The position numbers and the translations under genes were made by a program. Of a stretch of 38,418 nt of DNA, positions 1 through 38,418 are shown one piece after another. The notes below the pieces were generated by a model. That model was not told the origin of the DNA, did not search any database, and saw only the letters and a program-made list of their open reading frames with translations. The stretch is from positions 10,182 to 48,599 of the forward strand of contig JACRMO010000110.1 of assembly GCA_016214925.1 (NCBI GenBank), given 5' to 3'. Position 1 is the stretch's first letter. Each line of letters starts with the position of its first letter. This DNA comes from Gammaproteobacteria bacterium (GTDB lineage Bacteria > Pseudomonadota > Gammaproteobacteria > Thiohalobacterales > Thiohalobacteraceae).

Positions 1-49
1 GTCGTGCATGTCCTTGAACGTCCATTGAATTGCCCTGTATGGCGAGGGC

Positions 50-65
50 TGGCATCAGTCTTGCT
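50..65 (+). promoter_or_regulatory. Candidate sigma-54 (RpoN) -24/-12 promoter for the nirB operon
   Basis: TGGCAT-cagtc-TTGCT at 50-65 matches TGGCAC-N5-TTGCW with the correct spacing. It lies about 310 nt upstream of the nirB ATG, ahead of a structured leader. Confidence 0.45.
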
Positions 66-154
66 CTGGCACTAGACAGAGATAAACAAGCGTGTAAAGT
101 GCCCGTTCCTCCGGGCACGGGTCGATGGACCGGCATGCAGGCAGATTGAATCGG

Positions 155-180
155 CGTTCCGCCCAATGGCGGGCGGGACG
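155..180 (+). promoter_or_regulatory. Leader hairpin 1 with hexaloop AATGGC (ANTAR/NasR-type RNA target candidate)
   Basis: cgttccgccc (155-164) pairs with gggcgggacg (171-180), with one G-U pair. The 6-nt loop AATGGC has A at position 1 and G at position 4. Confidence 0.4.
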
Positions 181-219
181 CGCGAAGATTTTTATAACAC
201 TGAATTTCTTGTAACACAG

Positions 220-241
220 GACACGCCAATGCAGGTGTGTT
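220..241 (+). promoter_or_regulatory. Leader hairpin 2 with hexaloop AATGCA (ANTAR/NasR-type RNA target candidate)
   Basis: acacgcc (221-227) pairs with ggtgtgt (234-240), including a G-U pair. The loop AATGCA (228-233) again has A1/G4. The hairpin ends 13 nt before the terminator stem. Confidence 0.4.
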
Positions 242-253
242 CGCGGACAACGG

Positions 254-299
254 CGTCCATGTCACCGTAGCGGTACCGGTGGCGTGGACGTTTTTTTTT
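254..299 (+). terminator. Intrinsic terminator / attenuator in the nirB leader
   Basis: 14-nt arms cgtccatgtcaccg (254-267) and cggtggcgtggacg (277-290) pair with two G-U pairs. A run of 9 T (291-299) follows, 78 nt upstream of the nirB ATG. Confidence 0.7.
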
Positions 300-376
300 G
301 CAGGTTGTGGATCGGGCGCAGCGCATCGGCAGAGATGCAGTCAGGGCCGGACCATAAGATAGAGGTGGAAGCAGCT

Positions 377-2812
377 ATGAAACAACGACTGGTATTGATC
401 GGCAATGGCATGGCGGGTGTGCGTACCCTGGAAGAATTGCTGAAGCTCGCCCCCGACCGTTACGACATCACCGTGTTCGGCGCCGAACCCTACGGCAATT
501 ACAACCGCATCCTGCTGTCGCCGGTGCTGGCCGGCGAGAAGACCATCGAACAGATCATGCTCAACGACGAGCAATGGTATGTCGACAATGGCATTACGCT
601 GCACGAAGGCAAGCAGGTCACGGCGATCGACCGCACCAAGCGTATCGTGCGCGCCGCCGACGGCACCGAGGAAAAATACGACCGCCTGATCCTGGCGACC
701 GGTTCCATGCCGTTCATCATTCCCATCCCGGGCAAGGATCTTCCCGGTGTGGTGGCCTTCCGCGATATCCAGGATGTCGACCGCATGTTGGCGGCAGCGT
801 CAGGCAAGGGCCACGCGGTGGTGATCGGCGGCGGTCTGCTCGGTCTGGAAGCCGCCAACGGCCTGCTCAAACAAGGCATGCGGGTCAGCGTCGTGCATTT
901 GCTCGATACGCTGATGGAAAAGCAACTCGACAAACCGGCTGCGGGCCTGTTGAAGCGCTCGCTGGAAGAGCGCGGTCTCAATTTTCTGATGGGCGCGCAG
1001 ACCGAGGCGATCCTCGGCAAGGACAAAGTCGAGGCGGTCAGGTTCAAGGATGGTCTGGAAATCCCCGCCGACTTGGTGGTGATGGCCGTCGGTATTCGCC
1101 CCAATGCGGAATTGGCGAAACAGGTCGGTTTGCACTGTGAACGCGGCGTAGTCGTCAACGATACGATGCAGACCTTCGATCCGCGTGTCTACGCCGTCGG
1201 CGAATGCGTGCAGCATCGCGGCGATACCTACGGTCTGGTGGCGCCGTTGTTCGAGCAGGCCAAGGTCTGCGCCAATCACCTGGCCGAACTCGGCTATGCG
1301 CGCTACGAAGGCTCGGTCACGTCGACCAAGCTCAAGGTGACGGGCATCGATCTGTTCTCGGCGGGAGATTTTCAGGGCGACGACTCGACCGAAGAGATGG
1401 TGTTGCAGGACCCAGGTCGCGGCGTGTACAAAAAGGTCGTGGTCAAGGACAACCGCATCCAGGGCGCGGTGATGTATGGCGACACCATCGACGGTTCCTG
1501 GTACTTCCAGTTGATGCGCGACAACACGGATATTTCCGGCTTCCGCGACAATTTGCTGTTCGGCCAAGCGCACCTGGGCGATTCCGGACACGGTGACGAC
1601 AACCGCGTGGCCGCGATGGCCGACAGCGCCGAAATCTGCGGCTGCAACGGCGTGTGCAAGGGCGACATCGTCAAGGCCATCAGCGATAAGAGGCTGTTCA
1701 CGCTTGACGAGGTGCGCGCGCATACCAAGGCTTCCAGTTCCTGCGGTTCCTGCACGGGCTTGGTCGAGGCACTGCTGGCGCATACGCTGGGCGGTGAATA
1801 TTCGCAGACGCCGAGCAAGAAGCCCCTGTGTCCGTGTACCGAACACAATCACGACGAGCTGCGCACGGCGATCCGTGCCGAAGGCCTCAAGTCGGTGCGC
1901 GCGGTCATGGATCATCTGAACTGGAAGACCGAGGATGGCTGCCCGAAATGCCGCCCGGCGCTCAACTACTATCTGCTGTGCCAATGGCCCGGCGAATATA
2001 AGGACGACAACCAGTCGCGCTTTATCAACGAGCGCGTGCACGCCAACATCCAGAAAGACGGCACTTATTCCGTTATTCCGCGCATGTGGGGCGGCGAGAC
2101 CACGCCCAAGGAACTGATGGCGATTGCGCAGATCGCCGAGAAATGGAACGTGCCGACCGTGCATGTCACCGGCGGTCAGCGCATCGATCTCTTGGGCATC
2201 AAGAAGGAAGACCTGCCGGGCATCTGGGGCGATCTGTCTGAGGCCGGGTTCGTTTCCGGCCACGCCTACGGCAAGGCTATTCGCACCGTGAAGACCTGCG
2301 TCGGCAAGACCTGGTGCCGCTTCGGCACCCAGGATTCCACGCAGATGGGTATCGATCTGGAAAAACTCACCTGGGGTTCATGGACGCCGCACAAGTTCAA
2401 GCTCGCGGTGTCCGGTTGTCCGCGCAACTGTGCCGAGGCGACGATCAAGGATTTCGGTGTGGTGTGCGTCGATTCTGGCTATGAATTGCATGTCGGCGGC
2501 AACGGTGGCGTGAAGGTGCGTGCCACCGATTTCCTCTGCCATGTGAAGACCGAAGACGAGGTGAAGGAATACTGCGCCGCCTTCCTGCAACTCTACCGCG
2601 AAGAGGCGCATTACCTGGAACGCACCGCGCCTTGGGTCGAGCGCGTTGGCTTGGCCTATATCAAAGACCGGGTGGTCGAGGATGCGGAGAACCGCGCGGC
2701 GCTCGCAGAACGCTTCGGCCTTTCACAACAGTTCGCGCAGGTCGATCCCTGGAAGGCGCGCGCCGAGGGTCTCGATGCGCACGAATACAGCCCGCTTAAA
2801 CGGGTCGGTTAA
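377..2812 (+). CDS. nirB: Assimilatory NAD(P)H nitrite reductase large subunit
   Basis: N-terminal FAD/NAD Rossmann motif (LVLIGNGMAG, VVIGGGLLGLE). BFD-like 2Fe-2S motif (CGCNGVCKG ... CGSCTG). Siroheme/4Fe-4S sulfite-nitrite reductase domain (TCVGKTWCRFG ... SGCPRNCAEA). ATG 377 is preceded by GAGGTGGA; the ORF-track GTG at 284 lies inside the terminator. Confidence 0.93.
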   Translation: MKQRLVLIGNGMAGVRTLEELLKLAPDRYDITVFGAEPYGNYNRILLSPVLAGEKTIEQIMLNDEQWYVDNGITLHEGKQVTAIDRTKRIVRAADGTEEKYDRLILATGSMPFIIPIPGKDLPGVVAFRDIQDVDRMLAAASGKGHAVVIGGGLLGLEAANGLLKQGMRVSVVHLLDTLMEKQLDKPAAGLLKRSLEERGLNFLMGAQTEAILGKDKVEAVRFKDGLEIPADLVVMAVGIRPNAELAKQVGLHCERGVVVNDTMQTFDPRVYAVGECVQHRGDTYGLVAPLFEQAKVCANHLAELGYARYEGSVTSTKLKVTGIDLFSAGDFQGDDSTEEMVLQDPGRGVYKKVVVKDNRIQGAVMYGDTIDGSWYFQLMRDNTDISGFRDNLLFGQAHLGDSGHGDDNRVAAMADSAEICGCNGVCKGDIVKAISDKRLFTLDEVRAHTKASSSCGSCTGLVEALLAHTLGGEYSQTPSKKPLCPCTEHNHDELRTAIRAEGLKSVRAVMDHLNWKTEDGCPKCRPALNYYLLCQWPGEYKDDNQSRFINERVHANIQKDGTYSVIPRMWGGETTPKELMAIAQIAEKWNVPTVHVTGGQRIDLLGIKKEDLPGIWGDLSEAGFVSGHAYGKAIRTVKTCVGKTWCRFGTQDSTQMGIDLEKLTWGSWTPHKFKLAVSGCPRNCAEATIKDFGVVCVDSGYELHVGGNGGVKVRATDFLCHVKTEDEVKEYCAAFLQLYREEAHYLERTAPWVERVGLAYIKDRVVEDAENRAALAERFGLSQQFAQVDPWKARAEGLDAHEYSPLKRVG

Positions 2813-2824
2813 GGGGAATATTGA

Positions 2825-3202
2825 ATGCAACAGGCAGAAAAAACGATGGTCGAGAACAACTGGATCGACGTGGGCCAAGTGAGCGACATCCCGAAACTGG
2901 GCGCGCGCGTGGTGCGCACGAAAGACGGCGATATCGCGGTGTTCCGCACGGCGGATGACGAGGTGTTCGCGCTGCGCGACCAGTGTCCGCACAAAGGCGG
3001 CCCGCTCTCGCAGGGCATCGTGCACGGCAAGCGCGTTGCCTGCCCACTGCACGACTGGAAAATTCATCTCGACAGCGGTCTGGCGGTCGCGCCCGATGAG
3101 GGCTGTGCCGCGCGATTCCCGGTTAGTGTCGAGGACGGCCGGATACTGTTGTCATTGACGCCGGACGAAGGGTGTCCGAATTCAAACGCACCGAAAGTCT
3201 GA
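2825..3202 (+). CDS. nirD: Nitrite reductase small subunit (Rieske-like fold)
   Basis: NirD-like sequence (DIAVFRT..DEVFALRDQCPHKGGPLSQG...ACPLHDWKI). Starts 12 nt after the nirB stop with AAGGGGA upstream. Confidence 0.88.
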   Translation: MQQAEKTMVENNWIDVGQVSDIPKLGARVVRTKDGDIAVFRTADDEVFALRDQCPHKGGPLSQGIVHGKRVACPLHDWKIHLDSGLAVAPDEGCAARFPVSVEDGRILLSLTPDEGCPNSNAPKV

Positions 3203-3206
3203 GACG

Positions 3207-3548
3207 ATGACCATTCAGATGGGTGATCGCGCGCTCGCCACGGACAACGAAGGCTATCTGCTCGATCCGTCCGAGTGGTCGGAGGAGGTTGCACGGGAAA
3301 TCGCGCGTCGCGAAGGTCTGACGCTGAGCGAGGAACGCTGGACCGTGGTGCGCTTCGTGCGTGAGCACTTCGAATTCCGCCAATCCGTTCCCGAGGCGCG
3401 CTTCGCCCTGAAGGCGATGCGGGAGCATCTGGGTCAGGAGAAGGCGACCCGCAAATATCTCTATCAGTTGTTTCCTTATGGCTATGGCCAGCAGGCGTGC
3501 AAGATCGCCGGCATGCGCAAGCCGCTGAAACTCATGTTGGACGTGTAG
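3207..3548 (+). CDS. DsrC/TusE-family protein, atypical C-terminus (no penultimate Cys)
   Basis: Collinear with TusE/DsrC (TDNEGYL..PSEWSEEVA...LSEERWTVVRFVREHF...YLYQLFPYGYGQQACKIAGMRKP). It ends ...PLKLMLDV where the canonical proteins end ...P(T/V)(G/K)C(V/I). Starts 4 nt after the nirD stop. Confidence 0.8.
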   Translation: MTIQMGDRALATDNEGYLLDPSEWSEEVAREIARREGLTLSEERWTVVRFVREHFEFRQSVPEARFALKAMREHLGQEKATRKYLYQLFPYGYGQQACKIAGMRKPLKLMLDV

Positions 3549-3559
3549 AGAGACCGCAC

Positions 3560-5611
3560 ATGCTCTTCGGACGCGACAAAAAGAACCCCATCAAACTCGT
3601 CGACAAGGGCGCGGTGGAGTGGAAGTACACCACTTGCGGATATTGTTCGACCGGGTGTTCCATCGAGGTTGGGTTGGACAAGGACGGCCGTGCGGTGTCC
3701 TCGCGCGGCGTGGGCGATGCCGACGTCAACCGCGGCAAGCTGTGCATCAAGGGTATTCTGGAGCACGAGTTGTTCGAGTCCGCCGGACGCGGTCGTGTGC
3801 CATTGTTGCGCGAGCAGATCCACGAACCGTTTCGGCAGGCGGGTTGGAACGAGGCCTTGGACAAGACCTCGAACGAAATAAAGCGCATTCAGGAGCGGTA
3901 CGGCAGGGACGCCTTCGCCATTGTCTCCACCGGTCAGATCATGACCGAGGAGTTCTACACCCTGGGTAAGCTCGCACGCGGTCTGATCGGTACCAACAAC
4001 TACGATGGCAACACCACCTTGTGCATGTCCTCGGCGGTGTCCGGCTACAAACGTTCCTTTGGCTCCGATGGCCCGCCCGGTTGTTATGAGGATTTCGAGC
4101 ACACCGACTGTCTGATCGCTTTCGGTTCCAATCTGCCCGAGCAGCATCCCATCATCTACTGGCGGATGCGCGAGGCGCGCGAGCAACGCAAATACCCGCT
4201 CATCGTGGTGGATCCACGCGTGACCATGCTGGCGCAATTCGCCGATATGCACCTGCCGATCCGCCCCGGCACCGATGTGGTGTTGTTGAACGCGCTGGCG
4301 CATGTGATTCTCAAGGAAGGCCTGCACAAGCCGGACTACATCGGCGCGCATACCGAGGGCTTCGAGGATTTCAAGGCGCTCGTCGAGCAGTACGATCCGG
4401 TCACGGCGTCGAGGATCTGCGGCATCGACGAAGACAGCATCCGCACTGTCGCGCGCCTGTATGCCAAGGCGGGTTCGGCCATGAGCATCTGGACCATGGG
4501 CATCAATCAGAGCACGCACGGCTCCGACGGCGTGGTCGCGATCAACAATCTCAATCTCATCACCGGCAACATCGGCAAGCCCGGCGGCACCAGCCTGTCG
4601 ATTACCGGGCAATGCAATGCCATGGGCACGCGCGAATGGTCGTCCTGCTCAGGCCTGCCGGGTTACCGCGCGCTGGAGAAAGAGAAAGACCGCCAGGACA
4701 TCGCCAAGTTCTGGGGTGTCGATCCCGAGTTCTTCCCCAAGCAGCGCGGGCTGTTAATGACCGACATTCTGCCGGCCATCGTCGAGTGCAATGAATACAG
4801 TCATGTCTATCTGCCGGCCGCGCTGTGGGCGGAGAAGGAAGGCTGTTTCACCAACACCGAGCGGCGCGTGAATCTGATTCGCAACGTCATACCACCCCAT
4901 GGCGAATCGAAGCCGGACTTCTGGATCTTCAACGAAGTGGCCAAGCGTTTCGATCCCGAGCGCAAGGTAAAATTTCCCGAGACCACTGAGGGGGCCTTCG
5001 AGGAAATGAAGCAGTTGTCCAAGGGCAATATGCTGGATATCTCCGGCATGACCTACGCCAAGATCGAACAGAGTCGCGGTCTGCAATGGCCCTGCCGCGA
5101 CGGCGAAGAGAAGGGCGCGCAACGCCTGTACAGCGATGGCGTGTTTCAGTATGCCAGCGGCAAGGCCAAGTTGATTCCGCTGCCGTTCATCGACAACAAC
5201 GAACGCCCGGATACGGATTATCCCTTCTGGCTGAACAGCGGTCGCGTGGTCGAGCACTTCCATACCCGCACCCGCACCGGCAAGATCGGCAATCAGAACA
5301 AGTTCAGCCCGACGCCGTATATGGAGATCAACCCGGACGCAGCGGCGGAGTTGGAGATTGCGCATGGCAGTTACGCGCGCCTGGTGTCACGCCGCGGTGA
5401 TGCCGTTGTGTTGGTGCAATGCACCCAGCGTGTGCCGCGCGACATGGTGTTCGTGCCATTCCATTACCACGAGTGCGTCAACCGCGTCAGCTTAGGATTG
5501 CTCGATCCGCATTCTCGCCAACCGGCGTTCAAGCAATGCGCCATTCGCATCGAACCGATTGCGGATCAGGAAGCGGCGGCGGCGCTGAATCTGGCGGCGC
5601 GGGCGTATTGA
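3560..5611 (+). CDS. NarB/NasA-family molybdopterin (bis-MGD) oxidoreductase catalytic subunit; cytoplasmic, atypical
   Basis: N-terminal 4Fe-4S motif CGYCSTGCSIEV...GKLCIKG. Mo-ligand region GNTTLCMSSAVSGYKRSFG. C-terminal beta-barrel domain (YPFWLNSGRVVEHFHTRTRTG). No twin-arginine signal. ATG 3560 follows GAGAGA. A conserved block of about 43 aa is missing relative to the nasA paralog in this window. Confidence 0.85.
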   Translation: MLFGRDKKNPIKLVDKGAVEWKYTTCGYCSTGCSIEVGLDKDGRAVSSRGVGDADVNRGKLCIKGILEHELFESAGRGRVPLLREQIHEPFRQAGWNEALDKTSNEIKRIQERYGRDAFAIVSTGQIMTEEFYTLGKLARGLIGTNNYDGNTTLCMSSAVSGYKRSFGSDGPPGCYEDFEHTDCLIAFGSNLPEQHPIIYWRMREAREQRKYPLIVVDPRVTMLAQFADMHLPIRPGTDVVLLNALAHVILKEGLHKPDYIGAHTEGFEDFKALVEQYDPVTASRICGIDEDSIRTVARLYAKAGSAMSIWTMGINQSTHGSDGVVAINNLNLITGNIGKPGGTSLSITGQCNAMGTREWSSCSGLPGYRALEKEKDRQDIAKFWGVDPEFFPKQRGLLMTDILPAIVECNEYSHVYLPAALWAEKEGCFTNTERRVNLIRNVIPPHGESKPDFWIFNEVAKRFDPERKVKFPETTEGAFEEMKQLSKGNMLDISGMTYAKIEQSRGLQWPCRDGEEKGAQRLYSDGVFQYASGKAKLIPLPFIDNNERPDTDYPFWLNSGRVVEHFHTRTRTGKIGNQNKFSPTPYMEINPDAAAELEIAHGSYARLVSRRGDAVVLVQCTQRVPRDMVFVPFHYHECVNRVSLGLLDPHSRQPAFKQCAIRIEPIADQEAAAALNLAARAY

Positions 5612-5624
5612 TGAATTATGAAAT

Positions 5625-5714
5625 GTAGGATGGGTGAAGCGTAGCGCAACCCATCGATAACACGCTTCAACGCACATGATGGGTTACGGCATAAATCGCC
5701 TCCACCCATCCTAC
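5625..5714. repeat. Nested palindromic REP/MITE-like intergenic element
   Basis: 12-bp terminal inverted repeats GTAGGATGGGTG (5625-5636) and CACCCATCCTAC (5703-5714). Inner inverted repeats GATGGGT/ACCCATC and TGAAGCG/CGCTTCA. GATGGGT occurs three times across both orientations. Confidence 0.6.
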
Positions 5715-5746
5715 GTTATGGTGATTCAAAGAGGTTTCTCCAAGAC

Positions 5747-7630
5747 ATGTACAAGACTCGCCACAACGAACCTGCCTACGGCTTCATCCCCGACGTACCG
5801 ACGTCGGAGAAGAATTGCTACGGGAAACCGATTCGTCTGATCGACGACAACCCGTCGCTGGCGGGTCAGAGCCTGAACATCAACGGCGATCCCGGCATCG
5901 GCCTCAATCCCAACCGCTACAAGCAGCACGGCTTCTATTTCAACGCCGATAACTGCATCGCCTGCCATGCCTGCGAGGCGGCCTGTGCGGAGAAGAACGA
6001 TACGCCTGCGCATCTGGCATTCCGTTCGGTGGGTTATCTGGAAGGCGGCAGTTATCCGGCCGTGCAGCGGCTGAATATCTCCATGGCCTGCAATCACTGC
6101 GACGACCCGGTGTGTCTCAAAGGCTGTCCGACGCGCGCCTATACCAAGTTCGCCGAATACGGCGCGGTGCTGCAGGATCCGGATATCTGTTTCGGCTGCG
6201 GCTATTGCACCTGGGTGTGTCCATACAACGCGCCGCAGCTCGATCCGGTCGCGGGGCATGTCTCCAAGTGCAATATGTGTGTCGATCGGCTCGAAGTCGG
6301 TCTGAAACCCGCTTGTGCCTCGGCCTGCCTGGGCGGCGCGTTGGATTTCGGCATTATCGAGACCGCACCGGAAGGCCGCGATCAGCTGGAAACGCAGATC
6401 CCCGGCTTCCCCGATCCGTCCATCACCCACCCCAACATCCGCTTTCAACAGAAGCGCAGCCTGCCGCGCGAACTGACGCGTACCGATACCACGCCGGTGA
6501 AATACCTGCGCGACGATCAGAATGCCAAGCCCGATCCGGGCGTGAAGGGCGGACAAACGCGCTATCGCAGCGCCTCAGCAGTCAATCTGGATAAACCCGC
6601 CGAGTGGAATCTCGCCAAGCTACGTTCGCGCGAAGACCCGCTGGTGATTTTCACGCTCATCACCCAGGCAGTGGTGGGCGCGTTTCTGCTGCTGTTCCTG
6701 GGTCCGTTAGTCGGGCTGAGCGAACTGTCGGTCGCCGCACATCCGATCGCTTATCCGGTGGCATTGTTCGGCTTGATCGCCATTCAGACCTTCGCGTTGG
6801 TGATCTCGACTCTGCATCTGGGTCGGCCGCATCGTTTCTACCGCGCTTTCAATAATCTCAGGTATTCACCGGTGAGCCGCGAGGTCGCCGCGGTGGCGGT
6901 GTTCTACAACCTGCTCGGTGCCTATGCCGTGTTGAGCGGTGTACCGCAAATTTCCGATGGGCTGTTCGGCTGGTTGCCGCAAGGGTTGGTGAACGGCGCA
7001 ACCCAGGCGAGCGGTTGGCTGGCGGTGATCGCGGGACCGGCGGCGCTGTATTTCATGCACCGTATCTACCGCATCCAGGCGCGGCCGTTCTGGAACCACT
7101 GGCAGGTGCTGACCAGTTTCTACGGCAGCATGCTGACGCTGGGGCCACTCGCTGTCGCGCTGATGTTCGTGCCGGTGTTGGCGGCGCAGGGCATCGAGTA
7201 CGCGGGTTTGTTGCAGCTGTGCGCGTTACCGATGCTGGGTGGTTTGTTGCTGGAGGGTTTTGGACTCTACCGTCATGCGGCCTATCTCAATGCGACGGGC
7301 GGTGAGGCGCAGGCCGCGCAGCATGAGCAGCTGACGACCTTTGGCAAGACCTACCGCGCGCGTAATGGCTTGCTGGCGGTCAGCGCCTCCGCGTTGACCG
7401 TGCTGATCGGGGCCGCACCGGTGGGTGCGGTCGGATTAGGACTGTGGGTCACGGTCGGATTGTCGGTGCTCACCGCCGCGATGATCGGCCGCGCGCTGTT
7501 CTATGTACTGGTCATTCCCACCACCCTGCCCGGCGCGTTCTTCTGGAAGAACCCCGGTTTTCAGAGCCACGCCCGCGATATGGGACTGGCACAGATGCCA
7601 CAGGTCGGCGTGCAGGTGACGACGCATTGA
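5747..7630 (+). CDS. Fusion of a DmsB-type 4x[4Fe-4S] ferredoxin subunit and a DmsC-like polytopic membrane anchor
   Basis: Four Cys clusters (CIACHACEAAC; CNHCDDPVCLKGCP; CFGCGYCTWVCP; CNMCVDRL...CASAC). After a linker of about 90 aa come multiple hydrophobic helices, including LHLGRPHRFYRAFNNLRYSPVSRE (DmsC-type motif). No signal peptide. Confidence 0.8.
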   Translation: MYKTRHNEPAYGFIPDVPTSEKNCYGKPIRLIDDNPSLAGQSLNINGDPGIGLNPNRYKQHGFYFNADNCIACHACEAACAEKNDTPAHLAFRSVGYLEGGSYPAVQRLNISMACNHCDDPVCLKGCPTRAYTKFAEYGAVLQDPDICFGCGYCTWVCPYNAPQLDPVAGHVSKCNMCVDRLEVGLKPACASACLGGALDFGIIETAPEGRDQLETQIPGFPDPSITHPNIRFQQKRSLPRELTRTDTTPVKYLRDDQNAKPDPGVKGGQTRYRSASAVNLDKPAEWNLAKLRSREDPLVIFTLITQAVVGAFLLLFLGPLVGLSELSVAAHPIAYPVALFGLIAIQTFALVISTLHLGRPHRFYRAFNNLRYSPVSREVAAVAVFYNLLGAYAVLSGVPQISDGLFGWLPQGLVNGATQASGWLAVIAGPAALYFMHRIYRIQARPFWNHWQVLTSFYGSMLTLGPLAVALMFVPVLAAQGIEYAGLLQLCALPMLGGLLLEGFGLYRHAAYLNATGGEAQAAQHEQLTTFGKTYRARNGLLAVSASALTVLIGAAPVGAVGLGLWVTVGLSVLTAAMIGRALFYVLVIPTTLPGAFFWKNPGFQSHARDMGLAQMPQVGVQVTTH

Positions 7631-7644
7631 GAAATGTGTAGGCC

Positions 7645-7971
7645 ATGCGCCGTCTGCAGGACATTGAAAACGATCTCGAACGCGCGGTCTTTCTCGCCAA
7701 CTACAACGCGCCGCGTCAGCGCCTGTTGCGGGTCGCGGCGGCGGGCATGATCGTTGCCAAGCATGGCCTGCGCGGCTTGCTGTATGTCTGGCCGTTGACC
7801 CTCCTGCTGTTCATCGAACTTCCGGATACCTGGCGCTGGCTGCGCATGGTGCTTATCCTCCTGGCCATGGGCGCCTGGTTTCGTTTCATCTACGGTTCGG
7901 TGCGCGATGATTACAGGCGTTTCGTGCAGGGTAGCCTGCTGGAACCGGCACGGCTGAAGCGGGTACTCTAG
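7645..7971 (+). CDS. Small hypothetical membrane protein (2 predicted TM segments)
   Basis: ATG start 14 nt after the upstream stop; ends 5 nt before the nasA ATG. Hydrophobic segments LLYVWPLTLLLFI and MVLILLAMGAWFRFIY. No family recognised. Confidence 0.45.
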   Translation: MRRLQDIENDLERAVFLANYNAPRQRLLRVAAAGMIVAKHGLRGLLYVWPLTLLLFIELPDTWRWLRMVLILLAMGAWFRFIYGSVRDDYRRFVQGSLLEPARLKRVL

Positions 7972-7976
7972 ACGGC

Positions 7977-10631
7977 ATGTCTAAAGCAGTACAAACCACG
8001 TGTCCCTATTGCGGTGTCGGTTGCGGTGTGTCGGCCGCGGTCGACGCCGAGGGACGCGTAACCGTCAAAGGCGATCCCGATCATCCCGCCAATTTCGGCC
8101 GGCTCTGTTCCAAGGGCGCCGCGCTGGGCGAGACCGTCGATCTGGACGGCCGGCTCCTGTATCCCGAGGTGAACGGCGCTCAAACCGACTGGGACACCGC
8201 GCTGGGCCATGTCGCTGAACGTTTCCAAGCGGTCATCCGTGAACATGGGCCGGAGGCGGTGGCTTTCTATGTCTCCGGGCAATTGCTGACGGAGGATTAT
8301 TACGTTGCCAACAAACTCATGAAGGGGTTCATCGGCAGCGCCAACATCGACACCAATTCCCGCTTGTGTATGTCGTCCGCGGTGGCCGGCTACAAGCGCG
8401 CTTTCGGCGCGGATACCGTGCCGTGCAACTATGAAGACCTGGAACGCGCCAAATTGATCGTGCTGGCGGGTTCCAACGCTGCTTGGTGTCATCCCGTTCT
8501 GTATCAGCGCATCGTCAAGGCGCGCAAGGAACATTCCGATCTGCGCGTCATTGTCATCGACCCGCGCAAAACCAACACCTGCGATGGCGCCGATCTGCAT
8601 CTGGCCATCGCTCCGGGCACCGATGCGACGCTGTTCAACGGTCTGCTGGTCTATCTCGATGCGCAGGGCGAAGCGAATAGCCTGTTTCTGAACAGCGCCG
8701 TCGACGGTGTGGAGGGCGCCCTAGCCGCCGCGCGCGCGGATGCGCCGGATCTCGACAGCGTTGCGCGGCGCTGTGGCCTGAGTGTAGAAGACATCGCGGA
8801 GTTCTATCGGCTGTTCGCCCGCACCGAACGCGTGGTGACGGTGTACTCGCAGGGCATCAATCAGTTTTCGATGGGTACGGACAAGGTCAACAGCATCATC
8901 AATTGCCACCTGTATACCGGTCGCATCGGCCGTGCCGGCATGGGACCGTTCTCCATGACCGGTCAGCCGAATGCGATGGGCGGCCGCGAGGTCGGTGGTT
9001 TGGCGAATCAATTAGCCGCGCATATGGACTTGGACAATCCCGAACACACCGACCGCGTGCAGCGGTTCTGGAATGCGCCGGTGATCGCGCAGCGCGCCGG
9101 GTTGAAGGCCGTCGATATGTTCGAGGCCGTGGCAGCGGGCAAGATCAAGGCGCTGTGGGTGATGGCCACCAATCCCGCCGTCAGTCTGCCCGACAGTGAC
9201 CGGGTGCGTGACGCATTGGCGCAGTGCGAATTCCTGGTGGTCTCCGATTGCGTGCGACATACCGACACCACGACCTATGCGCATGTACTGCTGCCCGCGT
9301 CGGCCTGGGGCGAGAAAGACGGCACGGTGACCAATTCGGAACGGCGCATCTTGCGTCAACGCGCTTTCCTGCCGAGCGCGGGCGAGGCGCAGCCGGATTG
9401 GTGGATCGTCAGCGAAGTCGCCAAACGCATGGGCTTCACGGCGGCCTTCGACTATGCGTCGGCGGCGCAGGTGTTCCGCGAACACGCGGCACTCTCCGCC
9501 TTCGAGAACGCGGGACAACGCGATTTCGACATCGGTGCTTTGGCGCGACTGGACGATGCGCAGTATGCCGAGCTGCAACCGCTGCAATGGCCGCGACCCA
9601 CGGTCGGTACGCCCGGCACACGCTTGTTCGCGGACGGGCGCTTCTTCACGCCCAATGGCCGCGCGCGCATGATCGCCATCGCGGGCAAGGCTCCGGCGAG
9701 TGCGACCGACGCGGATTATCCGCTCGTTCTCAACACGGGCCGCGTACGCGATCACTGGCATACGCTGACGCGCACCGGCAAGTCGCCGCGCCTGTCCGCG
9801 CACAGCATCGAGCCGTATGCCGAGATACATCCCGACGATGCGGCGCGTTATGAATTGCGCGACGGTGCCTTGCTGGAAGTGACCAGCCGCTGGGGGCGGG
9901 CGGTGACGCGGATTCGCGTCAGCGGTGCGCAGCGCCCCGGCAGCGTGTTCATGCCGATTCACTGGAACAACCAGTTCTCCAGTCTGGCGTCGGTGGACAG
10001 TCTGATCGGTCCGCATACCGATCCGCTTTCCGGCCAACCCGAGTTCAAGTTCACACCGGTGCGCGTGCGACCCTATGTGGCGAGTTGGTACGGCTTTCTG
10101 CTTTCCCGCCGGAGCTTGGCATTGCGGCATCCCGATTACTGGGCGTGCGCCAAAGGCAACGGCTTCTGGCGCTATGAAATCGCCGGCACGGAACTGGCGG
10201 CCGATTGGGCGCGCTGTGCGCGGGAATTGTTGTGTGCCGCCGACGAACGCGTGGAGTGGACGGAATACTTCGATCAGGCCGCCCACCGTTATCGCGGCGC
10301 GCGGTTGGTATCCGGACGGCTGGAGAGCTGTGTGTTCATCGGTCAAGGTAACGAATTGCCGCCACGCGACTGGCTGGCGGCTTTGTTCGACCTGGAGGGA
10401 CTCGAACCCGCGCAACGCGCCAGCCTGCTCAGCGGCAAGCCGCCGCGGGGCGAAACGGATCGGGGCCGTACCGTCTGCGCCTGTTTCAATGTCGGCCGCA
10501 ACACCCTGGTCGAGGCCATCCGACAGCAGGGTCTGACCTCGGTCGAGGCCATCGGAGCCCAGCTCCAGGCGGGCACGAATTGCGGCTCCTGTGTGCCGGA
10601 GCTGCGGGCGTTATTGACCGAGGTCAACTGA
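7977..10631 (+). CDS. nasA: Assimilatory nitrate reductase catalytic subunit (long form with C-terminal BFD-like 2Fe-2S domain)
   Basis: CPYCGVGCGV...GRLCSKG 4Fe-4S motif. TNSRLCMSSAVAGYKRAFG Mo-Cys region. KALWVMATNPAVSLPD...EFLVVSD MGD-binding strands. C-terminal CACFNVG...GTNCGSCVPEL motif. Confidence 0.92.
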   Translation: MSKAVQTTCPYCGVGCGVSAAVDAEGRVTVKGDPDHPANFGRLCSKGAALGETVDLDGRLLYPEVNGAQTDWDTALGHVAERFQAVIREHGPEAVAFYVSGQLLTEDYYVANKLMKGFIGSANIDTNSRLCMSSAVAGYKRAFGADTVPCNYEDLERAKLIVLAGSNAAWCHPVLYQRIVKARKEHSDLRVIVIDPRKTNTCDGADLHLAIAPGTDATLFNGLLVYLDAQGEANSLFLNSAVDGVEGALAAARADAPDLDSVARRCGLSVEDIAEFYRLFARTERVVTVYSQGINQFSMGTDKVNSIINCHLYTGRIGRAGMGPFSMTGQPNAMGGREVGGLANQLAAHMDLDNPEHTDRVQRFWNAPVIAQRAGLKAVDMFEAVAAGKIKALWVMATNPAVSLPDSDRVRDALAQCEFLVVSDCVRHTDTTTYAHVLLPASAWGEKDGTVTNSERRILRQRAFLPSAGEAQPDWWIVSEVAKRMGFTAAFDYASAAQVFREHAALSAFENAGQRDFDIGALARLDDAQYAELQPLQWPRPTVGTPGTRLFADGRFFTPNGRARMIAIAGKAPASATDADYPLVLNTGRVRDHWHTLTRTGKSPRLSAHSIEPYAEIHPDDAARYELRDGALLEVTSRWGRAVTRIRVSGAQRPGSVFMPIHWNNQFSSLASVDSLIGPHTDPLSGQPEFKFTPVRVRPYVASWYGFLLSRRSLALRHPDYWACAKGNGFWRYEIAGTELAADWARCARELLCAADERVEWTEYFDQAAHRYRGARLVSGRLESCVFIGQGNELPPRDWLAALFDLEGLEPAQRASLLSGKPPRGETDRGRTVCACFNVGRNTLVEAIRQQGLTSVEAIGAQLQAGTNCGSCVPELRALLTEVN

Positions 10632-10722
10632 CGTCCTGGTGACCTTAAAACCTCAAGAATCAGTCTCCGCTGTCGCCAACTTGGGACAGAGATGTGTCCT
10701 GTCACCGGGCAAAGGAGACGCC

Positions 10723-12283
10723 ATGCTGAGCAATATCACCCTCTTGAAAAAGGCGCAGATCCTCGCGCTGTTGCTGGTTGTCTGCGTGACGGCGGTGGTG
10801 ACGGTAACGCTGCACGCCACCCGGACCATCGAGGGAATTGCGCCTCCATATCGTACAGATCCAGCAATTTTTGCAGGACATCAGCGCGACACGCGGGCAG
10901 GATGGCCTGAACGACGGTTTTGCCAATGCCGAAAAACATTATCTCGCAGCCAAGCAGAGCCTGATCGATCTTGCGGCCCTGGATGCGGGGAACGATGCCT
11001 TGTATACCGACCTGGGCGTGCGTCTGGAAGCCTATTATGCCAAGGGCAAACGCATGGCCAAGGCCTATGTCGATCTCGGACCGCCTGCTGGCAATGCCAA
11101 GATGGGCGAATTCGATGCCGCAGCCAGTGCAATCACTGAACGGGTCGATGAATTGTGCGCGAGCGCCGTCGACAACAGTTCCGCGATGTTGGCGCAGACC
11201 TCCGCATCGGCAGGCATGGCCAGTCGCAATATCACGCTGCTGGCGTTGTTTGGTGGTGGTATCATGTTAGGCGGCGTGTGGTTGCTGATCAGCGCACTTC
11301 GCCCGTTGCGCGCTCTGACCGACGCGACACTGCGCATCGCGGATAATGATCTTACCGGACAGATTCCGCAGACGGGTCACCAGGACGAGGTCGGCTTGCT
11401 GAGTGCGGCTATCGTCGCCCTACAAGGCAAACTCACACATCGGATCCAGGATATCGCCAACGTGAGCCACCAGATCAATGTGGCGGTCGAAACCATGAAC
11501 GCGATTGTCGAGCACACCAGTCTGGGTGTGCAGCAACAGCACAGCGAAACCGAGCAGGTCGCGACTGCCATGAATGAAATGACCGCCACGGTGCATGAAG
11601 TCGCGCGCAATACGGCGGCGGCAGCCGCGGCGAGTCAGGCGGAAGAAGAAGTCGGTAATGGCAGCCGGGAAGTCAAACAGACCATTGCGTTGATCGGCAA
11701 ATTGGCCGACGACGTGCGTAAGGGTGCGGACGTGATCGGTCGTCTGGAAACCGACAGCAACAACATCGGCGCGGTGCTCGATGTGATTCGCGGCATCGCC
11801 GAGCAGACCAACCTGTTGGCGCTGAATGCGGCTATCGAGGCGGCGCGCGCCGGTGATCAAGGGCGCGGTTTCGCGGTGGTCGCCGACGAGGTGCGCACGC
11901 TGGCGCAGCGTACCCAGGCGTCGACTCAGGAAATCCAACAGATGATCGAGAAACTCCAGCAGGGCGCGGAGGAAGCTGTGCGCGTCATGCATGCAGGGCG
12001 CAGTCAGGCCGAGGCCAGCGTGACGCAGGCGAGTCAGGCAGGCCGTTCACTGGACAGCATCCGTGCCGCGGTATCGACCATCCACGATATGTCGACGCAG
12101 ATCGCCAGCGCCTCCGAGGAACAGGGCGCGGTAGCCGAAGAGATCAATCGCAACATCGTCAATATCAGTCAGGTGGTTGTGCAGACCGCCGACGATGCCG
12201 CGCAGACGTCCAGTGCGGGCGAAAAGCTGGGTGGTCTGGCGGAGCAGCTGCAAACGGTGGTCGCGCGCTTCAAGCTGCCGTAA
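10723..12283 (+). pseudogene. Methyl-accepting chemotaxis protein, split by a +1 frameshift near 10833-10835
   Basis: ATG 10723 has a strong SD (AAAGGAGA) and encodes TM1 (MLSNITLLKKAQILALLLVVCVTAVVTV) in frame 1. The rest of the protein is in frame 2, which opens only at 10808: ligand-binding region with [14 protein letters not shown]2, HAMP, and the signalling domain with [32 protein letters not shown]. Removing one G from the GGG run at 10833-10835 gives a continuous ...[17 protein letters not shown]... Confidence 0.7.
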
Positions 12284-12307
12284 CTCGATCGGGCGGTGTG
12301 CGCGGGT

Positions 12308-13000
12308 TCAGTCCTCGCGCGCGCCGCTATCCAGAAACGCGCGCAGCTCCGGGGTATGCAGCCGACAGCGCGCGTGATCGCCATCGGCGAAATGCAGATC
12401 GCCGATCAGATTCAAGCGCTGCAAGCTGAGCAGCGCATTGGTGATATCCAGGGTTTGCAATCCCGCCTGTTCGCTCAAACTCGCCAAGTTGAGTTTCAGC
12501 GTTTGTCCGTTGCCGCCGTCGTTGGCCTGCTGCGCCAACAGGCGCATCCCCACATACAGCATATGCTGGCATTGCAGGGCGTCGACTAGACGCTGATTGA
12601 TGTCGTTGAGCTTCACCGACAGCGAACGCAGCATGCGCACGCTCAGCGCCGGGAAATGCTGGAGCGCCGTGGCGAAATCCGCGTTGGCCAATTCCAGCAG
12701 GGTGAGCGGGCCGTCGCTGAGAATGCTGGCCGAACGCTTCAAATCCATGAACACACCCATCTCGCCGATGATCGAGCCCTTCTCGGCGATGGCAATGACA
12801 TTGCTGTTGCCGGTGGCGTCGTTTTTGATGATGCGGGCACGGCCGGTCAACACAATATACACCGCATCGCAGGGCGCGCCTTCGCGGACCACCACCTCGC
12901 CGGTTTTGTATTGATGGCGGCGGCCATAGTCGTTGAGAAATCGGGTGGCTTCTTCGCTGAGGCGGGTGGGCAGACTTTCCAGAATGGGATTGTTCGTCAT
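12308..13000 (-). CDS. Crp/Fnr-family regulator (cNMP-binding domain + C-terminal wHTH-like region)
   Basis: cNMP-binding beta-barrel with GSIIGEMGVFMDLKRSASILS (GE...R.A cassette). C-terminal LKLNLASLSEQAGLQTLDITNALLSLQRLNLI resembles a Crp-type HTH. AAGGA SD upstream. Confidence 0.7.
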   Translation of the reverse strand: MTNNPILESLPTRLSEEATRFLNDYGRRHQYKTGEVVVREGAPCDAVYIVLTGRARIIKNDATGNSNVIAIAEKGSIIGEMGVFMDLKRSASILSDGPLTLLELANADFATALQHFPALSVRMLRSLSVKLNDINQRLVDALQCQHMLYVGMRLLAQQANDGGNGQTLKLNLASLSEQAGLQTLDITNALLSLQRLNLIGDLHFADGDHARCRLHTPELRAFLDSGARED

Positions 13001-13012
13001 GTCCGTCCTTTG

Positions 13013-13561
13013 TCAGGGAGTAGGGCCAGTGCCGCGGCTGGCGGTATAGAACAGGCCGAGTAGGGTCTTGGCGTCGAGGATTTCGCCGCGCTGTGCCATG
13101 GCGAGTGCGGTATTGAAAGGGAACCAATGCACTTCGATGCATTCGTGTTCCTGATGCCGCGCGGGCACACTGTGCAGCTGACGCGCCAGGAACAGATGGA
13201 TCACCTCGTCGCAGAAACCCGGTGTGGTCAGCACTTGGGCGAGCGCTTGCCAGTGCGCCGCGTGTAGGCCGGCTTCTTCTTCGAGTTCGCGTTGCGCCGT
13301 TGTCAACGCCGGTTCGCCGGGTTCGAGTTTGCCGGCCGGCAGTTCCCACAGCCAACCGCCGCCAGCATGCCGGTATTGGCGTAGCAGGCAGATTTCATTA
13401 TGCGTATTGAGGGCGACGACCGCCGCACCGCCGGGATGCCGCACGACCTCGAGTTCGAGCGTGCGACCATCGGGCAGGGTGACGGGCTCCATGCCGAGAT
13501 CCACGACGCTGCCTCGATAAATGGGTTGGCGGGTGTTCAGCAGAGGTCTCCAGTCGGGCAA
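13013..13561 (-). CDS. NUDIX hydrolase (ADP-ribose pyrophosphatase-like)
   Basis: Perfect Nudix box GKLEPGEPALTTAQRELEEEAGL (G-x5-E-x7-REUxEExGU). Confidence 0.85.
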   Translation of the reverse strand: MPDWRPLLNTRQPIYRGSVVDLGMEPVTLPDGRTLELEVVRHPGGAAVVALNTHNEICLLRQYRHAGGGWLWELPAGKLEPGEPALTTAQRELEEEAGLHAAHWQALAQVLTTPGFCDEVIHLFLARQLHSVPARHQEHECIEVHWFPFNTALAMAQRGEILDAKTLLGLFYTASRGTGPTP

Positions 13562-13709
13562 CGCTTCGCGCTACCATACACAGGGGATACGCTGAAGTTC
13601 AACTGCTCGGCCCGGTTCACCGGATTGGCGAAGCTCCGAATATTCCATGTGCTGTGATTCCCGCGTAAGCCGGAATGACGCATTGATCAGACCTTCTTTA
13701 GGAATACGC

Positions 13710-14147
13710 ATGTTGCACGAGACCGAAAAACTGCATTTCGAGTGTACCCAATGCGGTCGCTGTTGCGCGGGGGGCGGTGACTATCATGTCTTCCTGAATA
13801 CGGCCGAGGCGGAACGTATCCGCGCCGTGCTGGCGTTGAGCAAGGAGTGGTTCCGGCGGCGTTATCTCAAACGTCTGGACAGCGGTGAACTCACGGTGCG
13901 GCTGGGTAGCGCGGGGCGCTGTGGTTTTCTGGATGCACAGGGCCGTTGCCGGGTGTATGCCGCGCGGCCGACCCAATGCCGTACCTATCCGTTCTGGCCC
14001 GAGGTGCTGCGCAGCAAGGCGACGTGGCGCGCCGAAGCTTCGCGCTGCGAAGGCATCGATCGCGGTGCTGTCGTGCCGTTGGCGCAGGTGCGCGCGGCGC
14101 TGCTGGCGCAACGTGCCTACGAGTTGCGGGAAGCGGGAATGGACTAA
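13710..14147 (+). CDS. YkgJ-family (UPF0153) cysteine-cluster protein
   Basis: CTQCGRCC N-terminal CxxCxxCC motif plus CGFLDAQGRCRVYAARPTQCRTYPFWP. ATG 13710 is preceded by AGGA. Confidence 0.7.
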   Translation: MLHETEKLHFECTQCGRCCAGGGDYHVFLNTAEAERIRAVLALSKEWFRRRYLKRLDSGELTVRLGSAGRCGFLDAQGRCRVYAARPTQCRTYPFWPEVLRSKATWRAEASRCEGIDRGAVVPLAQVRAALLAQRAYELREAGMD

Positions 14148-14986
14148 GGCCCGGCGGATTCGGGGAAGTCGTAACAGGCCAGCAATTGACCGGCGTCGTC
14201 TGGCGCATAGGCGTCGTAGAACAACGAACGCAACCGCGGTTGCGGTGCAGGATGCAGTTCCGAGCCCCAGGTCAGACTGTCGAAGTCTTCGCCGCCGAGA
14301 ATCCGATGCGCCAGGGTGAGATACAGCCGTTGCAGCACGCCGGCACGCACCAGGGTGTAGAACACCGACGGACCGGCGATTACGTAGATGCGCCGATAAC
14401 CCAGGTTTTGCAGCACCCGGATGGCAGGACCGCCTTCCGCGTTCGTGCCGCCCCCCGCGGCGTGCACCTCGACACCCTGCGCACGCAAGGCGGCCATCCG
14501 AGCAGGGTCGGCGTCGGTGCCGGTGAGCACATGCACGCGGCGCGCGCGGTAGATATTCAGGGCCGCGTGTGGAATATCCAGACTCGCGCTGAACACGGCG
14601 ATATCGGGTTGCGCGCTCAGCCCTTGGTCCAAACGCCAAGTGCGCAGATCAGCGAAGCGTTCGTCGTTGCCGACCGGCAACGTGTCTTGCGCCTCGCCGG
14701 TCGCGAACTGGCGGAAGTAGCGCGCGCTGGTGATGAGCAGATCGGATTGCGCGGCGAGTTCCTGGTAGAGTCGCCAATCGCGCGCGTTGCCGATCGCCGC
14801 GGGTACGCCGTGCGAGGCTTGACCGGGGCGTGGCAGGGCGATACGGCCATCGAGGCTGGTGATGAAGTTGCTGTAGACCAGCGGTGTCGCGTCATCGACG
14901 AGCCGGTGCAGCGGGTGATCCAGATACAGCCGCGCCAACGGCAGACCGATGGTCGGGGGCGGGTAGAGTTGCAGCAGATCGTGCAT
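14144..14986 (-). CDS. RibD C-terminal domain / dihydrofolate-reductase-like family protein
   Basis: VYSNFITSLDGRIALP...DWRLYQELAAQSDLLITSARY is typical of the RibD_C reductase fold. ATG at 14986; an in-frame TTG at 14992 is an alternative start. Confidence 0.6.
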   Translation of the reverse strand: MHDLLQLYPPPTIGLPLARLYLDHPLHRLVDDATPLVYSNFITSLDGRIALPRPGQASHGVPAAIGNARDWRLYQELAAQSDLLITSARYFRQFATGEAQDTLPVGNDERFADLRTWRLDQGLSAQPDIAVFSASLDIPHAALNIYRARRVHVLTGTDADPARMAALRAQGVEVHAAGGGTNAEGGPAIRVLQNLGYRRIYVIAGPSVFYTLVRAGVLQRLYLTLAHRILGGEDFDSLTWGSELHPAPQPRLRSLFYDAYAPDDAGQLLACYDFPESAGP

Positions 14987-15773
14987 CGTCAAGACTCTGA
15001 TCGGTTCGCGGTAGTGTACCCAAATCGTTGTGTGCCGGCAGCAGCAGGCCGATGCCGGACAGTGCCAACAGGCCGAAGGCGAGTTGACGCATGCGCTGTG
15101 GCGCGATGCGCGGCGCGATATGTGCGCCCCAGTGCGCGGCCAGCAGCACCGGCAGCGTGCAATACAGGGCTACTTCGATCATCGGCCAATGCAGTTCGCC
15201 ACGCGTGCTCTGCCAACCGATGCGCACCAGCGTGCTGATGACGAAAATCGCGAGCAGGGTGGAGCGGATGGCGGACAGCGTCCAGGGTTGCCGGTAGAGA
15301 TGGAACACGACCGGCGGACCGGCGGTGCTGAACAGGCCGCCAAGCAGGCCGCCGGCAATGCCGCTGAGCAGCGTGGTGAGGCGGCCGGAGGGTTGGGCAT
15401 GTGGATGTGGGCGCAGCATCAACAGCAGACCGGCGCTCAGGATCACCAGCCCGAGCAGTCGCCGCAGCAGGCCTGGAAGTTGGGTGTCCAGGTGTGCCAG
15501 CAGGGCCAGGCCGAGTCCGACGGCGGGTATCAGTCCTGCAACGGTCCAGGCGACGCTGCGCCACTGGATATTGCTGGGGTGCTGCGACAACACCCAACTG
15601 CCAGTGACCAGCGAGATCATACTGATGACCGCCGCTGTGAAGGGAATGGGCGCCAACTGCAACAGCGTGACGCAACCCAACACGATCAGACCCAAGGCGA
15701 AACCACTCAACGCCTGGACGAAACTGCCCAGGGCGGCGAGTCCGATGAACGCCAGCATATCCGGCAAGGGCAT
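14892..15773 (-). CDS. TauE/SafE-family sulfite/anion exporter (membrane protein)
   Basis: Polytopic protein of about 290 aa. FIGLAALGSFVQALSGFALGLIV and GIAGGLLGGLFSTAGPPVVF are typical of TauE. ATG at 15773 (MPLPDML); the longer ORF start is non-membrane Arg-rich sequence. Confidence 0.7.
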   Translation of the reverse strand: MPLPDMLAFIGLAALGSFVQALSGFALGLIVLGCVTLLQLAPIPFTAAVISMISLVTGSWVLSQHPSNIQWRSVAWTVAGLIPAVGLGLALLAHLDTQLPGLLRRLLGLVILSAGLLLMLRPHPHAQPSGRLTTLLSGIAGGLLGGLFSTAGPPVVFHLYRQPWTLSAIRSTLLAIFVISTLVRIGWQSTRGELHWPMIEVALYCTLPVLLAAHWGAHIAPRIAPQRMRQLAFGLLALSGIGLLLPAHNDLGTLPRTDQSLDDARSAATLPAPDHRSAVGAAVSGSPAAPARR

Positions 15774-15917
15774 GGTGTGATCCGCGGGTTGAAGTGGCCG
15801 GCAGTGTACGGATCGGGCGGGCGGAAATATAGCTGCGGCAGGCGGCGACCTTGGTTCAGAGAACCCCGTTTGGGGTCGATATGCAGGCAGTGTTGTGACT
15901 TTGTGGAGTAGCTTCTG

Positions 15918-18404
15918 ATGTCGGCGCCGGAGAACGCCCCGTTCGATACCTTGCCCGGTGAATCCGGTCAGGCCGCGCTGCTGGAGATGCCGCGCAAGCT
16001 GGCGCATATTCAAACCCTCTGGCAGAAACTCCTGTTCGTCAAATGGGAACCACAGGTTCTGGAGCTGATCCATCGGCTGGCGCATGACATCCTGGTCACG
16101 GCCAAAGCGGAGGCCTTGACCGAGATCGCGCAGATCGCCCGGCGGCTGGAACAGCAACTCGAAGTTTTGCAGTGCCGGTTAGTCGCGCCGCCGGAAGTCG
16201 AACGCGGCCAGGTGAAAGGCATTCTGCAACGGTTGGCGCGCGCGATTCTGGCCTCGCAGGCGAGCGAACCCTCATTACCGCCACCACAGCCACCCGTCGT
16301 AACGGCGCTTGCGCCGGAGCTTGCCGAGGTTCCGCGAGCCGGGGATGCCCAACGCATCTATGTGCTGGAACCGGATACCCGCGAGGCCGAGCTGTTGGCC
16401 CTGCGATTGAGTCATTACGGCTATGCCGTGAGTTGGTTCACGACGCCGGCGGAGCTGCGTCAGGCCATGCAGCGCCGGGCGCCGGAGATCATACTGGCCG
16501 ATGTGCAGTCGACGCAGGATAGGTTGGCCGGCATCGAGGCGGTCGATGGCTTGCGTTCGGAGTTCGGCACGGATATTCCAGTGATTTTCCTGTCCACGCG
16601 CACCGATCTGGTCGCGCGGCTTGCTGCGGTGCGTGCCGGTGGCCTGGGCTTCTTTCCAAAGCCCGTGGATTTCGATGAACTGTTCCGCCGCGTTGACGAA
16701 CTCCTGCAACGACAGACAACCCATTACAAAGTGTTGATCGTCGAAGACGAGGAACAGCTGGCCAATGCCTATGCGCTGGTGCTGCAGCAAGCGGGCTTCG
16801 GCACGCAGGTGCTGCCCAGGCCGTTACAGATTCTACAGGTGCTGCATCAGTTCCAGCCGGATCTGATCCTGATGGACTTGCATCTGCCGGAATGCACTGG
16901 CATCGAACTGATGCAACTGATTCGCCAGGAACCGGCGTATTACGCGCTCCCCATTTTGTTCCTGTCGAGCGACAACGATCCCGCCAAACACAATGCCGCG
17001 CTGAGTCAGGGCGCGGATTTGTTCCTGCTCAAGCCGATCAAGCCGGCGCAACTGGTCGCCGCGGTCTCCCATCGGGTCGGTCGCGCGCGGGCGTTGATGC
17101 GTCTAATGCACTTCCTCGGCCAGCAGGATCCGTTGACCGGGTTGTTGAATCAACGCGCGTTCCTTGGACATCTCGAACGGCATCTGACGGAGCTGCGCAG
17201 CGGTATGCCGAAGGCGGTGTTGGTGTACTGCGAGGCCGATCAATATCGGGACTTGCGCGATCGGCTCGGTATCTCCATCGCAGATTTGTTGCTGGCGGAT
17301 CTTGCGGCGCGGATCAAGGATCGCTTGGGTCGGGCGAGCCGCCTCGCGCATCTATCCGAAGGTAGTTTCTGCGCCTTGTTGCTGGACATGGATGTGGTCG
17401 CCGCGCACGATCTTGCCAACGCGCTGTGTCAAGCCGTGGCCGCCAGCGTATTCAACGCCGAGCAGGAATCGGTGTCCATGACGCTGAGCGTGGGCGTGGC
17501 GCCGCTGGATGTGCGCCATGCAACCGGGCAGGACTGGCTGAGCACGGCAGCATTGGCGTGTGACACTGCTCGTGATGCCGGTGGCAACCGCGTGCAATTG
17601 CCTCGTGAGGCGGCAGACGATGTGGCGGCCCATGAGCAGCATATGCGTTGTGCCGCGTTGTTGCGCGAAGCGTTGGCCAACGATGGTTTCTATTGTCTGT
17701 ATCAGCCGATTGCCGGTTTGCGTGGCAAGCAGGTTGAACGCTACGACGTGCTATTGCGCATGCGCGATCCGCAGGGACGCGAGATCACGGCGGCACGGAT
17801 CCTCGATGTGGCGCGCGTCGAAGGTCTGGTTCAGGACATCGACCGCTGGGTCGTGCGGGCGATGCTCGAACAGTTGCGGCAGCGTACCGCATCGGGCGCC
17901 AAGACGGTGTTCTTCATCAAACTGGCCGCCGAATCGTTGCACGATCCCGATTTCGGCGCCTGGCTCGAACACAATCTGACGACGTCCGCGGTGAATCCAC
18001 GGCAACTGGTGTTCGAGTGCATGGAAGCGGACGTTGCGCTGTCGGTGCGCGTGGCGGGCCTGATGTTTGCGCGCCTGCGCAGTCTGGGTTGCGGTATCGC
18101 CCTGGAGCATTTCGGCGCCAGCCTGGACGCTTTGCAACTGCTGAGCCATGTGACGGTCGATTATGTGAAGATCGATGCCGCGTTCGTCCACAGCCTGGTG
18201 CGCAATCCCGCCGACCGCGACACTTTGCGCGGTATCCTCCAGCAGGCCAGTGCGACAGGCGCCATGGTGATTGCGGGGTTCGTCGAGGATGCGGCGAGTC
18301 TGGCGGCGCTCTGGCAGTGTGGCGTGCATTTCATCCAAGGTAATTTCCTGCAGGAACCGGATACCGCGTTGGATTACGATTTCAGCGACGTATCGTCCGA
18401 CTAA
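15918..18404 (+). CDS. Multidomain signalling protein: N-terminal helical (Hpt-like?) region, two REC domains, degenerate GGDEF, degenerate EAL
   Basis: REC2 is canonical (KVLIVEDEE...DLILMDLHLPECTG...FLLKP). The GGDEF position reads SEGSF. The EAL position reads DVL (ERYDVLLRM) and DDFGTG reads EHFGAS. YQPI, ECME, KID and QG are retained. Confidence 0.85.
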   Translation: MSAPENAPFDTLPGESGQAALLEMPRKLAHIQTLWQKLLFVKWEPQVLELIHRLAHDILVTAKAEALTEIAQIARRLEQQLEVLQCRLVAPPEVERGQVKGILQRLARAILASQASEPSLPPPQPPVVTALAPELAEVPRAGDAQRIYVLEPDTREAELLALRLSHYGYAVSWFTTPAELRQAMQRRAPEIILADVQSTQDRLAGIEAVDGLRSEFGTDIPVIFLSTRTDLVARLAAVRAGGLGFFPKPVDFDELFRRVDELLQRQTTHYKVLIVEDEEQLANAYALVLQQAGFGTQVLPRPLQILQVLHQFQPDLILMDLHLPECTGIELMQLIRQEPAYYALPILFLSSDNDPAKHNAALSQGADLFLLKPIKPAQLVAAVSHRVGRARALMRLMHFLGQQDPLTGLLNQRAFLGHLERHLTELRSGMPKAVLVYCEADQYRDLRDRLGISIADLLLADLAARIKDRLGRASRLAHLSEGSFCALLLDMDVVAAHDLANALCQAVAASVFNAEQESVSMTLSVGVAPLDVRHATGQDWLSTAALACDTARDAGGNRVQLPREAADDVAAHEQHMRCAALLREALANDGFYCLYQPIAGLRGKQVERYDVLLRMRDPQGREITAARILDVARVEGLVQDIDRWVVRAMLEQLRQRTASGAKTVFFIKLAAESLHDPDFGAWLEHNLTTSAVNPRQLVFECMEADVALSVRVAGLMFARLRSLGCGIALEHFGASLDALQLLSHVTVDYVKIDAAFVHSLVRNPADRDTLRGILQQASATGAMVIAGFVEDAASLAALWQCGVHFIQGNFLQEPDTALDYDFSDVSSD

Positions 18405-19215
18405 GGCTGTCCGGCCGCGGCGTGATGCCGCGTCGCAGCACGGCGCTGTTGCGATGTCGCAGGCTGCGCAGCTGTTTCGTGAAATCCAGGCCCAAGGTTT
18501 CGGTGAGCTGCTGTGCCGATTCCCGCAGCAGTTTGAGGTCCTGTTGAGTCCGCGGCTTGTCCAGGCCCAGGGCGATGAGATTGGCGCGTTCTTCCACCGG
18601 CAATTGCAGGATTTGTCCGCCAAAACCTTGCTCGATCGCGTCGAGCAGCGGTTTGCAGGGCGCTTCCGGCGTGTTCCAGAGATTGACCGATAACACGCCA
18701 CCTTCTGTCAGTACACGGCGGCAATCCGTATGAAACTCAGGTGCGCAGACATTGGGATGGATGCCGCCGCCGTCGAAGGCGTCCACCAGAATCATGTCGA
18801 ATTCTTGATCTCCGCAACGCCGCAAGAAGGCGGCACCGTCGTTGATATGCATATGTAAATGGGGTGCTGACGGTAGGTGAAAGAAATCGTGTGCCAGTGT
18901 AACGACGCTGGATCGTGTTTCAACGCAATGGAGCTGTGCAGCGGGTCGATGTTGCAGCAGAAAGCGCGCGAGTGCGCCGCCGCCGAGTCCGATCAGCAGG
19001 ATTCGGCGCGGCTCAGGTCGGAACAGTAAGGCCGCAAGCATACTGCGGGTGTAAGCCAATACCAGGGTCGTCGGCGCGTTGAGGCGCAGGCTGCTTTGGC
19101 AGGCGCCGCTGTCGAAGTACAACGAGCGGACACCGTCCCGATCGAAGATTTCCAGCCGACCTTCTTCGTCATGGGCCGCGTAAATTTGGACGCCGCGGTC
19201 AGTGAGCTTGCGCAT
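18382..19215 (-). CDS. Spermidine-synthase-like (polyamine aminopropyltransferase family) methyltransferase-fold protein
   Basis: ILLIGLGGGALARFL SAM/dcSAM-binding motif and DMILVDAFDGGG are typical of the spermine/spermidine synthase family. Confidence 0.6.
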   Translation of the reverse strand: MRKLTDRGVQIYAAHDEEGRLEIFDRDGVRSLYFDSGACQSSLRLNAPTTLVLAYTRSMLAALLFRPEPRRILLIGLGGGALARFLLQHRPAAQLHCVETRSSVVTLAHDFFHLPSAPHLHMHINDGAAFLRRCGDQEFDMILVDAFDGGGIHPNVCAPEFHTDCRRVLTEGGVLSVNLWNTPEAPCKPLLDAIEQGFGGQILQLPVEERANLIALGLDKPRTQQDLKLLRESAQQLTETLGLDFTKQLRSLRHRNSAVLRRGITPRPDSLSRTIRR

Positions 19216-19221
19216 ACAAAT

Positions 19222-19245
19222 AAAAAAGCCGGGGCAAGCCCCGGC
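19222..19245 (-). terminator. Intrinsic terminator after the Rrf2 regulator gene
   Basis: On the minus strand, GCCGGGG-cttg-CCCCGGC is followed by TTTTTT, 31 nt downstream of the Rrf2 stop. Confidence 0.75.
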
Positions 19246-19275
19246 ATAGTTATGGAGGAGACGGCGGACTATGAA

Positions 19276-19740
19276 TTACGCGGCGCTACGCTGCAAGCTG
19301 CTGGTGAGCAGAGCTGCATTGGTGCCGGCGCTTGCATCTTTCAGCGTTATGGCCTGGGCCAGACTGATGCTGTCCAGATAGTCGTAGATCTGATGACTGA
19401 GCTGATCCCACAACAGCAGACTCTGGCCGCGGGGCGCGACGGCAACGGGCACGGCCGTGCTGGGTTGCGCGATGGACTCCAAGCTTTCATCGACCGCGCG
19501 GAGGATATCGGCGATGCTGATTTCGCTGGCCGGCCGACGCAGGCAATAACCGCCGCCGGGGCCGCGCAGGCCCGTGACCAATCCCTGTTTACGCAGCTGC
19601 GCGAAGAGTTGTTCGAGATAGGAAACGGAAATGGATTGTTCGACGGAGATGTCGGCCAAGGTCACAGGTCCTTGCTTGTGGCGCAATGCCAGCTCCATCA
19701 TGGCGGTGATCGCATAACGGCCTTTGGTCGAAAGTTTCAT
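19276..19740 (-). CDS. Rrf2-family transcriptional regulator, IscR-like but lacking the Fe-S ligand cysteines
   Basis: MKLSTKGRYAITAMMELAL...ADISVEQSISVSYLEQLFAQLRKQGLVTGLRGPGGGY is collinear with IscR. The region equivalent to the Cys92/98/104 ligands (AVDES...LLLWDQL) contains no Cys. Confidence 0.85.
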   Translation of the reverse strand: MKLSTKGRYAITAMMELALRHKQGPVTLADISVEQSISVSYLEQLFAQLRKQGLVTGLRGPGGGYCLRRPASEISIADILRAVDESLESIAQPSTAVPVAVAPRGQSLLLWDQLSHQIYDYLDSISLAQAITLKDASAGTNAALLTSSLQRSAA

Positions 19741-19807
19741 GGCTAACCTCGCACTAGTTCGTTGGGGTGTTGGCCAAGCCAGGTAATCCTGACTTGTATG
19801 GTAGGGA

Positions 19808-19837
19808 ATTCTAGCGATTGTTCAGTTTTTTAGTCAA
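19808..19837 (-). promoter_or_regulatory. Candidate sigma-70 promoter for the Rrf2 regulator gene
   Basis: Minus strand reads TTGACT-18 nt-TAGAAT, about 60-70 nt upstream of the ATG at 19740. Confidence 0.5.
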
Positions 19838-19947
19838 GCTTTATCCCGTGTAGATGACCCGGTTGGGCAGACCACACGTTTCCTGCGAGGGAAGCAAATC
19901 TAGGAAATTCAGGCGTATAAGGCTGAAATGGAGGGATGTGTATTTTT

Positions 19948-19971
19948 GTGTCCGGGATTTATCCCGGACAC
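19948..19971. repeat. Perfect palindrome with 11-bp arms (GTGTCCGGGAT tt ATCCCGGACAC)
   Basis: Read directly from the sequence, 42 nt downstream of the minus-strand YbaK-HDOD stop. No U-tract follows on that strand, so terminator function is uncertain. Confidence 0.35.
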
Positions 19972-20012
19972 GGATTGAGGGCTTGATCTGTTACGTTATC
20001 GCGGGTTTTAGC

Positions 20013-21392
20013 TCAGGCGACCATACGTGCCAGTTCGTCGAGCTCGATGTTACCTGCCCACAGGGCCTCACTGGCGGCGATGACCTTGGCGGCATCGAGT
20101 CCCAGCTTCTCCAGACTGGTGGTCGGAAGCTCGGTGACTGTTGTCGTGCCTAAACCGCAACGAGCCAACAGACGGTCGGCGATGAGGACCAATTGCGAAT
20201 AGGCGGCGTGGTCGCCCCAGTAGTTTTCATCGTGATGATGACGTGCGGCGGTGACCAATTCCTCCGGCAGACCCCAGGCGGCCAGCAGCCAGGCACCGAT
20301 CTGATCGTGGCCGACACCGAGCACGTACTTCTCGATGGTTTCGACTGGCACACCCGGATTGGCGTCGAGATAGCGGTTGAGCAGAAAGAATTCGGCCTGG
20401 AAGGCATGGCCGAGCAGCAGCATACCCATGTTGTGCAACAATCCCGCAAGATATGCCGTGCCTCGGCGCGGCCGTTTATCCGCCGGCATCATCTGCGATA
20501 GACGTTCGACCAATGCGGCGGAATGCACCGAATGACGCCAGAAGGCATCCAGTCCGAGCGGCCCGTCGGCAGGCACGCGCAATGATTTGCCGACAGTAAT
20601 GCCGAGTGCCAGATTCAGCACGAAGTCGAATCCCAACACGCGCGCAATTGCGCTCTTGAGATCTTTGATCTTGCCTGGATACCCATACAGCGATGAATTG
20701 GCGTAGCGCAGGATGCGGGCGGCCAAGGGCGCGTCCTGCTCGATGACTTTACCGAGATCGGCCGCATTCGCGCGTGGATTGCTGGCAAGATCGAGGATGG
20801 CCAACGCCGTGCCCGGCAGCGCCGGCAGTTCATGGAATTCCTCGACGCGGCGCTTGATACGCGCTGGCGTGAATTGTTCGATAGTCTTGCTCAGCGACGC
20901 CGCGGAGTTGTCGCGTTGTAGCGCACTTACGGGATGAGAGAAATGGCCGATGCGCGGATTGCGTTGCAGGCGCGTGAATTCATCGCGGGATATGCACAGC
21001 AACAGCGAATGACTGCCGGGTTCCAGATACAGGGTGTCTTCCTCCAGCAAAACGGCATCGATGATGACGTCCAGACCGTAGGCCGCGCCGACAGGTGGGC
21101 AACAATGCGCCTCGCAATCGTCGAAGATGCCGTGCAGTTGACTGGCGGGCACGGGCTCGAGTTCTCGGCCGAGCAAGGTACACAGCGCATCGAAATCCAG
21201 GAGGTGGTTGCTGGGCAGGATCGCCATCAGGGGGCCCTGGGCATCAATCAAGACAAGCGCGCGCATCAGTTGGGATTCACGAATGCCACAGACCCGTGCG
21301 GCTTGGGTCAGGGTTTCGGTGGGCGGGTGGTGCAGCAGCTGGACGGCAGCGTTCTGAGTATCCAAAAACCGCTGGATGGCAATCGGTAGCAT
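20013..21392 (-). CDS. YbaK/aminoacyl-tRNA-editing-like domain fused to an HDOD domain
   Basis: The N-terminal ~160 aa resemble the YbaK/ProX fold (LTQAARVCGI...ALVLIDAQGPLMAILPSNHLLDFDAL...PPVGAAYGLDVIIDAVLLEEDTLYLEPG). The C-terminal ~280 aa are HDOD (LPALPGTALAILDLASNP...LAARILRYANSSLYG...HDQIGAWLLAAWGLPEELVTAARHHHD). ATG 21392 is preceded by GGAGGG. Confidence 0.75.
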   Translation of the reverse strand: MLPIAIQRFLDTQNAAVQLLHHPPTETLTQAARVCGIRESQLMRALVLIDAQGPLMAILPSNHLLDFDALCTLLGRELEPVPASQLHGIFDDCEAHCCPPVGAAYGLDVIIDAVLLEEDTLYLEPGSHSLLLCISRDEFTRLQRNPRIGHFSHPVSALQRDNSAASLSKTIEQFTPARIKRRVEEFHELPALPGTALAILDLASNPRANAADLGKVIEQDAPLAARILRYANSSLYGYPGKIKDLKSAIARVLGFDFVLNLALGITVGKSLRVPADGPLGLDAFWRHSVHSAALVERLSQMMPADKRPRRGTAYLAGLLHNMGMLLLGHAFQAEFFLLNRYLDANPGVPVETIEKYVLGVGHDQIGAWLLAAWGLPEELVTAARHHHDENYWGDHAAYSQLVLIADRLLARCGLGTTTVTELPTTSLEKLGLDAAKVIAASEALWAGNIELDELARMVA

Positions 21393-21663
21393 CGACGGTC
21401 CCTCCGTTGTGATTTGTTTGGGATTGTCGACTAGCCACAGCAATATTCAGGCCTATCACCTAAAACTCTATTTACATCATCAAATTATCCCGTATTCTAT
21501 GGTTTCTTCAGGGCGTTGATGCAGAGATAGCGACAAGATTACGTCGCCGAACGTATACTCCCGGGCAGGCGGTGTGTGGGCCGCACGGGTGGCATACAGA
21601 GCACTTCGGCGCTGTCCACGGCAGCACGCGCAGATCAACAACGGCAACGAGGGGCAACAGCGC

Positions 21664-21994
21664 ATGGCATCCGAACAACCAACCAACACCGATCGTCGCG
21701 CCCGTTCCAAGGAACGCATGGCGGGCTTGGTGACATCACGCAATGAGACCCTGGCCTTGTATTCCGATCTGGCCAGCAACCGGCCTTACAAAGCCGGCGA
21801 TCAGACCGAAGAGATGGTGCGGCGGTTCGGCGACCACCGACGCCATCTTGGATTTCAACGATCGTTACGATGTTGCACCCCTGGAAACGCGTATCGGCAA
21901 TCTCGCTGACGATCTGTCGCAACTGGGCGAATTGCTGGCCGATCGCATTCAGTTGGAAGATCAAGTGATCGAGGCGCTCGACGGCGCGCGCTAA
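21664..21994 (+). pseudogene. Rsd/AlgQ-family (anti-sigma-70) gene remnant with internal deletion and frameshift
   Basis: The N-terminal part is in frame 1 (MASEQ...LVTSRNETLALYSDLA...EEMVRRF). The C-terminal part is in frame 2 (TDAILDFNDRYD...LADRIQLEDQVIEAL). The central conserved segment of about 50 aa expected in this family is absent. Family assignment is from remembered motifs only. Confidence 0.45.
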
Positions 21995-22001
21995 TTCGAG
22001 A

Positions 22002-22637
22002 TTACCCGTGGCGCAACCGTTCAAACTCAGAGCGGTCCAGTACGCGCCACGGGCGGGGTAGCAGTCCTGGTACCCGGACGCGGTAGTCACGATAGCGGTC
22101 GCCTAACTCGCGTTCCAATTTGATGTCTTCCAGATACGCGCCTATCCAGATGTAAATGCTGATAGTCAGTGCTGCGGCAAGCCGCGCACTATCCATGTCT
22201 CGGGTCCACAGCCAGACCAGACCCAGTGCATACCAGGGATGACGCACCCAGCGGTGCAGTGACGAGAGGCCGAACTGCGAGGGTTGTACCGACTGGCCCG
22301 CACCCAAACCCAAAAATTCGCGCATGTCGTAGGCGCGACTGCTCCAGGCAAAACCGAGCAGCACCATTCCAGTTACCGCGTGCGCGACCCAGGCCCAAGC
22401 GCCTTGCCATCGCCACAACCAATCGTCTGCCGCCCATTCGGTCATCGCCAGCAACGGGATCAGCAAGCCGGTGGCCAACAGGTTGTAGCTCAGCCGGTAA
22501 TGCCGTGCAGACCCTGGCCACGCCGAAACAATCCAGTGCTTGAGCCGATGCGATGCCAGGAGGGAGTGCAGTGCGCCATAGGCGGACCAAGCCAGGACAA
22601 TCAGCAGTGTACTGGATGTAAAGAACTGGGAAGACAT
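22002..22637 (-). CDS. Membrane methyltransferase-family protein (ICMT/PEMT/NnrU-like)
   Basis: Polytopic hydrophobic protein. The C-terminal LHRWVRHPWYALGLVWLW...YLEDIKLERELGDRYRDYRVRVPGL is typical of the isoprenylcysteine/phospholipid methyltransferase-like superfamily. Confidence 0.55.
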   Translation of the reverse strand: MSSQFFTSSTLLIVLAWSAYGALHSLLASHRLKHWIVSAWPGSARHYRLSYNLLATGLLIPLLAMTEWAADDWLWRWQGAWAWVAHAVTGMVLLGFAWSSRAYDMREFLGLGAGQSVQPSQFGLSSLHRWVRHPWYALGLVWLWTRDMDSARLAAALTISIYIWIGAYLEDIKLERELGDRYRDYRVRVPGLLPRPWRVLDRSEFERLRHG

Positions 22638-22780
22638 AGGGTTAGCTCCGCTAGGCCGGCTGATTATTTGTTATATAAGAATATTCTGATAGAATGCCCG
22701 ACCCTTTTGAATCACGTTTGTGCACGTCTCGGCTGCGCCGCAAGTCGTCCACGCCATCTCCGCCAATCGAGGACTCAACG

Positions 22781-23812
22781 ATGGACCACGGTACCACGTT
22801 AACCCAATTCATTATCGAGGAGCAGCGCCGCATCCCCGGTGCCACCGGCGACTTCACCTCGCTGCTCAACGACATTCTGACCGCCTGTAAGAAGATCGCC
22901 TGCGCGGTGAATCGCGGTGGTCTGATCGGCATCCTCGGTTCCGCCGACACCGAAAACGTGCAGGGCGAAACGCAGAAGAAGCTCGACATCATTTCCAACG
23001 ATGTGATGATCAACTCGCTGGAATGGACCGGCCATCTTGCCGGCATGGCCTCCGAAGAAATGGACGATCCGCTGTCGATCCCGGCCATGTATCCGAAGGG
23101 CAAATATCTCATCCTGTTCGATCCGTTGGATGGTTCGTCGAGCATCGACGTCAACGTCTCGGTCGGCACCATTTTCTCCATCCTGCGTTGCCCGGAGGGT
23201 GTGAAGGAGCCGAAGGTCGAGGACTTCCTGCAACCCGGTACCCAGCAGGTCTGCGCCGGTTATGCGATCTACGGACCGACTACCATGTTGGTGATGACCT
23301 CCGGTCACGGCGTAAACGGTTTCACGCTGGATCGCTCCATCGGCGAATTCATCCTGACGCACTCCGATATGAAGATCCCGGCCGACACCCAGGAGTTCGC
23401 CATCAACATGTCCAACCAGCGTTTCTGGGATGTGCCCATCAAGCGTTATGTCGACGAGTGCATCGAAGGCAAGGAAGGTCCGCGCAAGAAGGATTTCAAT
23501 ATGCGCTGGGTCGCTTCGATGGTCGCCGAGGTGCACCGCATTCTGACCCGCGGCGGTATTTTCATGTACCCGCTGGACAGCAAACTCAAAGCCAAGGGCC
23601 AGACCGGCAAGCTGCGCCTGATGTATGAGGCCAATCCGATGAGCTTCATCGTCGAGCAGGCCGGCGGCGCCAGCAGCACCGGCACCGCGCGCATCATGGA
23701 CTTGCAGCCCAATGATCTGCACCAGCGGGTGCCGGTCGTTCTCGGTTCCAAGGTCGAAGTCGAAAAGGTTGTGGCCTATCATCAGGAAGCGGACAAGAAA
23801 GCTGTCGCCTGA
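22781..23812 (+). CDS. fbp: Fructose-1,6-bisphosphatase class 1
   Basis: [10 protein letters not shown]..., [33 protein letters not shown] and [21 protein letters not shown] are hallmark FBPase I motifs. ATG 22781 follows GAGGA. Confidence 0.93.
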
Positions 23813-23842
23813 TTTCAGTCTAAGTCAGTCGGTATATCACGG

Positions 23843-23879
23843 ACGGGCCGTGTCGCAAGACGCGGCCCGTTTGTTTCTT
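23843..23879 (+). terminator. Intrinsic terminator after fbp
   Basis: ACGGGCCGTG ... CGCGGCCCGT stem followed by TTGTTTCTT, 31 nt after the fbp stop. Confidence 0.65.
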
Positions 23880-23947
23880 GGCTATCACAGTTGACCTGAT
23901 TGGCCACGCGTGTTGATCTGTGCGCCATCGATACTTGGGAGACGTCG

Positions 23948-24433
23948 ATGAAGCATTTGGATCAGACTATGTTGACCGCTTTAATGCAGACGGCCGCTGC
24001 CGCACCGCGTCAGCGCGCCAATCACAATATCCATCCCACGTTGGATGCACCGGTGCAGCGATTCTTCAATGCCCTGCAACCAGGCACTTATGTACGTCCG
24101 CATCGACATCGCACGCCACCGCGCTGGGAACTGTTTCTCGCGCTGCGTGGACGGCTGGCCATTCTTGTGTTCGATGACACCGGGCGGATCGTCGAACGTC
24201 AGGAATTATCCGCACAGGGGCCGGTATTCGGTGCCGAATTGCCCGTCGATACCTGGCATGCCCTGGTCGCGCTGGAGCCCTGCATTGTGTTTGAGCTCAA
24301 GGAAGGCCCCTATCACGCACTCTCGGATAAAGACTTCGCGACCTGGGCGCCCGCGGAAGGCGAGGTCAAGTGTGCGACTTTCGTCGAGTGGTATCGCTAC
24401 GCAGACGTTGGTGCGATGCCACCACAAGGGTGA
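23948..24433 (+). CDS. WbuC-family cupin-fold metalloprotein
   Basis: RQRANHNIH...VQRFFNALQPGTYVRPHRH...WELFLALRGRLAILVFDDTG...WHALVALEPCIVFELKEGPY matches the WbuC cupin pattern. ATG 23948 follows GGGAGA. Confidence 0.65.
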   Translation: MKHLDQTMLTALMQTAAAAPRQRANHNIHPTLDAPVQRFFNALQPGTYVRPHRHRTPPRWELFLALRGRLAILVFDDTGRIVERQELSAQGPVFGAELPVDTWHALVALEPCIVFELKEGPYHALSDKDFATWAPAEGEVKCATFVEWYRYADVGAMPPQG

Positions 24434-24456
24434 CATAGAAAAGGAGAATTGAAACC

Positions 24457-25263
24457 ATGCCAAAAGCCGAGGACAGCGCAGCAGCGCTGCAACGTCTGTT
24501 GGACATCATGCGCCGCCTACGCGATCCGGACGGCGGCTGTCCCTGGGATTGCGCCCAGGATTTCCGCAGTATCGCGCCCTTTACCTTGGAAGAAGCCTAT
24601 GAAGTCGTCGATGCCATCGAACGCGAACGTCCCGATGAACTCTGCGATGAACTCGGCGATTTGTTATTCCAAGTGGTGTTTCATGCGCGCATGGCCGAAG
24701 AGCGTGGCTGGTTCGGTTTCGCGGAGGTGGCTGCGGCCATCGGCAATAAACTCGAACGGCGCCATCCACATGTGTTCGGCGATGTGGAGATCGCCGATGC
24801 CGAGGCGCAGACCCTGGCCTGGGAGGTGCACAAACGTGCGGAACGTGTACAGCAAGGACGACACGGTGTGCTCGATGGCGTGCCCCTGGCCTTGCCGGCG
24901 TTGACCCGCGCCGCCAAATTGCAACGTCGCGCCGCGCGCATCGGTTTGGACTGGCCGGATCACCAAGGTGTGCTCGCCAAGCTGCATGAAGAAATCGCCG
25001 AGGTCGAGGCAGCACGCACGGCTGACGATCAAGCCGCATTGAGCGCGGAGATCGGCGATCTGCTGTTTACCTGCGTAAACCTCGCACGTCATTTGGACGT
25101 CGATCCCGAAGGTGCCTTGCGCGCGGCCAACGCGCGCTTCGAGGCGCGTGTCGGCCATGTCGAGGCCAGTTTGGCAGCCACGGCAGCAGCCCCAGACCCC
25201 CGGATTCTGGATGCCGAAACCCTGGATCGCCTGTGGACGGCGGCCAAACAAACCGGGTTGTAG
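24457..25263 (+). CDS. mazG: Nucleoside triphosphate pyrophosphohydrolase MazG
   Basis: Tandem MazG domains (CPWDCAQDFRSIAPFTLEEAYEVVDAIE...ELGDLLFQVVFHA; second EEIAEVEAA...EIGDLLFTCVNLAR). AAGGAGA SD. Confidence 0.9.
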   Translation: MPKAEDSAAALQRLLDIMRRLRDPDGGCPWDCAQDFRSIAPFTLEEAYEVVDAIERERPDELCDELGDLLFQVVFHARMAEERGWFGFAEVAAAIGNKLERRHPHVFGDVEIADAEAQTLAWEVHKRAERVQQGRHGVLDGVPLALPALTRAAKLQRRAARIGLDWPDHQGVLAKLHEEIAEVEAARTADDQAALSAEIGDLLFTCVNLARHLDVDPEGALRAANARFEARVGHVEASLAATAAAPDPRILDAETLDRLWTAAKQTGL

Positions 25264-25329
25264 ATCGGGGCGCGGTTTCTGCTTACTATGCGCCGGGTTT
25301 GCGCACGCCATCACTTATGAGGGGTCGTT

Positions 25330-26526
25330 ATGGAGACACTACAAGCGGGAACTGACGTTCTCTTTATTCTACTGGGCGCCATTATGGTGCTTGCCATGCA
25401 TGCCGGCTTCGCCTTTCTGGAGCTCGGCACGGTGCGTGAGAAGAATCAGGTCAACGCCTTGGTCAAGATCATCTGCGACTTCGCCGTTTCGACCATTGCA
25501 TATTTCTTCGTCGGCTATGGTGTTGCCTATGGCGTGGATTTCCTGCGGGGCGCCGAGACGCTGACGGACAAGAACGGTTATGACCTGGTCAAATTCTTCT
25601 TCCTGCTGACTTTCGCGGCGGCAATCCCGGCGATCATCTCGGGCGGTATCGCGGAGCGGGCGCGGTTTCATCCGCAATTGATCGCGACCTTCTTATTGGT
25701 CGCGCTGGTCTATCCGTTTTTCGAAGGTATCAGTTGGAACGGTCAATGGGGCGTGCAGGACTGGATCGAGGCGCAGTTCGGCGCGCGTTTCCATGACTTC
25801 GCCGGTTCGGTCGTTGTCCACGCCATGGGAGGCTGGGTGGCACTTACCGCGGTGCTGCTGCTGGGCTCACGTCACGGGCGTTATGGAAAGGATGGCGCGG
25901 TGTACGCACATCCGCCGTCCAATATCCCATTCCTGGCCTTGGGTGCGTGGATTCTCACTGTGGGTTGGTTCGGTTTCAACGTGATGTCGGCACAGACCAT
26001 CGATGCGGTCAGTGGTCTGGTGGCCGTGAATTCATTGATGGCCATGGTCGGTGGGACGCTAGCCGCGTTGGTTGCAGGTCGTAACGATCCGGGTTTCGTA
26101 CACAACGGTCCGTTGGCCGGATTGGTCGCTGTTTGCGCGGGTTCGGATGTGATGCATCCGCTCGGCGCCTTACTGACCGGCGGTGTCGCCGGTGCGATGT
26201 TCGTGTGGTTGTTCACGCTGACGCAGAACCGGTGGAAGATCGACGACGTACTCGGTGTGTGGCCGCTGCACGGCTTGTGCGGCGCCTGGGGCGGGATCGC
26301 CGCCGGTATCTTCGGCAGCCAGTTCTGGGGCGGTTTGGGCGGTGTCAGCTTCGGCGCGCAGGTGGTCGGTACTCTGCTTGGCGTGGCGATCGCTCTGGCC
26401 GGTGGCTTTGCGATCTATGGCACGCTCAAAGCAGTGATGGGCCTGCGCCTGAGTCAGGAAGAGGAATATCAGGGCGCCGATCTCAGTATCCATCGCATCA
26501 AGGCGACACCGGAATACGACCGCTGA
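25330..26526 (+). CDS. amt: Ammonium transporter (Amt family)
   Basis: FILLGAIMVLAMHAGFAFLELG, FAGSVVVHAMGGW, LGAWILTVGWFGFN and GVWPLHGLCGAWGG are hallmark Amt motifs. Confidence 0.92.
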   Translation: METLQAGTDVLFILLGAIMVLAMHAGFAFLELGTVREKNQVNALVKIICDFAVSTIAYFFVGYGVAYGVDFLRGAETLTDKNGYDLVKFFFLLTFAAAIPAIISGGIAERARFHPQLIATFLLVALVYPFFEGISWNGQWGVQDWIEAQFGARFHDFAGSVVVHAMGGWVALTAVLLLGSRHGRYGKDGAVYAHPPSNIPFLALGAWILTVGWFGFNVMSAQTIDAVSGLVAVNSLMAMVGGTLAALVAGRNDPGFVHNGPLAGLVAVCAGSDVMHPLGALLTGGVAGAMFVWLFTLTQNRWKIDDVLGVWPLHGLCGAWGGIAAGIFGSQFWGGLGGVSFGAQVVGTLLGVAIALAGGFAIYGTLKAVMGLRLSQEEEYQGADLSIHRIKATPEYDR

Positions 26527-26543
26527 ACATTCTTCGATGAAAT

Positions 26544-26580
26544 AAAAAAGCGGGGATGCAATGCATCCCCGCTTTTGTTT
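26544..26580. terminator. Bidirectional intrinsic terminator between convergent amt and the SdrD-like gene
   Basis: AAAAAA-GCGGGGATGCA-a-TGCATCCCCGC-TTTTGTTT. A GC-rich palindrome flanked by an A-tract and a T-tract. Confidence 0.8.
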
Positions 26581-26597
26581 ACCGCAACTTTCGTTGC

Positions 26598-27782
26598 TTA
26601 TTGCGCGAGCGAATCGCGGTGCGGCGCACACAGACGACCGTTGTTGTAGTCATCCAGCTGCGCATGCAATGGCGAACCCATCACCCAGGCCTGGCTGCTG
26701 GCCAGCACTTGGCTGCGCACTGGCCCGTAGGTGGCCATCCAGTCATCGGCATTTTCGATCGTCTGATTAATGCAGCTGGCTTCGGTGCCGAGTGCGACGT
26801 TCAGCTTGGCAGCAACCAAGGCCTTGAACATCGTGATGGTCTTATCGGCCTTCTTAGCATTGCCCTCGGCGAGGCTCATCAACGAGATAGCCGTGGCCTT
26901 GGGATAGGTGACGCCGCCGATGGTGATCGATTCCACCGGCCAAGCTTCCGAATGATTTTTCCAATAACCGGGGGTACCGGTACCGACGTCCAGCTTGGGT
27001 GTGACATAACCGAAGTCGATGGTCTGGTCCGAGGCGTCGTTGGTCGCCAGAGTGACCAGGGTGCCGGCCGGCTCGTTGCTGTCGTCGGCGATGCCGGGGG
27101 CATTGCCGATAATCGTCGGCACCAGGTTCATGCCCAGCGGGTTGGCGTCGGCCGAAACGGTGTACTGACCCAGACACAGGTTCGGGAACTGGTAGTAACC
27201 GGGCTTGTTGTCCGGGCCACCGGTCATAGTCGTCGTGGTGACGATAGTGCCGTTGCTGTCTTGCAGGCTGACGATCACGCCGTTGAGGCCTGCTTCGGTG
27301 CTGTCCTGGATGCCATCGCGATCGCTGTCCAGCCACACATAGTCGCCGAGGGTGCCGGTGCAGGTCACAGTGCATTCGAGCAGGCCGATCTGCGATACAT
27401 CGATCGGCACAGTGTTGTAGCCGCGCAGTGTGGCTTGGCCGGAAACGACATAGGTGCCATTCAGCGTCTGATTCCACAGGCGGGTGAAATATTCGCGGAA
27501 CAAACCGGTTGGATCGGTCGTGGTGATCGCGAAGCTATCGTTTACGACGATAGGCGCGCTGCCGTCCGTCGGGCTGAGTGTAATGGAACTGTCTACCGTG
27601 GCGACTTCGCCCGCTGGCAGATAGGCAATGACACGGACATTGTAGTCATCGCAGGTAGCGGCCTTCATGGTTTCGGATTCGATCGACATGGACAACATAT
27701 CGGTCGCCGACGCCAAGGGCGCGCTCAGAATGGAAATCACCGCCAGCGCAACCGGTGACATTTTTTGTTGTTGTGCATTCAT
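26598..27782 (-). CDS. Secreted protein with SdrD-B/Cna-B-like fold domain and a C-terminal GTPGYWKNH-type domain
   Basis: Signal peptide (MNAQQQKMSPVALAVISILSAPLASA). GDYVWLDSDRDGIQDSTEAGLNGVIVSLQDSNG...GYYQFPNLCLGQYTV is a typical SD-repeat B-type domain. ATG 27782 follows GAGGG. Confidence 0.7.
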   Translation of the reverse strand: MNAQQQKMSPVALAVISILSAPLASATDMLSMSIESETMKAATCDDYNVRVIAYLPAGEVATVDSSITLSPTDGSAPIVVNDSFAITTTDPTGLFREYFTRLWNQTLNGTYVVSGQATLRGYNTVPIDVSQIGLLECTVTCTGTLGDYVWLDSDRDGIQDSTEAGLNGVIVSLQDSNGTIVTTTTMTGGPDNKPGYYQFPNLCLGQYTVSADANPLGMNLVPTIIGNAPGIADDSNEPAGTLVTLATNDASDQTIDFGYVTPKLDVGTGTPGYWKNHSEAWPVESITIGGVTYPKATAISLMSLAEGNAKKADKTITMFKALVAAKLNVALGTEASCINQTIENADDWMATYGPVRSQVLASSQAWVMGSPLHAQLDDYNNGRLCAPHRDSLAQ

Positions 27783-28119
27783 CGTACGACCCTCGTAGAC
27801 GGAATTATGGGTGTGGGTTGCGTTGGGCAGGCAGACGGTATGGGGCAAAAGCTCGGACTCACCTGCCGAATCTCCGCTCGGCTTCCACACGTTTGTTTTG
27901 CAGGCCAGAGTATCTCTGGAATGGGATGGGCGAGTCATGCCCTTGAGTCGCACAAGCGTGTAAGCATTTTGCGTATCTGATCCTGTTCTAGGGGCGTGCT
28001 CCATTGATAACAATGTGTTAAGTGCTTTCCGTGGCCGAGAGGCGGGGTGAGTCAGCGGTTTAGGCTCAACGTTGCCGGCCACGGGTCGATAGAAAGCTGT
28101 ACCGATCGGAGGATAGGCC

Positions 28120-29181
28120 TTGCAACCCGAACACAGCCCCATGGACCCGCGCCGTCTGGCGCAGTTGGTCCCGCTCAACAGTCTCTCGACGGACAATTTC
28201 AAGGATCTGGCCCAGAAGGTCCGTATCGAACATCTGACTGCCGGTCGTTCCGTGTTCCGGCGGGGTGACCGGGACAATCTGACCGTCTATCTGCTCGAAG
28301 GCGAACTGGAACTGCGCGACGCTGAGAATGCGCCATCGACATTGCAGGCGGGCATGCCCGCCGCACGCCACCCGTTGGCTCCGCAGCAGCCGCGCACGCT
28401 CAACGCGGTGGCGCGTACCGACATCAGCATCGTGCGCATCGATACCGATTTGCTGGACATCCTGCTCACCTGGGATCAGTCCGCCGGCTATGTCGTCACC
28501 GAATTGGAAGACGGGGATGCGGCCGCGGATGCCGACTGGATGACGCGGATGCTCGGTTCCAAAGTATTCCATCAGGTGCCACCGGCGAATATCCAGGAGA
28601 TTTTCCGACGCATGGAGGCGGTGCCGGTCAGCGCGGGCGACGTCGTGATCCGTCAGGGCGAGCAGGGCGATTATTACTTCGTGCTGCGCCAGGGGCAGGC
28701 CGAGGTCAGTCGCCGTGCGCCGAATGGTACCGTGATTCGACTGGCGCAATTGAATCAGGGTGCCTGCTTCGGCGAAGAAGCGCTGCTGTCGGATGGCGAA
28801 CGGAATGCCACGGTGACCATGCTGAGCGACGGCCTGATGATGCGCTTATCGAAAGCCGATTTCGACGCCCTGCTCAAAGCGCCGTTGCTGCATGACGTGG
28901 ATTTCGCCACGGCGACACAGCGGGTCGCCGGCGGCGCACGCTGGCTGGACGTGCGCCTGGAGAGCGAACATCACAACGGCGCAATCCCCGGCAGTCTCAA
29001 TATTCCGCTGTTTCTGTTGCGCCTGCGGTTGCGCGAACTCGACCCCGTGCTGACCTATGTGCTGTATTGCGATACCGGACGGCGCAGCGCGGCGGCGGCC
29101 TATCTGCTCAGCGAGGCAGGTTTCAATATTCTTATCCTCTCAGGCGGGTGTCTTGGTGTGTTGACGGCTGCGGCCGCCTGA
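28120..29181 (+). CDS. Tandem cyclic-nucleotide-binding domains fused to a rhodanese domain
   Basis: CNB-2 has a canonical phosphate-binding cassette (FGEEALLSDGERNATV). CNB-1 lacks it. The rhodanese domain has the active-site loop YCDTGRRS. TTG 28120 lies 7 nt after GGAGG; ATG 28141 is an alternative start. Confidence 0.8.
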   Translation: MQPEHSPMDPRRLAQLVPLNSLSTDNFKDLAQKVRIEHLTAGRSVFRRGDRDNLTVYLLEGELELRDAENAPSTLQAGMPAARHPLAPQQPRTLNAVARTDISIVRIDTDLLDILLTWDQSAGYVVTELEDGDAAADADWMTRMLGSKVFHQVPPANIQEIFRRMEAVPVSAGDVVIRQGEQGDYYFVLRQGQAEVSRRAPNGTVIRLAQLNQGACFGEEALLSDGERNATVTMLSDGLMMRLSKADFDALLKAPLLHDVDFATATQRVAGGARWLDVRLESEHHNGAIPGSLNIPLFLLRLRLRELDPVLTYVLYCDTGRRSAAAAYLLSEAGFNILILSGGCLGVLTAAAA

Positions 29182-29298
29182 ATTCCACACCTCTCTCTAG
29201 GGCACGGCTCTTGCAATCTCCCGATCACTGACCCGGCACCGTCGTTCGTTTGACGGTTCGCTGTGGTTGCCTGCTTTACATGCAGAGGCCGAATCGGG

Positions 29299-30609
29299 AT
29301 GTACAGACGCAGTATCGGGATTATCTTGCTGAGCGTATGGCTTGCTCAGGCAGCGTACGCCGGCACCCTCGACGCAGAAATCCAACGGCTGTTGCAGTTG
29401 GGTCAGCCGCAGGCTGCCTGGACACTGGCGCAGCAGAATCTGCCGGAGCATGCCGGCGAACCGGCATTTGATTTCGCGGCAGGTCTCGCCGCCCTCGAAG
29501 CGGGGCAACCACAGCATGCCGTCATGGCCCTGGAGCGGGTGCTGCTCGTGCAGCCCTCATTTCACCGCGCCCGTTTGGAGCTGGCGCGCGCCTACTACCA
29601 GTTAGGCGATTACGCCGCCGCGCGCCGCGAATTTCAGACCGTGGAGGCCATCGGCCCACCACCGAACGTGCGCCGGCGGGTCGAGTCGTTTCTCGCCGAG
29701 ATCCAACGTCGTGAAGAGGACGGCCGCACCCAAGTGACCGGTTACGTGGAGTTGCGTCCGGGTTGGGACAGCAACGTGAGCAGTGCCACGGCCGACAGCA
29801 CCGTCGATATTCCCGCGCTCGGGGTCGTCGGTCTTAGCGCGGACAGTCGCGCGCGCAGCGATCGCTTCCTGGACAAGAATGCCGGTGTCACGCTGGTGCG
29901 GCCGTTGGATAAACGCCGCGCCGTGTTTGCCGATGTGGCGTATCGCGACCGCGAGAATGTCGAAACGCAGGCGTATGACACGCGCAGTATCGGGCTGAGT
30001 GCCGGCATGGCCTGGGCCAATGAGGCGGATCGCATACGGTTGCCGGTGCAATATCAGGTGCTGTATCTCGCCAACCAAGAATATAGGCGCTTGGCCGCGC
30101 TGGGCGTGGAGTGGTCACGCGATCTCGACCCGCGCAATCAAGTGCTGGCCTTTGGTCAGTTAGGCACAATCCGCTATCCCGACGACGCGACCCGCGATGT
30201 GGATTCGTTGTTGGGCGGTGGCGCTTGGAACCATCGCTATGCCGAATTACCTCTGCTGGTGTCCACGAGCGCCTATCTCGGCGACGAGGCTGCGCGTGAG
30301 AGCGCCGGCGATCCCAATGGCCGCACGTATTACGGCGTGCGTCTGGGCGCGCAATGGAGCGGCATCCCGGCGCACACACCCTATGCCAGCCTGAGCTGGC
30401 AACATTCCGGTTACGACGCCGTAAACCCGGTGTTTGTGCGTACCCGCGACGAAGACTTCGCGGAACTGCGCCTGGGCTGGGATTGGCAGCCGCAGCAGCG
30501 CTGGAATGTAACCGCGGAGGCGAGTTTCGTGGACAACGGCGCGAATATCGCCTTGTACGACTACACGCGACAACAGTATGCGGTGGGTGTGCGGTATCAG
30601 TTCGATTGA
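29299..30609 (+). CDS. TPR + outer-membrane beta-barrel protein, DUF560/Slam-like (type 11 secretion system component candidate)
   Basis: Signal peptide MYRRSIGIILLSVWLAQAAYA. TPR-like helices (AVMALERVLLVQPSFHRARLELARAYYQLGDYAAARREF). About 280 aa of beta-strand-pattern sequence (GYVELRPGWDSNVSSA...) follow, ending NGANIALYDYTRQQYAVGVRYQFD. The family call is from architecture and remembered motifs. Confidence 0.55.
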   Translation: MYRRSIGIILLSVWLAQAAYAGTLDAEIQRLLQLGQPQAAWTLAQQNLPEHAGEPAFDFAAGLAALEAGQPQHAVMALERVLLVQPSFHRARLELARAYYQLGDYAAARREFQTVEAIGPPPNVRRRVESFLAEIQRREEDGRTQVTGYVELRPGWDSNVSSATADSTVDIPALGVVGLSADSRARSDRFLDKNAGVTLVRPLDKRRAVFADVAYRDRENVETQAYDTRSIGLSAGMAWANEADRIRLPVQYQVLYLANQEYRRLAALGVEWSRDLDPRNQVLAFGQLGTIRYPDDATRDVDSLLGGGAWNHRYAELPLLVSTSAYLGDEAARESAGDPNGRTYYGVRLGAQWSGIPAHTPYASLSWQHSGYDAVNPVFVRTRDEDFAELRLGWDWQPQQRWNVTAEASFVDNGANIALYDYTRQQYAVGVRYQFD

Positions 30610-30623
30610 ATGCGAGGTGTAGC

Positions 30624-32375
30624 GTGTCGTTAATCATGATAAGTCGCCGGTCATTCGCTGTGCTCTTGGGTTTGGCGCTGGCTTATGTGGTGAGCATGCA
30701 GCCGGTACTCGCTGCCGCGCCGGAGGCGGCCGGTCAGGTGATCGTCGCCAGCGGCACGGTACAAGCACTGGTGTCGACCGGCGAACAACGTACGCTGCGT
30801 CGACGCTCGCCATTCTATGCGGGTGAGATTATCCGCACTGCGGCGGCTTCCGCGGTGCAACTGCGCTTCAGCGACGGCGCATTGATGTCGTTGCGCGCCG
30901 ACAGTGAACTCAAGGTCGACAATTACCGATTTCAGAATCATGGCGGTGCCGGCGACCGCAGCATGTCCACCCTTATCAAAGGCGGCCTGCGCACCATCAC
31001 TGGCGTGATCGGCAAGCAGGATCCCTCGGCCTATCAACTGAGCACGCCGGTGGCGACCATCGGTGTGCGCGGCACGCATTACGAAGCGGTGCTGGAATCG
31101 CCGAAGAGTCTGGTGCTGGCGGCTTGGCAGGGCGGTATCCGCGTGCGCAACGAGCATGGCGCGATCGATCTGGGTGTAGGTGCCGATTACAACTTCGGCC
31201 GTGCCCAAGCCGAACAATCACCGCGTGGACTGCTGGAACCGCCGGCGGTATTGCAGAACGAAACGCCGGTCGGTCACGCGCAGCCTGTGGAGAAGACGGC
31301 GGCGCAGGACGAAAGCACGGCGCAAGAAGATGCCCCGACCGATACCGAGACACAGACGGCGGAAACGGGTACGGAACCATCGACAACCGAACCCACGGTC
31401 GCGGAAGGCGAGAGCGAGTTCTCCACGACCGACACGGGCGTTGCCACGGAACCCGCCGAGACTATGGGCGGCGATACCTTCGACAGTCCAATCGGCAGCC
31501 CGATCGCCGATACCGCGTGCAGCACCTGCGCCCCGCCACAGCAGATCGTGGTCACGCAACCGGACGATTTGCCGGCGTCTTCCGATCTGCGTTTCACCGC
31601 GCTCGAATGGGACAAGCTCAAGACTTCGCCGTATTTGGGCATGGCTGTGGAAGCCAATAACACGCCTGATTATGGCTTCGACGGTGGTCGTGTGCTCTAT
31701 CATGATACCGATTCGCCGGTGTTCGCCGACAACGGGTTCGGACCGCACGAGCCGCAGTACGCCACTGCGCCAATCCAGGATGTGCTACGCAGGGGTGGCG
31801 CGTCCGTCGATGCCTTCCAAAGTTTTCGTGTCGATGCCGGGCACACGGTCTATTGGGGAACGTGGAACGGCAACATCAACCCCGTGGAGATCCAGACCGA
31901 TGCGACCGATCCTACGGTCAAGGAGCACATCTATGCCCCTTTCCATTGGGCGACCTTGTTGCCCACCGATCCAGGCGCGATTGCCGCGCGTACCGGCACT
32001 GTGATGTATAACAACGTGATCGTTGCGCACGGCGGTGGCAGCGGTGGTGGGCCGCTCACGCCGGGTAATGTGATGTTCAACGCCAATGTGAATTTCGATA
32101 CCGGCGCCATTACCAACGGCAACCTGAATATCTACAACGGACCGGAAATATGGAACGTGGGCTTCGGCGGCAAGGTGGGTGGCAATATCGTGGATGTCCA
32201 CGTCAATAGCGCGATCAGTTCGGTCTCCGTGTCGACCACGAATCCCCAGCCGGTCGAAGGTGATATCGGAATGGCATTCACCGGGAATAACGGCCAGGCG
32301 ATCGGCGGCGGTTTTTCGTTGCAGGCGATCGGCAATCCGGGCACGCATGTCGAAGGCATTCTGCTGGTGAAATAA
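30624..32375 (+). CDS. Secreted chimera: N-terminal FecR domain, acidic Thr/Glu/Pro-rich linker, C-terminal TbpB-like (TbpBBD) beta-barrel
   Basis: SPI-type signal (FAVLLGLALAYVVSMQPVLAAAPE, no lipobox Cys). FecR-like region (VIVASGTVQAL...IRTAAASAVQLRFSDGALMSLRADSEL...STPVATIGVRGTHYEAV...GGIRVRNEHG). Linker of about 100 aa (EKTAAQDESTAQEDAPTDTETQTAETGTEPSTTEPTV...). C-terminal pattern ANVNFDTGAITNGNLNI...WNVGFGGKVGGN...VEGDIGMAFTGNNGQAIGGGFSLQ...VEGILLVK is like TbpB/fHbp barrels. Start is GTG 30624 (after GAGGTG) or ATG 30636. Confidence 0.6.
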   Translation: MSLIMISRRSFAVLLGLALAYVVSMQPVLAAAPEAAGQVIVASGTVQALVSTGEQRTLRRRSPFYAGEIIRTAAASAVQLRFSDGALMSLRADSELKVDNYRFQNHGGAGDRSMSTLIKGGLRTITGVIGKQDPSAYQLSTPVATIGVRGTHYEAVLESPKSLVLAAWQGGIRVRNEHGAIDLGVGADYNFGRAQAEQSPRGLLEPPAVLQNETPVGHAQPVEKTAAQDESTAQEDAPTDTETQTAETGTEPSTTEPTVAEGESEFSTTDTGVATEPAETMGGDTFDSPIGSPIADTACSTCAPPQQIVVTQPDDLPASSDLRFTALEWDKLKTSPYLGMAVEANNTPDYGFDGGRVLYHDTDSPVFADNGFGPHEPQYATAPIQDVLRRGGASVDAFQSFRVDAGHTVYWGTWNGNINPVEIQTDATDPTVKEHIYAPFHWATLLPTDPGAIAARTGTVMYNNVIVAHGGGSGGGPLTPGNVMFNANVNFDTGAITNGNLNIYNGPEIWNVGFGGKVGGNIVDVHVNSAISSVSVSTTNPQPVEGDIGMAFTGNNGQAIGGGFSLQAIGNPGTHVEGILLVK

Positions 32376-32393
32376 CGCGCGGTTGCCGAGCGG

Positions 32394-34604
32394 CTATTTC
32401 TCTCGGCGCTCGTAGACGCCGTCCCAATCTTCCGGCAAGGCACGCTCGCGGAGATGATCTATACGCTCCAGATATAAAGCGTAGAGCTGTGTCTCTGGAT
32501 GCGCCGCGTGCAAGGCCGCGAACAGCGCGTGCGCCTGCGGCCACGCGCGTCCCCAGAAATGTCCCAGCGCTTGCGCGTGGCTGGCCAGTTCCTCGCGCAG
32601 GGATTCACTGAGTTCCATCGACCGACACAGCGGTACGTAAACCTCCACGGCTTCGTGTTTGCCCTTTACACGTACACGGTCCAATTGCTGGTAAACGAAG
32701 CCAGGGGCCAGTTCGCGGGTGCGCGGCCCAACCACCAGATGCACGCCGTAGTATTTAGTCAGACCTTCCAGACGTGATGCCAGATTCACTGCATCGCCGA
32801 TCACTGTGTAGGCACGGCGATATTGCGAACCCATGTCGCCCACGTTCATGACGCCACTGTTGATGCCGATGCCGATATTGATCTCCGGCAGGCCCTCGCG
32901 CGCGAATTCTTTTTGCAGATCTTTCACGGCGTTCAGCATGTCCAGCGCGGCGGCGATGGCGTGTTCGGCATGTTCGCCGTCCTGCAGCGGCGCGCCCCAG
33001 AAAGCCATGATCATGTCGCCGACATATTTGTCGATGGTGCCACGACGGTCGAAGATGACGCGCGTCATCGGCGTGAAGAAGCGGTTGAGCAGGCTTTTGA
33101 GTTCGCCGGCGGACAATGCCTCGGAGATCGTCGTGAAGTTGCGGATGTCGGCGAATAACACCGACAGCTCGCGGCTCTCGCCGTCGAAGTCGAAATATTC
33201 CGGGCGCCGGCTCATTTCTTCGACCAGGGCCGCCGGCACGTCTTGGCCGAACCTATTCTTGAGCTGACGGCGGCTGCGCGATTCGAACAGGAAGCCGTAG
33301 CTCATGTTGAACACGGACAGCACCAGAATCAGCAACAACGGCAGGCTCAATGCGAGCGCCAGATCGGCCGATTTCCACAGCCAGACATTGCCGGCCGTCA
33401 CACCGACAAGGGCCACGGTGGCGGCCAGTAGCTGCACCCAGGCCGTGAGAAAGGGCAGCGCGCTGGCCAGCAAGACTCCAAGCAACAACATCAGTGTGAA
33501 GTTGGCGCCCTTTGCCCACGCCGGTTCCGCCGGGAAGCGACCTTCCAAGATACCGGCGAGGATGTTGGCCTGAATCTCCACGCCCGGAAATACACCCGCG
33601 ACCGGTGTGGCACGCAGATCGGCAAGCGCCAGCGCCGAGGCGCCGATCAGTACCACGCGGTTGTTCAGCGCGTCGTTGCCGATCTGTCCTCGCAGCACAG
33701 CGGTCGCCGAAACCTGTGCGAAGCTTCCGGCCGGACCACGATACGGAATCAGCACTTGGCCGCTGCCGTCGACAGCGAGATGTTTATCGCCGAGGACGAT
33801 CTGATCGACGGTTTCCAGTGCGCCGATCCGCGTGAGGCGTATGTCGGGCGTGTCGACCAGCAGGTATGTATTTGCCGCGGCCAACGCCAGCGAGGGGTAG
33901 ACGGCAGTCCCGATGCGCAACACCAGCGGCGAACGACGGATCACGCCGTCGCTGTCCGGCAGCGTGGTCAGAAAGCCGCTCGCGCGGCTGGCGTTCTGCA
34001 ACGCGGGCAGATTTCCCGTGGACGTGCGCAACGCCGGAATTGCCGTGCGCAGATCGGCGGGGACCGTCAGTATGGGCGAGGGGAGCATGCCGCTGGGAGG
34101 CGTGCGCTGATTGTGCAGTACGAAGCCCAGTACGCTATCGATTTCGGCGAGACTGGCCGCGAACTGGGCATCGGCATCGAAGGCCGCTAGATGGGCGGTC
34201 AACTGCTGTGTGATGGCTGGATCGGTCGGGCCCAAGACATCCAGGACGGTGTGGATTGGATTTGTCTCGGCCTCCGAGAACACCATATCGAAAGCGACCA
34301 CGGCGGCGCCCGCATCCCGCAATCGGGTCACGAGTTCGGCGAGGCGCGCACGTGACCAGGGCCAGCGGCCCTCGGCTTGCAAGCTGGCTTCGTCGATATC
34401 GCAGATGACGATTTGCGGGGATGCATTGGACGCCTGCGGCAAGCTGGCATTGAGCCGCAGATCATAGGCGAGGTATTCCAGACGTTCGCGGGCGGTGCGG
34501 ACGGCGGACAGTTCGTTCGTCTGCAACCACAGCATGCATGTTGCGAGCGCGAGTCCAATCAGGATGGCTGTTTTTCTGCCGCTGCCGCCGGAATGTCTCG
34601 TCAT
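32394..34604 (-). CDS. CHASE2 sensor domain - class III adenylate cyclase
   Basis: TM1, then periplasmic CHASE2 (IVICDIDEASLQAEGRWPWSRARLAELVTRLRDAGAAVVAFDMVFSE). Three TM segments follow, then the cyclase domain (LSVLFADIRNFT...IDKYVGDMIMAFWG...YTVIGDAVNLASRLE). Metal Asp residues, Asn and Arg are present, with a Lys/Thr specificity pair. ATG 34604 (MTRHSGG). Confidence 0.88.
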   Translation of the reverse strand: MTRHSGGSGRKTAILIGLALATCMLWLQTNELSAVRTARERLEYLAYDLRLNASLPQASNASPQIVICDIDEASLQAEGRWPWSRARLAELVTRLRDAGAAVVAFDMVFSEAETNPIHTVLDVLGPTDPAITQQLTAHLAAFDADAQFAASLAEIDSVLGFVLHNQRTPPSGMLPSPILTVPADLRTAIPALRTSTGNLPALQNASRASGFLTTLPDSDGVIRRSPLVLRIGTAVYPSLALAAANTYLLVDTPDIRLTRIGALETVDQIVLGDKHLAVDGSGQVLIPYRGPAGSFAQVSATAVLRGQIGNDALNNRVVLIGASALALADLRATPVAGVFPGVEIQANILAGILEGRFPAEPAWAKGANFTLMLLLGVLLASALPFLTAWVQLLAATVALVGVTAGNVWLWKSADLALALSLPLLLILVLSVFNMSYGFLFESRSRRQLKNRFGQDVPAALVEEMSRRPEYFDFDGESRELSVLFADIRNFTTISEALSAGELKSLLNRFFTPMTRVIFDRRGTIDKYVGDMIMAFWGAPLQDGEHAEHAIAAALDMLNAVKDLQKEFAREGLPEINIGIGINSGVMNVGDMGSQYRRAYTVIGDAVNLASRLEGLTKYYGVHLVVGPRTRELAPGFVYQQLDRVRVKGKHEAVEVYVPLCRSMELSESLREELASHAQALGHFWGRAWPQAHALFAALHAAHPETQLYALYLERIDHLRERALPEDWDGVYERREK

Positions 34605-34803
34605 GGGATGCCGTTGTCTGATGGCGGTCGAAAGTGACGCGTATGTTGAACGCCAGGGGATTCTGCCTGACTCAGTGGCGGCTGACAAAATTGGGCTGAG
34701 AAACGGCGCGATGCAACACGCCCGCCTTATGGCGGGCATGGTGTGATGAATCACGTTTGGAACCGAGAGGAAGCGGTCTATCGGGATAACCGCTGGATGA
34801 AAT

Positions 34804-34880
34804 TGGTCGGGGAGAGAGGATTCGAACCTCCGGCCCCTGCGTCCCGAACGCAGTGCTCTACCAGGCTGAGCTACACCCCG
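34804..34880 (-). tRNA. tRNA-Pro (anticodon CGG)
   Basis: 77-nt cloverleaf on the minus strand: CGGGGTG-TA-GCTC-AGCCTGGTA-GAGC-A-CTGCG-TTCGGGA-CGCAG-GGGCC-GGAGG-TTCGAAT-CCTCT-CTCCCCG-A-CCA. The T-arm and anticodon arm are close to E. coli proK. One U-U mismatch at 6:67. Confidence 0.9.
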
Positions 34881-34883
34881 AGA

Positions 34884-35852
34884 TCAGTAAGTCCTACTGA
34901 CTGAAAATTCCGCGAGTGCGTACAGGGCATCCTTGTAGGGAGATGCCGGCAAGTTTTGCAGGGACTGCATGGCTTGATCGGCTGCCGAACGCGCGGATTG
35001 CGCAGTGTACGCGATGCCCCCTACCGATTCAATGGCCTGTTGGACGGCTTCGATGTCGTCGCGGCCGCCGTGTTCGATAGCATGGCGCACCACGGCGACT
35101 TGCTCAGGCGTACCTTTGCGCAGCACATAAATGAGCGGCAGCGTGGGTTTGCCTTCGGCGAGATCATCGCCGATGTTCTTGCCGGTTTCCGCGGCATCGG
35201 CGCTGTAGTCGAGCACATCGTCGATGAGCTGGAACGCTGTGCCTAAGTGCATGCCATAGGCGGCAATCGCCTCTTCCACGGCCGGCGGTTGTCCACCCAG
35301 CACCGCGCCTATGCGCGCGGCCGCTTCGAACAGCTTGGCGGTCTTGCAGCGGATGACGTCCATGTAGCGTGCTTCGCTGGTGTCCGGGTCGTGGCAGTTG
35401 AGCAGTTGCATCACCTCGCCCTCGGCGATGGTGTTGGTGGTCTGCGCCATGATTTCCATGATGCGCATGCTGCCGACCTCGACCATCATTTCGAAGGCGC
35501 GCGAATAGAGGAAATCGCCGACCAGCACGCTGGCCTCGTTGCCCCACAGGGCGTTGGCGGTCTCGCGGCCGCGGCGCAGTTCCGAGGCATCCACGACATC
35601 GTCATGGAGCAGGGTGGCGGTGTGAATGAACTCGACGATCGCGGCCAGATTGAGATGGTGGCGTCCGGTATAACCGCAGGCGTGCGCCGCGAGCAGCACC
35701 AGCAGTGGGCGCAGACGTTTTCCACCACTGTTGACGATGTACAGACCGACCTGATTGATCAGCAGTACATCCGAGCTCAAGCGTTCTTGGACGAGCCGAT
35801 CCACCGCCTGCATAGCCTCGGTGGTGAGGTCGCGTACCTGGTCCAAGCTCAT
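34884..35852 (-). CDS. ispB: Octaprenyl diphosphate synthase (trans-polyprenyl diphosphate synthase)
   Basis: First and second Asp-rich motifs (LLHDDVVD; FQLIDDVLD), GKRLRP, and a C-terminal pattern typical of IspB. Divergent from rplU, as in many proteobacteria. ATG 35852. Confidence 0.9.
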   Translation of the reverse strand: MSLDQVRDLTTEAMQAVDRLVQERLSSDVLLINQVGLYIVNSGGKRLRPLLVLLAAHACGYTGRHHLNLAAIVEFIHTATLLHDDVVDASELRRGRETANALWGNEASVLVGDFLYSRAFEMMVEVGSMRIMEIMAQTTNTIAEGEVMQLLNCHDPDTSEARYMDVIRCKTAKLFEAAARIGAVLGGQPPAVEEAIAAYGMHLGTAFQLIDDVLDYSADAAETGKNIGDDLAEGKPTLPLIYVLRKGTPEQVAVVRHAIEHGGRDDIEAVQQAIESVGGIAYTAQSARSAADQAMQSLQNLPASPYKDALYALAEFSVSRTY

Positions 35853-36023
35853 GAACTGGCTATCTTTTCGAAGTGGCTCGCGCATCGGCTGGGGTGATCC
35901 TGACCGTCTCCGACCGGGCAACCCCGGGCGGGTCCCAATTACCGGGGTGGCATCGGAGTGGCACCGGGGTGACGGGCTGCCTAGTGTAACCTCAGGTCCC
36001 GCCGCAGACCAAACAAATCGGGT

Positions 36024-36052
36024 TTGACCTGTGGGCGGGTGGCCTATAGAAT
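36024..36052 (+). promoter_or_regulatory. Candidate sigma-70 promoter for rplU-rpmA
   Basis: TTGACC-17 nt-TAGAAT, about 80 nt upstream of the rplU ATG. Confidence 0.55.
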
Positions 36053-36131
36053 TGGCGCCCTTTCAATGCTGTGGCGTCGATCTCTTACGACGGGGCCCGG
36101 CCAAAGAGACAGGTTTGCGGAGAACTTCAAG

Positions 36132-36443
36132 ATGTACGCAGTGATCGTCACCGGTGGTAAACAGTACCGGGTCACACCCGGCGAGACCCTCAAGATCGAA
36201 AAGCTGGAAGTGGCTGAGGGCGCCGCGGTGGAGTTCGACCGCGTTCTGATGGTTGCCGATGGTGACGCCGTCAAACTGGGCACCCCGTACCTGGCCGGCG
36301 GCAAGGTCAGCGCGACGGTCAAGTCGCACGGTCGTCACAAGAAAGTGCACATCATCAAGTTCCGCCGCCGCAAGCATCACATGAAGCATCAGGGGCATCG
36401 CCAGTACTACACCGAAGTGCAGATCACCGGCGTTTCCGCGTAA
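36132..36443 (+). CDS. rplU: 50S ribosomal protein L21
   Basis: [14 protein letters not shown]...[16 protein letters not shown] is a canonical L21 sequence. Confidence 0.95.
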
Positions 36444-36473
36444 GGCATTTGAGACAGAGGCAGGGCTTAAGCA

Positions 36474-36734
36474 ATGGCACATAAGAAAGCAGGCGGCAGT
36501 ACCCGCAACGGCCGCGATTCAGAATCGAAACGACTCGGCGTGAAGCGCTACGGCGGTCAGCAGGTCATCTCCGGCAACATCATCGTGCGTCAGCGTGGTA
36601 CCCATTTCCATCCGGGCCTGAACGTCGGCCTGGGCAAGGACCATACCTTGTTCGCGACGGCGGACGGCAAGGTGTGTTTCGTGACCCGCGGTCCGAACAA
36701 CCGCAAGTTCGTGGATGTGGTTGCCGCCGAGTAA
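36474..36734 (+). CDS. rpmA: 50S ribosomal protein L27
   Basis: [24 protein letters not shown]...[12 protein letters not shown] is a canonical L27 sequence. Confidence 0.95.
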
Positions 36735-36759
36735 GCGCGCTTCCGCTTCATGCATACAA

Positions 36760-36791
36760 GGCCCCGTCCGGTACGGGGCCTTTTATTTTTT
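36760..36791 (+). terminator. Intrinsic terminator/attenuator after rpmA
   Basis: GGCCCCG-tccggta-CGGGGCC followed by TTTTATTTTTT. Confidence 0.8.
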
Positions 36792-36793
36792 GA

Positions 36794-37903
<1,110 letters not shown>

Positions 37904-37914
37904 CGTAGCGCGCC

Positions 37915-38418
37915 ATGAGCACACGGGAAACACTTGGGAAAAGTCGGCGCTGGGTCATCAAGATCGGCAGTGCTTTATTAACCAACGACGGCCGCGGATT
38001 GGATTTCACCGCGATCGGCGCCTGGGTCGAACAGATGGTCGGCCTCAAACAGGCGGGCCGGGAGCTGGTGCTGGTCTCGTCCGGCGCCGTGGCGGAAGGC
38101 ATGTGTCGTTTGGGCTGGAAGAAACGCCCGCATGCCTTGCACGAACTTCAGGCCGCCGCCGCCGTGGGCCAAATGGGTCTGGTGCAGGCCTACGAGTCAC
38201 GCTTCCTGCAACACGGCCTGCACGCCGCTCAAGTGCTGCTGACCCACGACGATCTCGCCGACCGGCACCGCTATCTCAACGCGCGCAGCACCCTGCGTAC
38301 CCTGCTCAAGCTCAACGTCGTCCCGGTGGTCAACGAGAACGACACTGTGGCCACCGAAGAGATCAAGTTCGGTGACAACGATACCCTCGCGGCACTGGTC
38401 GCTAATTTAGTCGAGGCC
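37915..38418 (+). CDS. proB: Glutamate 5-kinase (5' part; runs off the window end)
   Basis: My translation from ATG 37915: [29 protein letters not shown]...[10 protein letters not shown]...[34 protein letters not shown]. The reading frame is open to the last base. Confidence 0.88.

What the first reader, a model, noticed from the sequence alone, without database searches (positions are those of the whole stretch)
3207..7971. Uncharacterised membrane-anchored, cytoplasm-facing molybdoenzyme module inserted inside a nirBD-nasA assimilation operon
Four tightly spaced genes lie between nirD and nasA, with gaps of 4, 11, 135 (filled by a repeat element), 14 and 5 nt. They are a DsrC/TusE-like protein, a second NarB/NasA-type Mo-bisMGD subunit with no Tat signal, a DmsB-DmsC fusion and a small membrane protein.

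Assimilatory nitrate reductases are normally soluble and take electrons from NADH, ferredoxin or flavodoxin. Dms/Psr/Ttr-type ABC enzymes normally face the periplasm. Here a soluble-type catalytic subunit appears wired to the quinone pool from the cytoplasmic side, a topology known for SoeABC sulfite dehydrogenase, with a sulfur-relay-family protein attached. Possible roles are quinol-driven nitrate reduction or oxidation of a different oxyanion. The substrate cannot be read from the sequence.
Basis: partly seen in the sequence, partly recalled or inferred. Interest (0 to 1): 0.75.

Follow-up and report, generated by a model that had tools for sequence, protein, structure and literature searches.

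The report
Membrane-anchored quinol-linked nitrate reductase, damaged copy
Between the nitrite-reductase genes and an ordinary nitrate-reductase gene lies a second, membrane-tethered nitrate reductase that probably takes its electrons from the quinone pool; the type is widespread in sulfur-, iron- and methane-oxidising bacteria and I found no study of it, but the copy here has lost 43 essential amino acids.

Summary
The four genes are at the stated coordinates with the stated gaps.

**What the genes are**
- A DsrC-like protein.
- A Nas/Nap-type Mo-bisMGD subunit ("MoA") with no Tat signal.
- A DmsB-DmsC fusion with 16 Cys and 8 TM helices.
- A 2-TM protein.

**Conservation.** The module is not an insertion into nirBD-nasA. 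Across 81 related loci, MoA lies directly upstream of the fusion in 71/74 and nirB upstream in 38/41. nasA is present in only 10/51. So nirBD-MoA-BC is the conserved core, next to nitrate transporters, and nasA is the optional extra.

**Function.** MoA has nitrate-reductase signatures, not formate-dehydrogenase ones. The anchor's charge bias is inverted relative to E. coli DmsC. This puts the FeS domain and the conserved quinol site (H357/E379) in the cytoplasm. The best reading is a cytoplasm-facing, non-electrogenic quinol:nitrate oxidoreductase that feeds NirBD.

**Prior knowledge.** I found no paper on it. One GenBank record already names the pair "nitrate reductase (quinol-dependent)".

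The window's MoA alone among 120 family members lacks a 43-aa, 96%-conserved beta-alpha-beta block. It is probably inactive here, or the contig is misassembled.

**DsrC-like protein.** It lacks the relay cysteine and is only loosely linked to the module.

The parts
50..205 (+). Candidate operon control region: a sigma-54-like -24/-12 element (50-64), then a leader with two hexaloop hairpins, the second followed by a U-run.
   Evidence: TGGCATcagtcTTGC, one mismatch, not significant on its own; fold -56.2 kcal/mol, z -3.97. Inference only.
284..2812 (+). nirB, NADH-nitrite reductase large subunit. The true start is probably about 30 codons downstream of 284.
   Evidence: TIGR02374 960 bits against a cut-off of 578; the match begins at residue 36.
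2825..3202 (+). nirD, Rieske-type small subunit.
   Evidence: TIGR02378 103 bits against a cut-off of 75.
3207..3548 (+). DsrC-like protein. CysA is retained (QQACKIAG), CysB is absent, and the tail is extended (KPLKLMLDV).
   Evidence: PF04358 120.7 bits. Best PDB match is A. vinosum DsrC 1YX3. The tail is conserved in 118/119 homologs, with no Cys in the last 5 residues.
3560..5611 (+). MoA: Nas/Nap-type Mo-bisMGD catalytic subunit, 683 aa, no Tat signal, N-terminal 4Fe-4S motif. It carries a 43-codon in-frame deletion.
4778..4783 (+). Deletion junction (between nt 4780 and 4781, codons I407|V408). Missing block: ETGQIKGLWLIATNPMTSMPNTARIRKTLERLEFLVVQDAYAD.
   Evidence: All 119 best relatives are 726-729 aa. 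Block conservation is 0.96 against 0.88 overall. Relatives have the near-repeats GCCATCGAGACC and GCCGATGTCGAGACC at the two ends. The block is also present in the in-window NasA and in PDB FdhF and NapA.
5612..5746 (+). Intergenic palindromic element (arms about 5625-5640 and 5699-5714).
   Evidence: -50.9 kcal/mol, z -5.85.
5747..7630 (+). DmsB-DmsC fusion, 627 aa. It has a conserved N-extension (aa 1-59), a four-cluster FeS domain (aa 60-205, nt 5924-6361, 16 Cys), a linker, and an 8-TM DmsC domain (aa 296-590, nt 6632-7516) with the quinol-site residues H357 and E379.
7645..7971 (+). Small 2-TM hairpin protein, N-in/C-in, with no known family. It is a frequent companion of the module.
   Evidence: Present in 37/71 loci with at least 0.8 kb downstream.
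7977..10631 (+). nasA, a conventional assimilatory nitrate reductase with a C-terminal BFD-type 2Fe-2S domain. It appears intact.

Best explanation
**What it is.** MoA, the DmsB-DmsC fusion and probably the small 2-TM protein form a cytoplasm-facing, membrane-anchored quinol:nitrate oxidoreductase. It is the nitrate-reducing partner of NirBD in many lithoautotrophic and methanotrophic Proteobacteria.

**Proposed electron path.**
1. Quinol is oxidised at a DmsC-type site (H357/E379) on the cytoplasmic face of the 8-TM domain.
2. Electrons pass through the four [4Fe-4S] clusters of the fused B domain.
3. They reach the N-terminal [4Fe-4S] cluster of MoA and then its Mo-bisMGD centre.
4. Nitrate is reduced to nitrite in the cytoplasm.
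5. NirBD reduces the nitrite to ammonium with NADH.

**Consequences.** The quinol site and the active site are on the same side and there is no haem to carry electrons across the membrane. The step should therefore not generate proton-motive force. It would spare one of the four NAD(P)H equivalents per nitrate, which matters in organisms that make NADH by reverse electron flow.

**In this window.** The operon also carries a conventional nasA. The MoA copy has lost a 43-residue beta-alpha-beta block of a dinucleotide-binding domain, so this particular module is probably inactive. The loss is either a very recent lesion or an assembly fault, and NasA would do the work.

**Shown:** gene content, conservation, active-site signatures, cluster count, membrane orientation by charge bias, and the deletion.

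**Inferred:** physical A-BC complex formation, quinol as the donor, the physiological role, and loss of function.
For: **Synteny**
- MoA is directly upstream of the fusion in 71/74 loci and nirB is upstream in 38/41.
- nasA is present in only 10/51 loci with at least 4 kb downstream, and in 2/22 with 8 kb on both sides.
- MFS or ABC transporter genes, taken here to be nitrate transporters, and a PknD-like kinase flank the cluster in Thiogranum longum, Sulfuriflexus mobilis and L093.

**Catalytic subunit**
- The signatures are LCMSSAV (Cys-Met), SITGQ (Thr where FDH has Arg333) and an Arg aligned with Arg354 of D. desulfuricans NapA.
- NCBIfam scores against NasC, NasA and NapA equal those of the in-window NasA.
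- It forms its own clade: 69-83% identity internally and 31-39% to NasA, NasC, NapA and FdhF.
- There is no C-terminal BFD domain, so an external electron donor is needed.

**Fusion protein**
- It has 16 Cys in four ferredoxin-type motifs and is 39% identical to E. coli DmsB.
- TM1-4 align to DmsC, with H65 and E87 conserved as the invariant H357 and E379.

**Orientation**
- No Tat motif is present.
- Mean K+R on the FeS-side loops is 4.9, 5.1, 3.0, 4.9 and 2.5. On the opposite loops it is 0.2, 0.5, 0.1 and 0.0. The bias is reversed in E. coli DmsC.

**Abundance**
- More than 3,500 homologs were found, and at least 565 hits among GTDB species representatives.

**Independent annotation**
- Thiogranum longum proteins TCK17641.1 and TCK17642.1 are named 'nitrate reductase (quinol-dependent)' catalytic and transmembrane subunits.

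**Deletion**
-. In the AF2 model of the T. longum homolog the missing block is strand 414-418, helix 430-436 and strand 441-445 (low-confidence model).
Against: - No biochemical, genetic or expression data exist for any member; nine literature searches found none.
- Complex formation between MoA and the fusion rests on adjacency only.
- nasA co-occurs with the module in about a fifth of loci, including cultured T. longum. Two nitrate reductases in one operon need an explanation, which may be different donors or conditions.
- Outside the deletion, the window's MoA deviates at only 1 of 388 near-invariant columns. There is thus no sign of long-term decay, and the deletion could be an assembly or consensus artefact. 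It could not be confirmed in other data.
- Topology comes from a crude hydropathy scan plus the positive-inside rule, not from a dedicated predictor or an experiment.
- The NJ tree lacks cyanobacterial NarB and SoeA references.
Confidence: 0.6

Rival explanations
1. The module works in this organism as well. Either the 43-codon gap is an assembly or consensus artefact, or a minority allele, so the real gene is full length; or the truncated protein still folds and binds its cofactor.
For: The rest of MoA is pristine, with 1 deviation at 388 near-invariant columns against a family mean of 0.8. The reading frame is intact, and the fusion, small-protein and DsrC-like genes are full length. Relatives have near-repeats at the two ends of the block, which could mislead an assembler as easily as a polymerase.
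Against: The missing block is the most conserved stretch of the family (0.96). It contains the GxWxxxTNP and VVQD strands present in every homolog examined, including NasA, NapA and FdhF. None of the 119 relatives lacks it. Assemblers rarely produce clean in-frame 129-nt deletions in unique sequence.
Confidence: 0.25
2. The chemistry is the same but the physiology differs. The quinol:nitrate reductase and NirBD together act as a cytoplasmic electron sink, giving nitrate ammonification or redox balancing under oxygen limitation. This would keep sulfide:quinone or other quinone-reducing dehydrogenases running, rather than serving assimilation.
For: NirBD serves both roles in other bacteria (general knowledge; noted for Beggiatoaceae in PMC4914600). 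A dedicated assimilatory nasA co-occurs in the same operon in about 20% of loci, which hints at a division of labour. The hosts are gradient-dwelling sulfur and iron oxidisers.
Against: The clusters carry typical assimilation features: MFS or ABC transporter genes taken to be nitrate transporters, and a sigma-54-like promoter with an antiterminator-like leader in the window. In most loci no other Nas gene lies nearby. The predicted reaction conserves no energy.
Confidence: 0.2
3. The module oxidises or reduces a different oxyanion, as SoeABC does with sulfite. Candidates are sulfite, formate, arsenite or chlorate, with the DsrC-like protein linking it to sulfur metabolism.
For: The hosts are mostly sulfur oxidisers. 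A DsrC-family gene is sometimes adjacent. The cytoplasm-facing three-module layout resembles SoeABC (general knowledge; PMC6504805).
Against: The active-site signatures are Nap/Nas-type and exclude the FDH His/Arg pair. The module is locked to nirBD and transporter genes taken to be for nitrate, not to sulfur genes. The family also occurs in methanotrophs and iron oxidisers. The anchor is DmsC-type, not the NrfD/PsrC type of SoeC. The DsrC-like proteins lack CysB, and one subtype has no Cys at all.
Confidence: 0.08
4. MoA is an ordinary soluble ferredoxin- or flavodoxin-dependent NarB, and the DmsBC fusion next to it belongs to an unrelated enzyme.
For: JGI pipelines label many members 'ferredoxin-nitrate reductase' or 'assimilatory nitrate reductase catalytic subunit'.
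Against: MoA is adjacent to the fusion in 71/74 loci across two proteobacterial classes, often with gaps of 15-50 nt and with no other molybdoenzyme gene beside the fusion. MoA is a separate clade from NasA/NasC. An FeS-anchor fusion has no function without a catalytic partner.
Confidence: 0.04

Closest known systems
Assimilatory nitrate reductases (NasA/NasC of Klebsiella, Paracoccus and Pseudomonas; NarB of cyanobacteria)
   Same: Both are cytoplasmic and lack a Tat signal. Both have an N-terminal 4Fe-4S cluster, a Mo-bisMGD centre with a Cys-Met ligand motif, a genetic link to nirBD and nitrate transporters, and similar NCBIfam scores.
   Different: Identity is only 33-39% and MoA forms a separate clade. 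It has no BFD or flavodoxin-type donor domain. Its constant partner is a membrane-anchored four-cluster protein rather than ferredoxin, NasG or an NADH reductase.
NarGHI respiratory nitrate reductase
   Same: Both are quinol:nitrate oxidoreductases with a cytoplasmic active site, a four-cluster electron-transfer module and a membrane anchor.
   Different: The subunits are not homologous at family level: NarG 41 bits against a cut-off of 1084, NarH 52 against 524. There is no di-haem NarI. The quinol site is predicted on the cytoplasmic side, so no redox loop or proton-motive force is expected. Here the B and C parts are one polypeptide.
E. coli DmsABC (complex iron-sulfur molybdoenzyme family)
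   Same: The B domain is 39% identical to DmsB and has all 16 Cys. The anchor matches PF04976, has 8 TM helices and keeps the quinol-site residues H65 and E87.
   Different: The B and C parts are fused. There is no Tat export. Membrane orientation is inverted, with the charge bias reversed. The catalytic subunit is Nas/Nap-type, not DmsA-type (118 bits against a cut-off of 778).
SoeABC sulfite:quinone oxidoreductase
   Same: Both are cytoplasm-facing A-B-C molybdoenzymes of sulfur oxidisers that exchange electrons with the quinone pool.
   Different: Electron flow is in the opposite direction. The SoeC anchor is NrfD/PsrC-type whereas this one is DmsC-type. The catalytic subunit here has nitrate-reductase signatures. 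No SoeA sequence was compared directly.
DsrC/TusE sulfur-relay proteins
   Same: The fold and family match (PF04358). The best solved match is A. vinosum DsrC, and CysA is conserved.
   Different: The penultimate CysB, which is needed for persulfide or trisulfide chemistry, is replaced. The tail is extended to KP[LR]KLMLD[VILM], which is conserved in 118/119 homologs. A second cluster-associated subtype has no Cys.

Membership tests
Nap/Nas/Fdh clade of Mo-bisMGD enzymes, nitrate-reductase type | N-terminal CxxCxxxC...C 4Fe-4S motif together with the Molybdopterin and Molydop_binding domains | tested here: met
   PF04879, PF00384 and PF01568 all score above their cut-offs. The motif reads TTCGYCSTGC...GKLC.
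Nap/Nas/Fdh clade of Mo-bisMGD enzymes, nitrate-reductase type | Mo-ligand Cys followed by Met (not Sec/Cys-His), Thr instead of the FDH Arg333, and the equivalent of NapA Arg354 present | tested here: met
   Alignment to D. desulfuricans NapA (2JIO) and to FdhF (7QV7): LCMSSAV, SITGQ, GTREW. Residue roles are from general knowledge.
Nap/Nas/Fdh clade of Mo-bisMGD enzymes, nitrate-reductase type | Complete MGD-binding alpha/beta domains | tested here: not met
   This applies to the window copy only. Its 43-aa beta-alpha-beta block is deleted. All 119 relatives are intact.
Curated NasC / haloarchaeal NasA / NapA equivalogs (NCBIfam) | Whole-protein score above the curated cut-off | tested here: not met
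   NasC 459 against 1100; NasA_Halo 407 against 1000; NapA 386 against 904; Fdh-alpha 514 against 666. The in-window NasA also falls below these cut-offs.
Proteobacterial NasA/NasC clade | Groups with NasA/NasC in a phylogeny | tested here: not met
   In the NJ tree the NasA/NasC/Nas clade excludes MoA with 100% bootstrap support. MoA is a separate long-stemmed clade. The method is crude and no NarB reference was included.
DmsABC-type complex iron-sulfur molybdoenzyme | Four-cluster protein with 4 x 4 Cys | tested here: met
   16 Cys in four motifs, invariant in alignment A1. 39% identity to DmsB. TIGR02951 scores 155.6, below its cut-off of 214.
DmsABC-type complex iron-sulfur molybdoenzyme | DmsC-type 8-TM anchor with the quinol-site His and Glu | tested here: met
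   PF04976 scores 72.1 against a cut-off of 22.3. H357 and E379 align with DmsC H65 and E87 and are invariant.
DmsABC-type complex iron-sulfur molybdoenzyme | Tat-exported catalytic dimer facing the periplasm, with separate B and C polypeptides | tested here: not met
   There is no RR leader on MoA or the fusion. The B and C parts are fused. The charge bias places the B side in the cytoplasm.
NarGHI | NarG and NarH homologs plus a di-haem NarI | tested here: not met
   TIGR01580 scores 40.9 against 1084 and TIGR01660 scores 52.2 against 524. No NarI-like gene is present.
SoeABC | NrfD/PsrC-type anchor and a SoeA-clade catalytic subunit | tested here: inconclusive
   The anchor matches DmsC and gives no NrfD hit. 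No SoeA reference was available for a direct comparison.
DsrC/TusE sulfur relay | Penultimate C-terminal Cys (CysB) on a flexible arm | tested here: not met
   The tail is KPLKLMLDV. None of 119 homologs has a Cys in the last 5 residues.
Quinol:nitrate oxidoreductase activity (functional class) | Quinol-dependent nitrate reduction by the isolated complex | not testable with these tools
   This needs enzyme assays.

The most novel reading that the evidence does not exclude
A third route of electron supply to assimilatory nitrate reduction exists and is common in nature. In it, a Nas-type catalytic subunit is wired directly to the quinone pool from the cytoplasmic side through a fused, inverted DmsBC module. 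The route is used by hundreds of species of sulfur-, iron- and methane-oxidising Proteobacteria in place of, or alongside, NAD(P)H- or ferredoxin-dependent Nas. It may involve a dedicated 2-TM subunit and a CysB-less DsrC-like partner.
Probability: 0.5. Interest if true: 0.75.

Novelty: new variant of a known kind. Interest (0 to 1): 0.6.

Why it matters
Genome and metagenome surveys score the catalytic gene simply as 'nasA' or 'narB' and ignore its membrane partner.

If the enzyme draws on quinol, several things change:
- The energy budget of nitrate assimilation in chemolithoautotrophs, which pay proton-motive force for every NADH.
- The redox coupling between sulfide, iron or methane oxidation and nitrogen uptake.
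- The functional annotation of thousands of genes.

It would also be a natural example of a complex iron-sulfur molybdoenzyme re-oriented to the cytoplasm by fusion of its B and C subunits. That makes it useful for understanding how these modular enzymes evolve.

Cultured hosts exist (Thiogranum longum, Sulfuriflexus mobilis), so the idea can be tested directly.

For this window specifically, the lesson is that the module is probably a freshly broken copy backed up by nasA.

Tried and rejected
**Literature.** Nine full-text searches combined nasA, nirBD, DmsB, DmsC, quinol-dependent, membrane anchor, DsrC-like and the host genera. I also read passages of five papers. None describes the membrane partner; they call the catalytic gene nasA.

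**Plasmid collection.** There is no DNA match. The best protein match is 39% identical and annotated 'nitrate reductase'.

**Same-species contigs to check the deletion.** Exact-protein look-ups found nothing. The nearest contig lacks MoA. Two metagenome scans, for the intergenic element and for the deletion junction, found nothing.

**Structure.** The AF2 model of the full-length homolog came out at low confidence (pLDDT 61.7). I used it only for the secondary structure of the deleted block and did not submit it to fold search.

**Other searches.**
- Rfam: no hit in 1-12000.
- Promoter and terminator scan: nothing internal to the module above chance.
- Pfam at E<=5 for the small protein and for the N-extension of the fusion: nothing.

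**Ideas considered and dropped.**
- Formate dehydrogenase, because of the active-site signatures.
- Nitrite oxidation to quinone, which is thermodynamically implausible.
- A sulfur-relay role for the DsrC-like protein, which has no CysB and is loosely linked.


Full report
**1. Observation**

The + strand of the window carries these genes:
- nirB, 284-2812
- nirD, 2825-3202
- a 113-aa DsrC-family gene, 3207-3548
- a Mo-bisMGD gene whose real start is the ATG at 3560 (to 5611)
- a 627-aa gene, 5747-7630
- a 108-aa gene, 7645-7971
- nasA, 7977-10631

The gaps are 4, 11, 135, 14 and 5 nt, exactly as reported.

Pfam and NCBIfam confirm every assignment. The 627-aa protein combines a DmsB-like ferredoxin domain (Fer4_11; TIGR02951 155.6 bits) with a DmsC anchor (PF04976, 72.1 bits against a cut-off of 22.3). 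The 108-aa protein matches no family even at E<=5 and has two hydrophobic helices. Neither the Mo subunit (MLFGRDKKNPIKLVDKG...) nor the fusion (MYKTRHNEPAYGF...) has a twin-arginine leader.

The 135-nt gap holds a strong palindrome (-50.9 kcal/mol, z -5.85). It occurs once in the window and in none of 82 related loci. The scan found no promoter-like site inside the module, and the terminator-like matches over 1-11000 (13 found, about 9 expected in shuffles) are no more than chance.

**2.

Alignment to FdhF (7QV7) and to D. desulfuricans NapA (2JIO) breaks at query residue about 408 and skips roughly 40 residues of the solved proteins. The same gap appears against the in-window NasA and against twelve relatives translated from related loci.

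All 119 best database relatives are 726-729 aa. Only the window's protein is 683 aa. The missing block is ETGQIKGLWLIATNPMTSMPNTARIRKTLERLEFLVVQDAYAD. It is the best-conserved part of the family, with mean column conservation 0.96 against 0.88 overall. In a low-confidence AF2 model of the Thiogranum homolog it forms strand 414-418, helix 430-436 and strand 441-445. This is one beta-alpha-beta unit of a dinucleotide-binding domain. From general knowledge of this enzyme family, it holds the 'TNP' and 'VVxD' motifs that contact an MGD guanosine.

At the DNA level, relatives carry the near-repeats GCCATCGAGACC and GCCGATGTCGAGACC at the two ends of the block. The window reads GCCATCGTCGAG. That is what slipped-strand deletion would leave.

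Outside the gap, the window's protein deviates at only 1 of 388 near-invariant columns, against a family mean of 0.8. The lesion is therefore either very recent or an assembly artefact. I could not find another contig of the same species to decide between these.

**3. Comparative context**

The fusion protein has more than 3,500 homologs. The top 120 are full length and 63-89% identical.

The best 80 come from these groups:
- Gammaproteobacteria: Thiohalobacter, Acidiferrobacterales, Chromatiales, Ectothiorhodospiraceae, Thioalkalispiraceae, Thiotrichaceae, Methylocaldum and other Methylococcaceae.
- Betaproteobacteria: Thiobacillaceae, Gallionellaceae, Nitrosomonadales, Burkholderiales.

In these loci plus the Thiogranum longum locus, the counts are:

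| Feature | Loci with feature / loci with enough sequence |
|---|---|
| MoA immediately upstream of the fusion | 71/74 |
| nirB upstream | 38/41 |
| Small protein downstream | 37/71 |
| DsrC-like gene | 16/71 |
| NasA-type gene, at least 4 kb downstream available | 10/51 |
| NasA-type gene, 8 kb available on both sides | 2/22 |

Three individual loci are informative:
- Thiogranum longum, a cultured organism, has the same seven genes as the window, plus a divergent MFS transporter gene (taken here to be for nitrate) and a PknD-like kinase.
- Sulfuriflexus mobilis has an ABC-transporter component, an MFS transporter, nirBD, MoA, BC and a DsrC-like gene, and no nasA.
- L093 has the window's gene order (nirD, dsrC-like, MoA, BC) without nasA.

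The module is therefore the conserved partner of nirBD, and nasA is the accessory. The phrase 'inserted inside a nirBD-nasA operon' has the history backwards.

**4. The catalytic subunit**

MoA has these features:
- The FS0 cysteine motif.
- The Mo-ligand Cys followed by Met (LCMSSAV, as in Nap and Nas), not Sec/Cys-His.
- Thr in SITGQ, where formate dehydrogenases have Arg333.
- An Arg aligned with NapA Arg354 (residue roles from general knowledge).

Its scores against the NasC, haloarchaeal NasA and NapA models match those of the bona fide NasA next door. Neither protein reaches the equivalog cut-offs.

It is 33% identical to the in-window NasA. It is at most 39% identical to any plasmid-borne homolog, and the best of those are annotated as nitrate reductases.

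A quick NJ tree places the family as a tight, long-stemmed clade (69-83% identity internally). It lies outside the NasA/NasC clade, which has 100% bootstrap support, and beside NapA. FdhF and DmsA lie further out. So MoA does not sit 'firmly inside ordinary NarB', although no cyanobacterial NarB was available to include.

MoA has no C-terminal BFD domain. It therefore needs an external electron donor.

**5. The fusion and its orientation**

The B domain has 16 Cys in four ferredoxin motifs, all invariant. It is 39% identical to E. coli DmsB.

TM1-4 align with E. coli DmsC. H65 and E87, which from general knowledge are needed for menaquinol oxidation in DmsC, correspond to the invariant H357 and E379 in the motif HLGRPHRFYRAFNNLRYSPVSRE.

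Hydropathy analysis plus homology gives eight helices. Mean K+R counts over 12 family members are:

| Side | Segments | Mean K+R | Sum |
|---|---|---|---|
| Same side as the FeS domain | pre-TM1, L2-3, L4-5, L6-7, C-tail | 4.9, 5.1, 3.0, 4.9, 2.5 | 20.4 |
| Opposite side | L1-2, L3-4, L5-6, L7-8 | 0.2, 0.5, 0.1, 0.0 | 0.8 |

In E. coli DmsC the bias runs the other way, 8 against 4, with the quinol-site loop on the periplasmic side. There is also no Tat signal, and a folded FeS domain is fused N-terminally. Together these place the FeS domain, the quinol site and the docking face in the cytoplasm.

DmsB-DmsC fusions as such are not unique to this family. The 50%-cluster library holds many fused proteins of 440-650 aa at 30-50% identity.

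**6. Accessory genes**

The DsrC-like protein best matches A. vinosum DsrC (1YX3, E 4.5e-26). It keeps CysA but ends KPLKLMLDV, where DsrC ends in three further residues that the alignment did not show (GCV from memory of DsrC sequences). Of 119 homologs, 118 keep CysA and none has a Cys in the last five residues. A second cluster-associated subtype ends KPKGEH and has no Cys at all. Two of three relatives whose contexts I looked up sit alone, near radical-SAM genes in both cases and lipoate-related genes in one, not in nitrate clusters. A persulfide-relay role is therefore unsupported. The conserved tail suggests a binding function, which remains unknown.

The small protein is an N-in/C-in hairpin with conserved motifs (ELERAVF...KHxLRG...WP; RDDY). 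It follows the fusion in about half of the loci. It may be a fourth subunit or an assembly factor.

**7. Mechanism**

The best-supported model runs as follows:
1. Quinol is oxidised at the cytoplasmic DmsC-type site.
2. Electrons pass through four [4Fe-4S] clusters.
3. They reach FS0 of MoA and then the Mo-bisMGD centre.
4. Nitrate is reduced to nitrite in the cytoplasm.
5. NirBD reduces the nitrite with NADH.

With both sites on one side and no haem, the step should be electroneutral. This differs from NarGHI.

The pay-off would be the replacement of one NAD(P)H or ferredoxin equivalent per nitrate by quinol. That fits the host range, which consists of organisms that reduce quinone or cytochrome c directly and make NADH by reverse electron flow. 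This last point is inference.

Where nasA co-occurs, the two enzymes may serve different redox states. Alternatively the module may act as an electron sink together with NirBD.

**8. What is known**

No paper found in nine searches links a Nas-type subunit to a DmsBC-type anchor. Genome papers on Thiomargarita, Beggiatoaceae and Gallionellaceae simply list 'nasA' with nirBD.

NCBIfam has no equivalog for either subunit. PGAP names them 'molybdopterin oxidoreductase family protein' or 'nitrate reductase', and 'DmsC/YnfH family molybdoenzyme membrane anchor subunit'.

However, the submitter's annotation of Thiogranum longum calls TCK17641.1 and TCK17642.1 'nitrate reductase (quinol-dependent) catalytic subunit' and '...transmembrane subunit'. 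So the functional idea already exists as a database prediction.

I therefore rate this a new variant of a known kind. It is predicted by annotators, but I found no experimental or published description.

**9. Verdict**

The architecture, orientation, conservation and lack of characterisation are right. The insertion history and the sulfur-relay link are wrong, the substrate can largely be read as nitrate, and the deletion was missed.
- At family level the system is interesting and testable in cultured hosts.
- In this window the catalytic gene is most likely a freshly disabled copy, or a misassembly, sitting next to an intact nasA.

Noticed in passing
window 50-205: A sigma-54-like -24/-12 element (TGGCATcagtcTTGC, 50-64) lies about 220 nt upstream of nirB. 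It is followed by a leader that folds into two hexaloop hairpins (loops UUCCUC and AAUGGC), the second followed by UUUUUAU. This looks like an NtrC-dependent promoter plus a NasT/NasR-type antitermination leader.
   Followed up: partly
window 5612-5746: A 135-nt intergenic palindrome (-50.9 kcal/mol, z -5.85) lies between MoA and the fusion gene. It occurs once in the window and is absent from 82 related loci and from JGI metagenomes (exact 29-mer). It may be a REP/MITE-like insertion or an mRNA-processing or stabilising hairpin.
   Followed up: partly
window 3207-3548; L091, L092, L093: This is a distinct DsrC subfamily. CysA is kept, CysB is lost, and the tail KP[LR]KLMLD[VILM] is conserved in 118/119 homologs. 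Members also occur alone, near radical-SAM genes (L091, L092) and lipoate-related genes (L091), so they are not tied to nitrate clusters. Function unknown.
   Followed up: partly
window 3560-3610 (MoA N-terminus): The first 11-17 residues (MLFGRxKKNPIK) are nearly invariant across the family, although they precede the first cluster cysteine. They may form a chaperone- or partner-binding peptide, analogous to the NarG N-tail.
   Followed up: no
window 5747-5923 (fusion aa 1-59): This conserved N-terminal extension (SLNING...NPNRYKQHGF) is absent from E. coli DmsB and matches no Pfam family. It is a candidate docking element for MoA or NirBD.
   Followed up: no
window 284-390: The mechanical nirB ORF (842 aa, GTG at 284) is about 30 codons longer than its relatives (812 aa), and the TIGR02374 match starts at residue 36. 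The true start is probably downstream.
   Followed up: no
window 10838-26526: Signalling and nitrogen-related genes lie downstream of nasA. They include an MCP (10838-12283), a response-regulator-GGDEF-EAL protein (15918-18404), an Rrf2-family regulator (19276-19740, - strand), an HDOD/HD protein (20013-21443, - strand), a class-1 FBPase (22694-23812) and an Amt ammonium transporter (25330-26526).
   Followed up: no
L030 7795-9922; L032 7727-9866: In two betaproteobacterial MAG loci the MoA match is split into two overlapping or adjacent tblastn pieces. This may reflect frameshifts or sequencing errors in those copies.
   Followed up: no
representative library (P0246-P0390): Many other DmsB-DmsC fusion proteins of 440-650 aa at 30-50% identity exist outside this family. 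Their catalytic partners are unknown and could not be looked up.
   Followed up: no

What the first reader, a model, noticed from the sequence alone, without database searches (positions are those of the whole stretch)
28120..34604. Slam/T11SS-like outer-membrane protein + FecR::TbpB-barrel chimera + CHASE2 adenylate cyclase + cNMP-binding rhodanese: candidate surface-to-cytoplasm cyclic-nucleotide signalling system
Four adjacent genes suggest one pathway spanning all envelope layers.

- A TPR + DUF560-like barrel protein (29299-30609). This is the architecture of Slam / type 11 secretion translocons, which move proteins carrying a C-terminal TbpB-like barrel to the cell surface.
- A secreted protein 14 nt downstream (30624-32375). 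Its C-terminus has the TbpB/fHbp-type barrel pattern, but its N-terminus is a FecR domain (periplasmic signal-transducing fold) joined by an acidic linker of about 100 aa.
- A convergent inner-membrane CHASE2 sensor fused to a catalytically intact class III adenylate cyclase (32394-34604).
- A protein with a competent cNMP-binding cassette fused to a rhodanese (28120-29181), at the head of the same strand block.

Known T11SS loci pair with TonB-dependent receptors and nutrient-binding lipoproteins. No TonB-dependent receptor is present in this window. The implied function is signal input to a cyclase: surface barrel, then FecR in the periplasm, then CHASE2, then cAMP, then the CNB-rhodanese. 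I am not aware of this combination being described.
Basis: partly seen in the sequence, partly recalled or inferred. Interest (0 to 1): 0.85.

Follow-up and report, generated by a model that had tools for sequence, protein, structure and literature searches.

The report
Slam-like secretion pair feeding a cAMP cyclase
Four neighbouring genes encode an outer-membrane pore of the Slam/type 11 secretion family, a secreted protein joining a FecR signalling domain to a transferrin-binding-protein-like surface lobe, a membrane cAMP-making sensor and a cAMP-binding enzyme; together they look like a split version of a known rhizobial outer-membrane-to-cAMP sensing system, built from secretion-system parts.

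Summary
All four genes sit at the stated coordinates with the stated domains. Two calls (DUF560 in the OMP, TbpB-type barrel in the chimera) fall below Pfam threshold in the window copies and needed family profiles and structure models.

- **OMP + FecR::lobe cassette:** it recurs in 69 of 80 related genome loci. The C-terminal lobe is present essentially only when the OMP is (p = 5e-9).
- **CHASE2 adenylate cyclase:** it is a neighbour in 31 of 80 loci.
- **All four genes:** they recur together in distant relatives (L081, L053).

The novelty claim is overstated.

- A CHASE2 cyclase + FecR + TPR cluster was noted in Campylobacterota in 2022.
- Sinorhizobium meliloti NsrA was scanned here. It is FecR + TPR + outer-membrane barrel in one polypeptide, encoded directly upstream of the CHASE2 cyclase CyaK. 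It is experimentally required for sensing an extracellular protein signal.

What appears undescribed is the type 11 secretion link: a divergent DUF560 pore paired with a FecR-headed, TbpB-lobed cargo of 1 to 7 lobes.

Best reading: a split NsrA-like trans-envelope input to cAMP signalling. Protein topology, FecR–CHASE2 contact and the ligand are all inferred, not shown. Verdict: new variant of a known kind, moderately high interest.

The parts
28120..29181 (+). Gene A: tandem cNMP-binding domains plus a rhodanese. Candidate cAMP receptor or effector. Second CNB at 28627-28878; rhodanese at 28933-29154, active-site loop CDTGRRS.
   Evidence: Pfam cNMP_binding 95.9 bits and Rhodanese 53.1 bits. 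Phosphate-binding cassette aligned to PKG and PKA-R. Homologues sit next to the cassette in L002, L005, L007, L010, L031, L053 and L081.
29299..30609 (+). Gene B: outer-membrane protein and divergent DUF560/Slam (T11SS) family member. Signal peptide, then TPR region at 29368-29724 (residues 24-142), then a 14-strand barrel at 29731-30606 (residues 145-436).
   Evidence: Pfam TPR hits. SlipAM 13.9 bits and TPR_Slam 22.9 bits, both sub-threshold. 12 of 24 relatives pass SlipAM. Barrel-only phmmer scores 68-140 bits to those relatives. AF2 pLDDT 91.9 with 14 long strands. Foldseek matches TPR-barrel exporters and 14-strand barrels.
30624..32375 (+). Gene C: secreted FecR::TbpB-like-lobe chimera and predicted T11SS cargo. 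Sec signal peptide at 30624-30704; FecR-type domain at 30720-31259 (residues 33-212); acidic disordered linker at 31263-31550 (residues 214-309); handle plus 8-strand barrel lobe at 31599-32372 (residues 326-583).
   Evidence: Pfam FecR 46.8 bits. Family profile versus PDB: TbpB 4.9e-6, NHBA, haemophore. 11 of 29 relatives hit TbpB_B_D. AF2 model. Foldseek: TbpB, HphA, fHbp and NHBA for the C-terminus; PupR and BDI_1681 anti-sigma domains for the N-terminus.
32394..34604 (-). Gene D: inner-membrane CHASE2 sensor fused to a class IIIb adenylate cyclase. CHASE2 at 33474-34508 (residues 33-377); cyclase at 32646-33173 (residues 478-653).
   Evidence: Pfam CHASE2 200.9 bits and Guanylate_cyc 81.3 bits. 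Catalytic motifs align with CyaB 3r5g and other adenylate cyclases. Homologues lie within 7 kb of the FecR gene in 31 of 80 loci.

Best explanation
The cluster is a trans-envelope sensory input to cAMP signalling. It is a split counterpart of the Sinorhizobium NsrA–CyaK system, built from type 11 secretion parts.

Proposed mechanism:
1. Gene B is a divergent DUF560/Slam-family pore (periplasmic TPR plus 14-strand barrel).
2. Gene C is its dedicated cargo. The Sec system delivers C to the periplasm.
3. B recognises C's C-terminal TbpB-like handle-barrel lobe and puts that lobe on the cell surface, where it binds an unknown ligand.
4. The N-terminal FecR-type domain is the part that communicates with the periplasmic CHASE2 domain of the cyclase (gene D). 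It probably stays periplasmic, tethered through the roughly 95-residue disordered acidic linker.
5. Ligand status therefore changes cAMP synthesis.
6. cAMP is read by the CNB-rhodanese (gene A), and probably by other receptors.

Shown here: the domain architectures, the family relationships and the conserved gene linkage.

Inferred: export by B, the split topology of C, FecR–CHASE2 contact, the ligand, and the role of A.
For: **Parts**
- B is homologous over its whole barrel to Pfam-positive SlipAM proteins. It models as TPR plus 14 strands.
- C's C-terminus is a TbpB/HphA/fHbp-type lobe.

**B–C coupling**
- B sits directly upstream of C, on the same strand, in 69 of 80 genome loci.
- FecR proteins carry a C-terminal extension of 140 aa or more in 64 of 65 loci with the OMP, against 1 of 9 without it (Fisher p = 5e-9).
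- The extension is one homologous domain reaching the exact C-terminus in 64 loci.
- Pfam-positive SlipAM OMPs are also followed by FecR genes, in tandem duplicate in L085.
- 87 of the 147 library representatives that match the lobe have an N-terminal FecR domain, with 1-7 lobes per protein. Multi-lobe giants fit a surface-exposed role.

**FecR–CHASE2 coupling**
- A cyclase is adjacent in 31 of 80 loci. Seven of these pair it with a short, lobe-less FecR protein and have no OMP.
- S. meliloti CyaD1 has a convergent short FecR gene.
- Burkholderia has LysM-FecR plus a CHASE2 histidine kinase.
- Campylobacterota have CHASE2 cyclase + FecR + TPR clusters.

**Fusion evidence**
- The 1219-aa ORF directly upstream of cyaK on pSymB is inferred to be NsrA. 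It carries FecR (57 bits) plus TPRs, ahead of the published barrel at residues 600-1200.
- Its FecR domain aligns to C's at hhalign probability 90%, E 1.5e-6.
- NsrA is genetically required for CHASE2 cyclases to perceive an extracellular protein signal (PMC7529298, PMC13001267).

**Four-gene linkage**
- All four genes recur in a distant relative (L081) and, rearranged, in L053.

**Competence of D and A**
- D has intact catalytic motifs. A keeps the Gly-Glu and Arg of its binding cassette.
Against: - All characterised T11SS cargo is moved across the outer membrane whole. It is either lipid-anchored or released (PMC8406197, PMC12282271). That would put the FecR domain outside the cell, away from CHASE2.
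- C has no lipobox.
- 45 of 69 OMP-bearing loci have no CHASE2 gene within 7 kb. Their flanks are unrelated housekeeping genes. The cassette can therefore stand alone, or its partner is encoded elsewhere.
- In S. meliloti, the short FecR protein SMc02177 was not needed for plant-signal perception (PMC5498481).
- The window copies of B and C do not themselves reach Pfam thresholds for SlipAM or TbpB_B_D.
- NsrA's barrel shows no detectable similarity to B's barrel.
- The CNB-rhodanese is present in only about 8 loci. The closest relatives, L001 and L003, lack it.
Confidence: 0.55

Rival explanations
1. B and C form an autonomous secretion cassette. B secretes the whole FecR::lobe protein to the surface or the medium, as with haemophilin or HrpC. 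There it acts as an adhesin or binding protein. The cyclase and the CNB-rhodanese are only neighbours or regulators, not physical partners of C.
For: - Characterised T11SS cargo is fully translocated (PMC8406197 and PMC12282271).
- C has a plain Sec signal peptide and no lipobox.
- 45 of 69 OMP loci lack a CHASE2 neighbour.
- Relatives carry up to 7 lobes and reach 2111 aa, resembling surface adhesins.
- NCBIfam gives weak hits to the Leptospira FecR-domain surface adhesin Lsa33 and to LipL45.
Against: - CHASE2 cyclases are adjacent in 31 of 80 loci, far above chance, and also pair with lobe-less periplasmic FecR proteins.
- NsrA fuses FecR to a TPR-barrel protein immediately upstream of a CHASE2 cyclase.
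- The four-gene set is kept in distant and in rearranged loci.
Confidence: 0.2
2. This is a split NsrA with no export. B is an outer-membrane receptor whose surface loops sense the signal, as proposed for NsrA. C stays entirely in the periplasm. Its lobe is simply the domain that docks C onto B's TPR or barrel rim, replacing the covalent fusion seen in NsrA. Its FecR domain relays to CHASE2.
For: - NsrA has FecR + TPR + barrel and no TbpB-like lobe.
- Only NsrA's barrel loops are thought to be surface-exposed (PMC7529298).
- The strict co-occurrence of lobe and OMP fits a docking role equally well.
Against: - The lobe is homologous to TbpB, HphA, fHbp and NHBA lobes. Every characterised example of these is a surface or secreted T11SS substrate.
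- B belongs to the translocon family, while NsrA's barrel is not detectably related to it.
- Proteins with 3-7 tandem lobes are hard to explain as periplasmic docking modules.
Confidence: 0.15
3. C is a canonical Fec-type cell-surface signalling anti-sigma factor, or B is a TPR-barrel exopolysaccharide exporter of the BcsC/PgaA/PelB type.
For: - Foldseek matches C's N-terminus to the PupR and BDI_1681 anti-sigma periplasmic domains.
- Foldseek matches B best to BcsC and PelBC.
Against: - C has a signal peptide instead of a cytoplasmic anti-sigma domain plus transmembrane helix.
- No ECF sigma factor or TonB-dependent transducer was found: none of the ORFs scanned (all those of 600 aa or more, plus several shorter ones) is either. 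Short ORFs were not scanned.
- B models with 14 strands, not 16-18, and is sequence-related to SlipAM.
- No polysaccharide synthase genes are adjacent.
Confidence: 0.03

Closest known systems
Sinorhizobium meliloti NsrA + CHASE2 adenylate cyclases CyaK/CyaD1/CyaD2 (with Clr as the cAMP receptor)
   Same: - Both combine an outer-membrane beta-barrel component, a FecR domain, TPR repeats and an inner-membrane CHASE2 class III cyclase encoded side by side.
- In S. meliloti the combination is experimentally shown to pass an extracellular (protein) signal to cAMP synthesis.
- CyaD1 also has a convergent short FecR gene, as the lobe-less loci here do.
   Different: - NsrA is one 1219-aa polypeptide (FecR + TPR + a barrel of about 600 aa). 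Here the FecR domain and the TPR-barrel are separate proteins.
- B's barrel is a 14-strand DUF560 type, not detectably related to NsrA's.
- C carries a TbpB-like lobe that NsrA lacks.
- The adjacent cAMP-binding protein is a CNB-rhodanese, not a Crp-type regulator.
Type 11 secretion system / Slam (DUF560 OMP plus TbpBBD-barrel cargo such as TbpB, fHbp, HphA, HrpC, Pls)
   Same: - A TPR + 14-strand OMP is encoded immediately next to a Sec-dependent protein.
- That protein's C-terminus is a handle plus 8-strand barrel lobe.
- The cargo layout is N-terminal effector, disordered region, pedestal/handle, then C-terminal barrel.
   Different: - The effector domain is a FecR signalling domain. This is not among the roughly ten cargo architectures catalogued in PMC12282271.
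- In that study FecR co-occurrence was discarded as non-specific, with FDR 0.24.
- No TonB-dependent receptor, TonB or haem/metal genes are nearby. The partner is a cyclase.
- The OMP is too divergent to pass Pfam SlipAM in this copy.
Campylobacterota cluster of CHASE2 cyclase + FecR + TPR + phosphodiesterase (Mo et al. 2022, PMC9239204)
   Same: The co-located gene set matches: a CHASE2 adenylate cyclase, a FecR-domain protein described as outer-membrane, and a TPR protein. The authors proposed that they work in one pathway.
   Different: - It is described only as a neighbourhood. No link to DUF560/T11SS or to a TbpB-type lobe was made.
- The companion gene there is a phosphodiesterase; here it is a CNB-rhodanese.
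- Whether those proteins are homologous to B and C could not be checked here.
FecR/PupR anti-sigma factors of Fec-type cell-surface signalling, and Burkholderia LysM-FecR + CHASE2 histidine kinase (BiofilmReg operon)
   Same: - They share the FecR periplasmic fold (Foldseek 6ovk_R, 4m0n).
- A FecR-domain periplasmic protein is paired with a CHASE2 sensor.
   Different: There is no anti-sigma domain, no ECF sigma factor, no TonB-dependent transducer and no LysM domain. The output is a cyclase, not a kinase or sigma factor.
LapA/MpIBP-type adhesin retention module (T1SS substrates held in the outer-membrane pore by an N-terminal periplasmic plug)
   Same: - Residues 33-101 of C resemble the MpIBP anchoring domain. 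Foldseek gives 5ix9 at TM 0.77 and 27% identity. The family profile gives E 0.0011. NCBIfam retention_LapA scores 26 bits.
- It offers a precedent for a folded N-terminal domain kept in the periplasm while the rest of the chain is outside.
   Different: - The match is below the NCBIfam cutoff (26.2 against 50).
- The secretion system differs (T1SS/TolC-like against T11SS).
- No LapG/LapD genes are present.
- It is a lead for the topology only.

Membership tests
T11SS / Slam outer-membrane protein (DUF560, Pfam SlipAM PF04575) | Pfam SlipAM domain at or above the gathering score | tested here: inconclusive
   The window copy scores 13.9 bits against a cutoff of 22 (E 0.039). However, 12 of 24 aligned relatives pass, at 26-50 bits and covering profile positions 4-288. 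The window barrel alone scores 68-140 bits against them over its full length. It is a remote member by transitive homology.
T11SS / Slam outer-membrane protein (DUF560, Pfam SlipAM PF04575) | N-terminal periplasmic TPR domain followed by a 14-stranded beta-barrel | tested here: met
   TPR_19, TPR_16 and TPR_9 hits. TPR_Slam scores 22.9 bits, sub-threshold. The AF2 model (pLDDT 91.9) has helices at 24-142 and 14 long strands at 145-435. This rests on a prediction, not a solved structure. No Slam structure is in the PDB copy.
T11SS / Slam outer-membrane protein (DUF560, Pfam SlipAM PF04575) | Encoded next to a cargo gene with a C-terminal TbpBBD-type barrel | tested here: met
   C starts 14 nt after B. 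The pairing holds in 69 of 80 loci, and the lobe is present only with the OMP.
T11SS / Slam outer-membrane protein (DUF560, Pfam SlipAM PF04575) | Translocates its cargo across the outer membrane | not testable with these tools
   Needs co-expression with secretion and shaving assays.
T11SS cargo (TbpB/fHbp/haemophilin type) | C-terminal eight-stranded TbpB_B_D / lipoprotein-C type barrel, usually preceded by a handle or pedestal | tested here: met
   The window copy has no direct Pfam hit. However, 11 of 29 relatives hit TbpB_B_D. The family profile hits TbpB 5kkx at 4.9e-6, plus NHBA and a haemophore. In the AF2 model residues 326-583 have pLDDT above 90 and form a handle plus about 8 barrel strands. 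Foldseek matches TbpB at 2e-5, the TbpB C-lobe at TM 0.51, NHBA at 0.59 and the fHbp barrel at 0.64.
T11SS cargo (TbpB/fHbp/haemophilin type) | Sec signal peptide (lipoprotein or soluble) | tested here: met
   The N-terminus MISRRSFAVLLGLALAYVVSMQPVLA/AAP has a charged, then hydrophobic, then A-x-A pattern and no lipobox Cys. It was read from the sequence. Homologues show the same pattern. No dedicated signal-peptide predictor was available.
NsrA/CHASE2-cyclase outer-membrane-to-cAMP signalling (S. meliloti) | FecR domain + TPR + outer-membrane barrel encoded beside a CHASE2 class III cyclase | tested here: met
   All four elements are present in the window. The same elements are in the pSymB ORF upstream of cyaK. 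FecR-to-FecR hhalign probability is 90%.
NsrA/CHASE2-cyclase outer-membrane-to-cAMP signalling (S. meliloti) | Single-polypeptide NsrA architecture with a homologous barrel | tested here: not met
   The window system is split into two proteins. A2 against NsrA aligns only the TPR region (E 1.7e-4). No barrel match was found.
Fec-type cell-surface signalling anti-sigma factor (FecR/PupR) | N-terminal cytoplasmic anti-sigma domain plus transmembrane helix, with partner ECF sigma factor and TonB-dependent transducer | tested here: not met
   C begins with a cleavable signal peptide and the FecR domain starts at about residue 33. None of the window ORFs scanned is an ECF sigma factor or TonB-dependent receptor. 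Short ORFs were not scanned.
CHASE2-class III adenylate cyclase | CHASE2 periplasmic domain, membrane anchor, and a cyclase domain with metal-binding Asp pair, substrate Lys and Thr/Asp, and transition-state Asn and Arg | tested here: met
   CHASE2 200.9 bits and Guanylate_cyc 81.3 bits. FADIRNFT, IDKYVGD and YTVIGDAVNLASRLE align with CyaB 3r5g. Enzyme activity was not tested.
LapA-type retention module | NCBIfam NF033682 at or above its cutoff | tested here: not met
   26.2 bits against a cutoff of 50. Only structural resemblance to 5ix9.

The most novel reading that the evidence does not exclude
C is a single polypeptide that ends up threaded through the T11SS pore. Its TbpB-like lobe or lobes are on the cell surface. 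Its acidic linker lies in the barrel lumen. Its FecR or retention-like domain is kept in the periplasm, where it gates the CHASE2 cyclase. A secretion system would thus be repurposed as a trans-outer-membrane signal wire, and the FecR partner would give CHASE2, whose inputs are largely unknown, a defined input route.
Probability: 0.25. Interest if true: 0.85.

Novelty: new variant of a known kind. Interest (0 to 1): 0.62.

Why it matters
- **CHASE2 inputs.** CHASE2 is a common bacterial sensor domain whose inputs remain largely unknown. The only well-studied case, rhizobial NsrA with CyaK/CyaD, needs an outer-membrane partner whose mode of action is unclear.
- **A dissectable system.** This cluster breaks that partner into two recognisable pieces, a Slam-family pore and a FecR-headed, TbpB-lobed cargo. 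That gives a concrete, testable picture of how a surface event could reach a periplasmic CHASE2 domain.
- **Scope of type 11 secretion.** It would extend the system from nutrient capture and adhesion in host-associated bacteria to signal transduction in free-living Gamma- and Betaproteobacteria. At least 592 related stretches were found among species-representative genomes.
- **A new cargo class.** FecR plus 1-7 lobes would be added to the cargo catalogue, and a family of OMPs that current Pfam thresholds miss would be flagged.

Tried and rejected
- **Canonical Fec anti-sigma reading.** Rejected: no anti-sigma domain, ECF sigma factor or TonB-dependent transducer.
- **Polysaccharide-exporter reading for B.** BcsC and PelBC are the top Foldseek hits. 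Rejected on strand count and on sequence kinship to SlipAM.
- **Direct Pfam scans of the C-terminal extensions of ten distant homologues.** No TbpB_B_D was found except one weak hit. A locally iterated HMM was needed. That HMM included linker columns, so its scores are only indicative.
- **Profile search with the OMP alignment.** It did not reach named Slam proteins. The word-index pre-filter kept only close relatives.
- **Solved Slam structure.** None is in the PDB copy, by sequence or by fold.
- **NsrA barrel against B's barrel.** No detectable similarity.
- **Promoter and terminator scan.** At or below shuffled expectation, so uninformative.
- **Garnerone et al. 2018, the NsrA paper.** Not held. 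I could not check whether NsrA's FecR domain was already described there.
- **Identity of the pSymB ORF as NsrA.** Inferred from its size, its position upstream of cyaK (SMb20776) and the published barrel range.
- **Literature search for CNB-rhodanese fusions.** Nothing relevant.

Full report
**1. What is in the window**

Gene A (28120-29181, +)
- Pfam gives two cNMP_binding stretches (95.9 bits) and a Rhodanese domain (53.1 bits).
- The second cNMP-binding domain keeps the Gly-Glu and Arg of the phosphate-binding cassette (FGEEALLSDGERNAT). It aligns to PKG cassettes.
- The rhodanese keeps a CDTGRRS active-site loop.

Gene B (29299-30609, +)
- It has solid TPR hits but only sub-threshold hits to the two Slam models. 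SlipAM scores 13.9 bits against a cutoff of 22, and TPR_Slam scores 22.9 against 35.2.

Gene C (30624-32375, +)
- It starts 14 nt after B.
- It has a Sec-type signal peptide and no lipobox.
- Its only direct Pfam hit is FecR (46.8 bits).

Gene D (32394-34604, -)
- It is convergent with C, with stop codons 18 nt apart.
- It is a CHASE2 (200.9 bits) plus class III cyclase (81.3 bits) protein.
- Its metal-binding, substrate and transition-state motifs align with P. aeruginosa CyaB and other adenylate cyclases.

No ORF of 600 aa or more in the window is a TonB-dependent receptor.

**2. Are the two weak domain calls real?**

The outer-membrane protein (B)
- A homologue search found about 50 relatives.
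- In an alignment of 24 of them, 12 pass Pfam SlipAM (best 3.4e-13, near full profile length) and 11 hit TPR_Slam.
- The window protein's barrel region alone scores 68-140 bits against those SlipAM-positive proteins over its entire length. Homology to the DUF560 family is therefore firm even though this copy misses the Pfam cutoff.
- The AlphaFold2 model (pLDDT 91.9) shows a helical TPR region (residues 24-142) and 14 long strands. That is the topology predicted for T11SS proteins (PMC8406197).
- The PDB copy holds no Slam structure. Foldseek returns TPR-barrel exporters and 14-strand barrels.

The chimera (C)
- 11 of 29 aligned relatives hit Pfam TbpB_B_D.
- The family profile hits TbpB 5kkx (4.9e-6), NHBA and a haemophore in the PDB.
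- The model has two confident parts separated by a disordered acidic linker at residues 214-309.
- Foldseek matches the C-terminal part (residues 326-583, handle plus about eight barrel strands) to TbpB, the TbpB C-lobe, HphA, fHbp, LbpB and NHBA. All of these are Slam/T11SS substrates.
- Foldseek matches the N-terminal part to the periplasmic domains of PupR and another anti-sigma factor.

**3. Is the arrangement conserved?**

A scan of species-representative genomes found at least 592 stretches encoding relatives of C. The best 80 loci were analysed.

| Feature | Count among the 80 loci |
|---|---|
| B homologue directly upstream of the FecR gene, same strand | 69 |
| CHASE2 cyclase within 7 kb | 31 |
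| OMP and cyclase together | 24 |
| OMP, no cyclase | 45 |
| Cyclase, no OMP | 7 |
| Neither | 4 |

- FecR proteins next to an OMP almost always carry a C-terminal extension of 140 aa or more: 64 of 65, median 322 aa.
- Those without an OMP are short: 8 of 9 have 76 aa or fewer beyond the FecR domain (Fisher p = 5e-9).
- An iterated HMM shows the extension is one homologous domain, aligned to the exact C-terminus, in 64 loci.
- Pfam-positive SlipAM OMPs are also followed by FecR genes, once as a tandem duplicate pair (L085, L086).
- The CNB-rhodanese is next to the cassette in L002, L005, L007, L010, L031 and L053. In L053 it is on the opposite strand beside the cyclase.
- The full four-gene order recurs in a distant metagenomic relative, L081.
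- In the 45 OMP-bearing loci without a cyclase, the five whose flanks were checked carry unrelated housekeeping genes.
- A more sensitive CHASE2 HMM found no other CHASE2 proteins in those loci.

In summary, the OMP + FecR::lobe pair is the core cassette. The CHASE2 cyclase is a frequent but facultative neighbour. The CNB-rhodanese is an occasional one.

**4. How large and coherent is the lobe family?**

- A search of 1.84 billion representatives with the lobe alone (residues 326-583) returned 147 proteins at E of 0.001 or better.
- 87 of them begin with the same FecR-type domain. Most of the rest look like N-terminally truncated fragments.
- Lobe number ranges from 1 to 7 (for example P0176, 2111 aa).
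- This sub-family of TbpB-like lobes is therefore specifically attached to FecR heads.

**5. What is already known**

Type 11 secretion literature
- The T11SS cargo survey (PMC12282271) lists about ten cargo architectures. None has a FecR effector.
- In its supplement, FecR co-occurrence (201 against 48 in controls, FDR 0.24) was filtered out as non-specific.
- No paper in the held library links DUF560/T11SS with CHASE2 or adenylate cyclases.

Cyclase-side literature
- Mo et al. [quoted passage not shown] They proposed one pathway.
- Burkholderia has a LysM-FecR + CHASE2 histidine kinase operon.
- In S. meliloti, the outer-membrane protein NsrA is genetically required for the CHASE2 cyclases CyaK, CyaD1 and CyaD2 to perceive an extracellular protein signal, ribosomal protein uL2 (PMC7529298, PMC13001267).

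What I found on pSymB
- I located the cyaK region.
- The 1219-aa ORF directly upstream is inferred to be NsrA. Its size and the published barrel range of 600-1200 match.
- It carries a FecR domain (57 bits) followed by TPR repeats.
- Its FecR domain aligns to that of C at hhalign probability 90%.
- Its barrel is not detectably related to B's.
- CyaD1 also has a convergent short FecR gene, SMc02177.

NsrA is therefore a natural fusion of the components that are separate here. This is strong evidence that FecR-domain proteins, TPR-barrel OMPs and CHASE2 cyclases work together. It also means 'surface-to-cytoplasm cAMP signalling' is not a new kind of system.

**6. Most likely mechanism**

I favour a split NsrA-like input module, at confidence about 0.55.

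1. B exports or displays the TbpB-like lobe of C.
2. The FecR domain communicates with CHASE2.
3. cAMP is read by the CNB-rhodanese and probably by other receptors.

Shown:
- the domain architectures;
- the family relationships;
- the gene linkage;
- the dependence of the lobe on the OMP.

Inferred:
- export by B;
- the topology of C;
- FecR–CHASE2 contact;
- the ligand;
- the role of gene A.

The main difficulty is topology. Known T11SS cargo crosses the outer membrane whole, which would take the FecR domain away from CHASE2. Two observations argue that the FecR domain works in the periplasm. Lobe-less FecR proteins pair with CHASE2 cyclases, and in NsrA the FecR domain lies on the periplasmic side of the barrel.

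That leaves three possible topologies:
- a threaded topology: lobe outside, linker in the pore, FecR inside;
- export used as a switch;
- no export at all.

A weak lead supports threading. Residues 33-101 resemble the periplasmic retention module of LapA/MpIBP adhesins. Foldseek gives TM 0.77 and 27% identity, and NCBIfam gives 26 bits, below its cutoff.

Evidence against a simple obligatory relay:
- 45 of 69 cassettes have no cyclase neighbour.
- S. meliloti SMc02177 was not needed for plant-signal perception.

**7. Rivals**

- Autonomous secretion cassette for a surface or secreted binding protein (0.2).
- Split NsrA with no export, where the lobe is a docking domain (0.15).
- Canonical Fec anti-sigma factor or polysaccharide exporter (0.03, contradicted by the architecture).

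**8. Verdict**

The parts list and synteny are right. The novelty claim is too strong. The mechanism is unproven.
- It is a new variant of a known kind: NsrA/CHASE2-cyclase signalling on one side, T11SS cargo systems on the other.
- The apparently undescribed element is the marriage of the two.
- Interest is moderately high. It offers a tractable route into how CHASE2 domains receive signals, and it widens the functional scope of type 11 secretion.

Noticed in passing
window 30720-30926 (residues 33-101 of gene C): The first part of the FecR-type region resembles the periplasmic retention or anchoring module of LapA/MpIBP giant adhesins. PDB 5ix9: phmmer E 0.019, family profile E 0.0011, Foldseek TM 0.77 at 27% identity. 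NCBIfam retention_LapA scores 26 bits, below its cutoff of 50. Bermanella homologues give sub-threshold DUF7354 hits at the same place.
   Followed up: partly
P0176 (2111 aa), P0179, P0181, P0178, P0231 and others: Relatives of gene C carry 3 to 7 tandem copies of the TbpB-like handle-barrel lobe behind a single FecR head. These are giant multi-lobe proteins not seen among catalogued T11SS cargo.
   Followed up: partly
L045 8145-10739 (also L046, L049, L057, L067, L071): In Rheinheimera and Alteromonas loci, an extra gene of about 865 aa sits between the FecR::lobe gene and the CHASE2 cyclase. It has Big_9/cadherin-like domains plus a weak BamB/PQQ-like propeller hit. All genes are on one strand (OMP, FecR::lobe, this gene, cyclase).
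   Followed up: partly
L085 664-6081: A tandem duplication of the cassette: SlipAM OMP, FecR (416 aa), SlipAM OMP, FecR (479 aa), with no cyclase in the 8 kb read.
   Followed up: no
L084 4205-7864 (S. meliloti pSymB, upstream of cyaK): The 1219-aa ORF inferred to be NsrA carries an N-terminal Pfam FecR domain (57 bits) and TPR repeats ahead of its barrel. I could not check whether the original NsrA paper reported the FecR domain because the paper is not held.
   Followed up: partly
window 26598-27695 (-): A secreted protein with an SdrD_B (MSCRAMM B-repeat-like) domain is transcribed divergently from gene A across a 425-bp gap. It is absent from the otherwise syntenic locus L002, so it is probably not part of the cluster.
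   Followed up: partly
window 24457-26526 and 34884-37903; L001, L002, L003, L005: The cluster sits between mazG-amt and ispB-rplU-rpmA-obgE. L002 keeps the same context. In the closest relatives, L001 and L003, mazG is followed directly by the OMP, so amt and the CNB-rhodanese are missing. The cassette's chromosomal slot is older than its accessory genes.
   Followed up: partly
L058 6950-7870: One short, lobe-less FecR protein next to a CHASE2 cyclase has a lipobox (LILLGC). It is probably a lipoprotein, unlike the soluble signal peptides of the others.
   Followed up: no
L061 6911-9181: This is the one exception to the lobe-needs-OMP rule. The FecR protein has a 517-aa extension and a weak TbpB_B_D hit, but no OMP homologue lies within 7 kb on either side.
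   Followed up: no
window 284-23812: The rest of the window encodes an NirB-type nitrite reductase, an assimilatory nitrate reductase-like enzyme and other molybdopterin oxidoreductases, an MCP, a REC-REC-GGDEF-EAL protein, an HDOD/HD protein and FBPase. Two ORFs (12327-13355 on the minus strand, 13946-15238 on the plus strand) had no Pfam hit at E 1e-5 or better.
   Followed up: no

Follow-up and report, generated by a model that had tools for sequence, protein, structure and literature searches.

The gene at 30624..32375 on the forward strand of the window (the whole stretch of 38,418 nt that was analysed) is a real open reading frame. It encodes a 583-amino-acid (aa) protein in which a FecR domain is followed by a long acidic linker and by a folded C-terminal unit resembling one lobe of TbpB. 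The gene is part of a set that recurs in differing genomic settings and encodes a protein with cyclic-nucleotide-binding (cNMP) and rhodanese domains, a Slam-like outer-membrane protein (OMP), the FecR-lobe protein and a probable CHASE2 adenylate cyclase. The cluster hints at a device passing signals from the cell surface to cAMP synthesis, and our tentative reading is that the FecR-lobe gene may sit at the heart of a conserved cAMP signalling module that spans the envelope. The topology of the protein and the contact between its FecR domain and CHASE2 are what we infer from domain content and gene neighbourhood.

A FecR domain joined to a TbpB-like lobe

We placed the start at the GTG codon at 30624, 14 nt beyond the OMP gene, whose stop codon occupies 30607-30609; an ATG at 30636 is an alternative. 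The public gene call for the same protein (P0001) begins 12 codons downstream, and the start at 30624 was kept because the later one would truncate the signal peptide. The signal peptide MSLIMISRRSFAVLLGLALAYVVSMQPVLA is followed by the mature N terminus AAPEAAG, with the cleavage site placed by eye from the sequence and from the mature N terminus conserved in an alignment of full-length homologs, where A-A-P-E-x-A-G-Q-V-I is kept. Cleavage falls between VLA and AAPE, and the earliest Cys in the protein is residue 299, so that there is no lipobox, as the first-pass annotation had read from the translation. The protein is thus predicted to be Sec-exported and not lipidated. A Slam-dependent surface lipoprotein of the TbpB or fHbp type was considered and rejected, the lipobox Cys at +1 being absent. 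Homologs are mostly of the signal-peptidase-I type too; some homolog N termini carry a Cys and a few lipobox-like motifs, and the distant proteins P0060, P0063 and P0066 (‘LAAC’) could be lipoproteins.

The FecR assignment made in the first-pass annotation survives a profile search: Pfam PF04773 matches residues 70-172 (E=4.1e-12, 46.8 bits against a cut-off of 24). The FecR region has the highest identity to close and distant homologs of the four regions of the protein (0.80 and 0.55, respectively), and conservation falls in the order FecR > barrel >= handle >> linker. Residues 33-101 are weakly similar to the LapA/MpIBP retention module (NF033682, 26.2 bits, under the cut-off of 50) and weakly match PDB entry 5ix9 (E=0.0048), which was the only return from a sequence search of the PDB with the FecR region; that search found no solved FecR-domain relative. 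With NF033682 below its cut-off and no T1SS genes nearby, we do not class the region as a LapA-type retention module.

The linker, previously described as a low-complexity acidic stretch of about 100 aa between the two domains, is confirmed at ~105 aa. It is composed of T (18%), A (12%), E (11%), P (10%), D (10%) and S (8%), with D+E reaching 20% against 1% for K+R. Linkers in 42 homologs range from 31 to 367 aa (median 107 aa) and share just 19-39% identity, and all of them are acidic and rich in S/T/P/A/G/Q. At its end stands the motif C-S-T-C-A-P-P-Q-Q (nt 31518-31544), which is kept, as CxTC[AT]PPQQ, in the close family only.

Following the linker, a barrel of the TbpB type had been proposed for the last ~125 aa. 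Our analysis supports the fold and enlarges its extent: the folded C-terminal unit spans ~265 aa and consists of a handle and an 8-stranded barrel, which together make one TbpB-like lobe. The C terminus of the window protein itself gives no TbpB_B_D match in Pfam or NCBIfam, and homologs, profiles and a structure model were therefore needed. Homologs aligned over 94-98% of the protein reach TbpB_B_D (PF01298) at their extreme C terminus, at the equivalent place, with scores of 35.8, 34.3, 29.7 and 28.7 bits where 26 is the cut-off. When 31 C-terminal modules were combined into a profile and searched against the PDB, it had TbpB 5kkx as its best match (E=9.5e-6) and TbpB 4qq1, NHBA and TbpB 3hoe as its only other credible matches; these TbpB and NHBA matches cover module positions 141-258. 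In the AF2 model of residues 311-583 (pLDDT 92.4, pTM 0.90), module positions 155-272 contain eight long strands, and the top 22 Foldseek matches to this model in the PDB are all LbpB, TbpB, fHbp or NHBA, with probabilities of 0.96-1.0. Foldseek alignments to the C-lobe of TbpB 5kkx run over 268-272 columns and take in handle and barrel together. The handle is the least conserved folded part, with identities of 0.71 and 0.39 to close and distant homologs. The barrel is presumed to be the recognition domain for the Slam-like OMP.

Among distant relatives, Pfam run on 42 C termini one at a time finds TbpB_B_D in 1 of the 42. We nevertheless regard these C-terminal extensions as TbpBBD-like because their profile retrieves hemophilin 8glo, TbpB, NHBA and LbpB in the PDB; an hhalign comparison of the lobe with the distant-extension alignment was not counted, as that alignment includes the window sequence and is not independent. 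Family members carry one to seven tandem lobes, preceded in every case by one FecR domain at the N terminus, and those with four to seven lobes span 1,300-2,300 aa. Such arrays fit a surface array on a periplasmic base.

Table 1. Features of the FecR-lobe gene and its neighbours, in window coordinates
Feature	Position	Strand	Basis
Protein with two cNMP-binding domains and rhodanese	28120..29181	+	Pfam cNMP_binding 1.4e-27 (two stretches), Rhodanese 4.6e-14
Slam/T11SS-like OMP: signal peptide, periplasmic TPR domain, 14-stranded beta-barrel	29299..30609	+	Pfam, homologs, AF2
Ribosome-binding site GAGG	30614..30617	+	Read from sequence; 6 nt before GTG start
Predicted Sec signal peptide, residues 1-30	30624..30713	+	Signal-peptidase-I type, Cys-free; from translation
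FecR-type beta-sandwich region, residues ~36-210	30729..31253	+	Pfam FecR and conservation
Acidic low-complexity linker, residues ~212-318, ~105 aa	31257..31577	+	Composition, variability among homologs
Handle domain, residues ~320-455	31581..31988	+	AF2 strands at module positions 28-135
TbpB_B_D-type 8-stranded beta-barrel, residues ~456-583	31989..32372	+	Profile, model, Pfam on homologs
Short terminator-like hairpin between convergent FecR-lobe and cyclase genes	32381..32395	+	Consensus scan; weak
CHASE2 and class III nucleotide cyclase	32394..34604	-	Pfam CHASE2 3.7e-59, Guanylate_cyc 9.9e-23

A Slam-like outer-membrane protein and a recurring gene set

The OMP encoded upstream matches TPR_19/16/9 and DUF2860 (25.3 bits, over the cut-off) in Pfam, with TPR_Slam (22.9 bits, cut-off 35.2) and SlipAM PF04575 (13.8 bits, cut-off 22) both falling below their thresholds. 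Among its homologs, 13 of 27 match SlipAM/DUF560 PF04575 (E<=0.01, best 3.4e-13) and 10 of 27 match TPR_Slam. The AF2 model (pLDDT 92.8) shows TPR helices at 24-141, followed by 14 long strands at 145-435. Searched with Foldseek against a PDB library without a Slam structure, it returns generic TPR and barrel proteins and 14-strand barrels, with the best target-normalised TM-scores going to OmpG (0.67-0.70) and CymA (0.55-0.57), both 14-strand barrels. The OMP is probably a distant relative of Slam/DUF560, the pore of type 11 secretion (T11SS). It represents a large clade of Slam-like OMPs that lies under the DUF560 Pfam threshold and that DUF560-based surveys likely miss.

This adjacent gene lends weight to the earlier view of the barrel as a mark of Slam-type cargo, and so does the strong association of the OMP with C-terminally extended FecR proteins. 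Among 73 usable FecR relatives from species-representative genomes, a C-terminal extension of 150 aa or more is present in 52 of the 56 that have an adjacent OMP versus 3 of the 17 that do not (Fisher p=4.6e-9, phylogeny uncorrected). Of 14 short FecR-only proteins, which also have signal peptides, 11 adjoin a CHASE2 cyclase and have no OMP. Together, these counts point to a division of labour in which FecR pairs with CHASE2 and the extension pairs with the OMP. The OMP-FecR pair does not need CHASE2, since 31 of 52 loci with an OMP and a long FecR protein have no CHASE2 cyclase inside 8 kb, several of them carrying a TPR-GT41 glycosyltransferase instead.

The cyclase gene at the window locus is convergent with the FecR-lobe gene and likely starts at MTRHSGG; numbered from there, the periplasmic CHASE2 segment covers roughly residues 35-380. 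The closest PDB relatives of its product are adenylate cyclases, including CyaB 3r5g at 4e-28, and it is probably an adenylate cyclase itself. The cNMP-rhodanese protein, whose translation contains the active-site-like loop YCDTGRRS, is a candidate cyclic-nucleotide effector of the module. Other neighbours are an SdrD_B-domain protein and ispB, read from the translation alone. A consensus scan of the region for promoters and terminators gave a site count not above chance, and the hairpin listed in Table 1 is suggestive by its position alone.

A search for further fusions of FecR to a TbpB-type barrel, and for their neighbours, recovered a family with recurring OMP and CHASE2 cyclase genes; related loci were also sought with the alignment of full-length homologs, and genome hits number 573 or more. 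The trio of OMP, FecR-lobe protein and CHASE2 cyclase is found in Thiohalobacter, Rheinheimera, Methylocaldum, Thiogranum and many MAGs with differing flanking genes, and a cNMP-rhodanese gene joins it in several of those loci. The cyclase gene comes after the FecR gene in L001, L002, L005, L006, L007 and L011-L014, and the cNMP-rhodanese gene lies immediately 5′ of the OMP gene in L002, L005, L006, L008, L013 and L014. Chance adjacency of the four genes was rejected, as the synteny persists amid different flanking genes. The first reading had overlooked two members of this conserved four-gene module, the cNMP-binding protein and the CHASE2 adenylate cyclase.

A possible route from the cell surface to cAMP

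How would these parts work together? We consider it possible that the protein is a T11SS-dependent, envelope-spanning receptor, with its lobe on the surface and the attached FecR domain kept in the periplasm, where it would feed directly into the CHASE2 cyclase. After cleavage by signal peptidase I, the Slam-like pore would recognise the C-terminal barrel, and the lobe would be threaded outward C terminus first and fold on the cell surface, as proposed for TbpB. The FecR domain would remain in the periplasm, either because it folds there or because the cyclase holds it through its periplasmic CHASE2 domain, while the ~105-residue acidic linker would pass through or along the pore and bridge the two. 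A ligand on the surface lobe would then alter the FecR-CHASE2 contact and with it the rate of cAMP synthesis, and Crp-like regulators and the cNMP-binding/rhodanese protein encoded nearby would respond to that signal. To our knowledge, retention of an N-terminal domain is without precedent in Slam/T11SS, whose known cargo crosses whole. C-terminus-first threading of unfolded Slam substrates has been described (PMC9090332), and in a different system an N-terminal retention module tethers LapA in its pore (bioRxiv 10.1101/198937).

The main competitor of this receptor reading is that the protein is ordinary T11SS cargo, translocated entire, FecR included, and released or displayed as an extracellular binding protein or adhesin; the cyclase would then be merely a co-regulated neighbour, or a monitor of the unexported periplasmic pool. 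All characterised Slam/T11SS substrates do cross fully, including the non-lipidated hemophilin/HphA (bioRxiv 10.1101/2023.03.29.534853; PMC9090332), and arrays of up to seven lobes look like large surface proteins. There are also weak NCBIfam matches to the Leptospira FecR-domain proteins LipL45 and Lsa33, and because these are named as a lipoprotein and a ‘surface adhesin’, respectively, an external FecR domain is possible. We judge this reading unlikely, although it deserves to be kept in view, because it leaves three observations unexplained: the lobe-less, signal-peptide-bearing FecR proteins that stand beside CHASE2 cyclases where no OMP is present; the FecR domain being the most conserved part of the protein; and its being always single and N-terminal, and hence the last to enter a pore that is threaded from the C terminus.

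Export could also fail to occur at all, with the lobe staying periplasmic and docking on the TPR domain or in the lumen of an OMP that itself senses the outside, as FecA or NsrA does; the FecR-lobe protein would then never leave the periplasm and would serve there as an adaptor linking the OMP with the CHASE2 cyclase. Classical FecA-FecR signalling follows this scheme, as does NsrA-CyaK (PMC7529298), the sequence of the OMP itself is too divergent for a confident DUF560 assignment, and recognition between barrel and OMP is expected either way. Yet every characterised TbpBBD barrel protein ends outside the outer membrane, the proteins with four to seven lobes are difficult to imagine as periplasmic adaptors, and handle domains diverge fastest, as expected of exposed ligand-binding surfaces. 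We therefore hold the adaptor reading to be improbable.

Very improbable, and rejected on domain layout and neighbours, is a classical FecR anti-sigma factor of iron-uptake (FecIRA-type) signalling with an acquired C-terminal domain: a Pfam FecR domain is present and FecR regulators often adjoin hemophilin/T11SS loci (bioRxiv 10.1101/2023.03.15.532718), but the protein lacks both a cytoplasmic anti-sigma domain and an internal transmembrane helix, its only hydrophobic segment is the N-terminal signal peptide, the FecR region begins ~5 residues past that cleavable peptide, and no ECF sigma factor or TonB-dependent transducer was found among the neighbours scanned across 26.6-34.8 kb, the 10 large upstream ORFs scanned or the neighbours in L001-L006.

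Relation to known systems and significance

The locus resembles those of the Slam/T11SS cargo TbpB, LbpB, fHbp, HpuA, NHBA and hemophilin/HphA in that the cargo gene adjoins a gene for a TPR and 14-strand barrel OMP and that the cargo ends in an 8-strand TbpB-type barrel after a handle domain. The Sec signal peptide of signal-peptidase-I type is shared with hemophilin, and non-lipidated Slam cargo is already established by hemophilin/HphA (bioRxiv 10.1101/2023.03.29.534853). In contrast to these systems, a FecR signalling domain takes the N-terminal place that in them belongs to a lipid anchor or to a domain binding nutrients or host factors, the divergence of the OMP puts it below the DUF560 Pfam threshold, and the partners are a CHASE2 cyclase and a cNMP-binding protein instead of a TonB-dependent receptor. 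FecR, CHASE2 and cyclases go unmentioned in the main text of two surveys of T11SS cargo (PMC12282271, PMC8406197).

With FecA-FecR-FecI, the module shares a FecR-type periplasmic domain (PF04773) tied to an outer-membrane component and the passage of an outside signal to the inner membrane. It differs in having no anti-sigma domain, transmembrane helix, ECF sigma factor or TonB-dependent transducer; its output would be cAMP from the CHASE2 cyclase, and its outer-membrane link is a covalently fused TbpB-like lobe in place of contact with a receptor signalling domain. The similarity to LapA/MpIBP would lie in a folded N-terminal domain kept periplasmic, a chain running through an outer-membrane pore and a protein that stays tethered, all of which we infer for the FecR-lobe protein; those adhesins use T1SS/TolC-like secretion, whereas the present locus has no LapG/LapD system and a sequence similarity below the family threshold.

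Pairing of FecR and CHASE2 genes has been seen before. A LysM-FecR protein is encoded beside a CHASE2 histidine kinase in Burkholderia and P. aeruginosa (PMC5192318), and a cluster in Campylobacterota comprises a CHASE2 cyclase, a FecR-domain protein, a TPR protein and a phosphodiesterase (PMC9239204). The latter, with its TPR protein and cyclase, is probably the same kind of module; the second domain of the Burkholderia FecR protein is LysM and not a TbpB lobe. Both reports give domain names alone, and a TbpB-like lobe, a relationship to Slam/T11SS and a mechanism are absent from them. In S. meliloti, the outer-membrane protein NsrA is needed for an external (protein) signal to activate the CHASE2 adenylate cyclases CyaK, CyaD1 and CyaD2 (PMC7529298, PMC13001267); NsrA acts upstream of CHASE2 cyclases from the outer membrane and is described as a large integral beta-barrel, a comparison made here by description only. 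The literature contains one mention of the gene cluster and none of the link between FecR, the TbpB lobe and T11SS.

The system is open to experiment. Slam translocation has already been reconstituted in E. coli, and Thiohalobacter thiocyanaticus, a named species with sequenced genomes, is the source of locus L001, on a 3.06-Mb contig.

Known T11SS cargo consists so far of hemophores and surface lipoproteins with which bacteria, almost all of them host-associated, capture metals, heme or host factors. In the Gammaproteobacteria considered here, which are free-living and for the most part sulfur oxidisers, methane oxidisers or marine, that cargo fold and a Slam-like pore are joined to FecR, a cyclic-nucleotide-binding protein and a probable CHASE2 adenylate cyclase. 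If the receptor reading is true, the FecR-lobe protein would be the first T11SS substrate to signal and not to scavenge. CHASE2, a widespread sensor domain with poorly understood inputs, which were called unknown in 2016 (PMC5192318), would gain a defined protein partner and an input route. And if the tether is right, Gram-negative cells would have a new relay from the surface to the inner membrane that works without TonB or an ECF sigma factor.

A FecR domain joined to a TbpB-like lobe

The FecR-lobe protein is encoded by a 583-codon ORF that starts with GTG, 14 nt past the stop codon of the preceding outer-membrane protein (OMP) gene; a GAGG ribosome-binding site lies 6 nt before the GTG. 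An in-frame ATG lies four codons downstream of the GTG, and the public gene call for an identical protein (P0001) starts 12 codons further in, which would cut the signal peptide by half. At the N-terminus, MSLIMISRRSFAVLLGLALAYVVSMQPVLA is followed by AAPEAAGQVI, and cleavage would probably fall between the two, judging from the sequence and the conserved mature N-terminus in our full-length alignment. Because its first Cys is residue 299, the protein has no lipobox, as the first-pass annotation had claimed; that annotation's FecR domain and long, acidic, low-complexity linker also held up. Pfam places FecR (PF04773) at residues 70–172 (E = 4.1e-12, 46.8 bits, cut-off 24), and the conserved block in the full-length alignment is broader, at approximately residues 36–210.

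The N-terminal part of the FecR region (residues 33–101) bears a weak likeness to the LapA/MpIBP periplasmic retention module: NF033682 (NCBIfam) scores 26.2 bits there, below its cut-off of 50, and 5ix9 is the sole PDB sequence match of the full-length profile (E = 0.0048). In the relative P0100 (Halofilum sp., 573 aa), an OmpA-like integral beta-barrel takes the place of the TbpB-like lobe as the fusion partner of FecR domains. This is an alternative outer-membrane attachment for such a domain and could resemble NsrA as described.

The linker occupies residues ~212–318 (T 18%, A 12%, E 11%, P 10%, D 10%, S 8%), with D+E at 20% and K+R at 1%. Across 42 homologs its median length is 107 aa (range 31–367), and it is acidic and S/T/P/A/G/Q-rich in every case with a sequence identity of just 19–39%; what is conserved is therefore its character rather than its sequence. 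Just before the lobe, the linker of the close family terminates in a conserved C-x-T-C-[AT]-P-P-Q-Q motif. In many distant members the last barrel strand is followed by a closely spaced pair of Cys residues (as in QCANPSTC, ECSAGPPAC and GCGTVCP; homologs P0034, P0035, P0036, P0037, P0039, P0045, P0046, P0047 and P0054), which the close family lacks, carrying the CxTC[AT]PPQQ motif instead; the two may be alternative disulfide staples.

Pfam gives no match in the C-terminal region of the FecR-lobe protein. TbpB_B_D (PF01298) is present at the extreme C-terminus of P0036 and P0047, which align over 94–98% of the FecR-lobe protein, and of the shorter relatives P0057 and P0120 (28.7–35.8 bits, cut-off 26). 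When all PDB sequences were searched with a profile built from 31 C-terminal modules, the matches were TbpB 5kkx (E = 9.5e-6), TbpB 4qq1, three NHBA/GNA2132 entries and TbpB 3hoe, and those that came next were noise (E > 0.5). For an AF2 model of residues 311–583 (pLDDT 92.4, pTM 0.90), the best 22 Foldseek matches in the PDB were all LbpB, TbpB, fHbp or NHBA, with HpuA further down; against the isolated TbpB C-lobe 5kkx, 268–272 columns gave a target-normalised TM-score of 0.51–0.53. The folded C-terminal unit thus amounts to a whole TbpB-like lobe (~265 aa), predicted to comprise a handle of beta strands and an 8-strand barrel. The similarity to a TbpB-type barrel proposed by the first-pass annotation thus stands, and its extent of 125 aa does not.

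The lobe can occur more than once per protein: a tandem pair is present in several homologs, the lobe profile matched up to seven stretches in one protein, and a single FecR domain stands at the start of all six multi-lobe proteins scanned. Across 1.84 billion representative proteins, exhaustive searching with the profile returned 534 clusters at E ≤ 1e-3, of which 134 reached E ≤ 1e-30. Taken one by one, 1 of 42 distant FecR extensions was named TbpB_B_D by Pfam; as a profile, their best PDB matches were hemophilin 8glo, TbpB, NHBA and LbpB.

Genomic pairing with the outer-membrane protein and the CHASE2 cyclase

We name the upstream protein a distant Slam/T11SS-like OMP (T11SS, type 11 secretion). 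Its TPR_Slam and SlipAM/DUF560 scores are sub-threshold (22.9 versus 35.2 and 13.8 versus 22), and among 27 aligned homologs 13 match SlipAM (best 3.4e-13) and 10 match TPR_Slam. The AF2 model (pLDDT 92.8) has TPR helices at residues 24–141, then 14 long strands at 145–435. Foldseek matched it to the TPR + barrel exporters BcsC and PelB; in a comparison set without a Slam structure, the best target-normalised TM-scores were to the 14-strand barrels OmpG (0.67–0.70) and CymA (0.55–0.57).

OMP, FecR-lobe protein and CHASE2 cyclase are also encoded together in Thiohalobacter thiocyanaticus, the metagenome contigs L002 and L003, locus L005 (same protein as Thiogranum locus L010), the JGI contig L006 and Rheinheimera, where a cadherin-repeat gene is inserted; a species-representative genome collection adds Methylocaldum, Thiogranum, Cocleimonas, Oceanospirillum and others. 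Flanking genes vary between these loci, and the genes therefore travel as a unit, in many loci with a cNMP-rhodanese gene alongside.

Among 73 usable FecR relatives from species-representative loci, a long C-terminal extension (at least 150 aa after the FecR domain) was present in 52 loci with the OMP upstream and 3 without it, and the extension was short in 4 and 14 loci, respectively (Fisher's exact p = 4.6e-9, indicative only because kinship among loci is ignored). All 14 short OMP-less proteins have a signal peptide, and 11 are encoded next to a CHASE2 cyclase. In the simplest interpretation, the two parts of the protein divide the work between them, the FecR domain going with CHASE2 and the TbpB-like extension with the Slam-like OMP. 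Region-wise identity to close and distant homologs fits this reading (FecR, 0.80 and 0.55; barrel, 0.70 and 0.44; handle, 0.71 and 0.39; linker, 0.39 and 0.19).

Ten short OMP-less proteins beside CHASE2 cyclases (loci L016, L017, L025, L029, L033, L036, L039, L053, L059 and L069) have a G/S/T/P-rich tail with a near-C-terminal motif, [SGND]-F-C-[IV]-x(0-2), that terminates eight of them; those of L016 and L033 continue for ~15 residues after FCVGLL. A conserved Cys in this terminal position suggests covalent attachment or a modification.

No CHASE2 cyclase lies within 8 kb in 31 of the 52 loci with OMP and long FecR protein, and several carry a TPR-GT41 glycosyltransferase instead. Among ten downstream genes scanned at distant loci of this kind, six encode TPR + Glyco_transf_41 (O-GlcNAc-transferase-like) proteins, five immediately after the FecR-X gene and one, in L073, as the second gene. 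This neighbourhood is a second recurrent context of the OMP–FecR pair.

Coordinates of features in the window and in related loci
Feature	Position	Strand	Remarks
Nitrogen-assimilation genes (nirB-like, nasA-like nitrate reductase, Amt, MazG)	284-2812, 7977-10631, 24457-26526		upstream of module
230-aa protein, single cNMP-binding domain	12308-13000	-	
MCP, response-regulator-GGDEF-EAL protein, HDOD protein (listed jointly)	10838-12283, 15918-18404, 20013-21443	+, +, -	
Secreted SdrD_B-domain protein	26598-27758	-	Pfam 1.1e-23; between Amt gene and module
cNMP-rhodanese protein	28120-29181	+	two cNMP-binding domains + rhodanese domain (Pfam); further upstream
OMP	29299-30609	+	Pfam: TPR families, DUF2860 (25.3 bits, above cut-off)
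FecR-lobe ORF	30624-32375	+	
Retention-module-like region	~30720-30926		
CxTC[AT]PPQQ motif	31518-31544		
CHASE2 + class III cyclase	32394-34604	-	Pfam; convergent with FecR-lobe gene
MazG-Amt, locus L002	2919-5310		
nirB-nirD-nasA, locus L005	1-4456		
TPR + Glyco_transf_41, L028	9549-11729		
TPR + Glyco_transf_41, L043	9492-11486		
TPR + Glyco_transf_41, L074	9488-11680		
TPR + Glyco_transf_41, L084	10320-12443		
TPR + Glyco_transf_41, L076	10408-12453		
TPR + Glyco_transf_41, L073	12301-14409		

Cyclic-nucleotide and other neighbouring genes

The closest solved relatives of the CHASE2 cyclase are adenylate cyclases, P. aeruginosa CyaB among them. Its substrate is probably ATP, as the IDKYVGD Lys and the YTVIGD Thr suggest. 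The C-terminal rhodanese domain of the cNMP-rhodanese protein has a Cys-containing, active-site-like loop (YCDTGRRS), which suggests cyclic-nucleotide control of a sulfurtransferase, of note because several module hosts are sulfur oxidisers. The 230-aa cNMP-binding protein, taken as a Crp/Fnr-type regulator, is a possible second cAMP reader, and with the MCP, GGDEF-EAL and HDOD genes it lies in a signalling-rich region. The SdrD_B gene is probably outside the module, being missing at the equivalent position in L002. Nitrogen-assimilation genes recur upstream in the divergent loci L002 and L005, which may reflect a physiological link or mere retained synteny.

Possible topology and significance

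On the observed domain architecture, absent lipobox, neighbour identities and conserved co-occurrence, we infer a topology and signal flow for the module. In the published Slam model, as outlined in PMC9090332, the unfolded substrate is recognised through a specificity motif at its C-terminus, then traverses the Slam channel and folds outside. Tentatively, we favour export of the lobe through the Slam-like pore with the FecR domain held in the periplasm, where CHASE2 is a possible partner. The lobe would exit first and the N-terminal FecR domain would be last to enter; folding, or binding to the cyclase's periplasmic CHASE2 domain, could retain it, and the acidic linker would bridge the gap to the lobe. 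Each element has a precedent: periplasmic FecR-domain proteins are encoded next to CHASE2 kinases (PMC5192318), the outer-membrane protein NsrA acts upstream of CHASE2 cyclases (PMC7529298, PMC13001267), and LapA is lodged in its pore by an N-terminal retention module (bioRxiv 10.1101/198937).

Against this model stand the many OMP + long-FecR loci without a nearby cyclase (31 of 52) and the window OMP's score under the DUF560 threshold. We also know of no T11SS substrate that is retained, and the whole FecR-lobe protein might be secreted or displayed like ordinary T11SS cargo, which we consider rather unlikely. It is improbable that the protein stays wholly in the periplasm and connects a sensing OMP to the cyclase as an adaptor. 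It can hardly be a classical FecIRA anti-sigma factor, as it has no anti-sigma domain or transmembrane helix and there is no ECF sigma factor or TonB-dependent transducer among the neighbours scanned.

The 'non-lipoprotein cargo' point of the first-pass annotation is not new, because non-lipidated Slam cargo is already established in hemophilin/HphA. The main texts of two T11SS cargo surveys (PMC12282271, PMC8406197) mention neither FecR, CHASE2 nor cyclases, and in two hemophilin preprints FecR is present solely as a neighbouring iron regulator. The TbpB-like lobe and Slam relationship were not recognised in the report of a Campylobacterota cluster of CHASE2 cyclase, FecR-domain protein, TPR protein and phosphodiesterase (PMC9239204). 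A T11SS-type cargo and pore would thus have been recruited into a CHASE2/cAMP signalling module, a combination unexpected for specialists in either Slam/T11SS or cyclic-nucleotide signalling, and the FecR-lobe module provides a way of testing what it is that CHASE2 domains sense.
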